A stretch of DNA of 64,000 bases from Asterias rubens (taxonomy: Eukaryota). The notes below the pieces were generated by a model. That model searched no databases. It saw nothing but the letters and a program-made list of their open reading frames with translations, and was not told the origin of the DNA. The position numbers and the translations under genes were made by a program. Of this stretch, positions 1 through 64,000 are shown in pieces (the stretch's first letter is position 1; the number at the start of each line of letters is the position of its first letter). The stretch is taken from the NCBI RefSeq assembly GCF_902459465.1, contig NC_047064.1, positions 11,904,001 to 11,968,000 on the forward strand. Reading direction: 5' to 3'.

Positions 1-144
1 GTGTATCACAGGAGAAAATCAAGACCTCTTCCTCAAGAAGTTGTAGATATGACAACCAATCCTGAAATGTGCCTATCTTGTGAGAGCGACAGACCTGATC
101 ATGATCAAAGTAGTGAGTCATCAGATAGTGACACTTCATAGCAT
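1..144 (+). pseudogene. Probable exon remnant (acidic/Ser-rich), possibly an upstream exon of the DDE pseudogene at 6808-11284
   Basis: Frame 1 reads VYHRRKSRPLPQEVVDM...SSESSDSDTS*H and ends at a GTGAGT donor at 145. One in-frame TAG lies just before the donor. Linkage to the downstream pseudogene is inferred only. Confidence 0.3.
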
Positions 145-569
145 GTGAGTAAACGTCCTTTTCATTTCTATTACAGTTTTGATAACGGGGTTGTCCTGTG
201 TATGTTTATATCAAAAGTACAAGTAAAGTCTGTATATATTCCTTCACAACTGCCATGACTCAACCATCAATGGAACATCTGTTTTAGAAATAGATGCCGT
301 CATGACATTGCAGTTAAAAATTTGCATATTATTTAATCGTAAAAAAAAACACGATGTTAGCAATTTCCCCTGTTTGTTCTAATTTTTTATACTGAAAAGC
401 AATAATTTGTCACAATTTTACCGCGATAAACAGTCCATTACATCAGGACCAATCAAAAATCGGTATTTTGGTGACGTCATACTCCGATCTAATTATCACC
501 ATTGGATTCTACGGGTCGGAAAAGCTAAGTAGGTGAACCTTCCTGCACAAAACTTAATGATTTATATTT

Positions 570-2284
570 TTGGCGCACTTTCATCCCATTCTGGCCCACT
601 GTGTGGCGGTCGCCAGAGAGATTGGCAACGGGGTACAGACCCCTTGGGGCCCCGTCGGAACGCTACGTTCCGAAGGGTCGCCCTCTACTTCAGGGTTTAC
701 CCACTGCTCGTGTATTCCCGCCCCGCAGCCGACCTCCGACACTACAACGGAGTCTGCTCGGGGACGCCCCTCCAAAAAGGGCAAGAAAGCCCGCCCTCGT
801 AGTCCCAGCTCGAGCGGCTCTACCTCCGATCGTCCCCACCGTGACAAACGTCACAAGGGCGGGGACCCGATCTCGAGGGAGGAATTTTTGGAAGCTTTTC
901 ACACCCTCGCGGCCTCAATTACGGGTCGTCGCGAGGGTGGTGGACAAGGCCCGTCTGACTTGGCCACCGAACCGGTGCCCCACAGTCAGCACGGCCATGG
1001 GTGGCTTGCACCGGGCCAACGGGGACTCCCCCACACGGCTAGCCGTGCGCCGGATTCCCCCCCGGGTTTGCCACAACCGCCCGCTAACCCATACGTTCAG
1101 GGGCGTGTGGCTACCACCCAATGGGGACCCCCTCAGGGGGGCCCGCCATGCATCAGCCTGCACCCGTCGGCGGCCTTTGAATCCGACCATGGGCGCCGTG
1201 ATGATGCCGGTTCGGAATCCCGTTCTTCGATGACATCTCGTCCCTCCGACTCGGCCGACTCGGCCAATGAGGAGGACGAGTTGGTCAGCTCCATTCAACG
1301 GTTGTCAGTCTCCGAGACCGAGCTACGCTTGGTTCAGAGAGACATGATAAGAGTTATGAATCTCCCCTGTGAGCCGGAACCCCCCTCCGACGAACGCCAA
1401 TCGTTCAAGAAGAGGGCGGGCCCCGCAACGGGCGTGACTAAACCCTTCCCGGTGATGCCCCTGGATCGGGTGTGCAGCGACCGGATGGATGGGGTAATGG
1501 GAACGAAGAAACACCGTACTCCAAACGTACGGAGCCGTATTACCGTTTCCCTCCAGCGGATTTTCAGAAATATTTCGCCACTCCCGTTCTGCCGGACTCA
1601 GCCTCCGACAAGCTGATCGCGGACAGGGGATCATCATCTTCCAAGCTCCCGTTTGCGGACAAGATCCGCGGCAAATTGGAGGACGTCACCCGAAAAATGG
1701 ATTCTTCGGCACGCATGGGTATACGCACAACATCCTTTCTCCTGCTCCTATCAGAATATCTGGAGCAGGGGTGCGACGAGGAAAACATGGTGCCGGGGGA
1801 CATGATGATTGCGGCCCTTCATTGTTTGGACAACGGTCTTTGTTACATCCTCGACCAGTTCACTAAGATAACGACCCTGGCGACGACGTCACGCCGCCCC
1901 AATGTGCTAGATGCACTTTTCCTGCCATCAGACGGGGCGCATAAACGCCTTGACGATCTACCACTCACCGGCGCCGACTTATTTTCTGGGCAGTTTCAGA
2001 CGTCCATGGAGGCTGAAGCGAAGCGCCTCAAAGCCACGGACAAAATCAATCTGAAAAAGCCCAACGCCCCGCCTAAGGCCGTGGGTAACAAGGCGAAGAA
2101 ACAACCTTCATTCGTCATCCCCCATCGCCGCCAACAAAAGGCGGCCCGTGGCAGTTTTCGTGGCCGCGCCGATAACACGGCGGGCGCACGTTACCCACAG
2201 ACTCAACCTGGCCAACCACGCACCCAGTCTGGTCGTGGTTTCCGAGCGCCCGCCCCCCGATATACCGGGGCGTGGCGCAAGTGA
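570..2284 (+). pseudogene. DIRS gag-like ORF1, 5'-truncated, frameshift near 1515
   Basis: ORFs 570-1616 and 1472-2284 align consecutively to ORF 26483-28672 (RQSFKKR; FQTSMEAEAKRLKATDKINL; GAWRK*). Confidence 0.88.
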
Positions 2285-4357
2285 CTTGACAAACTCCGAG
2301 CGGCCTCCCACCGACGGACCCGTGGGGGGCCGCCTCCGGAATTTTCTGGGGTCCTGGGGGCAAGTGACCTCCAACCGGGTGGTCCTCGAAACGATCGGCC
2401 GCGGTTACGCGCTCGAGTTTACGAGGACCCCCCCGTCGGACATGCTCAGCCGGCCGACACCCGTGCCGTCCGACTTAGCAAAGCGCCGCTCCCTCGAGGG
2501 GGAAATAAACGCCCTCCTCCTCAAGGGGGCGGTGCGTATCGTCCCCCGTTCTGGGACTCAGACAGGCTTCATGTCAACCTTCTTCTTGACTCCCAAGAAG
2601 GAGGCTGGCGTGTGGCGCCCGATTTTGAACTTAAAACCCCTCAACAAGTTCATCCGTCCGAAGCGTTTCCGTATGGAGACGCTCAGGACTATACTGAGTT
2701 CCATAGTGCCACCCGCATGGGCGGCGAGTCTCGACCTGAAGGACGCATACCTACACGTCCCAGTCAGGCCGGAGCACCACAAATTCCTACGTTTCCTATA
2801 CAACGATACCCTGTACGAATTTGTGGTGCTCCCATTCGGACTCTCCACCGCACCTCGGGTGTTCACCCGCATTGTAAAGACAATCGGGGCGGCACTACGG
2901 AGGCGGGGCATCATGATATTTGTATATCTGGACGACTGGTTGGTCGTGGGCCGTTCTCGAGAGGAGACGAAGGCAGCGCTCCAATATACCTGGCGCCTGA
3001 CCTCAGACCTCGGATTCATAATCAATACCGAGAAATCCCACCTTATCCCCTCGCAGGTTCCCACCTTTCTGGGTGCGTCTCTCGACCTGCGCAGGGGATT
3101 GGCCCGCCCTTCGGAGGAACGCCTACTGAACCTTCGGCAGTGCGTTTCTCTCTTCCTCCCAGCAGTGGTGGCCCCAGCGCTGGCCTGGCTCAGACTGTTG
3201 GGCCTTATGGCCAGCATGGTGGATTTGGTGGACTTCTGCAGGTTGAGGATGAGGCCCATTCAACTTCACCTGCTCTCCTTTTACAGGCCCATCTGTCACC
3301 GAATCCACCACCCGGTGCCGACCACGCCCTGGCTAGTCCCCCACCTTCGCTGGTGGCTAGCCGATGCGAACATCTCGCAGGGCCGGGCCTTTCGTCCGCC
3401 CCCACCGTCGGTGACCGTCACGACCGACGCGTCACTCCTCGGCTGGGGGGGGCAACCCTCCACCCGCGTCAAATCGCAGGCGTGTGGGGTTCCGAACACC
3501 GATCGGCCCACATCAACGTCCTTGAAATGTTGGCAGTCTCCAAGGCACTACGGCATTTCCAGTCGGATGACAGGGGCCGTGCTGTCCTGGTGAGATGCGA
3601 CAACGCCACAGTCGTGGCCTACATCAATCACCAGGGGGGCACCCGGTCGGGTCGCCTGTGTGCACTGGCCTGGGACCTCATCCACTGGTGCACACTGTGG
3701 GGAACAGCACTATCAGCAGTACACATTCCGGGCGTAGAGAATGTCACAGCCGACGCTCTCTCAAGGGGCTGGATTGCCCCCACGGAGTGGTCCCTTCTCC
3801 CACAGGTGGCTCGGTCGCTCTTCCACTTGATCGACCGGCCACACGTGGACCTGTTCGCCTCCCATGCGAACCACCAGTTGCCGATCTACTGCGCAAGGGG
3901 CCCAGACCCCAATGCATGGAAGATCGACGCTCTATCAGTAGAATGGGACGGCCTACTGGCTTATGCGTTCCCACCCATCTCGCTCGTCTCTCGGGTTCTG
4001 ACCAAGATCGAGAAAGAGGATTGCCGGGTCCTTCTCATAGCCCCGTTCTGGCCCCGCCAACCGTGGTTCCCACGACTCATCAGGTTACTGGTCCACCGTC
4101 CGGTGATCCTACCAGGGCGAGCGGATCTCCTGTACCAGCCCAGTTCGGGGATGGTCCATTCGGCTCCGGGGGATCTTCACCTGACGTGCTGGGTGCTGTC
4201 ACGCGATCCCTCCGCTCAGCAGGCCTTTCGCAACGGGCTGCAACAATCGCAGCCCAGTCACGACGGGCCTCCACCAGGAAGGTATACAACAGCCGACTAC
4301 GCCATTTCTTTAAATGGTGTGGCCGGGAATCCCTCCATCCTACCAATATTTCTGTAG
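2285..4357 (+). pseudogene. DIRS reverse transcriptase/RNase H/adenine-methyltransferase-like ORF, frameshifted at the G8 run 3445-3452
   Basis: RT motifs DLKDAY, LPFGLSTAP and YLDD and RNase H motif TTDAS are in ORF 2148-3593. HINVLE, RCDN, ADALSR, VDLFAS and AYAFPP continue in ORF 2612-4357. Confidence 0.93.
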
Positions 4358-5238
4358 GGGAGGTGGGGGATTTCCTGGTGTATCTCCTAGATAGCGGCCT
4401 GACGACCGGTACGGTCAGAAATTACAGGTCAGCCGTCGCTGCGATCCACCCCGGATTCCCAGACGGTTCCTCCGTCTCAGACAACGGGGCCCTTAGCCAG
4501 TTGATTAAGGGGATGTTTGTCACCCGTCCCCCAGAACGCAAACTCGTCCCGTCTTGGGACCTGTTCGACATTCTGTCAACCTTAGCAGGGCCTCCTTACG
4601 AGCCTATGGATTGCTCCACACTCCTACAGCTCTCAGTCAAGTTGGCGTTTCTCCTGGCCGTCGCTACTTCGCGACGGCGCAGTGAGCTGCACGCCCTGTC
4701 GGTAGAGACCGGACATATCCGATGGGAACCAGGCGGAGTCCGCCTGGTCCCCACGACCGGCTTTTTAACCAAGAACCAGTCAAGTTCCTTCACGCCCCCG
4801 GATATTTTTGTCCCGGACATCAAGTCCTTTTCATCAGAGGCGAAGGACAAACTGTGGTGCCCCGTCCGGGCACTTAAGTGGTACTTGAATCGTACGAAGT
4901 CGCTTCGTACGGACCATAAAAAGCTGTTCGTGATGACAACACCGCCCTTTCGGCCGGTGTCACAGTGCACCATCTCACGATGGATCGTGACTGCCATCCG
5001 CTCCATGCCGGGCGGCTGGCCGGCGACCGAGAATACGATTCGGGCGCATGATGTTAGGGGGGTATCCGCCTCTTGGGCCTTCTTTAAAGGGGTTCCCTTA
5101 GCAGATATCACCAAGGCGGCCTGCTGGAAGTGTCCTAACACCTTCAGCGACCTCTTCCTGAAGGATGTCCTCCAGACAGACGGCAGAGCCGGGAGAGAAG
5201 TGCTGAAGACGGCCAGTCAAGCTTCCCAGAAACGCTAA
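3595..5238 (+). CDS. DIRS tyrosine recombinase (547 aa); catalytic Tyr position is Phe
   Basis: Motifs RRSELHAL, FLTKNQ, AHDVR and ACWKCPNTFSDLFLKD; aligns to the YR at 28739-31630. Confidence 0.9.
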   Translation: MRQRHSRGLHQSPGGHPVGSPVCTGLGPHPLVHTVGNSTISSTHSGRRECHSRRSLKGLDCPHGVVPSPTGGSVALPLDRPATRGPVRLPCEPPVADLLRKGPRPQCMEDRRSISRMGRPTGLCVPTHLARLSGSDQDRERGLPGPSHSPVLAPPTVVPTTHQVTGPPSGDPTRASGSPVPAQFGDGPFGSGGSSPDVLGAVTRSLRSAGLSQRAATIAAQSRRASTRKVYNSRLRHFFKWCGRESLHPTNISVGEVGDFLVYLLDSGLTTGTVRNYRSAVAAIHPGFPDGSSVSDNGALSQLIKGMFVTRPPERKLVPSWDLFDILSTLAGPPYEPMDCSTLLQLSVKLAFLLAVATSRRRSELHALSVETGHIRWEPGGVRLVPTTGFLTKNQSSSFTPPDIFVPDIKSFSSEAKDKLWCPVRALKWYLNRTKSLRTDHKKLFVMTTPPFRPVSQCTISRWIVTAIRSMPGGWPATENTIRAHDVRGVSASWAFFKGVPLADITKAACWKCPNTFSDLFLKDVLQTDGRAGREVLKTASQASQKR

Positions 5239-5602
5239 CTGGTGAGTCCACTTTCCTCTCTTATACATGTAATAATTTATATATTACCTATGTGCATTGG
5301 ACATTTAACGAGGTGTACCTATTATGTTTTTACCCCATAATGGCGATACCCCCTAAGGTCTTGCGCACGATTCGCGGGCCCCCAGGGCCGCGCGCGTCAT
5401 TCTCGCGGTTCCACGCGCTTGGACCGACCTGTTAACCCTGGTCCGGCCCTCTGTTGCGTAGCCCGTCTCTGGCCCCTTGGCGCCCGCTTACCGGCGGGCA
5501 GGCTAGGGCCCTCCATTGGGGTTCTTAGGCACGCCCCGTGTCCTACGCCCCTGTAGACATACGATAGCCTGCGTATACCCACCGCCTACTCGGTGCGAGT
5601 CT

Positions 5603-5945
5603 ATGCAATTGTAGTATTCGCTCTACAGGTAAGTAGAGTGAAGTAGACCCCCACCCCACAGTAGTGTGGGTGGGTCTACGAGCGAATACTTACCTGTAGA
5701 GCACCCTCCCTCCTACCCCACTATACGAGTGGTTCTTGAGTACTTAGGCGCGTATCGCTTGACGAAAAAGAGGACGCCGACGTGTTGCGCATGTCACAGG
5801 GCGTTGGGGATAGGACTCTTGAGGGCGCTATTGTGTGTAAAACTCTTAGCTTTTGCCTGCCGGCATAGGGAACAATGCAATTGTAGTATTCGCTCTACAG
5901 GTAAGTATTTGCTCGTAGACCCACCCACACTACTGTGGGGTGGGG
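5603..5945 (+). repeat. DIRS-A ICR (5603-5702) and right ITR with extension (~5761-5945)
   Basis: 5649-5702 is the reverse complement of 5892-5945 apart from one mismatch. ATGCAATTGTAGTATTCGCTCTACAGGTAAGTA occurs at 5603 and again at ~5875. Confidence 0.92.
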
Positions 5946-6807
5946 AATTACATTAAATTACTTGGCACTAGTTTGGCACGATTTTTTGCTTGTCTGTACA
6001 CAGAGACATGAACATTTTACCGACTGGCACAAACAAAATAAGTTATAAATTAAAATGAACAAAAAACCTCCTGAAGAAAGACCAACTCGACCGATCCAAG
6101 GCAACGTGTTCCTTGATCCTTTGTGCAGTTTGTATTCATTGTTTAACATTTAAAACACTATTCAGGCTTTTAATGTTTCATCCTTCCTTTTCCTTAGGAG
6201 AAAAAAATAAATCACTAAGGCCTAAGTTCATGCCATTGAAAACGAGATGGCCTAAACCTTTATATTAATTCTCTTTTGTCAATTTTAGCATGGAGTTAGG
6301 CTACCTCTATGATGTTTTAGGCAACAAAACAAATTTCAGGATAAAAAGAAGAGGACGCGGGCCTCTTTATTTTTTATTTGTTTCAAGTGGCCGCCAAGCA
6401 TTTCAATTCAAACTGGACATAAATTATTCAGTTCAAAGGCCTTCTTTATGTTGTTACAAGTTGTTGAAAGATTAGTAAATTTAATGACAAATTCACAGAA
6501 AGATGACAGAAAAAGTAAACATTTGTGACTGCTATTTTAAATTTATTTTGTACATCATATTTCTTGGGGCTGATCGTAAACATGTACCATGCATGTATTT
6601 ATGCATTACATTTGGACTCGGACAGTCCGTTTAATACGGAATGTACGGAATATTTCACTTTACGAAATCCTTTAACTTACAGACATTTTTTTACAGTGTA
6701 CATTTAAAAAATGCACTGATAATTGTAAAACCAAAGTATTGTTGGATTTTGAGAGTAGTCTTTGCTTAGTAATAACATTATACACATTTTGTTTCCCTTT
6801 TCTGCAG

Positions 6808-7121
6808 ACTCCCTTTTAGAGGCCAGGCCACCATTGTCAGCAGGAGCCCACAAAATCCCTGTCACATTTCATCACACATGAATGCCATCATCAACGCCAA
6901 CAGGTGCAAGATGGGCATTCATTGCTTGTACTGCTTGCTGATGGTGGCCCAGACTTCAACATTAATCATGTGGTTAATGAGATGTACTATGGCCACCTCT
7001 TCAAGCAGTGCAAGCTGGATGCCCTACTTGTAACCAGCTATGTAACCAGGGACATTTGGCTCTCAACCCAGTCGAACGTTTGTGGTCACTGTGCACACGA
7101 GCTTTGACATCATTGTCAATC
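6808..7121 (+). pseudogene. Degenerate DDE transposase-like gene (Zator/TP36/IS630-like), 5' part
   Basis: Polypyrimidine-CAG acceptor at 6807. Frameshifted peptides LLVLLADGGPDFNINH...LDALLVTSY and LALNPVERLWSLCTRALTSLSI. Confidence 0.6.
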
Positions 7122-10100
7122 TACAACAGGTACCGTCTGATCGCGCGGGTCACACGTGGCGTTCAGCGCTCCCGAGTTTTTAAACAGTTTTAAACTGTTT
7201 CTGCTGTCATGTCTTCTGTGCCATTTGTTTTCGCCAGTCTGTGAGTGTTTGTGAACGTTGCTGTCTTCAGTTTTTTAATCAGTCTTCGAGGAATTGCGAA
7301 GGAAATCGACTTTAGAATGATTCCAGGTATGAATGAGAATAACATGTTTCACGCTATGCACAACGTGGTGTTAGCACTGAGTAAAATAAATAGCCTCGCT
7401 GGTACCCAGCATTTTGACTCTGTACAATCAACGTATCAAAGCTGTGACTTTATCACCGGCGAAAATATTCACGTTCAGATATCATAAGCCTCAGACCAAG
7501 CAACGTGTGGAACACTTTGAAGTCTTTGAACCTCTGCAAGGGGAAGAAAAAACGGACTAAAAGTGGTAAGCGTGGTGGAGTGAAGCACCAATATGCCTTC
7601 ACACAAAGAATAGAAGTTATTATTTCACCATGTAGAACACAATGGCCTTGGGTTATATCGTCCTGCCTTCTACAACAGACCTCAACAATCTCATTTCTGT
7701 TAAAACTGAAACTAGACGTCAACGGCAAGCCGATCCCTTACACTTCCATCATTTACCCTTTTAAACGCCAGATCACTTGTTAAGAGGACTGATGAATTGT
7801 CAACGATCCTGAATATTAATAAAATAGACATTGCAGCAGTCTCCGAAACCTGGTTTCCAGCTAACATTGACACTAGCCATTTTGACATCCCTGGCTTTAA
7901 CTTGTATAGCAGACCAAGGAAACACAAGAGAGGAGGGGGTGTTGCCCTCTATGTACGGGAGAGCATACAAACGATAAATCTGCAGATCATTAACGTACCG
8001 GATGAACTTGAAGTACAATGGATTTGGGCGCGACCCCCACGTCTACCAAGAACAGTTTCTGGGCTTTTAGTTGCCGTACTCTATCACCCACCATCATCAC
8101 CATACGAAGACTTACTTATTGAACACCTTGTTACAACACTGGACACGCTTCAAATAAAATACCCATCGTCTGGTATAGCCATCCTTGGGGACTTTAACAA
8201 TCTCGACACTGATACCATCAGTCGGTTAACTGGCTTGGTCCAGGTTGTTAATGCTCCTACAAGAGGACAAGCCATTCTCCACAAGATCCTAACTAATTTA
8301 AAGAGTCACTACAATGTTCCCCAGATAAATTCACCCATCGGTTTGAGTGACCATAGCACAGTCCTGTGGCTTCATTTTAACTACTCTCACAAGTCTAATG
8401 CCATCCAACGCCGGACTGTTCGACCTCTCAGAGATTCGGATAAACGTCAGTTTGGACAGTGGATCACAAGTTTCGACTGGAATGATGTTATTGCAGCCCC
8501 AACAACGAGTACTAAAGTAGAAGAATTTTACCAATCTCTGCAGAAAGCCTTGGATAAGTACTTTCCTACTCGTACTATCACTGTTCATAACAGTGATAAG
8601 CAGTGGATGACTCCTGAGTTAAAAACTCTTATTGTTAAACGACAAAGGGCTTTTAACTGTGGTAAATTGAATCTTTGGAAATTACTTCGTAATAAGATCA
8701 TTAGACTTATCAAGTTAGCCAGGTCTGCATTTTTCAGCTCTAGTGTTTCAAAGCTTAGCATTAGTAACCCTAGGCAGTGGCACAAACAAATTAAGAAAAT
8801 GACAGGTGTTAAGGTGTTACTCTACCTGGTAGAGATTGCTAACAAAATAAACAAACAATTTACCTCCATTGCTGTTGATATTCCTACTCTAGATCTCGAT
8901 AATTTACCTGCTTACTTACCGTCTGCATCATCAGTCCCCGCTGTAACACTTCAAATGGTTTTTAACAAGCTGAAAAAGGTCAAGTTAGGTAAATCTGGAG
9001 GGCCAGACTGCCTTCCACCACGCATAATTAAAGAGTTTGCCTATGAGTTATTCTTTCCTTTGGCCAATATTTTTAATTGTTCTCTTTGTGAAGGTGTAGT
9101 TCCTGAAATTTGGAAAAAGGCTTTTGTTGTACCGGTCCCTAAGACTAATCATCCAACCATTGATACTCTGCGCCCCATCTTACTCACTTGTATTTTCTCT
9201 AAGGTGTTCGAAGAGTTTGTTGTGGAATGGATCCTTAGTGACATACAGTCTTTCATTGACAAATTTCAATTTGGTTCTTTGAAAGGATCCTCTACATTTA
9301 CATCCCACTGTTTGGTCAAACTCCTGGACGATATACATTGTGTTCTTGATAAACCAAATAATTCTGCTGTGTTGATAGCCACTGATTTTAGTAAGGCATT
9401 TGATAGAGTTGACCACAACTTAGTTATTAATAAATTTATTAAGCTTGGGGTCAGAACTTCCTTAATTCCTTGGCTATGTGGATTTTTATCAGATCGTCTT
9501 CAGGCTGTTAGATATAAGGGTGATATTTCTGATTGGGAGAGATTGCATCTGGAGTTCCCCAAGGAACAAAAATTGGGCCCATTGCCTTTTTAGTAATGAT
9601 CAATGATTTTGTTCCTGATCTTCCAGCGGTCAAACATTACAAATATGTCGATGACCTGACTTTAAGTCAGACCCTCTCTAATCCTAACGAGAGCTCCAAT
9701 ATGCAAAATGTGCTTAATGACCTAAATCACTGGACTGATCTGAATAAAATGAAACTTAATCCCGCCAAATGCCAGTACATGAATATCAGTTTTCAACGTA
9801 ACCAACCTGATCCACCCACTTTTGACATTTTAGATTCTCACATTAATCAAACTGATTGTTTGAAATTGTTGGGTATTTATATACAGAGTAATTTGAAGTG
9901 GGATTCCCAAGTGAACAACATGTATGGTAATTTTAACAGTTGACTGTTCTCTTAAGGCAAGCTTAAACGTTGTTTTATTTCTGTCAAGGATCTGTTAACT
10001 GTATATGTTATGTATGTCCAACCCACTATCGAATACGCCTGTCCTGTCTGGTACTCTGGACTTACTAAAACACAACTCATAACCCTTGAAAGGTTACAAA

Positions 10101-10667
10101 AAAGGGCTTTTCGTATCATTCTGGCTGGTCAGCCAAATACACCAACATCATACATGTACATGTATGTGGAAATATGCCAATTGTTCAGTTTACCTACAAT
10201 CACTGATAGACTGAGCAATTTATTTGTAAATTTTGGTAAGACCTTGTTTGAATCTGAAAATTACAGGCACTGGCTCCCACCAAACAAAAACAACAACTTG
10301 CGGAATGCCAACAAAATGTGCCCCCCAAAATGCAGAACTGGTCGTTACAAAAACAGTTGCATTCCATCCCTTGTCCAAGCACTCAACAATTGATTTTTGT
10401 TCACTCAGCTGGCTTGCCTTTTGTCCCCAACCCTTCGCCTTGTTCCTTTAATATGACTTGCTGTGCAATTTTTTGTTTTATCTAATTTGTTACTGGCACT
10501 AGCCAGTTTGCCCTTTTAATGTATAAAAACAAATTGTAATTCTTAATGTTTTTTTGTAATTTTTAAACATTTTGAATTTTTATTAATCTCTGTATTTTAA
10601 ACTCAATTCAGCTTGTAGCTGCGATGTTTGAATGTGTTTTAATAAACCAATAATAAAAAATATCAAA
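7122..10667 (+). mobile_element. Non-LTR retrotransposon (CR1/L2 group LINE), near full-length ORF2 with frameshifts
   Basis: APE motifs (AVSETW, GGGVALYV, ILGDFN, SDH) and RT motifs (DFSKAFDRVDH, GVPQGTKIGP, YVDD) across ORFs 7797-9593, 9533-9943 and 10010-10393. 3' tail CAATTCAGCTTGTAGCTGCG...AATAAA plus A-rich end. Confidence 0.93.
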
Positions 10668-10671
10668 AATC

Positions 10672-11284
10672 CCTGCCAATCTGCCTGGCGAACTCCCACC
10701 TTGCCAGCAGAGACAATTGAGTGCTGATGAACGTGTTGCCAAGGAGAAAACTGTTTTCGACAACGCCATGGCCCGTATTAACCACTACTGGGCATGCTGG
10801 GAGAACACTAAATATGCCGATAAACGTATTACTTTGTCTGCCATACCAAGTGGGTCAGATGAAGGACCATTCAAAGATTTTGGACAGGTACATGCTGCAG
10901 TGCGTCATCAGCTACAAGGTTGCGAGAGGTCCGCTCAGTGTATGACTAATTTTAATTCGTCATGCGACATATGGATTGGCGCATTGGCATGGTCTTGTTT
11001 GCTAAATGCACCGATCCAGCATGTCAACACTGCGTGTCCAATCCACCTGTAAATGATGAGATGCTGCAGTTTGTATGGAATTTCCCAACCCCGAAACCTT
11101 CTTCCAGTCATCCTGGTCATTTCTTGACATTTCTTGAAACTTTGCACCAACCCAGGGACTTGCCCTGTGAACACATGCCTTTGTTCCAGGACAAGAACCT
11201 GGGAAGGTGTGAAGTTGTAAATATGTATTTACAAGTAAGAAAGACAAGGATGACCACCGGAAGAAGGTTCATCCTCATAGATAA
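10672..11284 (+). pseudogene. Degenerate DDE transposase-like gene, 3' part ending in a C2H2 zinc finger
   Basis: Resumes as PANLPGELPPCQQRQLSADERVAKEKTVFDNA after the LINE. Ends GRCE/(frameshift)CKYVFTSKKDKDDHRKKVHPHR*. Confidence 0.6.
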
Positions 11285-13215
11285 TCTATTCTTCATTTTC
11301 ATTTTCTTTTTTATTTGTTTTTTATACCAGATAATTTGTTTACTTACTCCTGTTATAACTGAACGAGTAGGGTTGAACTACTTGTTGTTTTTGGTTCATT
11401 TTAAATGCTCCATCTGATTGTTGTTGGGTTTTTTTAGTGGTTATATTTTATATGTTTTTATTTAAATGCAAAATAAAGCAAATCTGCTTTATACTACCAA
11501 AAGTTCTGTTTTTGTACATTGTACAGCAGTTTTCATAGCAATTTACGCAATCGGTTACTTCTATGTTTTTTAACTTGATTTTGCATTCGAAAAAATATTG
11601 GTTAATGGTAGGGAGGGAGAGGTTGAAGTGCTGGTTTTGTCTTTAATTTATTACAACTGTATGACATTTTTTTGTGTAAAAAAAGAGCAGATTTCATTCA
11701 TAAAGAGCAGATTTCATTCAGGCGCTGTCGTTACTTTTTAAATCTGATATTATAATTCGTAGTATTCTTATTTGATATGTGGTGCGTTTTGATAGAACTG
11801 CATTTATTAGGTGACCTGTGGTTCCATTTTGACTATTGCGCGAGTATATACTGTAATTTTCGGATTATAAACCGCGGTTTCTACGTTGATTTTGAAAAAA
11901 AAATTGAACTCATGCGGTTTATTCTCCGGGCGGCTTGTTTGCCGACGTATAAATATTTAAGAGACAAAACGGCATTTTAAAAAAAAAAATCGTTTGTAAA
12001 ATATTTTAAATAATGTTTTTTTCTTAAACGAGAACAAAAAACTGCCTGTGTGATGACACACACGCTACATCCGTCCGTTCGTCGTTGCAATATCTGTTGT
12101 GGATCCTTGTTGTGGGACTACAATAAAAGTGAGGGAGAAACACAGGCCAACCACTTTTCTTTAATTCCCTTATTGAAAGACCCATTTCAACCTTATTTCC
12201 CGTCTACTCCAATGTTTAATAAAAGTGAATCCCCTGTCCTTGTGATTACGCAAACAATAAGGTAGCGCATTTTATTTCATTACTACCGCTATACAATAAA
12301 AGTGAGGGAAAAACTTTAGCCGTCCTCATTATTATTCCTTTTATATTGTAAAAAGGAATTTTGTTAGGAACTGTTTACATGTTTAAAAAATGTTACGATA
12401 TACATTGTAAACAGAAACAACAGTCATAGCCAATACTCTCTTTTGTGTTGTGTAAGCCCTGAAACTGAAAGGACTGTTTGGTTTTGGTTTTGTCAATTTT
12501 TTAAATTGTATTGGATTTGTTCAGTATCACAATGATAAACGTATTTTTAGTTGTAACTCTCTTCAATATTTATCCAACACAAACAATAATGTGGTCCCGC
12601 AAAGGGGGTGCTGCCAGCTTACAAAAAGAATGCTATCCTATAATAGATCATTTCAATTACGATCAATAGTGTAAACTTCAATACATTTCCACTTTAATTA
12701 CGACGCAACTCCCACATTGTGGCAACTATACAAAACTGACTGATGTACCGCCCGCCTGTCACTGCACATCGCCACAAAGAGGACCGCAAACAAGCACTGC
12801 CCCTTTGTGTGTACACATGCTTTGATTGGCCGTTTGATGATTGGCCGTTGATAGTTCCATTCATACAATCTTGGCTAGACTTCGGAGGATCGAGTAGAGT
12901 GGCTGCCAGCGCAGTCTAATCAAACGTGAACAACTTTTGTCAACAGAGGGCGATGGGATGCAGGGCAAAGTTCAACTATTTCTCGATGTGCGTTGTCGAC
13001 CGATCTTTGATTCACAGAGATTTTGTTGCCAAAGAAGTTCACAAAACATGGTCAACACAACCGATCATCAAATCGCAAATTCTTGAAAAGGGTTGTTCAT
13101 GGAAAAAAAAGTAAAATTCAGGACTGATAGTGTGAGATAAAAAATCACCGGTAACGCGGCAGGTTTGCGTACTTCACTTCCGTGTTTTAAGGTTATTTTT
13201 TTCATGTTTTTATTT

Positions 13216-14320
13216 TATATTGGTCGTGGTTTATACAACATCCTTCTCTCTCGGCTCAAGAATCACCTTGGCATAGAGGACACGGGCCTAGCATGGTGTA
13301 AATCGTATCTCTACAAGTATCTCTACAATAGAACTCATCATGTATTTAATTGGCACCGCGATATCCGACCCTGTTGTTTTAAACTCCTCTGTGCCACAGG
13401 GGTCCGTACTCGGCCCACAGTGGTTTACGCTGTACACTTTACCGATTCATGACATCATCCTGAAATTTAATTTGATTTACCATGTGTGCAGACGACACTC
13501 GGCTATACATCAGGTTTAAATCTTCTCAAGAAACGCCAATGCATCCATTGCAAGACTTGAGAAATGCATCCAAGAGATTCGACGTTGGACAAAACAAAAC
13601 TTCCTGAAGTTAAATGATGATAAGACAGAGTTCCTTCTATTTGGGTCACGTCAACAGTTAACAAAGGTTTCAGTGCCATACATTTCCATCGGTGATGCTC
13701 GGATAGCTCCCTCGCTGAAAGCTCAGAACTTAGGGGTTATTTTTTATTCATCGATGACACTTCAACCACACATCAAAAACATTGTTCGTCTATCATCACA
13801 TTCACATCAGGAATATAGGTAAGATTCGCAAGTACTTGGACCAAAGTGCCACTGAAAAGGTCATTCATGCATTTGTTACTTCTCGTCTTGACAACGGCAA
13901 TGCTCTTCTCTACAGCCTTCCTAACAACCAGATTTCTCGACTTCAACGGCTCCAAAATACTGCTACCCGCATTGTGACACTGTCTAGAAAATCCTGTTCT
14001 GTCACCCCATTCTGAAACAACTACCTACACTGGCTCCCTATCTCTCAATGAATCATCTTCAAGCTGATGCTCATTGTCCACAAAGCTCTTTATGGCAAGG
14101 CTCCCACCTATATTTCTGAACTGCTTCATGTTTACACTCCATCAAGGAATCTTCGATCAAGTTCCATGCTTCTCCTGATTTAAACCCAAGTTTCGACACT
14201 CATGGGGTGGCATGTCTTTTCTTCAGCTGCGCCACGCATCTGGAACTCTCTACCATTTAATCTTCGATCTTGTCTTTTTTTCACAAAATTCAAATCTCTT
14301 CTCAAAACTCTCTTCTCAAA
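13216..14320 (+). mobile_element. 5'-truncated, degenerate L2-type LINE (RT and 3' part)
   Basis: GTGCCACAGGGGTCCGTACTCGGCCC (VPQGSVLGP), ADDT, LKLNDDKTEFLLFGS, HAFVTSRLDNGNALLY, FSSAAPRIWNSLP. Confidence 0.85.
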
Positions 14321-14329
14321 TTCTCCCTC

Positions 14330-15190
14330 TGAACCAGCTGGTCTATTCTACCAATTCGGGATGAACCGTTTACGGCATGAATATCTGCCTAGGTTCAATC
14401 TCAGCCACCACAGATGTGAATGGCATCTTTGCTGGCTATGGTTAGACCCTCTCTGCAAGCTCCACTTGGGTCAATAAATGGTTCTCCAAGTAAAGCATAT
14501 GAAAACCAGCCAGCGTCAGCTCTGCCAGGCGAACTGCGAACAGCGTGAAAAGCGTCTCGGGTTCATCAAAGGCCGCCACAGATGCAAAAGTCATCTCTTT
14601 GGCAATACCCATTCTACTACCTTCTCAGGAAGAATCGTTTACGGCATGAATATCCGCCCAGATTCAATCTCAGCCACCACAGATGCGAATGGCATCTCCG
14701 CTTGCTATGGGTAGATCCTCTCTGCAAGCCTTGAGTACATCAAAGATGATACGAAAGGCATCAAAGGCTCAGAACCATGTGCCAGACGCTAACCAGGTTC
14801 CACTTCGAGCTCACCAAACAAGGAGCATGACTACATCTTTAGCTCTCTTTCAGGGGGCGACCATTCCAGAGATTGTGCAGGATGCCTGCTGGGAAAATCT
14901 CTTAACATGCACATCCCGCTTCCTGCGTAATGTGCTGCAGTCAGATGGTCGCATGGACAGACAAGTTCTACACAGTCAACAGCCCAGAGACACAGTAAGT
15001 GTACCGTCTTGACCTCTTAAGAGCACCTCAAGCACAGCATACTGGTATGTCTTAACATCTCCTGTTTTTCATTTGTTTCCGGCATAATGAGTTAAGACTT
15101 GTACTCTCTGGGCACTACACTGCATGTCCTGTTACCTCCCTATATTGCCGCTTAACGGTGCTACTCTGCATTTGTAGGTATCGGAGGTTA
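14330..15190 (+). mobile_element. Highly degenerate DIRS remnant (YR C-terminus)
   Basis: ORF 14683-15012 AHQTRSMTTSLALFQGATIPEIVQDACWENLLTCTSRFLRNVLQSDG aligns to the YR C-termini of both DIRS elements. Contains an internal ~95-bp direct repeat (~14367 and ~14637). Confidence 0.75.
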
Positions 15191-15534
15191 CGTATTTTCT
15201 GTAATTTCTGAAAATCCACGAGGATTTTCTATTCTATATGAGAAAATACACTGTGTCCAGTGTCTTTAAAGTGCGAAAAGTAAAACTTAAAAATTACACA
15301 AACAAAAAGAATAAATAAATGGATCATTCCTGCAATGGCTAAAAAGGAATATAAACAAGGCACTTAAATAGGAAACCAGGTGTTACTGATTATATAGGGA
15401 AGCTGTATTTGTGTGTGCATACAGGGTATTTGTTGTAAGTCTTACTTAAAGGGATCTACAATACAATATATACTGAAATGTAATGATTATTAATTAGGGA
15501 TTAACAGACTTCACTGGGTGGTATTATGACCGGG

Positions 15535-15598
15535 TTGGTGGCTGGCCCTGTTAAGGGACCGAGCCAGAGGCGAGGTCTGTTAACAGCGCCAGCCACCA
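15535..15598. repeat. Imperfect hairpin repeat; one arm recurs at 17703-17728
   Basis: TTGGTGGCTGGCCCTGTTAAGGGACC...GGTCTGTTAACAGCGCCAGCCACCAA. Confidence 0.6.
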
Positions 15599-16159
15599 AC
15601 CAAGGTCAATATTCCCATTAATAAATACCTTTTTTAAACAAAATTAACGGGGGTTACGTATTTTACGTAATTATCAAGTCAATGCGTTAGGTTATACAAC
15701 AGTCCATATATATCTTTCGTACCGAACGAGTTTTACTCTCCCACACTCCTCCAAAGTGAGATCCTGTAGGAGTGTTGAATTCCCACTTGATACCTTTATT
15801 ACACAGGGTATCTCTTATAGATAGATAGATAGATACATGTAGATAGATATAAACGTTTATTCAATGTTGCAAATAGTGTATAATACAGAGTAATATGGAC
15901 AAAATTACTGTAAATATAAAATATATTAAAAGGTGAAACTTTAAACAAAAGGCAACATCTAGGTCCGGGGAGAAGCACAGCTTTTGTTCCCCAGCCTATG
16001 AACAGACAGACCAAAAAACCAGACAGACATTAAAAATACAGGACAAAACTAACAGGACAAAACTAACAGGTGTAAGACAGAAAATAAAGCCATTACAATT
16101 TCTACATACAAAAATAACATCAGAATCTTAATAACAGATGTTATCGGGGATAAAGAATA

Positions 16160-16375
16160 TTAACTTTGGTTTTTACCCATACACCGATGTGTGTTAGCAC
16201 TGTATACTCAGTACTTTCCCGAGTCCTGTGAAAAAATATCACAGACATGTTACTCGGGTGGGATTCGAACCCATGACCCTTGCAATTCTAGAGCAGTGTC
16301 TTACCAACTAGACTACCGAGGTTGCCCGGTAGCTAGAGGCAGTTCGAATTCTATGTTTTCGCAGCGGGTACCGCA
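16160..16375 (-). mobile_element. tRNA-derived SINE-like repeat; degraded relative at ~23180-23280
   Basis: Minus strand has A-box-like AGTCTAGTTGGTAA and B box GGTTCGAATCC, followed by a non-tRNA body. Confidence 0.6.
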
Positions 16376-16389
16376 TTGATAATAAGAGA

Positions 16390-16540
16390 TGTTAAATTTG
16401 CAAAACAATACCAAGCCATTACTCTTCTAAGTCGGTTCCAGCTGGAGTATTTATTCAGCAACCTGTCTATTATCGGGGATGATTCATCAACGATGGCATC
16501 TCCACAAGACTGCTTTGACTTCTGGGTCATCCGCATCAAC
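16390..16540 (-). mobile_element. Small BEL/Pao-like pol fragment
   Basis: Peptide IDRLLNKYSSWNRLRRVMAW resembles the BEL/Pao (F/Y)SSWxRLxRVxAW motif. Confidence 0.45.
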
Positions 16541-17162
16541 TTGAAAGCAGCTCCATACACTTTTGAATTACAAAGCACTTCCGTCTTTGACCCGTTTCGA
16601 CGTCACGTGACATGTGATGACATCATCATGCTGCCATTTTAATATGCTGACCATTACATCAATACCTTTCATATCCCTGAAAGTTTCATTGTAATCGCTT
16701 ATTTGGAACATTGCAAAACAGCGCTTACGAATTTCAGTTCTGAAAAATACAGATAAATACAATTGAAAATTAAGACTTAAACAAAAACAAGAGCTGTTTG
16801 CTTTGCTGCGCTACTAAACAGCTAATAATAATAGTAGTACTGTCTTTTTTAAAGCTTGCATATCCATCACTCAGTGATGCTCAAGGCACTTTAACATTTA
16901 GTCCGTTCCTGCAAGGTACGTGAGACTTTGTTTATGAGACCGACTCCTTTTGCATTGCCCCAAGTAATGGTTTACAATCCACTGTGGTGCTATATGTTGC
17001 CAATCAAACTCTGCTGATCAGAAACACCTGAGTTTGAATTTGGTGCTTTTAACCGCTAGACCATCACATGCAACTTGCATATTATGTCTCTGAACTTGGG
17101 TTCCCTTTTATTTTTATATTAAAATCATATATTGAAAAACAATCTGATTTCTTTTTGTTAAG

Positions 17163-20100
17163 GAATGGGCAAGGTCTTCAGGTCCCTGAGTCTTCTTTTC
17201 CACACTCTGCCAACAGTGGTGATGGTGGTGATGAATATACAAGCTCTGAAGCTTCTGAGCTTGACACACTGGGAACGGTTAGTCTAAAACTTAAATTAAT
17301 CTTTTATCATCTTACATTTTTATATTGAAACAATATTGGCAAAAAGGTAGATTCAACTCTTGAAAACAACTTGTACTTTTTATTAATAATTTCTTGGAGG
17401 TAATATTTCTATGGAGTGTGCTGTAGTTTTTTTCTTCTTAAAAACATATTTTTTCTTAGAAAAGATGATATGTTTAATTTTTATTTATTTTTGTCTGTTA
17501 TCAGATTCCAACATGGATTAAAAAAGAGTTAAGAGATTCTGCAGCTGTTACAGAGGAGAATGATGCAGATGACAGTGATGATGGGGGGAATACAGAAGAA
17601 CATGTTGAAAATGACTTCACTTTAGCCAGTATCAAAATCAACAAAGATCTGAAGTTGTTTAATGGTATGAAAATTTGTTAATTAAGGAATAACAGTACAG
17701 GATTGGTGGCTGGCGCTGTTAACAGACCAAAACTCTTAGCTATTTGCCTGCCAGCTTAGGGAACAATGCAATTGTAGTATTCACTCTACAGATAAGTATT
17801 CGCTCGTAGACCCACCCACACTTCTTTGGGGTGGGGGTTTGTTTCAGGCTCAAACATGACATCTGGGTTTTAAAGAACCAAACTCAAACTTAAATCTTAT
17901 ATCTTTTTTTTTTAAACAAAAATCGATCCCTGTCACTGGTTCCAGTTGAATGAGCTGAAACAAATTAAAATCTTAAATGGCTATAGCTCCTCATTGCAAT
18001 GATGTTCTGACTTGAAACTGAAATCAAATATTGCTTCTTAAATATAGATTCAAATAAAAAGATAAAACTCAAAGAGTGCATCACTGGTTCCAGTAAAATG
18101 AGCTAAACAATGAGAACCTTAAATGGTCTTAACTTCTTATTGCAATGTCAATCTATGGTTAGACCTAGACAAAATTGCAACAGAAATGATTTTATTAGCA
18201 ACTGTCTCCTGAAACCCTCTAAAAAAACATATCCAAAAAGAAGAAAAAAATGCATAATATGCATAGTTTGCATACATTAAAAATTAACATTTCCCCCTGC
18301 CTTTGCACACCCTATACAAAATGGGAGTTTTTTTTCACATAATTTGTTTTCATGGGAATGGTCACTGCATTGTTTCTTAACATTATGAGTACAAAGAAAT
18401 TCAAGATGGCTTTAAATAGGGTAATAATCTGAGTTAATCAAACCACTATGCCGATGTACATGCTTTAGACTCTGTGGTAGGTTTAAATGTGATTGTTCAA
18501 TGTTTATAAGTGACATTGTTTTTAAGTCCCATGACAGTCTTTCAGTATTTATCACTAAAGTATTCCCATTTTAAAAACTATATTTGTGACAATGGTATAT
18601 TCAAATAAACAACTATCAACTTTATTACACTTATACATAGGAGACATTCAAAAGCAACTCTAACTTGCATGCAGTGTTTAACTGGAAAAGTTGCATGACC
18701 CCCAAATATTGGTTTGCAACGGATTTTGATGTAACACTACATGGTTTTAATAGTTTTGAGAACTAAAAGGGGGCAAAGAACATTAGAGCTCCTTGCTAAG
18801 CTGTCAGTGGCTACATGTACCTGAGGCGAATTCCTACAGTTTATTCCCTTGCATTCGCCACACACACTACTGAGCATTCCAAGCCCAGCTTCTTGCAGGT
18901 ACATCTCCGGGTATCACAGTATGTTTTGCATTTGCATCGGATCACCTTCACTATTAGATTGTATAGTTATCTTACATTTATGTTAACTGGCGATAAGACG
19001 GTTTTGGCGGGAAAATGGCGGCCATCTTGAAAAATTGCCATCATCTTGGATCTGTGGTTGCTCATAAGTGGTTGGAAAACATTTGGACCATTGCCATGAA
19101 AAAAATCATGTGAACAAAATAAAATTTCTCCTTTGTATAGGGTGTGCATAAGTATTTTAGGGGGAACACGGTAATTTTTGAATTTATGCAAATTATGCAT
19201 ATTTCCCCTGCTTACTTTTTTTCTACTTTTTTGATATGTTGTTTTAGAGAGTTTCAGGAGACACTTGCAAAAATCATTTTGTGTTGCTATTTTGTCTAGG
19301 TCAAGCCATGATTGACTAGACTATGACTTAAAAGTAAGGATACTCATACGAAAAGATAAAATTAAAAGAGTTTGCAACGGATTTTGATGTAACACTACAT
19401 GGTTTTAATAGTTTTGAGAGCTGCTGCTTCAATTCTAGCTCACCAAACAACTAGTATTAAATGAGGGATTCTGCCTGGTCCTGCAGTTCAACCAGATTTA
19501 CCAGGTGAACTGTTGACGGGAGCACTTCATAGCCCCCTAGGTTCACACTCAGCCATACCACAGGTGCACCTAGTACCGAACTCTGGTACGGATTACACCC
19601 CCTCATCCAGCTGCTGATTCAATTCTAGCTCACCAAACAACTAGTATGAAATGAGGGCTTCTGCCTGGTCCTGCAGTTCAACCAGATTTACAAGGTGAGC
19701 CGTTGGCGGGAGCACTTCATAGCCCCGTAGGTTCACACTCAGCCATACCACAGGTGCACCTAGTACCTAACTCTGGTACGAATTACACCCCCTCATCCAG
19801 CTGCTGCTTCAATCCTAGCTCACCAAACAACTACATGTAGTATGAAATGGGGGCTTTTGCCTGGTGCTGCAGTTCAACCAGATTTACCAGGTGAACTGTT
19901 GGCAGGAGCACTTCATAGCCCCCTAGGTTCACACTAGGGAAACATGCAGCAGGCAAGGAGTTCCAAAGAGATGCATTACCAGGGAAAAAGCTACTGGAGT
20001 AGCTCTTTGTTCTACATCTCGGCACAGCCACAGTATAGGGATGAGAACAAGCAGAAAGCCTGGTCTCACGCTCAAACACCCTGGAAGGAGGAACAAGGTT

Positions 20101-23100
20101 GGATAGACTGGGGGAACATTTACTATGGAAATATCTGTTAAGCAGACAGAGGCTGGCTACAGACCTTCGGTGAGAAAGGGGTTATAGTGTAGATCTTAAC
20201 TCTTCTCAAACCAGGTTAACAATGCGCTTCTGCACTTGATCTATTAAAGATAAAAGGCAGGCAGAAACTCCAGCCCAAATATGGCAACAGTACTCCAGGA
20301 GGGGATGTATAGTTGTCTTGTACAGGTAGAGAGTAGCCTCAGGAGGTAAGAACTTCCGAGCTCGGTACAGACAACCTACTCGCATGGAAGCACTCTTGGC
20401 GATACCTGAGATATACACCTCCCAACCCGAATTACTGGAGATGTCCAAGCAAACGAAAGTGTGATACCTCGGGCAAAGTCGACGAACCCACATGAATGGA
20501 GGGAAATGTATCATCTCTAGAGTGAGAAAGGGGCAGTAGTTTAGTTTTCTTAGAATTGAAGGTTACGTCTTACGCGTCTTATCCGCAGGAAAATACGATA
20601 CCAGCGAGTTGTTTCCCCACTTCAGTGCATTGTCTAAATCATTGTTGAGTGAGGCACCCACCCCACCACGGGAAGTGCTAGAAGAGTTGGAGGAAACAGT
20701 AGAGAGTTGAATCATCAGCATACATGGCTAGCTGAGACAAGATTACATCAGGTAAATTGTTTATGTACAGAAGCAAGAGAGAAGGACCAAGGACTGAGCT
20801 CTAGGGAACACCTGAACTGATAGAATGAGTAAGAGAAGATTGACCCTCAAGCTTCAACTTGTGGTTGTAAAGGAAGGCAGAAATTATAGCTAACATTCTA
20901 CCCAACATGCACTTTCGCAAACCTTGGCCTGGGCTCCAGCTGCGTACACATTAGAAACGCAGCTATGCTTTTAACCTGAATTTTTAGAGCAGCGCGAATT
21001 GCACGCCAAAGTTGGAACATCAGCAGAACTTTTAGTTAGAAGTCGTGACAGTATTGTTAAGTTTCCGGAATGGTGCGTTTTCCTTTTAAGTTAACATTGT
21101 TAAGTTACCCTCACTCAAATCGGCCTGTTAACTTGACAGCCCGGTGGTGGTAAGTTACCACCCAGGTAAGTTACCGGCTGTTCACACTGGGACTTAATAT
21201 CGAAAGTTACCAAGTTGCAGCAGTTAACCATTGAAGTTGAATGCGAACACTGCTATATACCTGTTATATACCTAATTATCAACACCTAACTAAAAGCAAA
21301 GTCATCATTGCGATGATATAATTAACTGCCACATATACATTTTTACAATCTATTTACATCATTTGCTTAAAAAGTTACATTACAGAATTGGTAAGCAACA
21401 AAAATTGTCTATTGGGTCACAGATTTACATTAAACTTACACAATCGGTCTAATGATGACGAAAGTAGAAATAATCCCTTGAAAATATTTCTGTTTGAAAT
21501 GTCATATTTGATGAGAAATAAATAAAACTAATTTCCAGTTTATTGTTCAGTGAGCGTTTTATTCAATTTTTTGTTATCGATGTCATGCAAAATGTGTAAT
21601 TGGTTTTTCACACTATTTTCTCGTGACATGTAGATGGCCGATCGATCTCAAACTTTTTCTGGTTTGTCTGCAGTTTATGTGTATGGTGGATTATATAAAT
21701 TACTGACACTGCCAGCAACTTTTTTGTTAGCAAGAACCTATTTTGTAATGTTCCTTTAACATCTATGAAACTATAATTGATGTCTTCTGTTTTAGGAAAT
21801 AATCAAATCGAGAGGGAGAGTAAAGGACAAGTGGTTGTTAAAAGTAAACTTGGACAATCATCAGATCATCAGGTAAATTTTATTTTTAATTTCTAAATTT
21901 ACCAGTATGGGAGGTCCTTCGTATAATTGGGACAAGGCTGTGGTATACCTCAAGTGGCAGTTGGATAATACATGTACAATGTAATATAGCCTCACTGTTA
22001 TCACATCAATTTCATTCTAAATTTCACTACAATATTTAACAGGTACCTAAAGTAACTGGACACTATTGATAATTGTCAAATACCAGTCTTCACACTTAGT
22101 GTATCTCAACATATGCATCAAATAACAAACCTGTGAAAATTTGAGCTCAATTGGTCATCGAAGTTGCGAGATAATAATGAATGAAAAAACACACTTGTCA
22201 CACGAAGGTGTGTGCTTTCAGATGCTTGATTTCGAGACCACAAAAGTTAATTCTGAGGTCACGAAATCAAGTTCGTGGAAAATTACTTCTTTCTCGAAAA
22301 CTCCCTCACTTCAGAGGGAGCCGGTTCTCACAATGTTTTATACTATCAACCTCTCCCCATTACATGTTACCAAGTGAGGTTTTATGCTAATAATTAGTTT
22401 GATTAATTACCAATAGTGTCCACTGATTTTAAGCAAATTTGTTTTTGACAGAATGCTATTTGATTTTGTTACAACGTGTTTTTTACCATTTAACTTTAAT
22501 TTTGATATTTGTACACTTCTGAACTTTTCACAATTATCAAAAGAAAAAAATCTTAAAAAATCAGGCCCCAACCGAAAGGTTTTGAAAAACTAAAAACACT
22601 TCTGCCATTGACAGCGTGCGTCAAAATGACAATGACATCATGTTTGAGAGTTTGCTTTGTTATACCTCGACGCTGCAACAAAGTGGCTATACAAATTGGA
22701 GCTCCCAACTATGACGTAATGAGTTATGACTAAACAGAGCTTTTTGCGAATCTTTAAAAAAAAAGCTGGATCAGGGTATTTGAATTGTTTGTTTACACAA
22801 TTAAAATCTATTGATAGTCATATGACTCGATTTCCTTATTGATTGAAAACATTTCAGCAAAGATCACGATTTGCCATTTTCGTCTTTAAGGAAAGACCAA
22901 CCAAATGATCCAAAGCTCCTTACCATTGTTATTTCAAGCTTTTGTAACCATTAAACACGTTAAACTTCTGTCATTTATCTGGCGTGGCATGTTGTGTCCC
23001 AAAGGTATCATAGGCCAAATTTCATAGATTATGAAAGCACAAAAAGTTCTTAGCAAAACTTTTACTTAGCAAAAATAATTAAACAGCCAGAACACCGTAC

Positions 23101-26100
23101 AGTTGCCATCGCTGCGATTGGTGCCCCTGTAATTTCTTGCTTAGCCATGAAATTTGCTGCTTGAATTTTCTGCATTTAAGTTCAGTTGTCTAGTGGTAGA
23201 CATCTGCTTTGGCAATGCAAAGGTCCTAGGTACAAACCCCACCTGATTGGTTTGCATGTGAACAGTGCTTAAAGTGGGTTTATAGCGGTAAAGTAAAATG
23301 AAAGAAGAATAAGTATGTTATAAAACAAATCCTACTGATTCTAAATAAAATATGACAAACAAAACGACAAACCCAGCACTGTTTTGAACGCCTCCTGACC
23401 CATTATGAAAACAAACAAATTAAGATAATAGTGCGTGTGACCCCAACACGTCACTGACATGACACGGCGAAAATCACGTGACGCGGAAGTAATCTGTACA
23501 TAATACGTACTACATTGTAGTACAATGCACTGTCACAGTGTTCGGAGTTCACTCGACACACGCTGCAGTCATTGTAGTACACAATGCACTGTCACAGTGT
23601 TCGGAGTTCACTCGACACACGCTGCTGTCATTGTAGTACACAATGCACTGTCACAGTGTTCGGAGTTCACTTGACACATGCTGCAGTCATTGTAGTACAC
23701 AATGCACTGTCACAGTGTTCGGAGTTCACTCGACACACGCTGCAGTCATTGTAGTACACAATGCACTGTCACAGTGTTCGGAGTTCACTCGACACACGCT
23801 GCAGTCATTGTAGTACACAATGCACTGTCACAGTGTTCGGAGTTCACTTGACACACGCTGCAGTCATTGTAGTACACAATGCACTGTCACAGTGTTCGGA
23901 GTTCACTTGACACACGCTGCAGTCATTGTAGTACACAATGCACTGTCACAGTGTTCGGAGTTCACTCGACACACGCTGCAGTCATTGTAGTACACAATGC
24001 ACTGTCACAGTGTTCGGAGTTCACTCGACACACGCTGCAGTCATTGTAGTACAATGCACTGTCACAGTGTTCGGAGTTCACTTGACACACGCTGCAGTCA
24101 TTGTAGTACACAATGCACTGTCACAGTGTTCGGAGTTCACTCGACACACGCTGCAGTCATTGTAGTACACAATGCACTGTCACAGTGTTCGGAGTTCACT
24201 CGACACACGCTGCAGTCATTGTAGTACACAATGCACTGTCACAGTGTTCGGAGTTCACTCGACACACGCTGCAGTCATTGTAGTACACAATGCACTGTCA
24301 CAGTGTTCGGAGTTCACTCGACACACGCTGCTGTCATTGTAGTACACAATGCACTGTCACAGTGTTCGGAGTTCACTTGACACATGCTGCAGTCATTGTA
24401 GTACACAATGCACTGTCACAGTGTTCGGAGTTCACTCGACACACGCTGCAGTCATTGTAGTACACAATGCACTGTCACAGTGTTCGGAGTTCACTCGACA
24501 CACGCTGCAGTCATTGTAGTACACAATGCACTGTCACAGTGTTCGGAGTTCACTTGACACACGCTGCAGTCATTGTAGTACACAATGCACTGTCACAGTG
24601 TTCGGAGTTCACTTGACACACGCTGCAGTCATTGTAGTACACAATGCACTGTCACAGTGTTCGGAGTTCACTCGACACACGCTGCAGTCATTGTAGTACA
24701 CAATGCACTGTCACAGTGTTCGGAGTTCACTCGACACACGCTGCAGTCATTGTAGTACAATGCACTGTCACAGTGTTCGGAGTTCACTTGACACACGCTG
24801 CAGTCATTGTAGTACACAATGCACTGTCACAGTGTTCGGAGTTCACTTGACACACGCTGCAGTCATTGTAGTACACAATGCACTGTCACAGTGTTCGGAG
24901 TTCACTCGACACACGCTGCAGTCATTGTAGTACACAATGCACTGTCACAGTGTTCGGAGTTCACTCGACACACGCTGCAGTCATTGTAGTACACAATGCA
25001 CTGTCACAGTGTTCGGAGTTCACTCGACACACGCTGCAGTCATTGTAGTACACAATGCACTGTCACAGTGTTCGGAGTTCACTTGACACACGCTAGTACA
25101 CAATGCACTGTCACAGTGTTCGGAGTTCACTTGACACACGCTGCAGTCATTGTAGTACACAATGCACTGTCACAGTGTTCGGAGTTCACTTGACACACGC
25201 TGCAGTCATTGTAGTACACAATGCACTGTCACAGTGTTCGGAGTTCACTCGACACACGCTGCAGTCATTGTAGTACAATGCACTGTCACAGTGTTCGGAG
25301 TTCACTTGACACACGCTGCAGTCATTGTAGTACACAATGCACTGTCACAGTGTTCGGAGTTCACTCGACACACGCTGCAGTCATTGTAGTACACAATGCA
25401 CTGTCACAGTGTTCGGAGTTCACTCGACACACGCTGCAGTCATTGTAATACACAATGCACTGTCACAGTGTTCGGAGTTCACTCGACACACGCTGCAGTC
25501 ATTGTAGTACACAATGCACTGTCACAGTGTTCGGAGTTCACTTGACACACGCTGCAGTCATTGTAGTACACAATGCACTGTCACAGTGTTCGGAGTTCAC
25601 TTGACACACGCTGCAGTCATTGTAGTACACAATGCACTGTCACAGTGTTCGGAGTTCACTCGACACACGCTGCAGTCATTGTAGTATACAATGCACTTTA
25701 CAGTGTTCGGAGTTCACTCGACACACGCTGCAGTCATTGTAGTACAATGCACTGTCACAGTGTTCGGAGTTCACTCGACACACGCTGCAGTCATTGTAGT
25801 ACAATGCACTGTCACAGTGTTCGGAGTTCACTCGACACACGCTGCAGTCATTGTAGTACAATGCACTGTCACAGTGTTCGGAGTTCACTCGACACACGCT
25901 GCAGTCATTGTAGTACAATGCACTGTCACAGTGTTCGGAGTTCACTCGACACACGCTGCAGTCATTGTAGTACAATGCACTTTACAGTGTTCGGAGTTCA
26001 CTCGACACACGCTGCAGTCATTGTAGTACACAATGCACTGTCACAGTGTTCGGAGTTCACTTGACACACGCTGCAGTCATTGTAGTCCACTTCAGGGGAC

Positions 26101-29100
26101 TCCCTTACCTGTTAAACCTACAATTTGCATATTTCTCTTAGCCTTAGGCTTCCACGCTAGAATTTTATACCACAATAGGGCGCCCTCCATCGTCCGCCCC
26201 TGCCCACGGCCAACTCGTCCTCTTTTCTCTAGCGTTCAGCGAAGACAGACGTGTTTTTGTTACGGACGGATCCTTAAGTGATTTTTGGTATTTTCGGAGG
26301 AAGTTGTGAGTTTTTCCTTTAGTGATTATACTGTGCTTCTTACGTTTTATATTGTAAAGACGTTTACTTACTGTACAGAGTACACTCGTTTTCTGTTTTT
26401 GGTAATTAAAATTACACGAGTTGTGTCAGTGCTTTATTTTTGAATTGTTAAAAGATTTCACGTTACATTTTCAGTTATTAGGATGGCGGACTCACGCAAA
26501 AGCAAGCGTGGGGTGACGCCCAAAAATTTTGTTCCATGTTCTTCTTGCCGACGTATTAAGCCCCGTCCCGAGCAAGATTTACATGCCTTGTGCCCCCGTT
26601 GTAGACCGTGTAACCGGCAAGTGTCGTGCTCGGTTTGCAAGGACTGGGGGTCAGCAGATTGGGAGGCCGTAGCGGCATGGGTTCGTTCCCGGTCTCCCTC
26701 GGGTGAATCGGCAGCCAGTGCATCTTCCGGAGCTGTGTCCAGAGCCAAAAAGACGACATCGGCAGGACGATCGCCGCTTTCCGGGGTCATGCCTAAAGGG
26801 TCTCTGGCCACCGGTAAAGCATCGGGCCATACTACTAAATCCGTGCCTGTGAGGCCTCCGGAATTTAGTATAGTCACTGGCGCCGAGAGTCCAAGCAAGA
26901 TCACTCAATCGGGGGAAATGTCCCAGGCCGTTTTGAGTGATGGATCCGACACGGCGCCCCCAGCCGGGCAGCCCGTGATCGCTTCCAAACGTAAGCAGGG
27001 GAAGAAAAAGGGTACTTCCCGGGCCAAAGCTGTGCCTGCGGTGCAGGTAGCGACAGGCCACGTTAGCCCCGGTGAAACCGGAACAGACTCCGGTAAGACG
27101 GGAACGGTACCCGGAAACACCAGTGCCCGGCCAAAGACATTGGCGGGTGTTTATGTGGCCCCGGCCCCGAGCCACGGACAGCATCGGAGCCGGGATAAGT
27201 CCGATGGTGAGGAACGCCACCGGCGTAAAAGACGCCGAAGATATACTAGTTCCAGTTCATCATCCTCATCTTCCCGATCGCCACGGGGTCATCGCCGGCA
27301 TCATAGTAAGCGGGAAGACCCCACATCGGCCCTTCTATTACAAGGGTTCCGTGAACTGACGGCCAGTATCACGTCACTAATACCCAAGCCGACAGCGCCG
27401 GCTCAACCGGTGGCTCCACCGGAGCCAAGGCAGGTTTTACCGAGGATGGAGGACGTAATGTCAATCACCGTCTCGGATAGTTTTTCCGACCCGGGCAGTG
27501 TGTCAGATAGGGATCCACGCCGTGTTTCAGCAGCGGTAGCGGTCCCAGACACCGAACAATCCTCGGGAAATGAGGAAACTGTTCCCCTGACACAGCGACG
27601 GGATAACCGGGAACGACCCCCAGGGCGGGAGGATGATTCATCGGGTGATGAATCATCCTACCAATCCACAACCGACCAGCGATTGCGTATGGTCATGAAA
27701 GATATGGTACGGGTGTTGCACATACCTTCCAATGAAGAACCAGACCCGGTAGACGGCGCTAGACAATCGTTTAAGCGTCGTACCGCGCCGGTCGAACCAA
27801 AGGAATTTTTTCCGGTTCTTCCAATTGATCGGCTGTGTGCCGATCGTATGAACGCACTTTCGGAAGTGAAAAAGATACGTCCGTTCGTGCGCCGGGAAAC
27901 TCGCCCGTTCAGAGTACCTCAGGCAGACTTTGATAATTTTTTATCAGTGCCGCCCATGCCCGCTACAGTGCGTGATAAAATCACGGCGGATTCGGGCGGT
28001 CGAAGTACTTTGAAGTCACCTTTTCCGTCCAAGGAAAAAAATGTGTTTGAGGAGTCATTAATAAAAATTGATACGGCTTCACGGGCAGGAATTCGGGTGG
28101 CATGTTTTTTACAACTCCTTTCCGAATATTTGGTGTGTTCTTGTGAAGCAGATTCACCTGTATCACCAGAGGAAACCGAGACAGCTTTTCGTTGCCTTGA
28201 CGACGGGCTACGGCTGTGTATGGACCAGTTTATGCGGGTGTCCTTGATGACAATCAATGCACGGAGGACAAACGTTTTGGATACGATTTTTGTTCCCTCC
28301 GATGGATTGAGGTCCAACCTGGAATCTCTCCCCCGGCTGAGTTCCGATTTATTTGGAGGAAAATTCCAGGAGGTCATGCAAGCCGAGGCGAAGCGAATTA
28401 AAGCCACAGACAAGATTAACCTCAATAAACAATCAAGTCAAGGAGGCAGCTCTCGTCCGGCAAGAGGCAACAGTGGAGCTACTAAGGGCAAAACGTTCCC
28501 CCGTAAACCTTTGAAGCCGTTTGCTCCAAATCCATCGGGCTCTGCTTTCAAGCCCACTACAACTGTTGTACAGAGTCAGGCTTTTGGGTCGCGTTCACGA
28601 GGTAGAGCCGGCTTCACCCCCCGCTCCAAAGCTTCGCGCGGAGGTTACCGGGGTGGTGCTTGGCGCCGGTGACGCCCCCCTTCCCACGACCCCCTTTCCA
28701 GGGCCCGTGGGGGGTCGACTCATTTATTTCGCAAAGACTTGGGCCCTTTTGTGCAACGACGGGTGGGTACAAAAAACGGTAGCTTCCGGCTACAAAATAG
28801 AGTTTACAAGTACTCCCCCGTCTGCATACCTACCGAGAACAACACCGATTCCAACCGACCGAACCAAGCGTCATGCTCTGGAGTCGGAGATATCCGCCCT
28901 CTTGCAAAAACAAGCCATATGCAGAGTGCAAACAGAGGATGCGAATCGAGGGTTTTTCTCAACCTTTTTTCTAGCTCCAAAGAAAAACACAGGAGAATGG
29001 CGACCGATTTTAAACCTTCGGCCATTAAACAAATATGTCCGACCAAAACGGTTTCGGATGGAGTCGCTGCGGACAGTTTTGGATGCATTACCCATTCCAA

Positions 29101-32100
29101 CCTGGGCAGTGTTGATCGATCTAAAGGATGCCTATCTACATGTTCCGATGTGGGCCGAACATCGAGCGTTCCTACGGTTTTGTTACGACCAAAGGACTTA
29201 CGAATTTCTGACACTACCGTTCGGCCTTTCCACTGCCCCGAGGGTGTTTACACGGCTGGTGAAAGTCGTAGCAGGAATCCTCCGGCGACGTCAGGTACAG
29301 ATTTTTGTTTACCTGGACGATTGGCTCATTGTTGGGGAGACAAAGGAGGAAACAAGCTGGGCACTCAAACTAACTGCAAACATCATTTCGGAGTTAGGTT
29401 TTCTGATCAACATCGAAAAATCGCAGCCAAATCCGACAAGGCACCCAGTTTTCTTAGGAGCAAAACTGGACCTCCAGCGAGGACTAGCTTTTCCTACCGA
29501 GGATCGAGTCCACAATCTTTTGGACTGCATCACTCTGTTCAGAACTGCCAGTGTGGCCCCAGCAGTGGCATGGCTTCGGCTATTGGGCCTAATGGCAAGC
29601 ATGGTGGACGTACTCCCATGGTGCAGATTGCGGATGCGCCCGATACAGTTGCATCTACTTGCATACTACCGACCATGTATTCACCATATCCAGCGGCCAG
29701 TGCCAATCCCAAATATGATTTGCCCCCACCTGGACTGGTGGTCGCGGCGAACAAACATCATGGTGGGACTGATTTTCCCACGACCGCGACCTACCTTAAC
29801 TCTGGTGACCGATGCCTCCAACACAGGTTGGGGGGCACACATTGGAATGGAATCAGTAGCGGGCTCTTGGTCCCAGGCGGACAGTCAATACCACATCAAT
29901 GTCCTAGAACTGCTCGCAGTTTTTCGGGCACTGAAACATTTTGTCAGAATAGTGACAGGGGAAGTGGTCCTCATAAAATCGGACAACTCAACGGTTGTCT
30001 CTTACATAAACCGCCAGGGCGGAACGCATTCCCCGCAGTTGTGCATGCACACATGGGAGCTTCTGCTTTGGTGCCAGGCGAGACAGATCAATCTTACGGC
30101 GGTCCACTTAGCCGGAAAGCTGAATATCATGGCGGATGCTCTGTCTCGGGGGAAGGTCCTTCCAACCGAATGGACTCTGCACCCGGCAGTGGTTCAATCG
30201 ATCTTCCAAGTATGGGATCGTCCTCACATCGATCTGTTTGCGTCGGCACTGAACCATCAGTTACCGGTGTATTGTACACGCAACCAGGATCCGAAGGGAT
30301 GGGCAGCAGACGCTTTTTCCATCAGTTGGAAAAACATGCTAGCATACGCGTTTCCCCCGATCTCGCTTCTACCAAGGGTACTGACAAAGATCGAGGCGGA
30401 AGAGTGCAGAATCATCCTCATCGCACCATTTTGGCCACGCCAGCCTTGGTTTCAGAAAATAGTTCGCCTCTTGTGCAAGCCGCCGATAATTCTACCGGTG
30501 CGATCAGACCTACTGCGTCAACCACGGTCCCTGATCCCGCAACCAGGGGTAGAGTCCCTCCACCTAACATCTTGGATGCTGTCAAGCAATCACTGCGATC
30601 AGCGGGCCTTTCAGCAGACGCTGCCTCATTGGCAGCCCAAGGCCGCAGACTGTCTACCCGTAGGACTTACGACAGCCGATTACGACATTATCATAGGTGG
30701 TGCGAAGAACACACTTATGATCCATGCACAACGCCTCTAGCAGTGGTTGGAGATTTCTTTATGTACCTGTTTCATAAGGATTTGACGATATCCACTATTC
30801 GGGGCTATAGATCAGCTATAGCGGCTGTCCATAAAGGGTTCGCAGATGGATCTACTGTGTCCAATAACGCTAGCCTGGCTCAGCTCCTGCGGGGGATGTA
30901 TGTTGAAAGGCCTCCATCTAGGAAGCTGGTTCCATCCTGGGATCTTGCACAAGTTCTTAAGGTCCTGGCGGAACCGCCATATGAACCATTGGCGAATGCC
31001 CCCTTATTGGACCTATCAGTCAAAACAGTTTTCCTGTTGGCTACAGCCACAGCTAGACGAAGAAGTGAGCTCCATGCCCTTTCAGTTGAACCAGGGCACA
31101 TTAGATGGGAGCCAAGTGGAGTAAGACTGGTGCCTCGTCAGGGGTTTTTAACGAAGAATCAATCTCCTTCCTTCCTTCCTCCACCAATTTTCGTGCCGGA
31201 CCTTAAAAGTTTTTCCTCGGTCCCACAAGATAAACTGTGGTGCCCAGTTCGAGCACTCAAGTGGTACCTGGCTCAAACAAAACCCTTGAGAGGAGACACC
31301 ACCCAACTGTTTATTTCAACAAATAAACCACACAAAGCAGTCTCTGCAGACTCCATTTCCCGGTGGATAGTTACAGCTATCCAGGCATCTATCAAAGACT
31401 GGCCAAAGGTACCGGACATTCGGGTCAATGCCCATGACACCAGAGCCATGACGACATCATGGGCCTACTTTAAAGGTGTCCCCATTCAGGACATTTTGCA
31501 AGCAGCAGCCTGGAAAATACCATCAACATTCACATCCTGCTACCTGCGGGATGTTCTCCAAGCAGAAGGAAGGACGGGCCGTACAGCCCTCTCAATAGGA
31601 GCATCCAAGGAAGGTTCTACCCTGGAGTGATGGGGGCATTACCTCTGGATCAAGAAAGAATAAGCTTTCTGGTGAGTTCTTTAGTTTTTTATTCATACCT
31701 TTTGGTATGGGACAACGCGAAGGGACATTAAGTTTTAGGTTTCCCGAGACGCGGTTTTTTGAATAGGCTCGCTCTGAAGCCCACCATCCATTTTTCGGGG
31801 CTAGTCTATGCAAATTGTAGGTTTAACAGGTAAGGGAGTCCCCTGAAGTGGACTCCCCCAAATCTAGGTGATTTGGGAGTCCGCGAAGGGACGATACTTA
31901 CCTGTTAAACCCTCCCTCCCTCCTTCCCCACAGTGGCTCGCCTTACTAAGTTCTAGAGAAAAAGAGGACGAGTTGGCCGTGGGCAGGGGCGGACGATGGA
32001 GGGCGCCCTATTGTGGTATAAAATTCTAGCGTGGAAGCCTAAGGCTAAGAGAAATATGCAAATTGTAGGTTTAACAGGTAAGTATCGTCCCTTCGCGGAC

Positions 32101-35100
32101 TCCCAAATCACCTAGATTTGGGGGAGTACAATGCACTGTCACAGTGTTCGGAGTTCACTCGACACACGCTGCAGTCATTGTAGTACACAATGCACTGTCA
32201 CAGTGTTCGGAGTTCACTCGACACACGCTGCAGTCATTGTAGTACAATGCACTGTCACAGTGTTCGGAGTTCACTCGACACACACACGCTGCAGTCGTTT
32301 TATGCAATATTCCTTCTACTTTTAATGCTGGATTGAGTTGTTATTGTACAATTTGGCCATCAAAGTTAAGTGTAAATGGTACAAAATGTCAGTATCGTGT
32401 GTCATCTTGGGTGGATGCTCATAAGGCGAAAAATGTGGACGTATTTTGGTTGACTTTTTTCAAAGAACGGGCCACAGCGAGCATGGGTTTGACTCATAAA
32501 CAACACACGCTCCGACTTCTGATTTACAAGTTCATCATAGGCCTATAATTTGCTAGGCACACTTTTGTGATGATTGCGTGGTCAAAATCGTGGATTATAT
32601 GAAACGAATTTGTCTTGGTTCCAGAGGAAGAGACCCAGAGAGAGAGAAAGTGAGCAAGGGTATGTACACTTAATGCTTATTTCGTTTTTAATATCGTGGG
32701 AAGTATTTTTTCATTTCATTTAAGTTTTTATTTATTTGTATTTTATTTTATTTTATTTTATTTTATTTATTCATTTATTTCTTCTTCATTTTTTGAGAGG
32801 GGGGGGGATGGGGGTGGTCGATCATATGTAGAAAGAACCATGTATGATAAATTTTAGTGAGATGCAGTAGTTGTTTATCGGATTGGATGTCATTTAAGCT
32901 GTGAACTTCCATTTTGTAAGTGTACAAAACAAATATCTTTATGTTGTGTTACCTAATTAAGTAAGACAGATAACCACAAAGTTTCCAATAACCCAAACAG
33001 CCATATATTAAAATGTGTTGTTGTTGTTGGCCCTCTGAAAATTTGGTTCTTAATCGTTAGTTGTCCATTGATTTGTTCTCATTTTAAACGTTAAACAGGT
33101 ATTCAACAAGTGGAAGATGAATACAGTGAGCAACTCAGAGATTTGTATGAACCAGAAATACTGGTTGGATGTGAGTAATAATCAACAATCTCAAATCATT
33201 AGTCTGTTGCTTTAATAAAAGCGCACTGCATTTTCCATTCCCATTGCTATCAATTCTGAAAGTATTTGGTGGAGATTTTTCTCCCAGCCTAACTGTCACA
33301 TCCCGGAATTTGAGATAAGCCAAAACGGGACACAACCTTTGGTAGATAGTTTCACACACACACACAAGAGAGGGTAAAATCAAACGCATTGTCCACAAAT
33401 TCATTTACGAATGAAAGAAGGAGGCTCCACCCATTTAGTTTGCTTGGGGTGCGGTGCCTGGGGTGTCGGAATCAGGCCCGCTGAACACCAAGTCATTCCC
33501 GTCTCGCTGTAGTCTATATCAACTCTTTCATTTCTTCCTTCCCATCTCTCTACATCCCTCTCTCCCTCTCTCTTCTCCCATGTGCGGTTCTCCCTTCATG
33601 GGTAATTTGGGGGTTTCCTCTCCAAAATTGGGACCCTGGAAAGAACACATAATAACACCTTATTCCTCTGCAATATTATATACAAAAACTAATACCAATG
33701 GGCGACATCTTAATGTTTGAACACTTATCATTTTGACAATATTACAAAAATAAAAGCTCCACTTAGTTGTTTTAAAGGAAATTCTTCTTTAAACACAAAC
33801 TCCAAACTACTTGATCTCAATTTCTAAATCAAACAAATACTTTCTCAAATTAAATTATTAAACACAACAAAATATGATTACTTACAGCTGTAAATAATCA
33901 TATTTTGTCGTTCTTTCGATCCTGGCCTAGAGTAGTACGCCAACGAAACTGCTTTTAATGATCAGTTGACATAATATTACTTATGCCGTACTTGACGCTC
34001 TAGGAGCACTCATTTGCTCATTCAATATATACCTCTATAGAACTTAATCTGGAAACTGCTCAGTTCTCAATAACTGGCTCTAAAATATCGAGGCTGACAA
34101 ACACACCGTCCTCTCCTCAGATATCTCAAGTCGCAAGTGCCCACTCAAATAATATTTGCTCCCAACAAATTTATGAAACCCGCGAAAAGGTGTACCCTGT
34201 GACTCCAATGTATTGTTACCAAAGGGGTGCATAATGAAACAGAAGCACTACTGGCCCCATATTAATACAGCCAATCACAGAGGATTCTATTAACTTTACG
34301 TAACTCCCATTCTTTAAAATGAAGTCTACGAACTTTACAGGCCCATTGGCCATAAAAACCAAAATGATGTTACTCTTAAACGAGTGGTTAAGAGCATCGA
34401 ATTCAAGTTCTGGTGCAGTCACCGGAGTGTGGGTTCAAATCCCGGTCGTGACACTTGTGTCCTTGAGCAAGATACTTTACTATAATTGCTTCTCTTCACG
34501 GAATAAATGGGTACCTGCGAGGGTAGAAGTTGATATTGTGAATGAAAAAGCCTTTGGAGCGATATAAACTGTTGCCCAGTTGTATACTCCCAAGGGAGCT
34601 GAGAAACATTAAAAGGGATGTTATAGGCCCTATGACCAGGGCACTAATGTAAAGCGCATTGATACGTGTAATATTCGGGAATAACTGGAGAGTATTCAAG
34701 ACAAGATGTCTGCCTTTATGAGCATGTTAACATGTGCTAATAATATGAACACTTGAGGGCGCAATAACAATAGTGCGGAGTCATTATTCTACATCTCCCC
34801 CCAAGTACAGATTGGTGTACTTTAATCCCAAAAATTTTTCAACAAATCCAAGAGTGTCCATGAAAAGATCTCTAGAGTCCATGAATCATGTACGAATGTT
34901 AACGCTTAAACAACTTTAATAATTTTAAAAACCAAAACAGTAACTAGAATTTTTAGCAAACAAGACAACTGGAATAACAACTTCAAAAAATTCTGCATGA
35001 TTTTTATGCAGAGAGAGCAACAACTTCCCAACTCTCAATTTTTTAGCCTGCAATGTTTTTAATGCAGCTATTTGCTTTTTTGGGAACGTTTTTTGTTTTG

Positions 35101-38100
35101 TTTATAAATCAAGGCGGTTAGGCGGCTTCACTAAATGTCCTGATTGGGTCGTCATCACCGCTGGTGGTGGAGTACTCGATGGTGGGGACAACTCCACTCT
35201 GGAGAAGTGGATGGAGGAAACTGCTGCATTGGAGTAGGAAGTACTGTCTGCGTTGTTACATCAGAGGCTGGAGACAGTAGTGCATCTGGGTCGGGTGTTT
35301 GAGGGGTGTGGTCTGGTGTGGGGACGAGAGCTGATCGATTTCGGCGAACTGTGCCAAGATGGCTGGGATGATTTAGCGAGGATGGTCTCTTGGCGGTTCT
35401 GGTCTCGGATCCAAACTGAGTCACCAGGGTGTAGTGTTGGTAGAGTCGTAGCACGGTGACGAAGATTGAAGTTGTGCTGTTGCTTTGTGCGTTACGCTTC
35501 TTCTTTCTGTCTGATCGTCTGGTCCTGTTGAGCTTTCGGATGTAGATTTGATGGAAGGATAGGCAGGGTTGTCTTTAGTTTCCTGCCCATCAATAGTTCG
35601 CTTGGGGACAGGCCATTTTGAAGTAGGGATGAGCGATACATCAGAAGGGCGAGGTACGGGTCTGTGTTCTTCTTAAGCAGCCCTTTGATCGTGCGAACTG
35701 CTCTCTCGGCTTCCCCATTTGCCTGTGGGTTCCGTGGGGAACTAGTTGTGTGGATGAATCCATACGTCTTTGCAAACTGGAGGAATGAGGCTGAGCTAAA
35801 TTGTGGCCCATTGTCGGACATAATCACATCTGGGATTCCGTGTACTGCAAAGATTTCCTTCAAGGCTTGGATCACAGCAGCTGAGGTTTGGACAGATGAG
35901 AGAGACTTTATTTCTATCCAGCGTGAATAGTAGTCAATGACGATGAGGTAGATTTTCCCCCGATACTCAAACAAATCCGCTCCCAGTCTTTCCCAGGGGC
36001 GTGACGGGAATGATGCTGGCATAAGAGGTTCACGCTGTTCTGGTCGATGCTTTGCACAGGTCACACATTTGGAGATCATGTCTTCAATACTCTTGGAGAG
36101 ACCAGGCCACCAAACAGATGTGCGTGCTCGGGCTCGGCATTTAGTGATACCAAGATGGCCTTGATGGATACGATCAAGTATATCCAATCTCATGGATCGT
36201 GGGATAACAATGCGATCATCATACAGAAGAAGATCATCGAGGATAGAGAGATGACTTCGGTTTTCCCAGTACTGGCGCAGTAGTGTGGAGTGTGTGGCAT
36301 GTATACGGGCCAACCGCCAATGCAGAACTCCTTTATCTGTGTGCATTCCTCGTCTGATTTCTGTGCTGCAGCTATTTCGAGTAGACGTTGCGAAGTTGCT
36401 GGTAGTGAAGTCAAAACGTGATTACAGAAATTCTCTATTTTGGATATCAGAGCTGTGTCGGTTTCATCTGGTGTACCAACAGGAGCACGGGATAGTGCAT
36501 CAGCAGTAGTCTGGAGCTTGCCGGGAACATACTCAACAGTCGGACTAAATCTCATCAATCGAAGACGGAACCAAAGAATACATGGGGGCATCTTGGAAAG
36601 TTCCTTTGTCTGAAGGAGAGACACAAGTGGTTTGTGGTCTGTCTCAAGAGTGAAGTGGAGACCGAGGACATAGTCAGAGAACTTTTCACAACCCCAGGTT
36701 GCAGCTAATGCTTCCTTCTCGATGACTGCATGTCGCTTCTCCGTGTCAGATAGAGAACGCGATGCGTAGCAGATTGGGTGACGTTTCCAATTGTCTTGAG
36801 TCTGAAGCAGAACGGCGCCAATTCCAGATGAAGAAGTATCCGTGGCTACAAAGGTTGGACGGGATGGTTCATAGTGAGCCAGGACTGCAGATGAGAGAAG
36901 TAGATCTTTCACTCGTTGAAAAGAACTCTGCTGGGCTTCCCCCCAATACCAGATTGTGTCTTTCCTGAGCAACTGGCGTAATGGCTTGTTAATCTCTGCC
37001 AAACCAGGGACAAATTTGCCGAGTTGGTTGACCATTCCCATGAATCTCTGAAGCTCAGTGATGTTGGATGGGACAGGATATTCTGCGATGGCTGTAGTTT
37101 TGCCTTTATCTGCGTGAATCCCTTCTGTGTCTATCACGTGGCCCAAGAACTTGATGGAGTGTTTGGAGCAGTTGAAGCAATATCGGCCTGAAGGACTCCA
37201 GTAGTCGCTGTTACTTGTGACTTCACCAAGGAATGGTAAATCATCGTCGAAAGAATCCTGGACTTCATGTACCTTTGTGGTGTTGCGTTTGGATGTATTT
37301 CCACTTAAGCATACTGGCTTGAAATGTCCTGGTTTTGAGCAGGTGTCACATACAGCATCTTTCGCTGGGCAGTCACGACGGGGATGGCTTGTTCTTCCAC
37401 ACCATCTACAACTGCGTGACTTTGAATCATGTTCGTGGGTGTACTGTTTGGTGCGAGGCTGTCCCTTAGGTTTCGCAACATGATCAACGCTAGAAGAAGT
37501 GGCCATGTCACCACATACTATGTCACGACTATCCTTTCTAGCTGCAGACTGGCGGCATATCTGGACTGCTTTGGTCAGATTGAGATCAGCTTTGGTTTGA
37601 AGAGAGTCAGACAGTTTATCATCTAGTACTCCCACAACGATTCTATCTCTGATGAGGCTTTCTTCAAGATCACCATATTGACAATTGTCAGCCAGTCTAA
37701 ACAGATCTTGGATAAATATGTCGATTAATTCATTTGGCAGCTGTTTACTTCGATTAAATCGAGCCCTCTCGACGATCACGTTGCGTCTGCTTTCATAATG
37801 CTTATCGAGAGCTGCCTAAACTTCAACATATGTGGCCGTTTCCTCTTTAATACTGAGTGCCACAATGATATCGTCGGCACATTCCCCCATAGAATACAAC
37901 AGAGTGCTCACCTGTTCCCGGTCGCCTTTGATGTTGAGGCTGGAGGCGATTCAATAGCGCTCGAATCTGTTGACCCATTTTTGCTAAAGTTCACTCTGGT
38001 GTGGTCCGTTTCCACCTTCAAACTTGCCTGGCAAGGGTAAATGGGTTCGTGGGGCGTTTTCCATGTCAGATGTGGGTCTTGATAACCGCTGCCACCATGT

Positions 38101-41100
38101 AATATTCGGGAATAACTGGAGAGTATTCGAGACAAGATGTCTGCCTTTATGAGCATGTTTACATGTGCTTTAATATGAACACTTGAGGACGTTATAACAA
38201 CAGTGCGGAGGCATTATCCTACAATACGGTTATTGTGAAATGCGCTATATATAGTATTGGTTATTATTATGATTATTATTAAACTTAAAGCAATTGAACA
38301 CTTTTGGTAAACAGTATTGTCCAAGGCCCACAATTCGTGTATCACAACTTATATATAAAATAACAAACCTGTGAAACTTAAGGATCAATCGATCATCGGA
38401 GTCTGGAGAAAATAACGGGAAAACCCATCCTTGTTTCCGCACGTTTCGCCATGTCATGACATGTGTTGAAAATAAACCGTAAATCTCGATACTGATAATT
38501 GATGTTGTTTTAATGTTTTCTCAAAAAGTTAAGTATTTCGTGGAATAATATTTCCTTCTGTAAACCCTGTAAGTTATTTGTAAACCTGTGAACTTTTAAA
38601 ATTGTTTCTGTTCCAAAAGTGTCCAATGGCTTTAACTTTGTACATGTACAACTAGTAATTTCTCTAAACCAATTCACTTTGTGACACTAACAAATTGATT
38701 CTGTCATTGATATATTAGGGGTGGGGAAAGTTTTCCTGAGAACCGGCCAACTATTATTGCTGTTGGGATGCAGATTCTGAAGACCAAGACCCTTTCAAGA
38801 ACCCTTTAAGACGCCTCAATCTGACCATCAACCTGAATGTTGTCCATGATTCGTACCCACCTCTCTCCTACGATTTCCTGTACAGAATAAAGGTACTTTC
38901 TTTGTTTTTGCAATAAGTTATTTCAAAATATTTACAACATGACATAACATTACACCCATGTTAGAATATCAAGCAACAAAGCCAATATCCAGAAAAAGAG
39001 CTTCACATTATAAAGCCAGTTTGGGAGACTACTGCAACTAGTGTCATAGTCGCAACTATTGATTGCTTATTCGTGTCGCCAAGTCGCTATGACTACTACA
39101 AAAATAGTTGCAACTACCTGCTTGGTTAACCAATTGTGTCGTTCAAGACTATTCACGACAACAACATAGTTCACTTACGAAACACAATCAGACATCATAA
39201 CCTTTTTAAAACATGTTTGGTTTTTATTTTGTTTTCTTTTTGTTTAGATAGAGCTCTTCTTCAAAAACGCAAGAGAGGGACCCACAGAAAACTAGTATCC
39301 AAACATATTTAAGTATCCAAACATGTTCAAGTCGGTTTGATACCAGTGTCTTCTTGGTTCTTGCCTGTTTTTCTTCTCAAAAATACTCTATGGAAGAGTT
39401 TTGACATTCATCATATCAGAGGAGAGGAAAACTATTATTAATGAGGGGTGAAGGGGAAATAATTATTTTAATATTTATATTTAAATAATCATTTATTGGT
39501 CATCTTTGTAACATTAAAGTTATTGAAATTGTTTAAACACCAAACTAATAAAAGGATGGTTAATGTTTTTGCCAAAAAATTACAAAACTTGGTAACTCTA
39601 TTTTAAAAAATAACTCAAAACAAACGATAGGTCAATTAGTAGTACATGTGTTGAACATATCATTTTTATCGAGTTATATTTTAAATAGTGTTACCCTATC
39701 CAACAATTTAAATGGTTCTGTAAATCTTTTTGAAAGAATATCATTACGTGCAGTGATTTTAAACAACTCCAATATTTTTTTTGTTTCCCTGTATTACTTG
39801 ACAAATATAGGTTAGAAAATCAAAAAATTGAAAATATGTGTACCAATATCTCAAGCAAGTTTGCCAATTTATCCACGCATTTACTGTTACTTTCAAGTAT
39901 TTCTCTTTAACCATTGCAAATCCTGTCAACTTAATTAAATAAATCAAAATATGTTCTCAAATTAGTTTGGTAACTTGTTCTTTTGATAAACTTTGTGATA
40001 ACCATTACATTTCATCCTCCGAAAGCTAAGTTTACATAATATCGTCATGTAGATATAAAACAATTCTTGATCATTTTTTTATAAATATTTGCTGTGAAAT
40101 TTTTGGTTGGGTTCAACTTATTTGTTTGTTGCAGCAATAAATAAAAGAATGTTTATAGGTGAAAGGGAAAGTTCATTAAAAAAGTTAATTTAATTTAATT
40201 TGACTTGTCTTTTGTGTATACAAATTTTAATTCTGTTTTGACTTGGGAGGTAAAATAAAGTTTATAATGGAGAAACAAAAACTCAGGATTGATTTGTGAA
40301 ATGGATTAGGGTCTGTTGATCGGAACCTACGATTGGCAAATAAATTATTTAAGACGACAGTTTTTACTGAAGTTGTATTTTGTGGTTGCACTGGTTTTTT
40401 TATGAACCCCCAAAATCTTGACAAATTTAACCGTTTATTTCCCATAAAAACGTGAGACTTATTTAATAATAGTACAATAACAAAAGAGAATTGTTGTAGC
40501 CCCTTGCCAGGCCTCACGGCCCTTACCACTGAAGTAAACAATATTTTAAAAAACAACACAAAATATAGAAACGGCAGTTTAAAAACCACAAGAAATGTAA
40601 AAAAAAAATTAAGCTAAACAAAACCACCAGGAGCAAAACATTCTTTAAAAATTAGTTACTTAAACTAAATAAAATAAATAAAATAAAAATATATCATAAA
40701 CCCCAAAATACTAGAGTATTAAATTTAAAGTAGAACGCAGGCCTAATTGTAAACCAATGGCTGATGAAGGTGTTTTTCATTTATTTTCTGTTGAAAAATA
40801 GAATGCAGTGTCTTTCGGGAAACACTGAACCCTTGTCGCTGCCAAAGGATAGCGCAGGCTCCTACCAGTGCAAAACACATTGTGCCGGGGCAGTTGATTA
40901 ACTTGCAAAAATAAAATACTGACCCACGCCATCAAAATCGAGTGCGAAAGCGCAACTTTCAGATTTGAGCAACTTGAAATGAGGCGTAACTTTTCGTGAA
41001 ACTGATGGATTTGAACCATAAATTAGTGGCCCAAACTTACGCCATAAATGTTGGGCTAGTGGACTTACACCATTGTAAAGTTTCATGAAGTTGGCTGCAA

Positions 41101-44100
41101 ATGTGTCACTAAACCCTTCAGAAACTCCATGTACGCTGATTTTATCTCAATTTTCATCACCAGAGTTATCCATATTAGACATGCTTGCTTGTGAACTACA
41201 TGTGTGTATTCTGTAGGCAGCGGTCAAAGCGTGTGTGATCACCTCGTATAATGCTTCAATATGGTGTGTCTGCAGTGTACGTGGTGTGAGTCTGGGTGTT
41301 AGACACAGTCAGTCGTTTGTATTCGTGTAAGTGCCATCATGTGGCAACAATTGTGACCTTGGCCTTTTCAGATTTGCAGCACACAGGCTTTTCAAAAAAT
41401 AGATTTTTGTTGGATTTTGTCGATTCATTAATTCAACAGTAAGTACTTTAATGTTATCAATGTTATATCAGCTACTAGTTTTGAAAGCGGATTTAAATTG
41501 GAATTTCATAGTCACTGTTAATGCACTTTAAAGCCATTATACACTTTCTGAACAGAACAAAAATTAAAAGTTCACAGATTTACAAATAACTTACTGGGTT
41601 TACAGAAGGTATGGTGAAAGACTTCCCTTGAAATATTATTCCATGAATTGCTTTACTTTTTGAGAAAATATTAAAACAATGATCAATTCTCGATATCGAG
41701 AATAACTGATTTATTTTAAACACATGTCATGACACGGCGAAACGCGCGGAAACAAGGGTGGGTTTTCCTCTATTTTCTCCCGAATCCGATGACCGATTGA
41801 GCCTAAATTTTCACAGGTTTGTTATTTTATATATAAGTTGTGATACACGAAGTGTGGGCCGTTGGACAATATTGTTTACCCATGTTGTGCGATTGCTTTA
41901 AGACACATTTGTGTAAGGGAAGAAAAAACAAGTTATATATAAGCTTTGAATGTTTGTGACAATGTTCTTGCCTCATTAGCCATACTAATATTTATTTACT
42001 TCGTCGTCGTCGTCGTCCTATGAGTCATGGCTGACCCTTTGTGACCCTGGTTATGATGGAGTTCCACTTCTGTCTATCCAGTGCAGAACGATTCTGTCTG
42101 TCCAACAAAGTTTTTGACGGCCAAGTGCGACTACCTGCAACACATCCTTGCACAAAGACCTTTTCAAGGTTGTCCCCTCTTCTGGATATTATTTACTTAC
42201 CTGACCCAAATTGACCTCTCATTTCAGTCCAAACAGGAACTTCCAACAAACAAATTTTTTTTACACGAATTTGAAAAATGGTTCAATTTCAAATGTGAAA
42301 CACTTTGGATTCTTGTCGAAGAAATTTGGTATAATTTAAAATGCACTCCTTGCATCAAATTAGATGTGTGTAAATGTGGTTTTGGTAAGTTTTAAATATT
42401 TGAAATATATATTGTAGTTAATGCTATTATACCGTGTCAAATGTAAGTGATTTGAACAAAATCAGAGAAGCAACTTTTGTCACTATACATGTAGTTATCA
42501 ACATTATCAGAATACCATTGTGATCATACTTGTGGACAAACACTCGGTGTCTCACTATTATAAAAAGTTAACAATGGCTTTCATATTGATTATAAAGGCA
42601 TATATTTTTTTTCCACAATGTACAGTGTGAAACAAAAGAGACCTCTAAAAGTACAGCCAATATATTTTCACCAGAGAGTGGCATTCAACTATCAAGTGAT
42701 TCAAGTTCATGTGATATCCAGACAGACACACATGGGTAAGATACAGATAACGTTTCAGGTAGGGTTTTACCTTTAATAACCATGTTTTCCTGCATCAAGT
42801 CACAAAACATGTGGATTGACAGTGTATTTTTTTTAAAAGTACAACAAACGGTTATCTAATTTATTAATGCATACTTATGGCAGGAGGAGTCTATGATTCC
42901 AACATTGTACCTAACATTTTGAATATTTGTCTACTGATGATGACTAGAGCAAGCTAGTTGAAATCGTTGAGACCAATGTAGGGTGTCATGGCCGAGCGGA
43001 TAAGAGCACCAAACTCAAGCTCTGGTGCTTCTGTTCAGCAGAGTGTGGGTTCAAATCTCGGTCGTGACACTTGTAGAACGTTTAATTTTAGGGGTGCCAA
43101 GGCTTGGAACAACTTGCCGCTTAATCTGAAATCTCTGCAGCCAATAGAACTCAAGCTATTTTAAAATCAACTCAAACAGCTCAGTTAGTCCCATTTTTAC
43201 TGACATTTTTTATCTCATTTTTACTGGCATTTGTTATTACTCTATTGTGGTTCATCTGTTTATTTTGTATTTGGTTGAGTGTTTTTAATGGATGTGTATT
43301 TTTGTTCCCCTTTATTTTTCTTCGTCCTATTTAAAAATGCTATTTTGTAGTTTATGTGTGCTTGGATCTAGTGTTTTTTAAATGATTGTGCAATGTTTTA
43401 CTGTGTAAATTTTTAATCTTTTATCTTAAGTGCACTTCTGTAGATTGTTATTAGCTGGGATCCATGGGAGATCAGTGAGTTTTTCTTACTGAATGGATCA
43501 AGAAATAAATAAATAATAAATAAATAAATACTGACGAGCCTGTATCAAGTAAAAACTCCACATTAACACCATGAACATCACCATGAACAAAGGAGACTGG
43601 AGACTGGGCCTTAAAATTTACTGGGGACTGGGCAGTGGCCTCTTTATCAGTCCACTGTCGTTTCCCTTATCCGAAGAGACTGGCAATACTGGGCATGTTT
43701 TGAGTCGCTTGACCAAGTAGGGGACACTGTGCTCTTCTGTGTCCTACTTGCTTACACTCCCAACGAGGAAAAGGAAAACTGCGTGAAGTGTTGCGGTTAG
43801 GGTTGGGTGTTAGTGCCCTTTTTAGCTCGCTTAATGTCTGTTCTATTGCTCTAAGCTTGTTTTCTAATTTTGATTTCACTTGGGTGCTTCGTTGTGTTAA
43901 TGAATTAGCCGTGTGCGGATTAGTAGTGGCCACAAACTGTTTAGGGAGACGGTCTTTACTATACTCCAGTTGAAGGAATGGCTTCTCCTCTGGAGCCAAA
44001 GTCAGTGCTTCACCTTAATTTTGGGGCTTTGCACGTCCAACCTGTGTTCTTACATCAGGTACATGTAAGTCAAGGGTCTCTATGAACTGATCCCTAGCCA

Positions 44101-47100
44101 TCTCTTCCCAGAATTCACTAGAGCCACTAGGAAAAGCCTTCATAACCAATCTTTGAATACCACTAGCAAGCTGTTGTATGGACTCTCTTTTCTAGGACTC
44201 TAAGTTGAGCTCTGAAAAGACCTACTTGTCCCCAAGGACAAAATTGTTCTTTGAGAGCACGTACAAGTTTGGTGTAACTGTGTTTCATTGCCTAGGGCAA
44301 ATATGTATAAACCTGTAATGCTGGGCACCCTAAAATTCACAACAAGAAATCTAGTTTTCTGTGTAATGTTCCAACCATTAATCTTACTATTCTATATGAC
44401 TAAGTCAGTCTTCAAATGGTGGTTTTCCATCATAATTGTCAGGCTGGACAACAGGTTTTGTTACTTATTGTTCAACCAAACTGGGTGAACTTGTGAGTAT
44501 CACTTATATTAGTATTAGTTGGTGTACAGGATGTACAGGAATCTGTTCACACCCACTCAAACTTTGAGTTTGGCCTGGCAGAGAAAAACTAACTCAAGAT
44601 GTTTGCGTTGATACGTCATTCTCTGGCGTATCAACACTAATATGTTCTGTTGTTATCATCTGCATTTCTACCTTGGGCACCACCGAATCTACCTGTGGGG
44701 AAGAACATGTGACTGGAGTATATTAGACTATTTCCCACGGGCAAAGGGGCGGAACCCGTTCCAGCCTAACATGTCCAGATAACGCTTCATCTAGTTCTTT
44801 TTCTAGCATTCGTAATGTACGGCTCAACTGGTCAATGACATCATATCCTCCTGAGGTCATAGCAAGAACTCTTTTTGTGTTTTTTGTGTTTTTATAAATC
44901 TCACCGCTGCCACCAAACACTGTAATGGAACCCTCTGGAATTTCGCCAGTCGTGGATTTATTTTAAAAAATGGCCAGATAAATTACCAAAAGAAAAATGA
45001 ACAAGCCAATTCTTTTTGAACTCGTAACGATTCAAAAGTTTCCAGTTGTCGTCACGGTAATTTCTTTGCGACTTTTTATTCAGCTAACAAAAAAACTTCC
45101 AAATCTCAATAAAAACGGGAGGCAGTATGGACTAAAAATCAATGAATGCCGCTATTTTGACCAAACCATTGAACCTTACACTTAATTCACCAGAATAAAC
45201 AGGAGAGGAACCCCAAATTCCTTCCAGTGTATCTCCTGTACATGCAGCAATGTTACAAGAATTAAGTTTGGGTTAAAACTAGGCCGAATCGTCTGTTGAA
45301 TTTGGAGGGCTAAAAAAGCCTGTAGCACACAACAACTTTCCCCCAAATTATACCCCAAAAATGTTTCCCTGCCGCATGACACAGAAAACAATGTATAAGC
45401 ATATATGAATTAAGGCACTACAAAATGGAGTGGCATGGCTGAAACGTACCCGGGGTATGAAGAAATACAAATGTAAACTTACTAAGGCGCGGCTATACAC
45501 TACACATCCTACATGTACACCAAGTAGAGGCAAGCATATGTCACCACATGAAAACCCAGCCATAAAAACACTGACTTGGAATTCAGACATGATGCTCACA
45601 CCCTGGTGACCCAGTCACAAGTCCTTAATGTGAAACTGAGCACAATGTTTTATACCAAAACTAAAGTCAGCTGATAGTGGATTCAAATTCACTAATATAA
45701 ATCACAAAGCATGAGAAATGAAAATAGGGTCTTTAAACTTTCTGAGACCAAGGTAAACACAATGTACGTGTATAAAGAAAGAACACTAAAGGCTCAGCTA
45801 CTGAATGAACGTATGTAGCCATGGTGTAGCTTATCATTAGTAAAATAGCTTATCATTAAAAAAAAAAAAAAAAACTTAGCAAAGCATGACTCCCTCTGGG
45901 GCGTGGCATGCTACATTCTTGCACACTAACCCGTGTTTGTTGCAATACACACAAAAAGGTCTGACTAGGGTCATCTGGTTGGTCAGCTATGGGCAGCCAA
46001 TTCTAGCAAAACAAACCCACCACAACAACATACAAGTTAAAATATGATGTACAGCCAAAAGGGCAAAAATCACCCAAACTAACTTTTGTTACAACATGCC
46101 CAAGTAATTGGTTCTTAGCAGCCACTATTTCCTGATGAAAGCAAATAGCTATGCCTGTGCACCAACAGCATTGGACTCCATACAGTTGTATTACCAAAGG
46201 TAGGGATCGAGGAGGTGGGTGAAAAAAAGGTTCACAAACATGCATGTAAGCTGTGGCAATGTAACAATAAACTTGCATGTAAGCTGTGGCAATGTAACAA
46301 TAAACTTGCATGTAAGCTGTGGCAATGTAACAATAAACTTGCATGTAAGCTGTGGCAATGTAACAATAAACTTGCATGTAAGCTGTGGCAATGTAACAAT
46401 AAACTTGCATGTAAGCTGTGGCAATGTAACAATAAACTTGCATGTAAGCTGTGGCAATGTAACAATAAACTTGCATGTAAGCTGTGGCAATGTAACAATA
46501 AACTTGCATTTAAGCTGTGGCAATGTAACAATAAACTTGCATGTAAGCTGTGGCAATGTAACAATAAACTTGCTACTGCTCATGTAACTTTCGCTGCTCA
46601 GTTACAAGACCAATCCTTATTGGTCAAACAATCCAAACCAAACAATTTCTTAGATTCAATATTTCCATATTATAAATAGCTTCACAGGTGACAGACTATT
46701 CATATGAATCCTGAACGAACACCACATGTAACCATGTAAGCCATTAAGGAAAACTTAACTGACACCAAGTCTCACTGTGATTGACAAGAGCTAACCCCGG
46801 CGTGAACTACAGGAGATTCATGTGTGTCATGTATAGAGCATGTGACCGTTTACTCGATAAAGCAAATTACTGTCATCCTTTCTCCAGTAGACGATCAGAG
46901 CATACTGATGGAAACGTCAAGTTGAAACCAACGGTTCTTTTCAGAACCACCCCAACTCTTTAGAGATAGTCATTACGTGATGTTACCGCAGACCTTTCCA
47001 TATCCATACTGTCATCCTTTCAAAACTCATTTCAAATGTTATTTTTTGTGTGTTTTACTCCATTTTTCTTTCCAAAAAATGTAGTTAAATATTACTTTCG

Positions 47101-50100
47101 TAGAGTCCCCCCATGTTTTAAGAGCATCAAACATGTCTAACGGTACATATAAAAAGAAAAAAGTTGAAATCACTGTAAAATCAATAATGTCTTCACACAG
47201 GTGCAGGTAATAGAATCATGTGGCCTTTAAACATTTATCAAAGCTTGTTTTTCGTGTGAATACATAATTCCTGTTATCTAAATTATTTGTGTGTTTTTTT
47301 CCCCTTCATTATTGATACTAAAATTGCTCAAAACCGTAGCCCCCACTACTGTTGTCATCGTCGTCGTCGTCCTCGTCGTCGTCGTCCTCGTCCTCGTCGT
47401 CCTCGTCCTCGTTCTCGTTCTCGTTCTCGTCCTTGTCCTTGTCCTCGTCCTCGTCGTCGTTCTCGTTCTCGTTCTCGTTCTCGTTTATTCGAACAATAAC
47501 AATACATGTAATTGCAAATAAAATTATAGTAATAGGGAAAACAAAACAAAAAAATATGTTGAACCAAACTACATAAAGACATTCTTGCTAAATAATGGCA
47601 ACTAAAGCACTGGTCCTGAATGGTGATGACTGACGAAAGGTTTGGATACAACAAGAAACATGTGAAGAATAGATGAGAGAGTAGGGTAGATTGGGAAAGG
47701 ACAGGAAAACAGGATGAGAGAGGGAAGAGCAGGGAACTGAAACCAACAGTTCTTTTCAGAAAGGAAAAGGACAGGAAAACAGACATTATTGATTTGACAG
47801 TGATTTCAACTTTTTTCTTTTTATACGTTAATGCTTAAACATGAGGGGACTCTACGAAAGTAATATTTAATTACATTTTTTGGAAAGTATGTAGGTATGA
47901 AATAAAATACTGAAAACCCATTACTTGTTGATGCTTGGCGAAAATCCTGCACGAATCTCGAAAAGAAACAATTACGGCGACAAGTAGTGATCTAAAAATC
48001 CTCGGAAGCCTGCGATGTGGGTGACGTCATTCAAAGCATTATTAAGGGAATCAATGTGTGGTGAAGAGGTTTTCAACAAGTGGTTTAATCCTAACGAGGC
48101 CTGGTTCTTGATAATTTTACCGAGATGAAGTCGAGGTAAATTATCAAGAACAGGCCTCGGCGGGTTTAAACCATTAGTTGAAAACCGATTCAACACACTT
48201 TGATTCCAATTCATAAATAACTTTTTGGTTAAAAGGCGTAATAAAGTAAGAAACTCTGTAAAACTTATCCGTTTCCGAGTACTTGAGCTCTGTATGTTTC
48301 CACCTCCATGGTATGTTCAGTATACATGTACATGTTACATGCACATGTACAACTCCGTACGCGTGTGTTTTCGGTTCCGTTCGTGGCGCATGCACGTATA
48401 GTCTCGGTGCATTTTCGCTGGTTTTCCTTTCACACACAGCGCGGCCAACTCACCAAACGTCTTGCATCAAGACTAGCGCGGAGTCTCTGCTTACAATTGG
48501 TTATAAACACTGGTCATTATCAACGGTTTAAACACCCCCACGTGACGCGCTCTCCACCAATAGGAATAGCGAAACTGTCTGAGGTATTTATGAATGTGTT
48601 TTTCGTTCCCAACTGTACCATTAAACACAGTGTATTGCTTTAAACCCCTGAATAAAAGTATGCCGATTTACAGGCTCCTGCGATAAAGTTATCACACAAG
48701 CGCGAGTGGAATACAAACAAAATAGCGCGTCTGCGTCCCATATCCAACTCGACTGCGTTTGTGATAATAAAAATTTAACACACGCACGTCTCAGCAACCA
48801 AAATTAAATGGCATCGTACTTGATGTTCAATAAAAAAATGTTTATCGGAAAGAAAAGGGGAAAATTTACATCGTTCACATTAACCGATCAGAGAAAGTTC
48901 ATGCACTGCCATGAACGATGGGTAAATATTTCTATGAATAAAGATGTTTTAAAAAAAATACTGTTTTTGACCAAAAATTACCCAAAAATTGGTCCGTTCA
49001 CGAACTGCAGTTTTAGAGCTTAGTAACAAGCAAATTTGGATTCAGTACCATTAAAAACCCTTGTGCGTCAAATTTCATGCGGTGTTGAGATGGGGACCAA
49101 GGAAGCCAAAAAATATTGTCCGTCGCCCATCAGACATCATCATCATTTGGGTGCATTCGGGCGCATTTCTTTAATGTTAATTGGTTTTACTGTGTTTTTT
49201 CTTTCAGGGTGAAAACAGATCCTGAGAGTTTAAAGAAAATCAGCTTTGGAGCATCATTGTAAGTATTGCAAAACAACATAGGGTGTTGGTCAAAATGTGG
49301 TAAACATGCAAGGCTCAAAGATTTTTTCAGTGACATACATGTATTATATGGAAAGGTTTGCGGCAACACCATGTAATGACTATCTCTAGGTGGTTCTGAA
49401 AAGAACCGTCATGGTTTCAACTCGACGTTTCGATCAGTAGGCTCTGATCGTATTCTGGAGAAAGCTTAAGTACTGTGGAGGCGGATTAGCTTGGTAATGC
49501 ATGAAGGCGGGAAATAGAGGCGGGAAGTGGAGCTCAGTGATGCGTGGTAAAACTGGATCTGGAGCCTTTGGGGTTGTGTGTGGGGAGTGTGTGCTCACTG
49601 AACTGTGTCAGTAGGATCAAGCACACAGAATAACGAGGGTGTGGGGCCTAGACTGAGGGTATCAAAGACCCAAAGCAGTCTAAATAAATAATGGTGTGGG
49701 GGCCTAGGTGACTTGGGTTATAGATGACCCAAAGCAGTCAAAGTGGTGGGTGACTAGTTTGGGGGGGGGGGATAAGACGAAGTTGAGACAGTTGGTGCCT
49801 AGGGAGTGACCGTGGATATCCATTGGTCGGGAGGAGGGGGAGCCAGATGTCACTAATGTGGAAGCCGATGCCTTAGGATGAGGGTTTTGTCTCATGATCC
49901 GGTCCAAGTACATGAAACTAGGATTCTGTTCTGCATATTATTGTTTCTTCAGTCCGTGCCGGACTCTTTATTTCTGTTGCCCTCGCTGAGCTTGAAATCC
50001 TCCCTCATGTAGATGTCTCGATACAAGAGAGTGATCTTGTGGGCTTGCCTATCGGGTTAGATACAGATGCAAGTCAGCCACTCCAGATATTGCCACCTGT

Positions 50101-53100
50101 GCCTCTAAGAAGAATGTCGTCCGCTCCAGCCATAAACTTCCAAGACATCCCCAAGATTATTTCAGAGCGCCTTTTCTGTTTAAAGACCACCTACATATAG
50201 TAGCATATGCTTACTCTCACAGTGAGTGTCTGGTCATTTCTTGTACAGACTTTGCCAGGATGAACACAGGTTGGTCAAAGTAATGACTGGATTTGTCCTA
50301 GATTCAGAAATTTGACAGTTTGTCTCTCAACATCCATTGCATGCTTGATCATAGCAGGAGTGGGGACTTCTCATAGAATAGAGGAGAGTTCTTTGTTTGT
50401 GTGTGAATGCTTTATCCATCTAAGCACCTCTCGACTGGAAACACAACACGACACTCTGGACTTGTCTTTTGGCTGGTGCATTAGCAGAGCAGCTGTCGGG
50501 AAAGAGTGTGCTTTTCCTTTCCAGAAGGGTGATATTTACAGCGTACACTGTATGTTTTTTCTACTTGACTTTTAAAGGCAGTGGACACTATTGGCAACTA
50601 CTCAAAATAATTATTAGCATAAAACCTTTCTTGGGGACGAGATAATGGAGAGGTTGATGGTATAAAACATTGTGAGAAACAGCTCCCTCTGAAGTGCCAT
50701 AGTTTTCGAGAAAGAAGTAATTTTCCACGAATTTGATTTCGAGACCTCAGATTTAGAACTTGAGGTCTCGAAATCAACCATCTAAACAGGCACAACTTCG
50801 TGTGACATGGGTGTTTTTTCTTTCATTATTATCTCGCAAGTTCGATGACCGATTAAGCTCAAATTTTCACAGGTTTGTTATTTTATGCATATGTTGAGAT
50901 ACACCAACTGTGAAGGCTACTCTTTGACAATTACCAATAGTGTCCACTGCCTTTAACATACATGTACTTTGATAAATGAGAACTCATTGAAAGTGTCTTT
51001 TACACTTTTTTATAGTCTCTGTGGTGTGAAATAGTATACAAATAATGAATGTTTATGAGTGCAATATGGTGCGAATATACACAAAACTACTATAAAATGA
51101 TTATAAAATGTGACCAACCGTCGTTTCACAACGTATAATGGTGTTTAGATAGTGTTGTTACTACTTTGAGATATCAAATTCATTGAAACTGTTACATAAC
51201 CAACGGGGGAACAGTTTAAGTCAGAGAATAGACACTAAAGTGTAGATTCGTGACTGCATTGTACTTGCCTTCGGCTCATACATTCTATTCACAAATCTAC
51301 ACTTTCTTGTCCAAATTCTCCTTTACTGAATACAGTGGTCTATATGTATGGGCAATAATGTCTGTGATGACAATCCTAACATAAAGCACACATAACTAGA
51401 CATGATTGCATTTGTACACATCACAAATGCCGAGCTGTTTCGTCAATTAATTGTTAAAAAATAACTCATCTCAATATAAATTTAAAAAATTGTATTCCAA
51501 GCAGTTATGACAACAAGTTCGCACTAATACTTCATGAGTTATATGACTTAAAAAGTTACACCTTTAATGCCACTTCACGTGACCCTCGATGACGTCATTG
51601 ATCTAAAACTTCACACATGATGGCTGCCTGACAATCAACATATGTGTAATTTTTACGTGATTCTACAAAACTTCACCTACACATCTTCAAAAAGTCAATT
51701 TTGAAGATTTTCAACCTATCCCTAGAGGGCGCTGTTGTAATTTGTGACGTCATCAATATTTTTTTAACTGCCCACCCTTGCCAGACACTAACATCGTTGA
51801 AAGCAACTTCATACCTTTTGCCAATTTTGAATTGAAGGGGCACATAGGTCATGTGAGGTCACGCACACAAAACAAAATGAAGACCTAATTTATCCCTACC
51901 CAATTCCCCAAACAGAAATCTACGGTCTCTTGTGGTTGATTTGATATAGATTTTCAAAGATACGCTGAGCAATCAATGGATTTTTAAATTTTGAGTGTAT
52001 CGGCGTGTATTCATAGCGAGTTGGACGTACATGTATGCATACAGTATTAGTAACTTACTAGAACGTTTCCATAAGGAATGCATATTGCTGGCGTTGACAA
52101 CTTATGTCCTACGATAGTCTAACTACTGCATAGTGCGCGGCAGCATTGCCGATGTACATGTAGTAGCCTACAACGAGGGTGCCTCTCGATGATTGAAATA
52201 ATAACTGCACTTGACATCGTAGTATCCTGCGAACCCAATTTGTATATAAATACCGATTCCCTTAAATGCTGCCATTACGCCATTATATGGTAGCTGTAAG
52301 TTAGAAACATGTTCAGTAAGTTCTGTGGTCATCTAGAACATGTCAAATATGTCTGACATACATGTGGGTTCAAAGCATTGAGGTTAAACATAAGTTTTGG
52401 GTGTACGCTAGACATTGGGCCGTATAAATAAAAACTAGCAATTACTTATTAAGTAAAAGATCAGGCATGAGCATTTGTTCAAATCTCTATAAATAATCTT
52501 TTACTTGACTAACTTTTTACTTGACTCGGGATAAGTAAAAGATCGTACTAGTAAGTAAAAGCAATTACTTGGATTTTTAAGTAAATGCTCGCGGGATTAC
52601 CTTCACTTATAGACATATAAATAAAAACGACCTTTTCCTAACATCCTGTAGCAATATTACTTGTAGTTTTACAAGCTACTGCATGAGGATCTTGAGATTT
52701 TACTTGCACAACAGTGTTGCATATATGGCTCGGTATCGGGTCAGTATTAAAGGGTTATTTTTCCCTTGGCCTAATGATCCAACAATAAATGTTACTTATA
52801 AATTTGTTATGTACTTTAATTGCTCTAAAAGTACCAATCTCTGGAGCTCTGGCGTGGAGAGGCTGGCTGTTTCCTCATCATAGACACTGCCGCCATAAAA
52901 AACTTGTTAATTGCCTATGAGTCCATGCCCGCTATTGTTACTCCTGAATACCCCGCCAATGTGCTGTTCTCTGACCATTTACTAATCCGTTTAAGTAAAT
53001 GGTGTTTAGTCCAGTAAAAAAAGGTTATGTATAAAGATTTGAGCAAGTGCTCATGCCTGATCTTTTATTATCAACCTTTTGCTAATGCTGGCCTTTATAC

Positions 53101-55591
53101 GGCTCAGTAGCTTGTAAGACTACAAGTAAATGCTACAGGACAATAATAAAAGGTTGGTTTTATTTACATGTCAATAAGAAGATTCCCTCACGCAAGTGCT
53201 GTTACTTACAAGCTCGACTAGTTCCTAGCAAGTTAAAGCTACTTTTATTTATAACGATTTACGTAAAAGGCTAGTAAAAGCAAATGCTAGTTTTTGATTA
53301 TACGGCCCATTATCTTGACGTATGTCGATTTATTATTAACTTACAAGTAATGTGTGCCAACATGTGTCAACGATCGTACTTACCTACAACTTATGTGGAA
53401 CTTATGAGCCACACGCTGAGAAATTGTGTGCATGCACAAAATTTCTTGACAACTTCGCCTTACAACGCATATATCACTGTGTTTCAGCATGCTCTTAACT
53501 TATACAAAACTTACCCATAACTTATTCGAGGTACGCTACACATGTAGCATATTTGCCAAAATTGTCATAGGTCGGCATATGCTGGCTTAAACGTCAAGAT
53601 GTGCAGGGCCTTAACAAGCATAATGTTGTGTAAAAGTTCTGTATGCACTATATGCTTGTTTTGTGGAAACCGTCTCAACTTTTTTGGGGCAAGGAGAGAT
53701 TATGTCGAGTGCATGCACGCACATAATGTACCTCTTAATGTACAGGCCACAACAACAAAACAAGTTTTCTAACAAAATTTTATGTGTCTTTGTATGCTGA
53801 AAGGCATGGTACCAGCAAGCCAGTCACATCTAAACAACAAAAGCAATCAGTAGGAAATTCACGCCCCCTGAATCGTATCAGAGCTGGTCGAGGAAGAGCT
53901 CGCACAAGGTTAGTTTTGTTTTCACAGTTATAATGAAAGAATTAAATGACGAATACCCTTTTGTTTAAGAGATGTTAACTTTGCATCAGAATAAATAATA
54001 TCATTTTGTTTTTACCATACACACTGTATACTCTGTACATGTACAGTGTATGTACTTTCCAGAGTTCTGTAAAAGAGTTAGGTGGTCTAGAAGACAATTT
54101 ATAATAACAAGTCCAAAACCAGAATCATTTAAGTTGTCTTATTTACTTTAAGGAACAAGTTGCCTGGATCGGTCGAGTTGGTCTTTGAAAAGCGTTTGTA
54201 ACCGTTTGTTATAAAATGCATATGGTTAGAAGGATGTTGTTTAAAGTAGAATACAATAATCCACACAAATTTGCCTCGAAATTGCGTGGTTTTCCTTTTA
54301 CTTTGCGAACTAACACGGTCGGCCATCCATAAATAGCCGACTGTGTTAGTCAACGAGGTAAAAGGAAAACCAATCAAGTTCGAGTGATACTTGTGTGGAT
54401 CATTATATTCTACTTTTAAAATATCTTTCTAGTCATCATGGTCATATGCATTTTATAACAAATGGTTACAAACGCTTTTCAAATACCAACTTGATCGATC
54501 CAAGGCAACGTGTTCCTTTAAACTGTACAAGTTTTATTAAGGGAATCAATGTGTGGAGAAGAGGTTTTAAACTAGTGGTTTAAACCCGCTGAGGCCTGGT
54601 TCTTGATAATTTTACCGAGGTGAACTTTAATACACTTTACATAATTCCCATTCATATATACCTTTACCTTCATAATGTTTTTTTTTAAAACAGTAAATTT
54701 GAGAATGAAATTCTGCTACAGTGTGCTAGCTTTGCCCCTCGCCGCTCGCCACTCACTCGTCCCGTACGCGATTTATTGGTTATTTTCTATCCATGTTGAT
54801 GGACCAATTTAATAATAAATGAAACTAACATCTTGTTTCTGCTTCTCATAACAGCTAATCACGCGCGACCATTGATCTCCATTATACTGACTGGATAGGA
54901 CATCGCCCTATGCTGCGTGCATAAACATGCGGCCGAACAATGGCGGCGCAATTCCTTCAAATAGGTTGTTGTGCACTTGGTTCAGTCTATGTAGTGTCAG
55001 TTGAAGGTGTTTTGAAAATTGAGATTGTTGTATAGGAATGAGGAGAAAATCAGTCATCATGGTCATAACTCCACTATCGTATACTGTACATGTATTTTTG
55101 CTGAAGTTTCCCATCAATCAAATTAACCATAGGCCTATATTTTATAAGAAAAATGGCCTGATTACCTGGTGATCTAAACTAGTTTGAGTTATGCTAACTG
55201 TTCCATTAGGTTTGTAAAATGTTAAGTTGAAATAAGGACTGATTCATTCTCTCCGCAGGTAAGTAACAAAATAAAGGCACAATTTAATCTACATTGTGAC
55301 AGCATGCAGGTTGCCATAAATATGGCAGCATCCCATATTAGTGTGGCATCATGTGAGAACTATCTTACCATTTTCTGAAGTTTTCCATTTTATACTTCCA
55401 GTTCGTGGACAATAGAAGGATCTCTTCGTGATGGGAAAAAAACAGAAAAGTTCCATGAAGAAAATTTGAAGATGGAATTGCAGAAGGTTAAAAATGAAAA
55501 ACAAAACACACTTGAACAATTAATTCGACTGGAGGAAAAACAAGAGAAACAGCAACAGTACCTTAAAGTTGAAGCGAATAAGGTTGCAGAG
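17163..55591 (+). CDS. Unidentified spliced host gene, partial model. Exons 17163-17277, 17505-17664, 21796-21872, 33099-33170, 41372-41438, 49208-49258, 53804-53908, 55402-55591
   Basis: Each exon has a pyrimidine-rich AG acceptor, a GT donor and a stop-free frame. Phases chain 2>0, 0>1, 1>0, then 1>1, 1>2, 2>2, 2>2, 2>0; the one mismatch (21872 to 33099) implies at least one missed exon. The last exon encodes a coiled-coil-like peptide (LKMELQKVKNEKQNTLEQLIRLEEKQEKQQQ). Confidence 0.65.
17729..17838 (+). mobile_element. Isolated right-terminus fragment of DIRS family A
   Basis: AAAACTCTTAGC...GGGAACAATGCAATTGTAGTATTC...GCTCGTAGACCCACCCACAC...GGGGTGGGGGT is closely similar to 5839-5945. Confidence 0.88.
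18130..19345. repeat. Two diverged copies of a non-autonomous repeat in inverted orientation (~18130-18420 and ~19010-19345)
   Basis: For example GGTTAGACCTAGACAAAATTGCAACAGAAATGATTTT versus the reverse complement of AAAATCATTTTGTGTTGCTATTTTGTCTAGGTCAAGCC. Confidence 0.55.
19421..19934. repeat. 190-bp tandem repeat, about 2.7 copies
   Basis: Units start CTGCTG(C/A)TTCAAT at 19421, 19611 and 19801. Confidence 0.92.
19935..20880 (-). mobile_element. Degenerate CR1-type LINE fragment
   Basis: Minus-strand GVP.GSVLGPSLLLLYINNLPD, LYKTTIHPLLEYCCHIWAG and RCRTKSYSSSFFP..SLWNSLPAACFP. Confidence 0.85.
22051..22428 (-). mobile_element. TTAA-flanked MITE (Kolobok-like), family 1, diverged copy
   Basis: TIRs ...GGACACTATTG / CAATAGTGTCCACTG; the interior is the reverse complement of 50576-50952. 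Confidence 0.8.
23513..26086. repeat. Satellite array, 59-bp monomer with a 57-bp variant (about 44 units)
   Basis: Monomer ACAATGCACTGTCACAGTGTTCGGAGTTCACT(C/T)GACACACGCTGCAGTCATTGTAGT(AC); period 59 (23522, 23581, 23640). Confidence 0.99.
26084..26232 (+). repeat. DIRS-B left extension and left ITR
   Basis: AGTCCACTTCAGGGGACTCCCTTACCTGTTAAACCTACAATTTGCATA is the reverse complement of ICR 31807-31854; the remainder pairs with the right ITR. Confidence 0.97.
26483..28672 (+). CDS. DIRS gag-like ORF1 (729 aa); N-terminal Cys/His cluster, Ser/Arg-rich middle, LAP2alpha-like C-terminal region
   Basis: ATG start. CSSC..H..CPRCRPC..SCSVC..W. The C-terminal half is homologous to DIRS-A ORF1. The LAP2alpha label comes from general knowledge of DIRS1 gag proteins, not from a search. 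Confidence 0.92.
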   Translation: MADSRKSKRGVTPKNFVPCSSCRRIKPRPEQDLHALCPRCRPCNRQVSCSVCKDWGSADWEAVAAWVRSRSPSGESAASASSGAVSRAKKTTSAGRSPLSGVMPKGSLATGKASGHTTKSVPVRPPEFSIVTGAESPSKITQSGEMSQAVLSDGSDTAPPAGQPVIASKRKQGKKKGTSRAKAVPAVQVATGHVSPGETGTDSGKTGTVPGNTSARPKTLAGVYVAPAPSHGQHRSRDKSDGEERHRRKRRRRYTSSSSSSSSSRSPRGHRRHHSKREDPTSALLLQGFRELTASITSLIPKPTAPAQPVAPPEPRQVLPRMEDVMSITVSDSFSDPGSVSDRDPRRVSAAVAVPDTEQSSGNEETVPLTQRRDNRERPPGREDDSSGDESSYQSTTDQRLRMVMKDMVRVLHIPSNEEPDPVDGARQSFKRRTAPVEPKEFFPVLPIDRLCADRMNALSEVKKIRPFVRRETRPFRVPQADFDNFLSVPPMPATVRDKITADSGGRSTLKSPFPSKEKNVFEESLIKIDTASRAGIRVACFLQLLSEYLVCSCEADSPVSPEETETAFRCLDDGLRLCMDQFMRVSLMTINARRTNVLDTIFVPSDGLRSNLESLPRLSSDLFGGKFQEVMQAEAKRIKATDKINLNKQSSQGGSSRPARGNSGATKGKTFPRKPLKPFAPNPSGSAFKPTTTVVQSQAFGSRSRGRAGFTPRSKASRGGYRGGAWRR
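28673..30740 (+). CDS. DIRS RT / RNase H / N6-adenine-methyltransferase-like ORF (open from 28521; true start unknown)
   Basis: DLKDAYLHVP, LPFGLSTAPRVFTR, YLDD; TDAS, HINVLEL, KSDN, ADALSR; HIDLFAS, AYAFPP. No stops or frameshifts. Confidence 0.96.
28739..31630 (+). CDS. DIRS tyrosine recombinase ORF (963 codons; first ATG at 28919); N-terminal ~2 kb overlaps the RT ORF
   Basis: ARRRSELHAL (R), FLTKNQ (K), AHDTR (HxxR) and AAWKIPSTFTSCYLRD (W, Y): catalytic set complete. Confidence 0.96.
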   Translation: MGPFVQRRVGTKNGSFRLQNRVYKYSPVCIPTENNTDSNRPNQASCSGVGDIRPLAKTSHMQSANRGCESRVFLNLFSSSKEKHRRMATDFKPSAIKQICPTKTVSDGVAADSFGCITHSNLGSVDRSKGCLSTCSDVGRTSSVPTVLLRPKDLRISDTTVRPFHCPEGVYTAGESRSRNPPATSGTDFCLPGRLAHCWGDKGGNKLGTQTNCKHHFGVRFSDQHRKIAAKSDKAPSFLRSKTGPPARTSFSYRGSSPQSFGLHHSVQNCQCGPSSGMASAIGPNGKHGGRTPMVQIADAPDTVASTCILPTMYSPYPAASANPKYDLPPPGLVVAANKHHGGTDFPTTATYLNSGDRCLQHRLGGTHWNGISSGLLVPGGQSIPHQCPRTARSFSGTETFCQNSDRGSGPHKIGQLNGCLLHKPPGRNAFPAVVHAHMGASALVPGETDQSYGGPLSRKAEYHGGCSVSGEGPSNRMDSAPGSGSIDLPSMGSSSHRSVCVGTEPSVTGVLYTQPGSEGMGSRRFFHQLEKHASIRVSPDLASTKGTDKDRGGRVQNHPHRTILATPALVSENSSPLVQAADNSTGAIRPTASTTVPDPATRGRVPPPNILDAVKQSLRSAGLSADAASLAAQGRRLSTRRTYDSRLRHYHRWCEEHTYDPCTTPLAVVGDFFMYLFHKDLTISTIRGYRSAIAAVHKGFADGSTVSNNASLAQLLRGMYVERPPSRKLVPSWDLAQVLKVLAEPPYEPLANAPLLDLSVKTVFLLATATARRRSELHALSVEPGHIRWEPSGVRLVPRQGFLTKNQSPSFLPPPIFVPDLKSFSSVPQDKLWCPVRALKWYLAQTKPLRGDTTQLFISTNKPHKAVSADSISRWIVTAIQASIKDWPKVPDIRVNAHDTRAMTTSWAYFKGVPIQDILQAAAWKIPSTFTSCYLRDVLQAEGRTGRTALSIGASKEGSTLE
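31807..32127 (+). repeat. DIRS-B ICR, right ITR and right extension
   Basis: The ICR encodes the circle junction (GAAGTGG-ACT-CCCCCAAATC); 31852-31911 is the reverse complement of 32068-32127. Confidence 0.97.
32128..32296. repeat. Continuation of the 59/57-bp satellite (about 3 units)
   Basis: Same monomer resumes ACAATGCACTG immediately after the element. Confidence 0.98.
34377..34666 (+). mobile_element. tRNA-headed SINE with Deu-like core and L2-type tail; tail continues at 38229-38281 beyond the Gypsy insertion
   Basis: B box GGTTCAAATCC; core GACACTTGTGTCCTTGAGCAAG...AAATGGGTACC; tail GTAAAGCGCATTGATACG|GTTATTGTGAAATGCGCTATATA...(TTA)n. Confidence 0.75.
35492..36346 (-). pseudogene. 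Gypsy integrase (frameshifted from pol, premature stop)
   Basis: HHCC zinc finger and DDE core motifs present. Confidence 0.88.
36190..37779 (-). pseudogene. Gypsy gag fused in frame to RT thumb and RNase H (protease and RT core deleted)
   Basis: ...PFLGEVTSNSDYW|SPSGRYCFNCSKHSIKFLGHVI...; no protease D(T/S)G or RT YxDD motif in the ORF. Confidence 0.85.
38289..38631. mobile_element. TTAA-flanked MITE family 2; inverted copy at 41532-41897
   Basis: TTAA|AGCAATTGAACACTTT...AAAGTGTCCAATGGCT|TTAA; the interior is the reverse complement of the 41.5-kb copy. Confidence 0.8.
41532..41897. mobile_element. TTAA-flanked MITE family 2
   Basis: TTAA on both sides; inverted relative of 38289-38631. 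Confidence 0.8.
42929..42974 (+). ncRNA. Penelope-type minimal type I hammerhead ribozyme-like motif
   Basis: GTCTA-CTGATGA-T-GACTAG-AGCAAG-CTAGTT-GAAA-TCGTT-GAGAC: intact CUGANGA and GAAA core, stem II, short stem I. Confidence 0.55.
42977..43054 (+). mobile_element. tRNA-like SINE head (same family as 34377)
   Basis: GTCATGGCCGAGCGGATAAG...GGGTTCAAATCTCGGTCGTGACACTTGT. Confidence 0.7.
43055..43529 (+). mobile_element. 3' end of an L2/CR1-group LINE
   Basis: RTFNFRGAKAWNNLPLNLKSL peptide, T-rich 3' UTR and (AAAT)n tail. Confidence 0.55.
43660..44960 (-). mobile_element. Degenerate LTR-retrotransposon gag remnant with PBS
   Basis: 14-nt PBS TGGTGGCAGCGGTG (complement of 44902-44915) lies 5 nt from a ...TTACA LTR-like end. 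Downstream knuckle remnant ECKQVGHRRAQCP. Confidence 0.6.
46237..46573. repeat. 33-bp minisatellite, about 10 copies
   Basis: Unit ACTTGCATGTAAGCTGTGGCAATGTAACAATAA; a single G>T variant at ~46509. Confidence 0.98.
46870..47002 (+). mobile_element. Penelope-like terminal repeat with a degenerate hammerhead motif; inverted copy at ~49340-49465
   Basis: CTC-CAGTAGA-CGATCAG-AGCATA-CTGATG-GAAA-CGTC-AAG, followed by TTGAAACCAACGGTTCTTTTCAGAACC...GAGATAGTCATTAC. Confidence 0.6.
47071..47884. repeat. Foldback unit: ~110-120-bp inverted arms around a compound microsatellite
   Basis: 47071-47192 is the imperfect reverse complement of 47781-47884. (CGT/CCT/TCT)n tract at 47356-47484 and a purine-rich tract at ~47660-47780. 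Confidence 0.85.
48042..48212. repeat. Palindromic ~170-bp element; half copy at 54537-54620
   Basis: GAATCAATGTGTG...GAGGCCTGGTTCTTGATAATTTTA / TAAATTATCAAGAACAGGCCTC...CACACTTTGATTC. Confidence 0.8.
49340..49465 (-). mobile_element. Penelope-like terminal repeat with a degenerate hammerhead motif
   Basis: Minus strand of 49421-49460 reads CTC-CAGAATA-CGATCAG-AGCCTA-CTGATC-GAAA-CGTC-GAG. Confidence 0.6.
50576..50952 (+). mobile_element. TTAA-flanked MITE (Kolobok-like), family 1, complete
   Basis: TTAA|AGGCAGTGGACACTATTGG...CCAATAGTGTCCACTGCCT|TTAA: perfect TIRs and TTAA duplication. Confidence 0.9.
52416..53108. repeat. Foldback repeat with ~70-bp inverted arms and AAGTAA/TTACTT-rich interior
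   Basis: AAAAGATCAGGCATGAGCATTTGTTCAAATCT versus AGATTTGAGCAAGTGCTCATGCCTGATCTTTT. Confidence 0.7.
54151..54517. mobile_element. MITE family 3 (Kolobok-like, TTAA-type ends); terminal fragment also at ~6083-6115
   Basis: AGGAACAAGTTGCC-TGGATCG...CGATCCAAGGCAACGTGTTCCT|TTAA. Confidence 0.75.
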
Positions 55592-57627
55592 GTAAGATTA
55601 CAGTCAGAGATGTGGACAGAGAGAAAAACAGAAACAATATGCGAACATTGCATTTTATTTGTGCATGTTCATGACACGCATTCAGACGGGATAAATCTTT
55701 AACTTGTTGTCGTGCGAATACCACTAATAATATCCCTTTTACCTCTTTGTACTTAATTCTTTTATTTCCCATTCCTTACTGTCAGAACAATGGGTAACCG
55801 ATCCGCCTCCCGAATTCAAACTACAATAAATAATACGTGAAAGACAACTTCTTGCACTGGTATTACTTTATTATAAAACAAAACACCTCCAGCACCAATC
55901 AATCTATATGTACACTTGCACATTTATTAATTCTAACCCCCAATTCTCCCTCGAGGTCGAGTTAAACCAAATGAATATCCTTAGCCCATTTTAGGCTCTA
56001 CAATTAACGGCAAAATAGTGAATTGGTTACACAGCAGTATTCTCAAACTTTAGAATGTTAAATAAATTACAAACTGAGGATGAATGTCCCCCGCCACCGT
56101 TCTTCAAAATATGTTGTTCGTCACTTCCCAAAACTAAAATACTTCTCGTCTGTCCCCACCTTGGGATGCACTCCACTTTACTCACGATTTATACTTCCCC
56201 GAGGGGAATTATATTAATATTGTTCACAGTTCACTTTTGTGCTGTACACTCCAAACTTGCCCATCCAGCGAATCCTACTTCCACGATGGTGGGCGTACGT
56301 TCCCCCTCGCCGTACAAATATGACTATATCGTCCTCTCACTTCCACTCCGTCCAGGGATGGTTTGTTGATGTGACACCACTGAAAATTACACTTGGGTGC
56401 GCCTTGTTGCGCCCGCCCTTCACACTCCCATAAAGGCCATCTGAAAATTCATATGAAACACACTTTGCCATAATTTCGGCCATCTGATAATAATACACCA
56501 TCCTTCATAAATAACTTAAGTTTGAGTTTATACACCAATATATATACACATCCAAGATCGTCGATCTTAATACTTGATGGGTAACTTTCTCCGTTTCCCT
56601 AGACACCTCAGCTCAAATTAGCTCAACGTCATTTCAAACTTATCAATACCTTACTTAGGTTTTCACTTAAATCAAACACCACTGTAGTAGTTCTTCCATG
56701 AAAATAATAATAAAATGATTTAACTTACGGTTGATGATCGGGTCGTCAAACCTGTCTCCCTTGTTGCCAAAGTCAAAAATTTGGTGAATAAATCAAACCC
56801 TCCGCACTCAGCTGGCATAAATTTAATCTGGCTGCAAAATATTATATGGCTTGCAGAAAATGTTCCCTCAAATTTATTGGTTCTTAGGAACAGCTTGTAC
56901 CTATACCATGTATACCTGTACAAATAATTTAGCAGCAGAGCAGCAGAACAAGTGGCATGTACTCTTCACCACTGGAGACTCAACTGAATTCTTCCCACTA
57001 TCCTTTCTCATACTTCACACACACTTCATGTACAAACTATCAGCCGACACCCTGATCCTTTCTTATGATACACTTACCCCCAAGATTATGCAATCAAGCT
57101 GTAAGGTTAAACTTGAGGTTCACTGCTCCTCATGTTGGGGTATCCCCTCTGGGTCAAAAGTGCGCATAATGAATAATTAATATTGACCCCAAACAACCAT
57201 GGCCAATTGGGTCCTGGCACCAAGCCCTTCATGAATATTTACACAAAGTTAAAATGAACTTGAATAAATTTAGGCAGTATCTCTGAGGGAAAGGAATGAA
57301 TATTCATATAACATCCAAGCATTTGCATTTTTCTGTGACACTTACCATTTTTATCGTGACACAGCAAATACTCTGTGAAAGTGTTTATGGTAAATTTGTA
57401 TAGCACCTCTTGTATTTGAAACAAGTACGGTGGATGAGAATGGTCATGTCGACAAGTAACGGAGAGACGACAAAGAAAAACTTAAATATTGTCATCAAAA
57501 GCTGAAAAACACTTGAAAAAACCTCATACCTGTCAATTTGATAGACAACTACATATGTGAATTCAGTGCCAAATCATACAAATAGCATGTCATCATTGAA
57601 AATAAAGAGGTTGTCCGCCACAATAAT

Positions 57628-58345
57628 GATTCATTCATTCATTCATTGAGTCGGTGCGAAGCACCGATTGATGGCCCTGCCAAACACGCTGTACGCAACT
57701 CTTCCCATCGCTGGCCCGAGTCCCCGCACAAGGTGTCTTCATAAGTGGTTTGTGGTTTTCCACAGGAACAGTGACCCTGAGTAGGGGCCCATAGCACCAG
57801 CCTGTTAACTGCCAGCTCAGTATGTCTGATGAGGCAGTGACCTGCTGATCTCAGCCTTCCTGTTCTAATCTTGGTGCTAACTCTCAGTAGCCCACCGTAG
57901 AGATCCAGGTTTGTAACATGCCTCTCCCAATGAATCTGTTTTATACAACGAAGCATTCTTATAGCAGTTGTCCAGTCTCTTCTCTAAACGACTGGTTAGT
58001 GTCCATGACTCACGTCCGTACAGCAGTACTGATTCCACAGTGGCAGTGAAGAACTTCACCTCGAGGGACTGTGGGACATCTGACTTGACCATGTTCTTCA
58101 TGGAGTTGAGTGCCTTCCAGGCAAGAGCAATACGACATTATCTTTTTCGGTGTCTTCAGCCCACGAGCCCAAGTATTTTAAATCTGTCACCCGGTTCAGC
58201 TCTGAACTGATGGTTGTCTTCAAGGGAGCGGCAGTGGTGCAGTTAAATATCATGTTCTTTGTCTTCCTGGTGTTGAGAAATAGCCATACTCTGGCACATT
58301 TGGTCTCTGTTCTTTGCAGAATCAGATGAGCTTGCTCAATCTCAT
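57628..58345 (-). mobile_element. 5'-truncated RTE-type LINE fragment
   Basis: FFTATVESVLLYGRESWTLT...RLRSAGHC; (GAAT)n tail on the minus strand. Confidence 0.85.
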
Positions 58346-58632
58346 CAGATGATTAATTATCTATAAAAACAGGTAAATGTAAGACTGACACAACGGTGAC
58401 GCCATGTTTTCACTTGTATTGGGGTATGTACCTTGGGCCAGTAAGAAAAATAACAAACAGGTTTATTTTTTTAATCATGACGAGTTCAACAGACCTTTGA
58501 AGCAAAGAATACATATGATGAGTTTGCATGCGCACAAGAAAAAATACCACTGCTAAGCTGTGAAATACGCTTTACGAAAGCGCACAATTTCGCCGCTTTT
58601 CACAAGTTTGAGGTGTAGACCTTACGCAGAAC

Positions 58633-59690
58633 AGGGCAAAATTTCATGGCTCTAATTACCACCAAACTCTGTGCTTACGATCACCATTCTCCGCTTACTG
58701 TGCAAGCGCGGAATATAATGTGCTACATGTAGCTTAGAAGCATACAAGCAAAAGAAATCCCTGCTAAGCTATGAAATACGTAAGAAGTAAGCGCATAATT
58801 CACTGCTTCTGTTAAGTGCTTAATCTTTGCTTCCAGAGTAGAGCCATGACTTTGTCATGTGAAGCAAGTTCCCTTCATATACATGTAGGCATTGGTGATT
58901 AGTGAAATTTACTAATAGGCCATTTGCGCCTCAAAACCAACTATGACACCTGTTGCAAATAATCTTTTATTCTCAAGATGCTTTGTGGAAATGTGTGCCG
59001 CATGCGGATATTATTATTTTGTTGTGAATAGTAGTAAGAGATACAACTGGTTCACCAAACAGGTAGACGCGACTATTTTTGTAGTCTTAGTGAGAGCACG
59101 ATTAACTGAGTAGAGAAATCATTAGTCTGACACTAGTCGCACTAGAAACCCAGGCATACTTTTGCACAAGTAAACAGGCATGCAACTCTACCGCGTTTCC
59201 GCAGAATTTTTTTTTTTTTTTAAACAAGAAAAGAAAAAAAACGTTTGAAAAAAAGTATTAAAATAAAACCTTTTGTTTTTTCGGGGGTTTTTTTTCCAGA
59301 TTTTTTTTTTTAGCCTAATATATGCCTGGCATTAACAGTGTACAACTACAATCATGTAAACAAAAGCCTACTGCATGCTAAAAATGCACCTAAGAGCAAA
59401 ATAACTTGACCTCAACAATTTATCACACTCACGTTCGCAGGAAGTATGAACCGTGAGCTGAAGTATAAGTCAAAGTAAACTTTACGTACATTTAGGGCCC
59501 AGTCATGGTTCTGCTTTCTACCAAATTTTGCGCTTACAATCGCCTTTCTCCACAAATACCTGCGGTAGTTTAGCTATAGTATTGCACAGTAATGATAGAG
59601 ATATGCACGCGCTCAGGAACACATTTCCTGCTAAGCTGTGAATACGCTTAACGTAAGTGCAAAATTCCCTGATTACGTAAGCGCTGCAAT
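58633..59690 (+). repeat. Two diverged copies of a small interspersed repeat (~58633-58850 and ~59495-59690)
   Basis: Shared CATGG(C/T)TCT..., GCGCTTA(C)(G/A)ATC and CCTGCTAAGCT(G/A)TGAA(A)TACG motifs. Confidence 0.55.
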
Positions 59691-60027
59691 TCTTTCCTTA
59701 AGCCGTTGGCCCAGAACTAAATTACATAAAGCTTTTTGAGCACAAAAGCAGCTTAAAACAGCAAATTATGCTTTTAAGGTAACCATAGACAGTTCCATAT
59801 GCCTCATGTACAAGTTGTGACTGCAGGTACTCTGCTCAATATCTGCAATTATTAAGCTGAATTGTTTGCCTATTAGCAGCTCTATGAAAATGAGCCACTC
59901 AACCACCAGAGAATGTCGTCATAATAAAATCTCTGCTTTTTTTGACAGAAAAGATTTTTTGTTTGACATGGTAATTTTCAGAAGTAAAACAAAATACTAT
60001 AATAATAATTTGGGGGGGCTAATCGTC

Positions 60028-60323
60028 CTTACTCGCAGCTAGAGCTGATTTGCGAAGGACGCGGCTGCAACGTAATCGAGAAGCAGGAATGCAAGGGCGC
60101 ATTCAGCTGCCAGCCACATCAACCCATTATGACCACGGAACACAGCCAAGATCGAAAGTGTTTGATTTTTTCCTGAGGGAGGAAAACCGGATAGTCTGGA
60201 AAACCCTCGTGGCACAGCAGAGAACCAACGCACAACTCAACTCACATATGGCCCCGACCGGGAATCGAACCGGGGTCACCTTGGTGAGAGGCGAGCGCTT
60301 TACGCACAAGCCAACCGTGCCAC
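60028..60323 (-). mobile_element. tRNA-derived SINE with V/Meta-like core
   Basis: B box GGTTCGATTCCC followed by GTTGGTTCTC...GAGGGTTTTCC...CCGGTTTTCCTCCCTC. Confidence 0.75.
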
Positions 60324-60582
60324 TGGAATTTGTTTAGGCCAAGGGTCCCAGTGCAAACAAGACGACTTTCTAAATCCAAGGCGGTCTGTTTTCTTCGTTC
60401 ACGCTGTCGCCTGAAATGAACCAAGTCCACGACGGCGCCACACTGAGAGCTTCTCAAACCTACGGAAAAAGTTTAAGACTTGTGTTAGTTGGTGACCATA
60501 AGAAATGTACGTGTATTGAAAAAAATGCAGTAACACCGATCATAAATAGGATTATGACTTTATCAACTTAAGAATTATACAA

Positions 60583-61240
60583 GTCTAATACTTACCTGTA
60601 GAGCACAGTAATATTTTTGCATATTTCCCTATACCGGCAGGTAATACCGCTAAGAATTAAGAAGCGCACCCTATTGGCCGCCCCATAGCGCCCTGCGACG
60701 TACCGCGTGATCTTCCTTAGCGGCAGGTCGGTAGGCCGTGTATTTGATAGGCTAAAGAATTTATCCTAGAACGTCTCCCTAAAATTTCGTTGAGAGATTT
60801 ATCAAAGATATTTTCAGTTCATGAAACTGCTTGTAGTTTTTGTGTTGTGTTGTTGTTGAGTGAGTAGAATTATGAAGCCTTTTGGGAGGACCCAGGCTGT
60901 CGTATCCGAGGGCAATTACACCCCCTTGGGACAGTCTGAATCCTCGGTAGGCTGTGTTGGAACGTTACGTTGCCAACCCAGTCTACCGCCCAGCACCCAC
61001 AGCCACTCGCGGCTGTGGGTAGGGGCAGCCCCACTGGTGATGTCGCGGGGCCGAGTACCGTCCCTTGCTAAAATCAGCCTTATGTTTTGCAACCCCACTA
61101 TCATTGGTCGACGCCCCTAAAGCTGAACCAAAGCCCAAGAAAGGTCAAACTGCAATGGTGAACTGGGCCTCATCTTTGCCACCGACCATACCCAAAGCAC
61201 GGGGCAGCCCATTGTGCCTAGCCTTCGTGGCTCAGTGGGT
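60583..61240 (+). mobile_element. DIRS left-terminus remnant related to family A
   Basis: TACTTACCTGTAGAGC...TTGCAT..TTCCCTATACCGGCAGG...GCTAAGA matches the reverse complement of the DIRS-A right ITR; GC-rich degenerate sequence follows. Confidence 0.7.
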
Positions 61241-61251
61241 TCTGGCCACTT

Positions 61252-61400
61252 GGGTCTCTACATTTCGAACAATATACTCTGAAAAGAGCCGGTTGGGTCT
61301 TGACATTTCGAACAGTATAGTCTGCTCGTCTACAGGAGAAGACGAGCAAAGTATTCTGTTCGAAACTTCGAGACCCAACCGGCTCTTTTCAGAGCCAACA
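61252..61400. mobile_element. Inverted pair of Penelope-like terminal repeats with hammerhead-like motifs
   Basis: Arm CTCTGAAAAGAGCCGGTTGGGTCT (61277-61300) pairs with 61371-61394. Minus copy reads CTC-CTGTAGA-CGAGCAG-ACTATA-CTGTTC-GAAA-TGTC-AAG. Confidence 0.6.
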
Positions 61401-61649
61401 CTCACCCTAAGAGATTTACACATGGTTGTACCCGCAAGTTTACTATTTATTTATAGTTTCTTCTTTTGTCTCAACACCATGCAAAGCTTCAAACAATACT
61501 TACAGCTTTTAATGTACAATTTTCAATCCAGTTACAAAAAAGCATTTTAGTAACACAATTACAAACTGATAATTATGCATTTTCAAAACAAGTTATACAT
61601 TTAACCAAACATCTTTTTACAAAGTACACAAAATAATTAGATAACTTAA

Positions 61650-61920
61650 AGGCACTGGACACCATTGGTAATCATGGAAGAAAATACCCTTATCACATGA
61701 ATTTGTGTGCTTTCAAATGCTTAAATTCGGGATCTAAAAATCTAATTTTGATGTCTCGAAATCAAATTCGTGGAAAATTACTTCTTTCTCGAAAACTACG
61801 TTACTTCAGAGGGAGCCGTCTCTCACAATGTTTTATACTATCAACAGCTCTCCATTGCTTGTTTACAAGTAAGTTTTATGCTAACAATTATTTTGAGTAA
61901 TTACCAATAGTGTCCACTGC
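61650..61920 (-). mobile_element. MITE family 1, internally deleted copy
   Basis: TTAA|AGGCACTGGACACCATTGGTAA...TTACCAATAGTGTCCACTGC. Confidence 0.8.
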
Positions 61921-61989
61921 ACTCAATCACATGTAGGAATCTAATAAACAACTGGTAACAAGCTAAATTAACAACATGATCGAAAAATT

Positions 61990-63140
61990 AAGCATGGAGG
62001 AAAGATTCAAAGTTATTGTGGATCATAACATTAACAGTAATGTGAACTGCCCGGTTGTCTGTTGATGAAGATGCTCCCGAGTTCATAGATACAGTACTTG
62101 GATGTGGGGCGAGTCGTAAGCAGTATAGAGAGCTTTGCTGATTGCCTCTCGTTGTCCATCAGTTATTATTTTGTAGGATCTTAATTACGGCCGATGAATG
62201 GTGGCCAGTGGTTTCACATATGAATGAGCTGCTCATCAAAGGTTTGCTGGTACAGCCTTGAAGCAGCTGTTGCTCTTAGCGAATGGTTGGAGTAGAAACC
62301 TGTAAAACCTGCTTGATCACACATTCGTTTAACAGTGTTGGTAGTTGGTGAACACCCTGGTGGTTGACAGCTGTACCAAACTTCACCATTTGGTTTGGCA
62401 AGGGGTCGAAGGTAGAATGCCGGGGAGCACTTTGGAGTGGTGGGCCTACGACGAATGTATTTGTCATCCAACTTGACAATGCATCTTTCCGGATCTGCAG
62501 TATTCTCATAGGCATCTACTGTTTTAGGTGTTATTCTCCTGTGTTTTAATCCCCCCTGGCAGGCTTTGGAAACATCTTCGGTGTATCTCAGTAAGCGTTT
62601 ACCATCTTTGCTTGTATGAATGGCGAGTTGTGAGTTTATAAAGCGGAGCTGCCTGTGCTCTTCTCCAGCAAGTAGAGCAAAATTTATACCAATAAGGTAC
62701 AAAATTGTATCAACTAAAGAATTGTTAGACAGAATGTTCTTGTCCCACATGAGTTTCTCCTCGTCAATGCTGATGATTTCAGCCTGCTTTCTCTTAACTC
62801 AAAAACCTCCTGCTGCCCAGCTCTTTCATTCTAGTGTCCAGTGTGTTTTTCAGTGAAACACATTCATCGTCTTGGAGTAAGTGATACTCTATCCCGTGAA
62901 TCGACAAATATAGTTGGATGCTCAACACTAACTCGAACAAAGTCTCACTCAGGTACTCCTGTCCATTTACTTTTCGTACCTCTAGAACAAAACGGGCGAG
63001 GGTGTAGCAAAGCTCATCTGTTGTCATTTCAAGCAGCTCTCGCCTGATGGCACTCCGGTTTTATGAAACATCCTGAATAGCTTGCTCGTTCCGACTGGTT
63101 TTCCATTCGTTGAAAGTACGTACTGCCCATGCACATTTCT
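61990..63140 (-). pseudogene. Crypton-type (CryptonA/DUF3504-like) tyrosine recombinase remnant
   Basis: CAWAVRTFNEW; LARFVLEVRKVNGQEY; FALLAGEEHRQL; FYLRP; WYSCQP; YSNHSLRATAASRLY; TGH..S.V. Contains frameshifts, and Leu replaces the first catalytic Arg. Confidence 0.88.
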
Positions 63141-64000
63141 TTTGAGTTGCTTTTAATGTGACCCGACAAGATTGGTTCTTTATACAAGTATTTTATTCAC
63201 AAGCACAAAAGATTTTTTTAAAAAGGGTTGATGCGTAAGTATTTAAAAGAACAGAAAAGAAAAAGATTATAAGCAAACATAAGATTATACAATAGAAATG
63301 TAGAAAATACAAACATTAAATCAAAATAACCAAAGTAAACCTGAAACATTAAATTCTATGGCAAAGAGCAAATGTCTCAAGCTTAAGAAGATAACTTTTA
63401 CAATAGAGAAACACATTTATTATTATACCCTTTAGCCAAAGATAAAATAGTTCCTCAGTCCACCTTATTAAGGTCTAAAACGACAAATAACTATACACTC
63501 CATCTTCAATGAAATGTAAAGTAAATTATAATAAACCAAACTATTTCTTAAGGAAACTTGTAAAAGAACTCTTTCCTTCCTCTATATAGCAAGGTAAATT
63601 AATCCAAGGAAACATTATCCTCAACTGTTTCAAATATAAACAGAGTAAAGACAATCCAAAAAGGACAAGTTTGGGCAAAACACTGGCTTAATTAGTGCTT
63701 CCAAACTAAAACAAAAGTAACAACAAATGCAAAGAACTACAATTGTATAGACAAAGGAAACTTATTCAAACCCACTTAAAATACAAGGAATCTCCTCAGA
63801 AACGGCAATAATAATAAACACAAATATGGATTGTAGTCTAGCAGTAATAAGAAACAAAGGAAGATTTGGTACTTATGCCTGGTCACATTAAGTATCTAGT
63901 AAGTTAAAAAAAAAAGGAGGAAAAAATACCTTAGCGCCACAAGAGTACGTTTGTTTTCACTGTTCACCAGCAAAATCTGTTAGCTTTTGTTAATCTCACT

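What the first reader, a model, noticed from the sequence alone, without database searches (positions are those of the whole stretch)
26078..32133. Integration footprint: AGT crossover core at the centre of a palindromic satellite junction
Seen: left junction CATTGT-AGT|CCAC and right junction GGGGG-AGT|ACAATG. The ICR encodes the circle junction GGGGG-AGT-CCAC (ACT at 31852-31854). Removing the element restores CATTGT-AGT-ACAATG, a perfect 6-bp inverted repeat around the 3-nt core. This palindrome is found only in the minority 57-bp junction; the 59-bp junction is CATTGT-AGT-ACACAATG. Established: DIRS elements are thought to integrate a circular intermediate by tyrosine recombination through a short shared core. 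Inference: the YR may prefer symmetric att-like targets, making this satellite a landing pad. This rests on a single insertion.
Basis: partly seen in the sequence, partly recalled or inferred. Interest (0 to 1): 0.75.

Follow-up and report, generated by a model that had tools for sequence, protein, structure and literature searches.

The report
DIRS retrotransposon inserted in minisatellite palindrome
A young DIRS-type jumping gene sits at the centre of a small palindrome in a local tandem repeat, but a dozen sister copies show that the AGT on both sides is the family's usual short target motif and that palindromes and satellites are not preferred.

Summary
A 6.04-kb DIRS1-like element (inverted terminal repeats, internal complementary region or ICR, gag-like ORF, RT/RNase H, tyrosine recombinase) interrupts a 57/59-bp minisatellite. 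AGT lies at both junctions and once, as ACT, in the ICR. Removing the element restores CATTGT-AGT-ACAATG.

The AGT logic is already published for DIRS1-like elements as the 3-bp circular junction (PMC3266345, PMC7192593).

- Twelve other family copies (97-99.9% identical) have flanks with chance-level symmetry, on average 1.4 of 6 arm pairs.
- No tandem repeat abuts any of their junctions.
- The satellite exists only at this one locus in the 417.6-Mb genome.

AGT identity is not needed either. Left junctions read N-GT and right junctions read A-NN, and only 4 of 13 pairs are AGT/AGT. Paralogous empty sites for six copies fit a crossover between A and GT.

The target logo is short: A | purine-T-C, resembling the circle junction GGA|GTC. 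A second family in the window shows the same pattern.

This is an ordinary new member of a known kind. One residual oddity remains: the satellite site used scores poorly on that logo.

The parts
23513..26084 (+). Left part of the 57/59-bp minisatellite, ending with the target base A (26084) of the interrupted CATTGT-AGT-ACAATG junction
   Evidence: TRF; junction census; array found only at this locus
26084..26086 (+). Left junction trinucleotide AGT. By comparison with other copies, A is target-derived and GT is element-derived
26085..32125 (+). DIRS1-like element 'family B', 6,041 bp, with bounds GT...A inferred from 13 left and 15 right junctions
26104..26226 (+). Left inverted terminal repeat, conserved part; 26087-26103 is the divergent tip that matches only the ICR
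   Evidence: the repeat finder (pairs I1 and I3)
26483..28672 (+). ORF1, gag-like, 729 aa, open, no Pfam hit
28521..30740 (+). RT / RNase H ORF with a C-terminal part that looks like the DIRS methyltransferase-like domain (by eye only)
   Evidence: Pfam RVT_1 1.4e-20 and RT_RNaseH 1.3e-06; translation; no Pfam hit for the C-terminal part
30560..31630 (+). Tyrosine recombinase, the C-terminal part of the 28739-31630 frame, with R...HxxR...Y motifs present
   Evidence: Translation; weak Phage_integrase hit E=0.008; 60% identity to the family-A recombinase, which has SAM-like domain hits
31807..31911 (+). Internal complementary region: reverse complement of the left end (31807-31851), ACT (31852-31854), reverse complement of the right end (31855-31911). 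It encodes the circle junction
   Evidence: the repeat finder (pairs I2 and I3)
31960..32124 (+). Right inverted terminal repeat (31960-32082) plus the right extension (32083-32124), which contains a CCCAAATC/GATTTGGG hairpin
32125..32127 (+). Right junction trinucleotide AGT. By comparison with other copies, A is element-derived and GT is target-derived
32126..32290 (+). Right remainder of the minisatellite, about 2.8 units, continuing in phase
   Evidence: TRF

Best explanation
This is a recent, ordinary insertion of a DIRS1-like tyrosine-recombinase retrotransposon into a neutral, locus-specific minisatellite. The element's ends are rebuilt on the ICR, so its joined ends read ...GGGGGA|GTCCAC.... 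The recombinase crossed this junction with a chromosomal site a|bc. The result is flank-a|GT...element...A|bc-flank, with nothing duplicated or lost. Here the target happened to read A|GT, so AGT appears on both sides. Target choice depends on a very short resemblance to the circle junction: A before the crossover, then a purine, T and C after it, with weak G enrichment at the two positions further left. It does not depend on longer symmetry. The 6+6 (strictly 7+7) palindrome belongs to the satellite unit and is coincidental for the family's mechanism. Shown: the anatomy, the junction statistics, the empty sites, and the lack of symmetry or satellite preference. Inferred: that the recombinase does the crossover, and the exact strand chemistry.
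For: Anatomy of a DIRS1-like element. The ICR equals the reverse complement of the left end, ACT, then the reverse complement of the right end. Twelve further copies are 97.2-99.9% identical to this one. Left triplets are AGT x9, TGT x2, GGT x1 and AGC x1. Right triplets are ATT x5, AAT x4, AGT x4 and AAA x2. So GT is constant on the left (12 of 13; AGC in the degenerate copy), A is constant on the right (15/15), and every ICR reads AGT. At 1-3% divergence, mutation cannot explain 9 of 13 unequal pairs. Empty sites: neighbouring satellite units and copy 2's paralogue each show a single AGT. Copy 9's paralogue in this window reads ctgg-TTC-cagt. Copy 11's two tandem paralogues read TTT and GTT. 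Copy 13's paralogue reads ATT. Among these, the informative empty sites (copies 9, 11 and 13) lack the left G, and those of copies 9 and 11 also lack the right A. Logo against background: position L-1 is A in 10/13 (p=0.001); R+2 is T in 13/15 (p=1e-5); R+3 is C in 10/15 (p=6e-5); R+1 is G in only 4/15 and never C. Family A (circle GGGG|GTCTAC) repeats the pattern in 21 right flanks: R+1 is not held to the circle's G and is never C, R+2 is T in 14/21, R+4 is T in 16/21, R+5 is A in 17/21. Its left-end hits all extend through the G before GT. There is no symmetry, no tandem repeat at other junctions, and no similarity to the circle outside the core. Published consensus data show the same thing, with start xTT and end xNT in several DIRS1-like elements (PMC3266345, Table 3).
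Against: A weight matrix built from the other copies scores the satellite site used at -4.0. It is the only site with A at R+3. A site 9 bp upstream, gctgcA|GTCatt, scores 7.2 and is present in every unit but was not used. Only 11 of 277 AGT sites in the array are palindrome centres. The right flank of the window site matches the circle at 7 of 12 positions, where the background chance of 7 or more is 1.3%. So something beyond the short logo may have favoured this site. The sample is small (13-17 junctions). Paralogous empty sites are 80-93% similar rather than identical, and copy 5's paralogues differ by one base in length and are not decisive. No read-level empty allele could be examined.
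Confidence: 0.8

Rival explanations
1. One reading: the recombinase prefers symmetric, att-like targets, so the palindromic 57-bp junction of this satellite is a landing pad.
For: The site used is a perfect CATTGTA-G-TACAATG palindrome centred on the G of AGT. The circle junction GGA-G-TCC is itself a 3+3 palindrome on the same centre. The site is a poor match to the family logo although a much better match lies 9 bp away in every unit. Only 11 of 277 AGT sites in the array are palindrome centres. An earlier, unchecked scan note (s1-175560) reports another DIRS in this genome with a palindromic empty site.
Against: Twelve other copies show 0-3 of 6 complementary arm positions, mean 1.4, which is chance. 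The best local inverted repeats near their crossovers have arms of 2-5 nt. No tandem repeat abuts any other junction. The satellite is unique to this locus, so it cannot be a recurrent landing pad. The 57-bp and 59-bp types have the same arms, the same local sequence through R+6 and equal hairpin energy. It is a single event, selected after the fact.
Confidence: 0.07
2. The strict classical model: recombination needs an identical 3-bp core (AGT) in the target, across a 3-nt overlap. Unequal triplets arise later by mutation, or by repair of heteroduplex DNA.
For: Four of 13 copies are AGT|AGT, and two of them have empty sites with a single AGT. The published model is phrased this way (PMC3266345, PMC7192593).
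Against: Nine of 13 pairs are unequal although the copies are 97-99.9% identical. The differences are not scattered: the left side varies only at position 1 and the right side only at positions 2-3. A 3-nt heteroduplex would give (AGT, xyz) and (xyz, AGT) products equally often, yet the second type is seen 0 times and GGT|ATT or TGT|ATT pairs fit neither. Paralogous empty sites read TTT, GTT, TTC and ATT, not AGT.
Confidence: 0.06
3. AGT is a 3-bp target-site duplication made by staggered cutting, as with DDE integrases.
For: AGT appears as a direct repeat at both ends of this copy.
Against: The ICR carries AGT once between the two end complements, so it is part of the element's joined ends. 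Most copies lack identical flanking triplets. The element encodes a tyrosine recombinase and no DDE integrase.
Confidence: 0.01

Closest known systems
DIRS1-like retrotransposons of metazoans as annotated by Piednoel et al. 2011 (PMC3266345, Table 3), for example SkoDIRS1 (6,052 bp), TnDIRS1a, AcDIRS1/2 and XtDIRS2
   Same: Size of about 6 kb. gag, RT/RNase H/(MT) and tyrosine recombinase ORFs with long overlaps. Inverted terminal repeats with a divergent tip and a right extension. An ICR whose two halves meet at a 3-bp circular junction that also flanks the element. No target-site duplication. Several published elements have an end trinucleotide that differs from the start only in its middle base (GTT/GAT, TTT/TAT, CTT/CAT), as the copies do here.
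   Different: The trinucleotide here is AGT (ICR ACT), whereas 23 of the 28 published elements have NTT. The per-copy data here place the crossover between bases 1 and 2 and show that the middle base need only be a purine.
Dictyostelium DIRS-1 (Cappello model; Malicki et al. 2020, PMC7192593)
   Same: Ends are restored on the ICR, and the recombinase is proposed to integrate a circular form carrying the junction trinucleotide. The ICR was shown experimentally to be essential.
   Different: DIRS-1 inserts preferentially into other DIRS-1 copies at centromeres. The family here is dispersed in unique or other-repeat DNA on many contigs. There are no experimental data for this element.
Integron attC x attI and CTX-phage/XerCD integration (single-strand exchange resolved by replication)
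   Same: It resembles these only in outcome. There is a sharp crossover at one phosphodiester next to a very short conserved motif, no heteroduplex products, and tolerance of non-identical flanks. A folded single strand supplies the recombination site.
   Different: No homology is claimed. For DIRS this is a hypothesis, compatible with the single-stranded cDNA found by Malicki et al. but untested.
Tn916 / CTnDOT-type heterology-tolerant tyrosine recombinases
   Same: A tyrosine recombinase inserts a circular form into many loosely related sites without needing identity across the overlap.
   Different: Those leave 5-7 bp coupling sequences, and both heteroduplex outcomes are seen. Here no coupling sequence is seen and only one outcome (13 of 13 copies).

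Membership tests
DIRS1-like retrotransposon (order DIRS) | Reverse transcriptase plus RNase H of the Ty3/gypsy-related type | tested here: met
   Pfam RVT_1 1.4e-20 and RT_RNaseH 1.3e-06 in the 28521-30740 ORF
DIRS1-like retrotransposon (order DIRS) | Tyrosine recombinase instead of a DDE integrase | tested here: met
   R...HxxR...Y motifs in the translation. Weak Phage_integrase hit, E=0.008, below the gathering score. 60% identity to the family-A recombinase, which has Phage_int_SAM_1 hits. No rve or DDE domain in the element. The PDB sequence search was uninformative.
DIRS1-like retrotransposon (order DIRS) | Methyltransferase-like domain after RNase H, which separates DIRS1-like from Ngaro and VIPER | tested here: inconclusive
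   Pfam finds nothing in residues 527-739 of the pol ORF. By eye the stretch has the AFPP-type motif expected from the literature. No profile or structure test was run.
DIRS1-like retrotransposon (order DIRS) | Inverted terminal repeats rather than direct LTRs or split direct repeats | tested here: met
   123-nt arms, 100% complementary
DIRS1-like retrotransposon (order DIRS) | Internal complementary region made of the complements of both termini, placed side by side | tested here: met
   31807-31854 pairs with 26084-26131 at 100%; 31844-31911 pairs with 32068-32135 at 96%
DIRS1-like retrotransposon (order DIRS) | 3-bp circular junction in the ICR matching the trinucleotides that flank the element; no target-site duplication | tested here: met
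   ACT at 31852-31854; AGT at both junctions. A single trinucleotide in the empty sites.
   12 other targets: 0-3 of 6 complementary arm positions, mean 1.4. No information in the logo beyond L-3 to R+3.
Satellite-targeting element (landing pad) | Repeated use of the satellite, or enrichment in tandem repeats | tested here: not met
   The satellite exists only at this locus. None of 12-14 other junctions abuts a tandem repeat.

The most novel reading that the evidence does not exclude
Every copy has the same sharp boundaries (GT...A). There is no trace of an overlap region or of the reciprocal heteroduplex product. Non-matching bases are tolerated right next to the crossover. This is what a single strand exchange at A|G followed by replication would give. 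The recombination site would be the folded single-stranded cDNA in which the ICR pairs with the joined termini, as in integron attC or CTX-phage integration, rather than the double-stranded circle of the classical DIRS model. In that case the short target logo (A|R-T-C) would reflect pairing of the swapped target strand with the ICR.
Probability: 0.15. Interest if true: 0.6.

Novelty: new member of a known kind. Interest (0 to 1): 0.25.

Why it matters
The integration step of DIRS elements has never been reconstituted, and the specificity of their tyrosine recombinase is unknown (PMC7192593). This family offers about a dozen near-identical copies, several of them with preserved paralogous empty sites. 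Together they locate the crossover to one phosphodiester (A|GT) and define a target motif of about 4 nt that mirrors the circle junction. That detail is modest but usable for designing recombination substrates. It also shows that the attractive palindrome idea should not be carried forward from this single insertion. The insertion itself is ordinary.

Tried and rejected
Family A therefore contributes 21 right flanks, one left junction and alignment extents only.
3. Copy 5 (GGT|ATT) has many paralogues in a repeat family. They differ by one base in length near the site, so they are compatible with the a|bc model but not decisive.
4. Extended similarity of targets to the circle junction outside the core was tested and rejected for the family (Mann-Whitney p=0.43).
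5. A symmetric 1-nt overlap at the middle base would fit the GA-N-TC look of the logo. It predicts equal numbers of a-b-T / A-G-T products, and 0 of 9 informative copies are of that kind.
6. A PDB sequence search with the recombinase gave nothing useful.
7. No literature proposing single-strand exchange for DIRS was found in the held library. Goodwin & Poulter 2001 and Goodwin et al. 2004, which first described the trinucleotides, could not be read here and are cited only through PMC3266345, PMC7192593 and PMC9210276.
Full report
**Observation.** The left junction is cattgt-AGT-CCAC, with AGT at 26084-26086. The right junction is GGGGG-AGT-acaatg, with AGT at 32125-32127. The repeat finder gives a 123-nt, 100% inverted terminal repeat (26104-26226 with 31960-32082). 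It also shows that 31807-31854 is the exact reverse complement of 26084-26131, and that 31844-31911 pairs with 32068-32135. The ICR is therefore the complement of the left end, then ACT (31852-31854), then the complement of the right end.

The satellite census finds 33 junctions of the 59-bp type (CATTGT-AGTAC-ACAATG), 10 free junctions of the 57-bp type (CATTGT-AGT-ACAATG), the occupied one, and two variants. Removing the element restores a sequence that the neighbouring units carry verbatim.

**What the element is.**
- ORF1 (26483-28672) is a 729-aa gag-like protein with no Pfam hit.
- The 28521-30740 ORF has RVT_1 (1.4e-20) and RNase H hits.
- The C-terminal third of the 28739-31630 frame is a tyrosine recombinase. 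It has the R...HxxR...Y motifs and a weak Phage_integrase hit. It is 60% identical to the recombinase of a second DIRS family in the window, which hits the SAM-like integrase domains.

With inverted terminal repeats and an ICR, this is a DIRS1-like element. Its methyltransferase-like domain was not confirmed by any profile.

**What is already known.** Piednoel et al. 2011 (PMC3266345) describe the 3-bp circular junction where the two ICR halves overlap. They describe integration by recombination with an identical genomic trinucleotide, without target duplication, and they tabulate 28 elements. Most of those are NTT. Several have an end trinucleotide that differs from the start in the middle base.

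Malicki et al. 2020 (PMC7192593) restate the model, show that the ICR is essential, and find single-stranded cDNA intermediates. The specificity of the recombinase remains untested. So the 'AGT crossover core' is the family-specific form of a published feature.

**Testing the new inference with sister copies.** The genome (G000, 417.6 Mb) holds about a dozen further full-length copies on other contigs. They are 97.2-99.9% identical to the window copy over 1.4-1.7 kb. I extracted 13 left and 15 right junctions.
- None of the other insertions is in this satellite.
- TRF finds no tandem repeat abutting any other junction.
- The satellite itself matches nowhere else in the genome. It is a single 2.7-kb minisatellite.
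- For the 12 other paired copies, the number of complementary positions in the 6-bp arms around the 3-nt core is 0, 1, 1, 2, 3, 2, 3, 3, 0, 0, 0, 2. The mean is 1.4 and chance is about 1.6.
- The best local inverted repeats near the crossover have arms of 2-5 nt.

**The 57-bp versus 59-bp distinction.** It carries no weight. The two types are identical from well left of the crossover to 6 nt right of it. They have the same 6-bp arms and fold equally well. Eleven of 46 junctions are of the 57-bp type, so p is about 0.24.

**AGT identity is not required.** Left triplets are AGT x9, TGT x2, GGT x1 and AGC x1 (the last in a degenerate mini-copy). Right triplets are ATT x5, AAT x4, AGT x4 and AAA x2. 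All ICRs read AGT. Variation is confined to position 1 on the left and positions 2-3 on the right.

The simplest account is that the element is GT...A and was inserted between bases a and b of a target a|bc. Preserved paralogous empty sites support this:
- The satellite units and copy 2's paralogue in L088 show a single AGT.
- Copy 9 (TGT|ATT) has a paralogue in this window (about 18031-18140) reading ctgg-TTC-cagt.
- Copy 11 (TGT|ATT) lies in a long-period tandem repeat whose two other units read gttg-TTT-t and gctg-GTT-t.
- Copy 13 (AGC|ATT) has a paralogue reading ATT.

In copies 9 and 11 the left G and the right A are absent from the empty sites, and in copy 13 the left G is absent (its target base is itself A, so the right A cannot be judged). 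Copy 5's paralogues are compatible but not decisive.

**Target logo.** Measured against local background, the base before the crossover is A in 10/13 (p=0.001). The second base after it is T in 13/15 (p=1e-5). The third is C in 10/15 (p=6e-5). The first base after the crossover matches the circle's G in only 4/15 and is never C. There is weak G enrichment two and three bases to the left. This mirrors the circle junction GGA|GTC.

Family A (circle GGGG|GTCTAC) gives the same picture in 21 right flanks. The first base after the crossover is not held to the circle's G and is never C. Then T is found in 14/21, T in 16/21 and A in 17/21 at positions 2, 4 and 5. All listed left-end hits include the G before GT. 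Pooled over both families, the first base after the crossover is a purine in 29 of 36 sites. Outside these few positions the targets are no more similar to the circle than random DNA.

**Mechanistic reading.** The formal outcome is a reciprocal crossover at the A|G phosphodiester. A staggered exchange with a mismatched overlap of two or more bases should leave two product types in equal numbers. Only one type is seen: 9 of 9 informative copies on the right side and 3 of 3 on the left. So either the effective overlap is at most one base, or only one strand exchange is fixed and replication does the rest. I rate the second reading, which would fit the single-stranded cDNA of Malicki et al., at about 15%.

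**Residual oddity.** A weight matrix from the other copies scores the window's site at -4.0. It is the only site with A three bases after the crossover. The site gctgcA|GTCatt, 9 bp upstream in every unit, scores 7.2. Within the reconstructed array only 11 of 277 AGT sites are palindrome centres. The right flank also matches the circle at 7 of 12 positions. These points keep a small probability, about 7%, for some structural contribution of the palindrome. But this is one event, picked out because it looked symmetric.

An earlier, unchecked scan note (s1-175560) mentions another DIRS with a palindromic empty site in this genome. I could not reach it.

**Limits.** An earlier follow-up note names the genome as the starfish Asterias rubens, which I did not verify.

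**Verdict.** The AGT/ICR logic is already known. The symmetric-target and landing-pad inference is not supported. The useful addition is the per-copy placement of the crossover and the short target motif.

Noticed in passing
window 1-5945 (family-A DIRS; ICR 5596-5702, right end at about 5945): The window's family-A copy has no left terminus within 3 kb upstream (L061). It also carries F where 20 other family-A copies have Y in the C-terminal recombinase motif DL[Y/F]LKD, the position aligned with family B's presumed catalytic tyrosine.
   Followed up: partly
window 32118-32125 joined to 26085-26110; ICR 31830-31860: The family-B circle junction GGA-G-TCC is a 3+3 palindrome centred on the G of AGT. 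In addition, GGGAGTCC...GGACTCCC can form an 8-bp stem across the junction. The right extension also has a CCCAAATC/GATTTGGG hairpin (-7.6 kcal/mol, z=-3.2).
   Followed up: partly
window 26483-31630: The gag-like ORF and the recombinase frame are in the same reading frame, separated by the gag stop codon at 28670-28672. The RT ORF overlaps both in another frame. This is the subject of another scan note.
   Followed up: no
L011/L015 (G000:C19, about 0.626-0.633 Mb): One family-B copy sits inside a long-period tandem repeat. The 300 bp on its two sides are about 90% identical to each other with a 30-nt offset, which supplies built-in empty-site controls.
   Followed up: yes
window 22041-22425, 50578-50956, 61700-61920 and several loci: A dispersed short repeat family (about 76-90% identical copies, with a conserved ...ttcagagggagc... 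core) hosts the insertion of family-B copy 5. It was not identified further.
   Followed up: no
window 7797-9593 and 35492-37779 (minus strand): Other retroelements lie in the window: a non-LTR element ORF (endonuclease plus RT) and a Ty3/gypsy-type RNase H/integrase.
   Followed up: no
G000:C20:11421080-11421130: A family-A left end is preceded by TGGGG, which matches the element's own right end. This could be a head-to-tail junction or a solo circle junction. The sequence could not be fetched.
   Followed up: no

What the first reader, a model, noticed from the sequence alone, without database searches (positions are those of the whole stretch)
26483..31630. DIRS gag and tyrosine recombinase form one 1,716-codon frame split by a single UGA-C stop, with the same geometry in a second divergent family
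Seen: ORF1 (26483-28672) and the YR ORF (28739-31630) are in the same frame. The 22 codons between them (28673-28738) contain no stop, so only TGA-CGC at 28670 separates them. In DIRS-A the gag stop is TGA-CTT (2282), and that frame stays open for ~390 codons to the G8 frameshift at ~3450; two TGA stops (3523, 3568) then interrupt it in that defective copy. Established: UGA followed by C is a leaky termination context, and gag-pol readthrough occurs in retroelements. Inference: a ~1,715-aa Gag-linker-YR fusion could package the recombinase into particles. The in-frame layout may already be known in some DIRS1 elements; I cannot check.
Basis: partly seen in the sequence, partly recalled or inferred. 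Interest (0 to 1): 0.8.

Follow-up and report, generated by a model that had tools for sequence, protein, structure and literature searches.

The report
Leaky gag stop feeds recombinase frame
In this starfish DIRS1-like retrotransposon, and in about 20 distant relatives, one leaky-type stop codon separates gag from a roughly 980-codon frame that crosses the reverse-transcriptase gene and ends in the tyrosine recombinase. This suggests, but does not prove, that the recombinase is made as a read-through extension of Gag.

Summary
Frame 2 of window 26483-31630 is 1,716 codons with one stop, TGA-C at 28670, and defective DIRS-A has the same layout. The "YR ORF" is not a 22-codon linker plus recombinase. 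Its first ~630 codons overprint the RT/RNase H ORF (28515-30740, +1 frame), are unconserved and are predicted to be unstructured. The Cre-like recombinase is only the last ~335 codons. This is the published "long ORF overlap" of DIRS1-like elements.

New findings:
- The overprinted frame has 0 stops where 13-33 are expected, in every family tested.
- About 21 deeply diverged families have exactly one stop between gag and this frame: TGA 15, TAG 6, TAA 0, mostly UGA-C/UGA-CUN or UAG-G.
- The first AUG in the frame is scattered (codon 22-543), and no Met is conserved at the start of the recombinase.
- pol has no AUG and starts 6-17 codons after the same stop in +1.

Best reading (~0.5): the gag stop is a recoding node, where readthrough gives Gag-spacer-YR and a +1 shift gives Gag-Pol.

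There is no direct translation evidence, and a few families use other frame layouts.

The parts
26084..32130 (+). Full-length DIRS1-like retrotransposon (family B), inserted in a 57-59-nt satellite. The right end is approximate.
   Evidence: Other genomic copies share the sequence from 26084 to about 32125, and their flanks differ.
26104..26226 (+). Left inverted terminal repeat
   Evidence: 123 nt, 100% complementary to 31960-32082
31960..32082 (+). Right inverted terminal repeat
31807..31911 (+). Internal complementary region. 31807-31854 is complementary to the left terminus 26084-26131. 31844-31911 is complementary to the right terminus 32068-32135.
   Evidence: I3 at 100%, I2 at 96%
26483..28672 (+). 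gag ORF, 729 codons, ending ...GGAWRR-UGA
   Evidence: Homologous to the upstream ORFs of related elements. The C-terminal motif RY(S/T)G(G/A)WR(R/K)* is shared with DIRS-A and L045.
28667..28675 (+). Proposed recoding node CGG-UGA-CGC. The 0 frame continues as RPPSHD...; the +1 frame (GAC GCC CCC...) is pol.
28671..30740 (+). pol (RT, RNase H, C-terminal region) in the +1 frame. The open frame starts at 28515. There is no ATG before the RT domain. The conserved PVGGRL motif lies 13 codons after the gag stop.
   Evidence: Pfam RVT_1 1.4e-20 and RT_RNaseH 1.3e-6
28673..30568 (+). Overprinted spacer: about 632 codons of the gag frame laid over pol. It is stop-free, unconserved and predicted to be unstructured.
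   Evidence: 0 stops against 19.4 expected. Cross-family identity is 14-24%. pLDDT is 24-35 with no secondary structure. No Pfam hit.
30569..31630 (+). Tyrosine recombinase proper (core-binding plus catalytic domain), ending at TGA 31628
   Evidence: Identity is 35-51% from codon ~651. pLDDT is 65-95 for residues 633-930. Foldseek hits Cre recombinase, E 5e-8, TM 0.62-0.69 by target. ARRRSE, HDTR and SCY motifs are present.
1442..2284 (+). DIRS-A: 3' part of gag, ending TGA-CTT at 2282. gag is frameshifted near 1520.
2283..4357 (+). DIRS-A pol, in the +1 frame relative to gag, broken by a frameshift at the G8 run 3445-3452
2285..5238 (+). DIRS-A gag-frame continuation. It is open to ~3450, continues in frame 1 after the frameshift with TGA at 3523 and 3568, then runs to the recombinase (4318-5205) and TAA 5236.

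Best explanation
Window 26084-~32130 is an intact, young DIRS1-like tyrosine-recombinase retrotransposon of a sea star. It has about 11 copies at 98.5-99.7% identity. The gag stop (CGG-UGA-C at 28670) is proposed to be a programmed recoding node.
- Most ribosomes terminate and make Gag.
- A fraction read the UGA as sense and continue in the gag frame. They cross about 630 codons that overprint pol and are selected only to be stop-free, forming a disordered spacer. They then translate the ~335-residue Cre-like recombinase. The product is a ~1,715-aa Gag-spacer-YR protein.
- pol (RT/RNase H/C-terminal domain) has no AUG and starts just after the same stop in the +1 frame. It would be made as Gag-Pol by a +1 shift at or next to that stop.

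The element has no protease. Two alternative Gag fusions from one site would bring each enzyme to Gag assemblies without processing, and this would explain the 'long ORF overlap' of DIRS1-like elements.

Shown: the anatomy, the selection for an open frame, the conservation of a single leaky-type stop, and the absence of a conserved start for pol or YR. Inferred: that readthrough and the +1 shift actually occur, and what the fusions do.
For: 1. One stop in 1,716 codons.
2. The overprinted frame has 0 stops against 19.4 +/- 4.0 expected in B. It has 0 against 13-33 expected in every one of about 25 related loci. The -1 frames of gag and of the YR-only part carry 26-61 and 16-19 stops.
3. In about 21 families whose pol identity is only 40-56%, the gag frame and the 970-1030-codon YR frame are separated by exactly one stop. 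These come from Asterias and from other assemblies and metagenomes. The stops are TGA 15, TAG 6, TAA 0. The next base is C in 13 and G in 6. UGA-CUN occurs 9 times, including UGA-CUA 4 times, which is the published high-readthrough consensus (PMC4359377).
4. The first AUG of that frame lies anywhere from codon 22 to 543. In L042, 427 AUG-less codons are open where 10.3 stops are expected (0 of 2000 resamplings had none). No Met is conserved at the start of the recombinase; that column is M/L/V/I.
5. pol has no AUG. Its conserved PVGGRL motif starts 6-17 codons after the stop in +1. Conservation of the gag protein runs up to the stop. The codon before the stop is CCC or UUU in 7 families and UCC in 3. 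These resemble known shift-at-stop sites (prfB CUU-UGA-C, antizyme UCC-UGA-U; from my own knowledge).
6. In families with the other layout, where pol is in frame with gag, the YR frame still opens 37-70 nt before the gag stop. In L091 it opens right at a G-GGU-UUU heptamer.
7. The spacer shows 14-24% identity, pLDDT around 30 and no secondary structure, while the C-terminus folds as Cre.
8. Pfam finds no protease or DDE integrase domain in the element's ORFs.
Against: - There is no direct evidence of translation. The RNA-library contigs only show that the element's sequence is present, without splice joints, and contigs cannot exclude rare spliced or subgenomic RNAs.
- The same-frame layout is an automatic consequence of pol = gag+1 and YR frame = pol-1, so it may not be selected for readthrough as such.
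- The conserved UGA/UAG and its context could serve a +1 shift alone.
- Some families have pol in frame with gag (L069 even has UAA). Two mollusc-like families appear to have the YR frame at gag+1. Readthrough therefore cannot be the universal route to YR.
- Structure downstream of the stop is only marginally above control windows: mean z -1.51 against -0.46 to -1.18.
- Precedent for caution: in Tca2, an in-frame gag-UGA-pol junction did not direct readthrough in a reporter (PMC2194720).
- A 630-residue junk spacer inside an enzyme fusion is unusual.
Confidence: 0.5

Rival explanations
1. The gag UGA is only a +1 frameshift site for Gag-Pol. The long recombinase frame is translated by another route: termination-reinitiation, non-AUG or internal initiation, an IRES, or a subgenomic or spliced RNA whose 5' end lies near the gag stop. 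Being in frame with gag is then a by-product of pol = gag+1 and YR frame = pol-1.
For: pol lacks an AUG and starts right after the stop in +1. CCC, UUU or UCC precede the stop in 10 of 21 families. Families with other frame relations still keep the long YR frame. The Tca2 junction had an internal promoter instead of readthrough.
Against: There is no conserved AUG anywhere near the 5' end of the frame, and the first AUG falls at codon 22-543. The frame is open exactly from the gag stop, or in the other layout from a short overlap with the gag end. The UGA-CUN and UAG-G contexts are readthrough-type. No splice joint appears in the RNA contigs, though this is weak evidence.
Confidence: 0.25
2. 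The recombinase is reached from pol. Ribosomes already translating Gag-Pol slip -1 into the overprinted frame somewhere within pol, giving Gag-(part of Pol)-YR.
For: The YR frame is always pol-1. One family has a -1 slippery heptamer, but it lies at the gag end rather than inside pol.
Against: A shift near the end of pol would not need about 630 upstream codons to be stop-free, yet all of them are, in every family. I did not search for a conserved slippery site inside pol.
Confidence: 0.07
3. The ~630-codon overprinted region is a functional protein or domain in its own right, not a mere spacer. This is compatible with readthrough.
For: It has been kept open for very long evolutionary times. 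Identity at the pol wobble positions is slightly above expectation: 0.29-0.38 against 0.26-0.31.
Against: Identity is 14-24%, no more than expected for an overprint on a conserved gene. There is no Pfam hit. AlphaFold gives pLDDT around 30 and no secondary structure with a 16-sequence alignment. The small wobble excess can be explained by stop avoidance.
Confidence: 0.1
4. The open frame is a compositional accident of a GC-rich element.
For: The element has ~51% GC.
Against: 0 stops are observed against 19.4 +/- 4.0 expected under synonymous resampling and 22.3 under codon-order shuffling. The third frame has 40 stops. The same result holds in about 25 independent loci, including AT-richer ones that expect about 32 stops.
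Confidence: 0.01

Closest known systems
'Long ORF overlap' of DIRS1-like retrotransposons (Piednoel et al. 2011, PMC3266345; also PMC6681497, PMC9210276)
   Same: It is the same object. [quoted passage not shown] The element has ITRs plus an internal complementary region.
   Different: Those papers list the overlap as present or absent and treat the YR ORF as a separate ORF. In the papers I could search, none discusses that the ORF is the in-frame continuation of gag behind a single conserved UGA/UAG, that it lacks a conserved start, or how it is translated.
Gammaretrovirus (MuLV-type) gag-UAG-pol readthrough; alphavirus and plant-virus UGA-C readthrough; cellular UGA-CUA(G) readthrough genes (PMC4359377)
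   Same: A single leaky stop lies after a structural gene, followed by a long in-frame ORF that encodes an enzyme. The contexts are UGA-C/UGA-CUA and UAG-G.
   Different: Here the in-frame extension is not pol. It is a ~630-codon overprint of pol followed by a recombinase. There is no protease to release the enzyme. A downstream stimulatory structure is not clearly present. Readthrough is untested.
+1 frameshifting at or next to a stop or slow codon (prfB CUU-UGA-C, antizyme UCC-UGA-U, Ty1/Ty3, Euplotes)
   Same: pol is in +1, lacks an AUG and begins directly after a UGA/UAG. CCC-UAG-G, UUU-UGA-C and UCC-UGA occur in 10 of 21 families.
   Different: No single conserved shift site exists; the other families have CGG, AAG, GAA, AGA and other codons before the stop. 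It is untested. The resemblance to the named sites rests on my own knowledge, not on a tool result.
Candida albicans Tca2 gag-UGA-pol (PMC2194720)
   Same: A retroelement with gag and the downstream ORF in frame, separated by one UGA.
   Different: In Tca2 the junction did not direct readthrough in a reporter, and an internal promoter was found. This shows that the layout alone does not prove readthrough.

Membership tests
DIRS1-like retrotransposons (order DIRS) | Encodes a tyrosine recombinase instead of a DDE integrase | tested here: met
   The C-terminal 335 residues fold with pLDDT 65-95 and match Cre recombinase (E 5e-8, TM 0.62-0.69 by target). Candidate catalytic motifs ARRRSE (Arg), HDTR (His-x-x-Arg) and SCY (Tyr) are present. 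Pfam finds no rve domain.
DIRS1-like retrotransposons (order DIRS) | RT and RNase H related to Ty3/gypsy; no protease | tested here: met
   RVT_1 1.4e-20 and RT_RNaseH 1.3e-6. No protease family hit in any ORF.
DIRS1-like retrotransposons (order DIRS) | Inverted terminal repeats plus an internal complementary region matching both termini (not split direct repeats) | tested here: met
   ITRs are 123 nt and 100% complementary. 31807-31854 is complementary to the left terminus and 31844-31911 to the right terminus.
DIRS1-like retrotransposons (order DIRS) | Methyltransferase-like domain downstream of RNase H | not tested
   pol has about 200 conserved residues after RNase H (identity 0.38-0.47). 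Pfam gave no hit, and I ran no MT profile.
DIRS1-like retrotransposons (order DIRS) | Integration without target-site duplication | tested here: met
   The satellite unit ...CATTGT|AGT|ACA... is interrupted at AGT and resumes after the element with no duplication. The flanks of 6 other copies are unrelated.
Programmed stop-codon readthrough | Leaky stop (UGA/UAG) in a readthrough-favouring 3' context, conserved across relatives | tested here: met
   TGA 15, TAG 6, TAA 0. The +4 base is C in 13 and G in 6. UGA-CUN occurs 9 times.
Programmed stop-codon readthrough | Downstream in-frame ORF under selection to stay open, with no start of its own | tested here: met
   0 stops against 13-33 expected. 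First AUG at codon 22-543. No conserved Met.
Programmed stop-codon readthrough | Downstream stimulatory RNA structure | tested here: inconclusive
   Mean z of the 80 nt after the stop is -1.51 (7 of 21 below -2). Control windows give -0.46 to -1.18.
Programmed stop-codon readthrough | Extended protein actually produced | not testable with these tools
   Only Logan contigs were available: no raw reads, ribosome profiling or proteomics.
Programmed +1 ribosomal frameshifting (for pol) | Essential downstream ORF in +1 without an initiation codon, starting at the end of the upstream ORF | tested here: met
Programmed +1 ribosomal frameshifting (for pol) | Conserved shift-prone site | tested here: inconclusive
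   CCC, UUU or UCC precedes the stop in 10 of 21 families, with varied codons in the rest.

The most novel reading that the evidence does not exclude
One stop codon acts as a three-way switch in a protease-less retroelement. Termination gives Gag, a +1 shift gives Gag-Pol, and readthrough gives Gag-spacer-recombinase. In sister lineages the roles are permuted: readthrough gives Pol and a -1 shift gives the recombinase. The 2-kb 'long ORF overlap' of DIRS1-like elements would then exist because both enzymes must hang off the same Gag terminus.
Probability: 0.3. Interest if true: 0.8.

Novelty: new variant of a known kind. Interest (0 to 1): 0.65.

Why it matters
The papers I could search do not address how DIRS-type retrotransposons translate their reverse transcriptase and recombinase, or why the two genes overlap for about 2 kb. 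The comparison gives a concrete, testable answer: both are alternative C-terminal extensions of Gag made at one recoding site. If confirmed, it would add a retroelement class to the list of programmed readthrough users. It would possibly be the first case of readthrough and +1 frameshifting competing at the same stop. It would also be an extreme example of a frame conserved only for being open, about 630 codons with no sequence constraint. In practice, it means annotation of DIRS1-like elements should treat gag and the 'YR ORF' as one recoded unit.

Tried and rejected
- Within-family copies. I compared 11 copies at 98.5-99.7% identity. UGA-C is kept in all, but this is trivial at that identity. 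Post-insertion stops hit pol and the overprinted frame alike, so the copies have no discriminating power.
- More families from the genome itself. I used other assemblies and metagenome contigs instead.
- RNA evidence. Only Logan contigs were available. Fragments of the element occur in RNA libraries, and 4.4-4.6-kb contigs of unknown library type span the gag stop. The only skip joint is a 463-nt AC..CC skip inside gag, probably a deletion variant; one strand-switch joint lies at the right-end repeats. This cannot exclude rare spliced RNAs.
- RNA structure after the stop. Hairpins that use the G-run of the PVGG codons occur in several families, but z-scores barely exceed control windows.
- Constraint on the spacer's amino acids. 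The wobble-identity test shows only a slight excess. Pfam finds nothing. AlphaFold finds no structure.
- A conserved Met at the start of the recombinase. Rejected: the column is M in 6 of 16 families and L/V/I in the others.
- Chance or composition as the cause of the open frame. Rejected.
- Literature. Searches for readthrough or frameshifting in DIRS found nothing specific. Older key papers (Cappello 1985; Goodwin and Poulter 2001; Poulter and Goodwin 2005) are not in the library and could not be checked.
- My automatic call that L055 has the other geometry was wrong. Inspection shows pol in +1 right after the stop, with a later frameshift mutation.


Full report
**What is in the window.**
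Frame 2 (position mod 3) has no stop between 26441 and 31661 except TGA 28670 and TGA 31628. ORF1 runs from ATG 26483 to 28672 and ends ...GGAWRR-TGA, followed by CGC.

The element is a complete DIRS1-like retrotransposon.
- It has 123-nt inverted terminal repeats that are 100% complementary.
- An internal region is complementary to both termini.
- Pfam finds RT and RNase H, and no protease or DDE integrase.
- It is inserted at an AGT of a 57-59-nt satellite without target duplication.

The genome holds about 11 copies at 98.5-99.7% identity, several with all frames intact, so the family is young. A protein hit whose contig length equals that of one G000 contig names Asterias rubens as the host.

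The 'YR ORF' (28739-31630) is mostly not recombinase. A second long ORF, 28515-30740, lies in the +1 frame relative to gag and carries RT and RNase H.

- The gag-frame translation across that region has no Pfam hit.
- Across 16 families it is only 14-24% identical over codons 1-650.
- From codon ~651 identity jumps to 35-51%.
- With a 16-sequence alignment, AlphaFold gives pLDDT 24-35 and no secondary structure for residues 8-627.
- Residues 633-930 form a confident fold that matches Cre recombinase (E 5e-8, TM 0.62-0.69 by target).
- The motifs ARRRSE, HDTR and SCY are present.

The layout is therefore gag, one stop, about 630 codons overprinted on pol, then a ~335-residue recombinase. This is the 'long ORF overlap' already described for DIRS1-like elements. 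[quoted passage not shown]

**Is the open frame more than chance?**
Yes.
- Resampling synonymous codons of pol expects 19.4 +/- 4.0 stops in the overprinted frame of B (minimum 6 of 3000 resamplings). None is observed.
- None of the 116 codons that precede an AA/AG/GA-initial codon ends in T, although 19% of all codons do.
- The third frame has 40 stops.
- The -1 frames of gag and of the YR-only part have 45 and 18 stops.
- DIRS-A gives 0 against 7.3 and 0 against 4.4.

The frame is kept open by selection, but its amino-acid sequence is not conserved beyond what the overlap with pol imposes. Wobble identity is only slightly above expectation.

**DIRS-A.**
The gag stop is TGA-CTT at 2282. pol is in +1. 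pol and the gag-frame continuation both change frame at the G8 run 3445-3452. TGA 3523 and TGA 3568 then interrupt the continuing frame, and gag itself is frameshifted near 1520.

**Comparison beyond the window.**
A database search with the recombinase part returned many ORFs of about 950-965 residues that carry no RT Pfam domain. These are the same long frame in many assemblies.

I examined DNA from five assemblies (L040-L044) and about 25 metagenome contigs (L045-L091). pol identities to B are 40-56%, and tree branches are 0.5-1.5 changes per site.

In about 21 distinct families, including A and B:
- The frame upstream of the YR frame's 5' stop is a long ORF of 345-972 codons, or runs to the contig end.
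- These upstream ORFs are homologous to one another.
- Exactly one stop separates gag from a 970-1030-codon frame.
- pol is always in +1.
- Every family has 0 stops in the overlap against 13-33 expected.

The separating stop is TGA in 15 families, TAG in 6 and TAA in none, whereas YR stops include TAA. The next base is C in 13 families and G in 6. UGA-CUN occurs 9 times, including UGA-CUA 4 times. The TAG families read CCC-UAG-G or CAA-UAG-C. UGA-CUA is the published consensus for high basal readthrough (PMC4359377). Neither the pol nor the spacer amino acids are conserved at these positions, so the conservation is at the nucleotide level.

Three further Asterias families (L013, L017, L021-23) also have TGA 11-12 codons before the PVGGRL motif in the pol-1 frame.

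**No independent start for either enzyme.**
pol has no ATG before the RT domain. Its conserved N-terminal motif PVGGRL begins 6-17 codons after the gag stop in +1. Conservation of the gag protein runs to the last codon.

In the YR frame the first ATG lies at codon 22 to 543, depending on the family. In L042, 427 ATG-less codons are open where 10.3 stops are expected (0 of 2000 resamplings had none).

At the start of the recombinase proper, the only partly conserved Met column is M in 6 of 16 families and L/V/I in the others. Several families have no Met within 200 codons.

So the recombinase can only be made as the C-terminal part of a protein whose translation starts far upstream. The frame is open exactly back to the gag stop.

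**Mechanism proposed.**
The simplest reading is that ribosomes enter both downstream frames from gag at its stop. Readthrough gives Gag-spacer-YR, and a +1 shift gives Gag-Pol.

The codon before the stop allows perfect +1 re-pairing (CCC-U, UUU-U) in 7 families. It is UCC, as at the antizyme site, in 3. The comparison with prfB, antizyme and Euplotes rests on my own knowledge.

A leaky stop in a weak context serves both events, so its conservation does not tell them apart. What specifically argues for readthrough is that the 0 frame is kept open for about 630 codons from that stop.

The lack of a protease gives a rationale, which is inference: two separate Gag fusions need no processing.

**Exceptions.**
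- L069/L082, L091 and L065 have pol in frame with gag behind one stop (TAA-CTC, TGA-CTC, TAG-ATC) and the YR frame in -1.
- In these families the YR frame still opens only 37-70 nt before the gag stop. In L091 it opens right at a G-GGU-UUU heptamer.
- In the pol tree these families form a grade inside one clade, with layout-1 families nested among them.
- By gene coordinates alone, two mollusc-like families (P0111, P0114) have the YR frame at gag+1, and one sea-urchin-like copy (P0058) is inconsistent. Four others known only by coordinates (P0003, P0050, P0073, P0024) are in frame.

What seems general is that the YR frame is pol-1 and reaches back to the gag terminus. Being in frame with gag is the commonest layout, not a universal one. 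It also follows arithmetically from pol = gag+1.

**What could not be shown.**
- RNA-library contigs contain fragments of the element.
- Contigs of 4.4-4.6 kb, of unknown library type, span the gag stop.
- No splice-like joint was seen. The one skip joint is a 463-nt AC..CC deletion within gag, and a strand-switch joint lies at the right-end repeats. Contigs cannot exclude rare RNAs or show translation.
- The 80 nt after the stop fold slightly better than shuffles (mean z -1.51, 7 of 21 below -2), but control windows reach -1.18, so a stimulatory structure is not established.
- Tca2 is a warning: its in-frame gag-UGA-pol junction did not support readthrough in a reporter (PMC2194720).

**Novelty and verdict.**
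The overlap is known, and so is readthrough in retroelements. I found no paper that relates the DIRS1 YR frame to the gag stop or proposes recoding. The classic DIRS papers are not in the searchable library, so prior mention cannot be excluded.

I rate the observation confirmed and the interpretation partly supported. The finding is a new variant of a known kind, with moderate to high interest, because it turns an old descriptive oddity into a specific, testable translation model.

Noticed in passing
window 24500-26098 and ~32130-32362: A tandem array of a 57-59-nt satellite (unit ACACGCTGCAGTCATTGTAGTACACAATGCACT...) flanks element B on both sides. The element interrupts one unit at AGT without duplication. 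Other copies of the family have unrelated flanks.
   Followed up: partly
G000:C5:14373928-14375943 (-) and G000:C5:16974456-16975733 (+), outside the window: Two copies of a 55-56%-identity DIRS family have a 1,436-1,441-aa open frame containing pol, against 766 aa in the other copies. This could be gag and pol fused in frame by an indel.
   Followed up: no
L040-L091 (pol stop codons): The pol ORF ends in TAG in about 23 of 28 loci, although the YR and gag stops vary. This is probably a constraint from the conserved recombinase codons that overlap it. It is unexplained.
   Followed up: no
L091:875-881: In a family where pol is in frame with gag, the -1 (YR) frame opens 3 nt before a G-GGT-TTT heptamer, 31 nt upstream of the gag stop. 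This looks like a classical -1 frameshift site.
   Followed up: partly
all junctions, e.g. window 28709-28717, 2324-2331: The Val-Gly-Gly codons of the pol PVGGRL motif are nearly always written as a G5-G7 run (GUGGGGGG). In several families this run pairs with a C-rich stretch just after the gag stop. Codon choice there may be constrained at the RNA level.
   Followed up: partly
window 7797-9593 (+): ORF with an endonuclease/exonuclease/phosphatase domain and the start of an RT domain: a LINE-type retrotransposon fragment.
   Followed up: no
window 35492-37779 (-): Ty3/gypsy-type RNase H and integrase (H2C2 zinc finger plus rve) ORFs: an LTR-retrotransposon fragment.
   Followed up: no
window 26755-27219: One contig of run X10 skips 463 nt inside gag (ends AC..CC, not intron-like). 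This is probably a deletion variant of the family.
   Followed up: no
L043 (ERZ25069853 contig): A dead copy with gag frameshifted and a TAA inside pol still has the 995-codon YR frame intact. This is a single case and may be chance.
   Followed up: no
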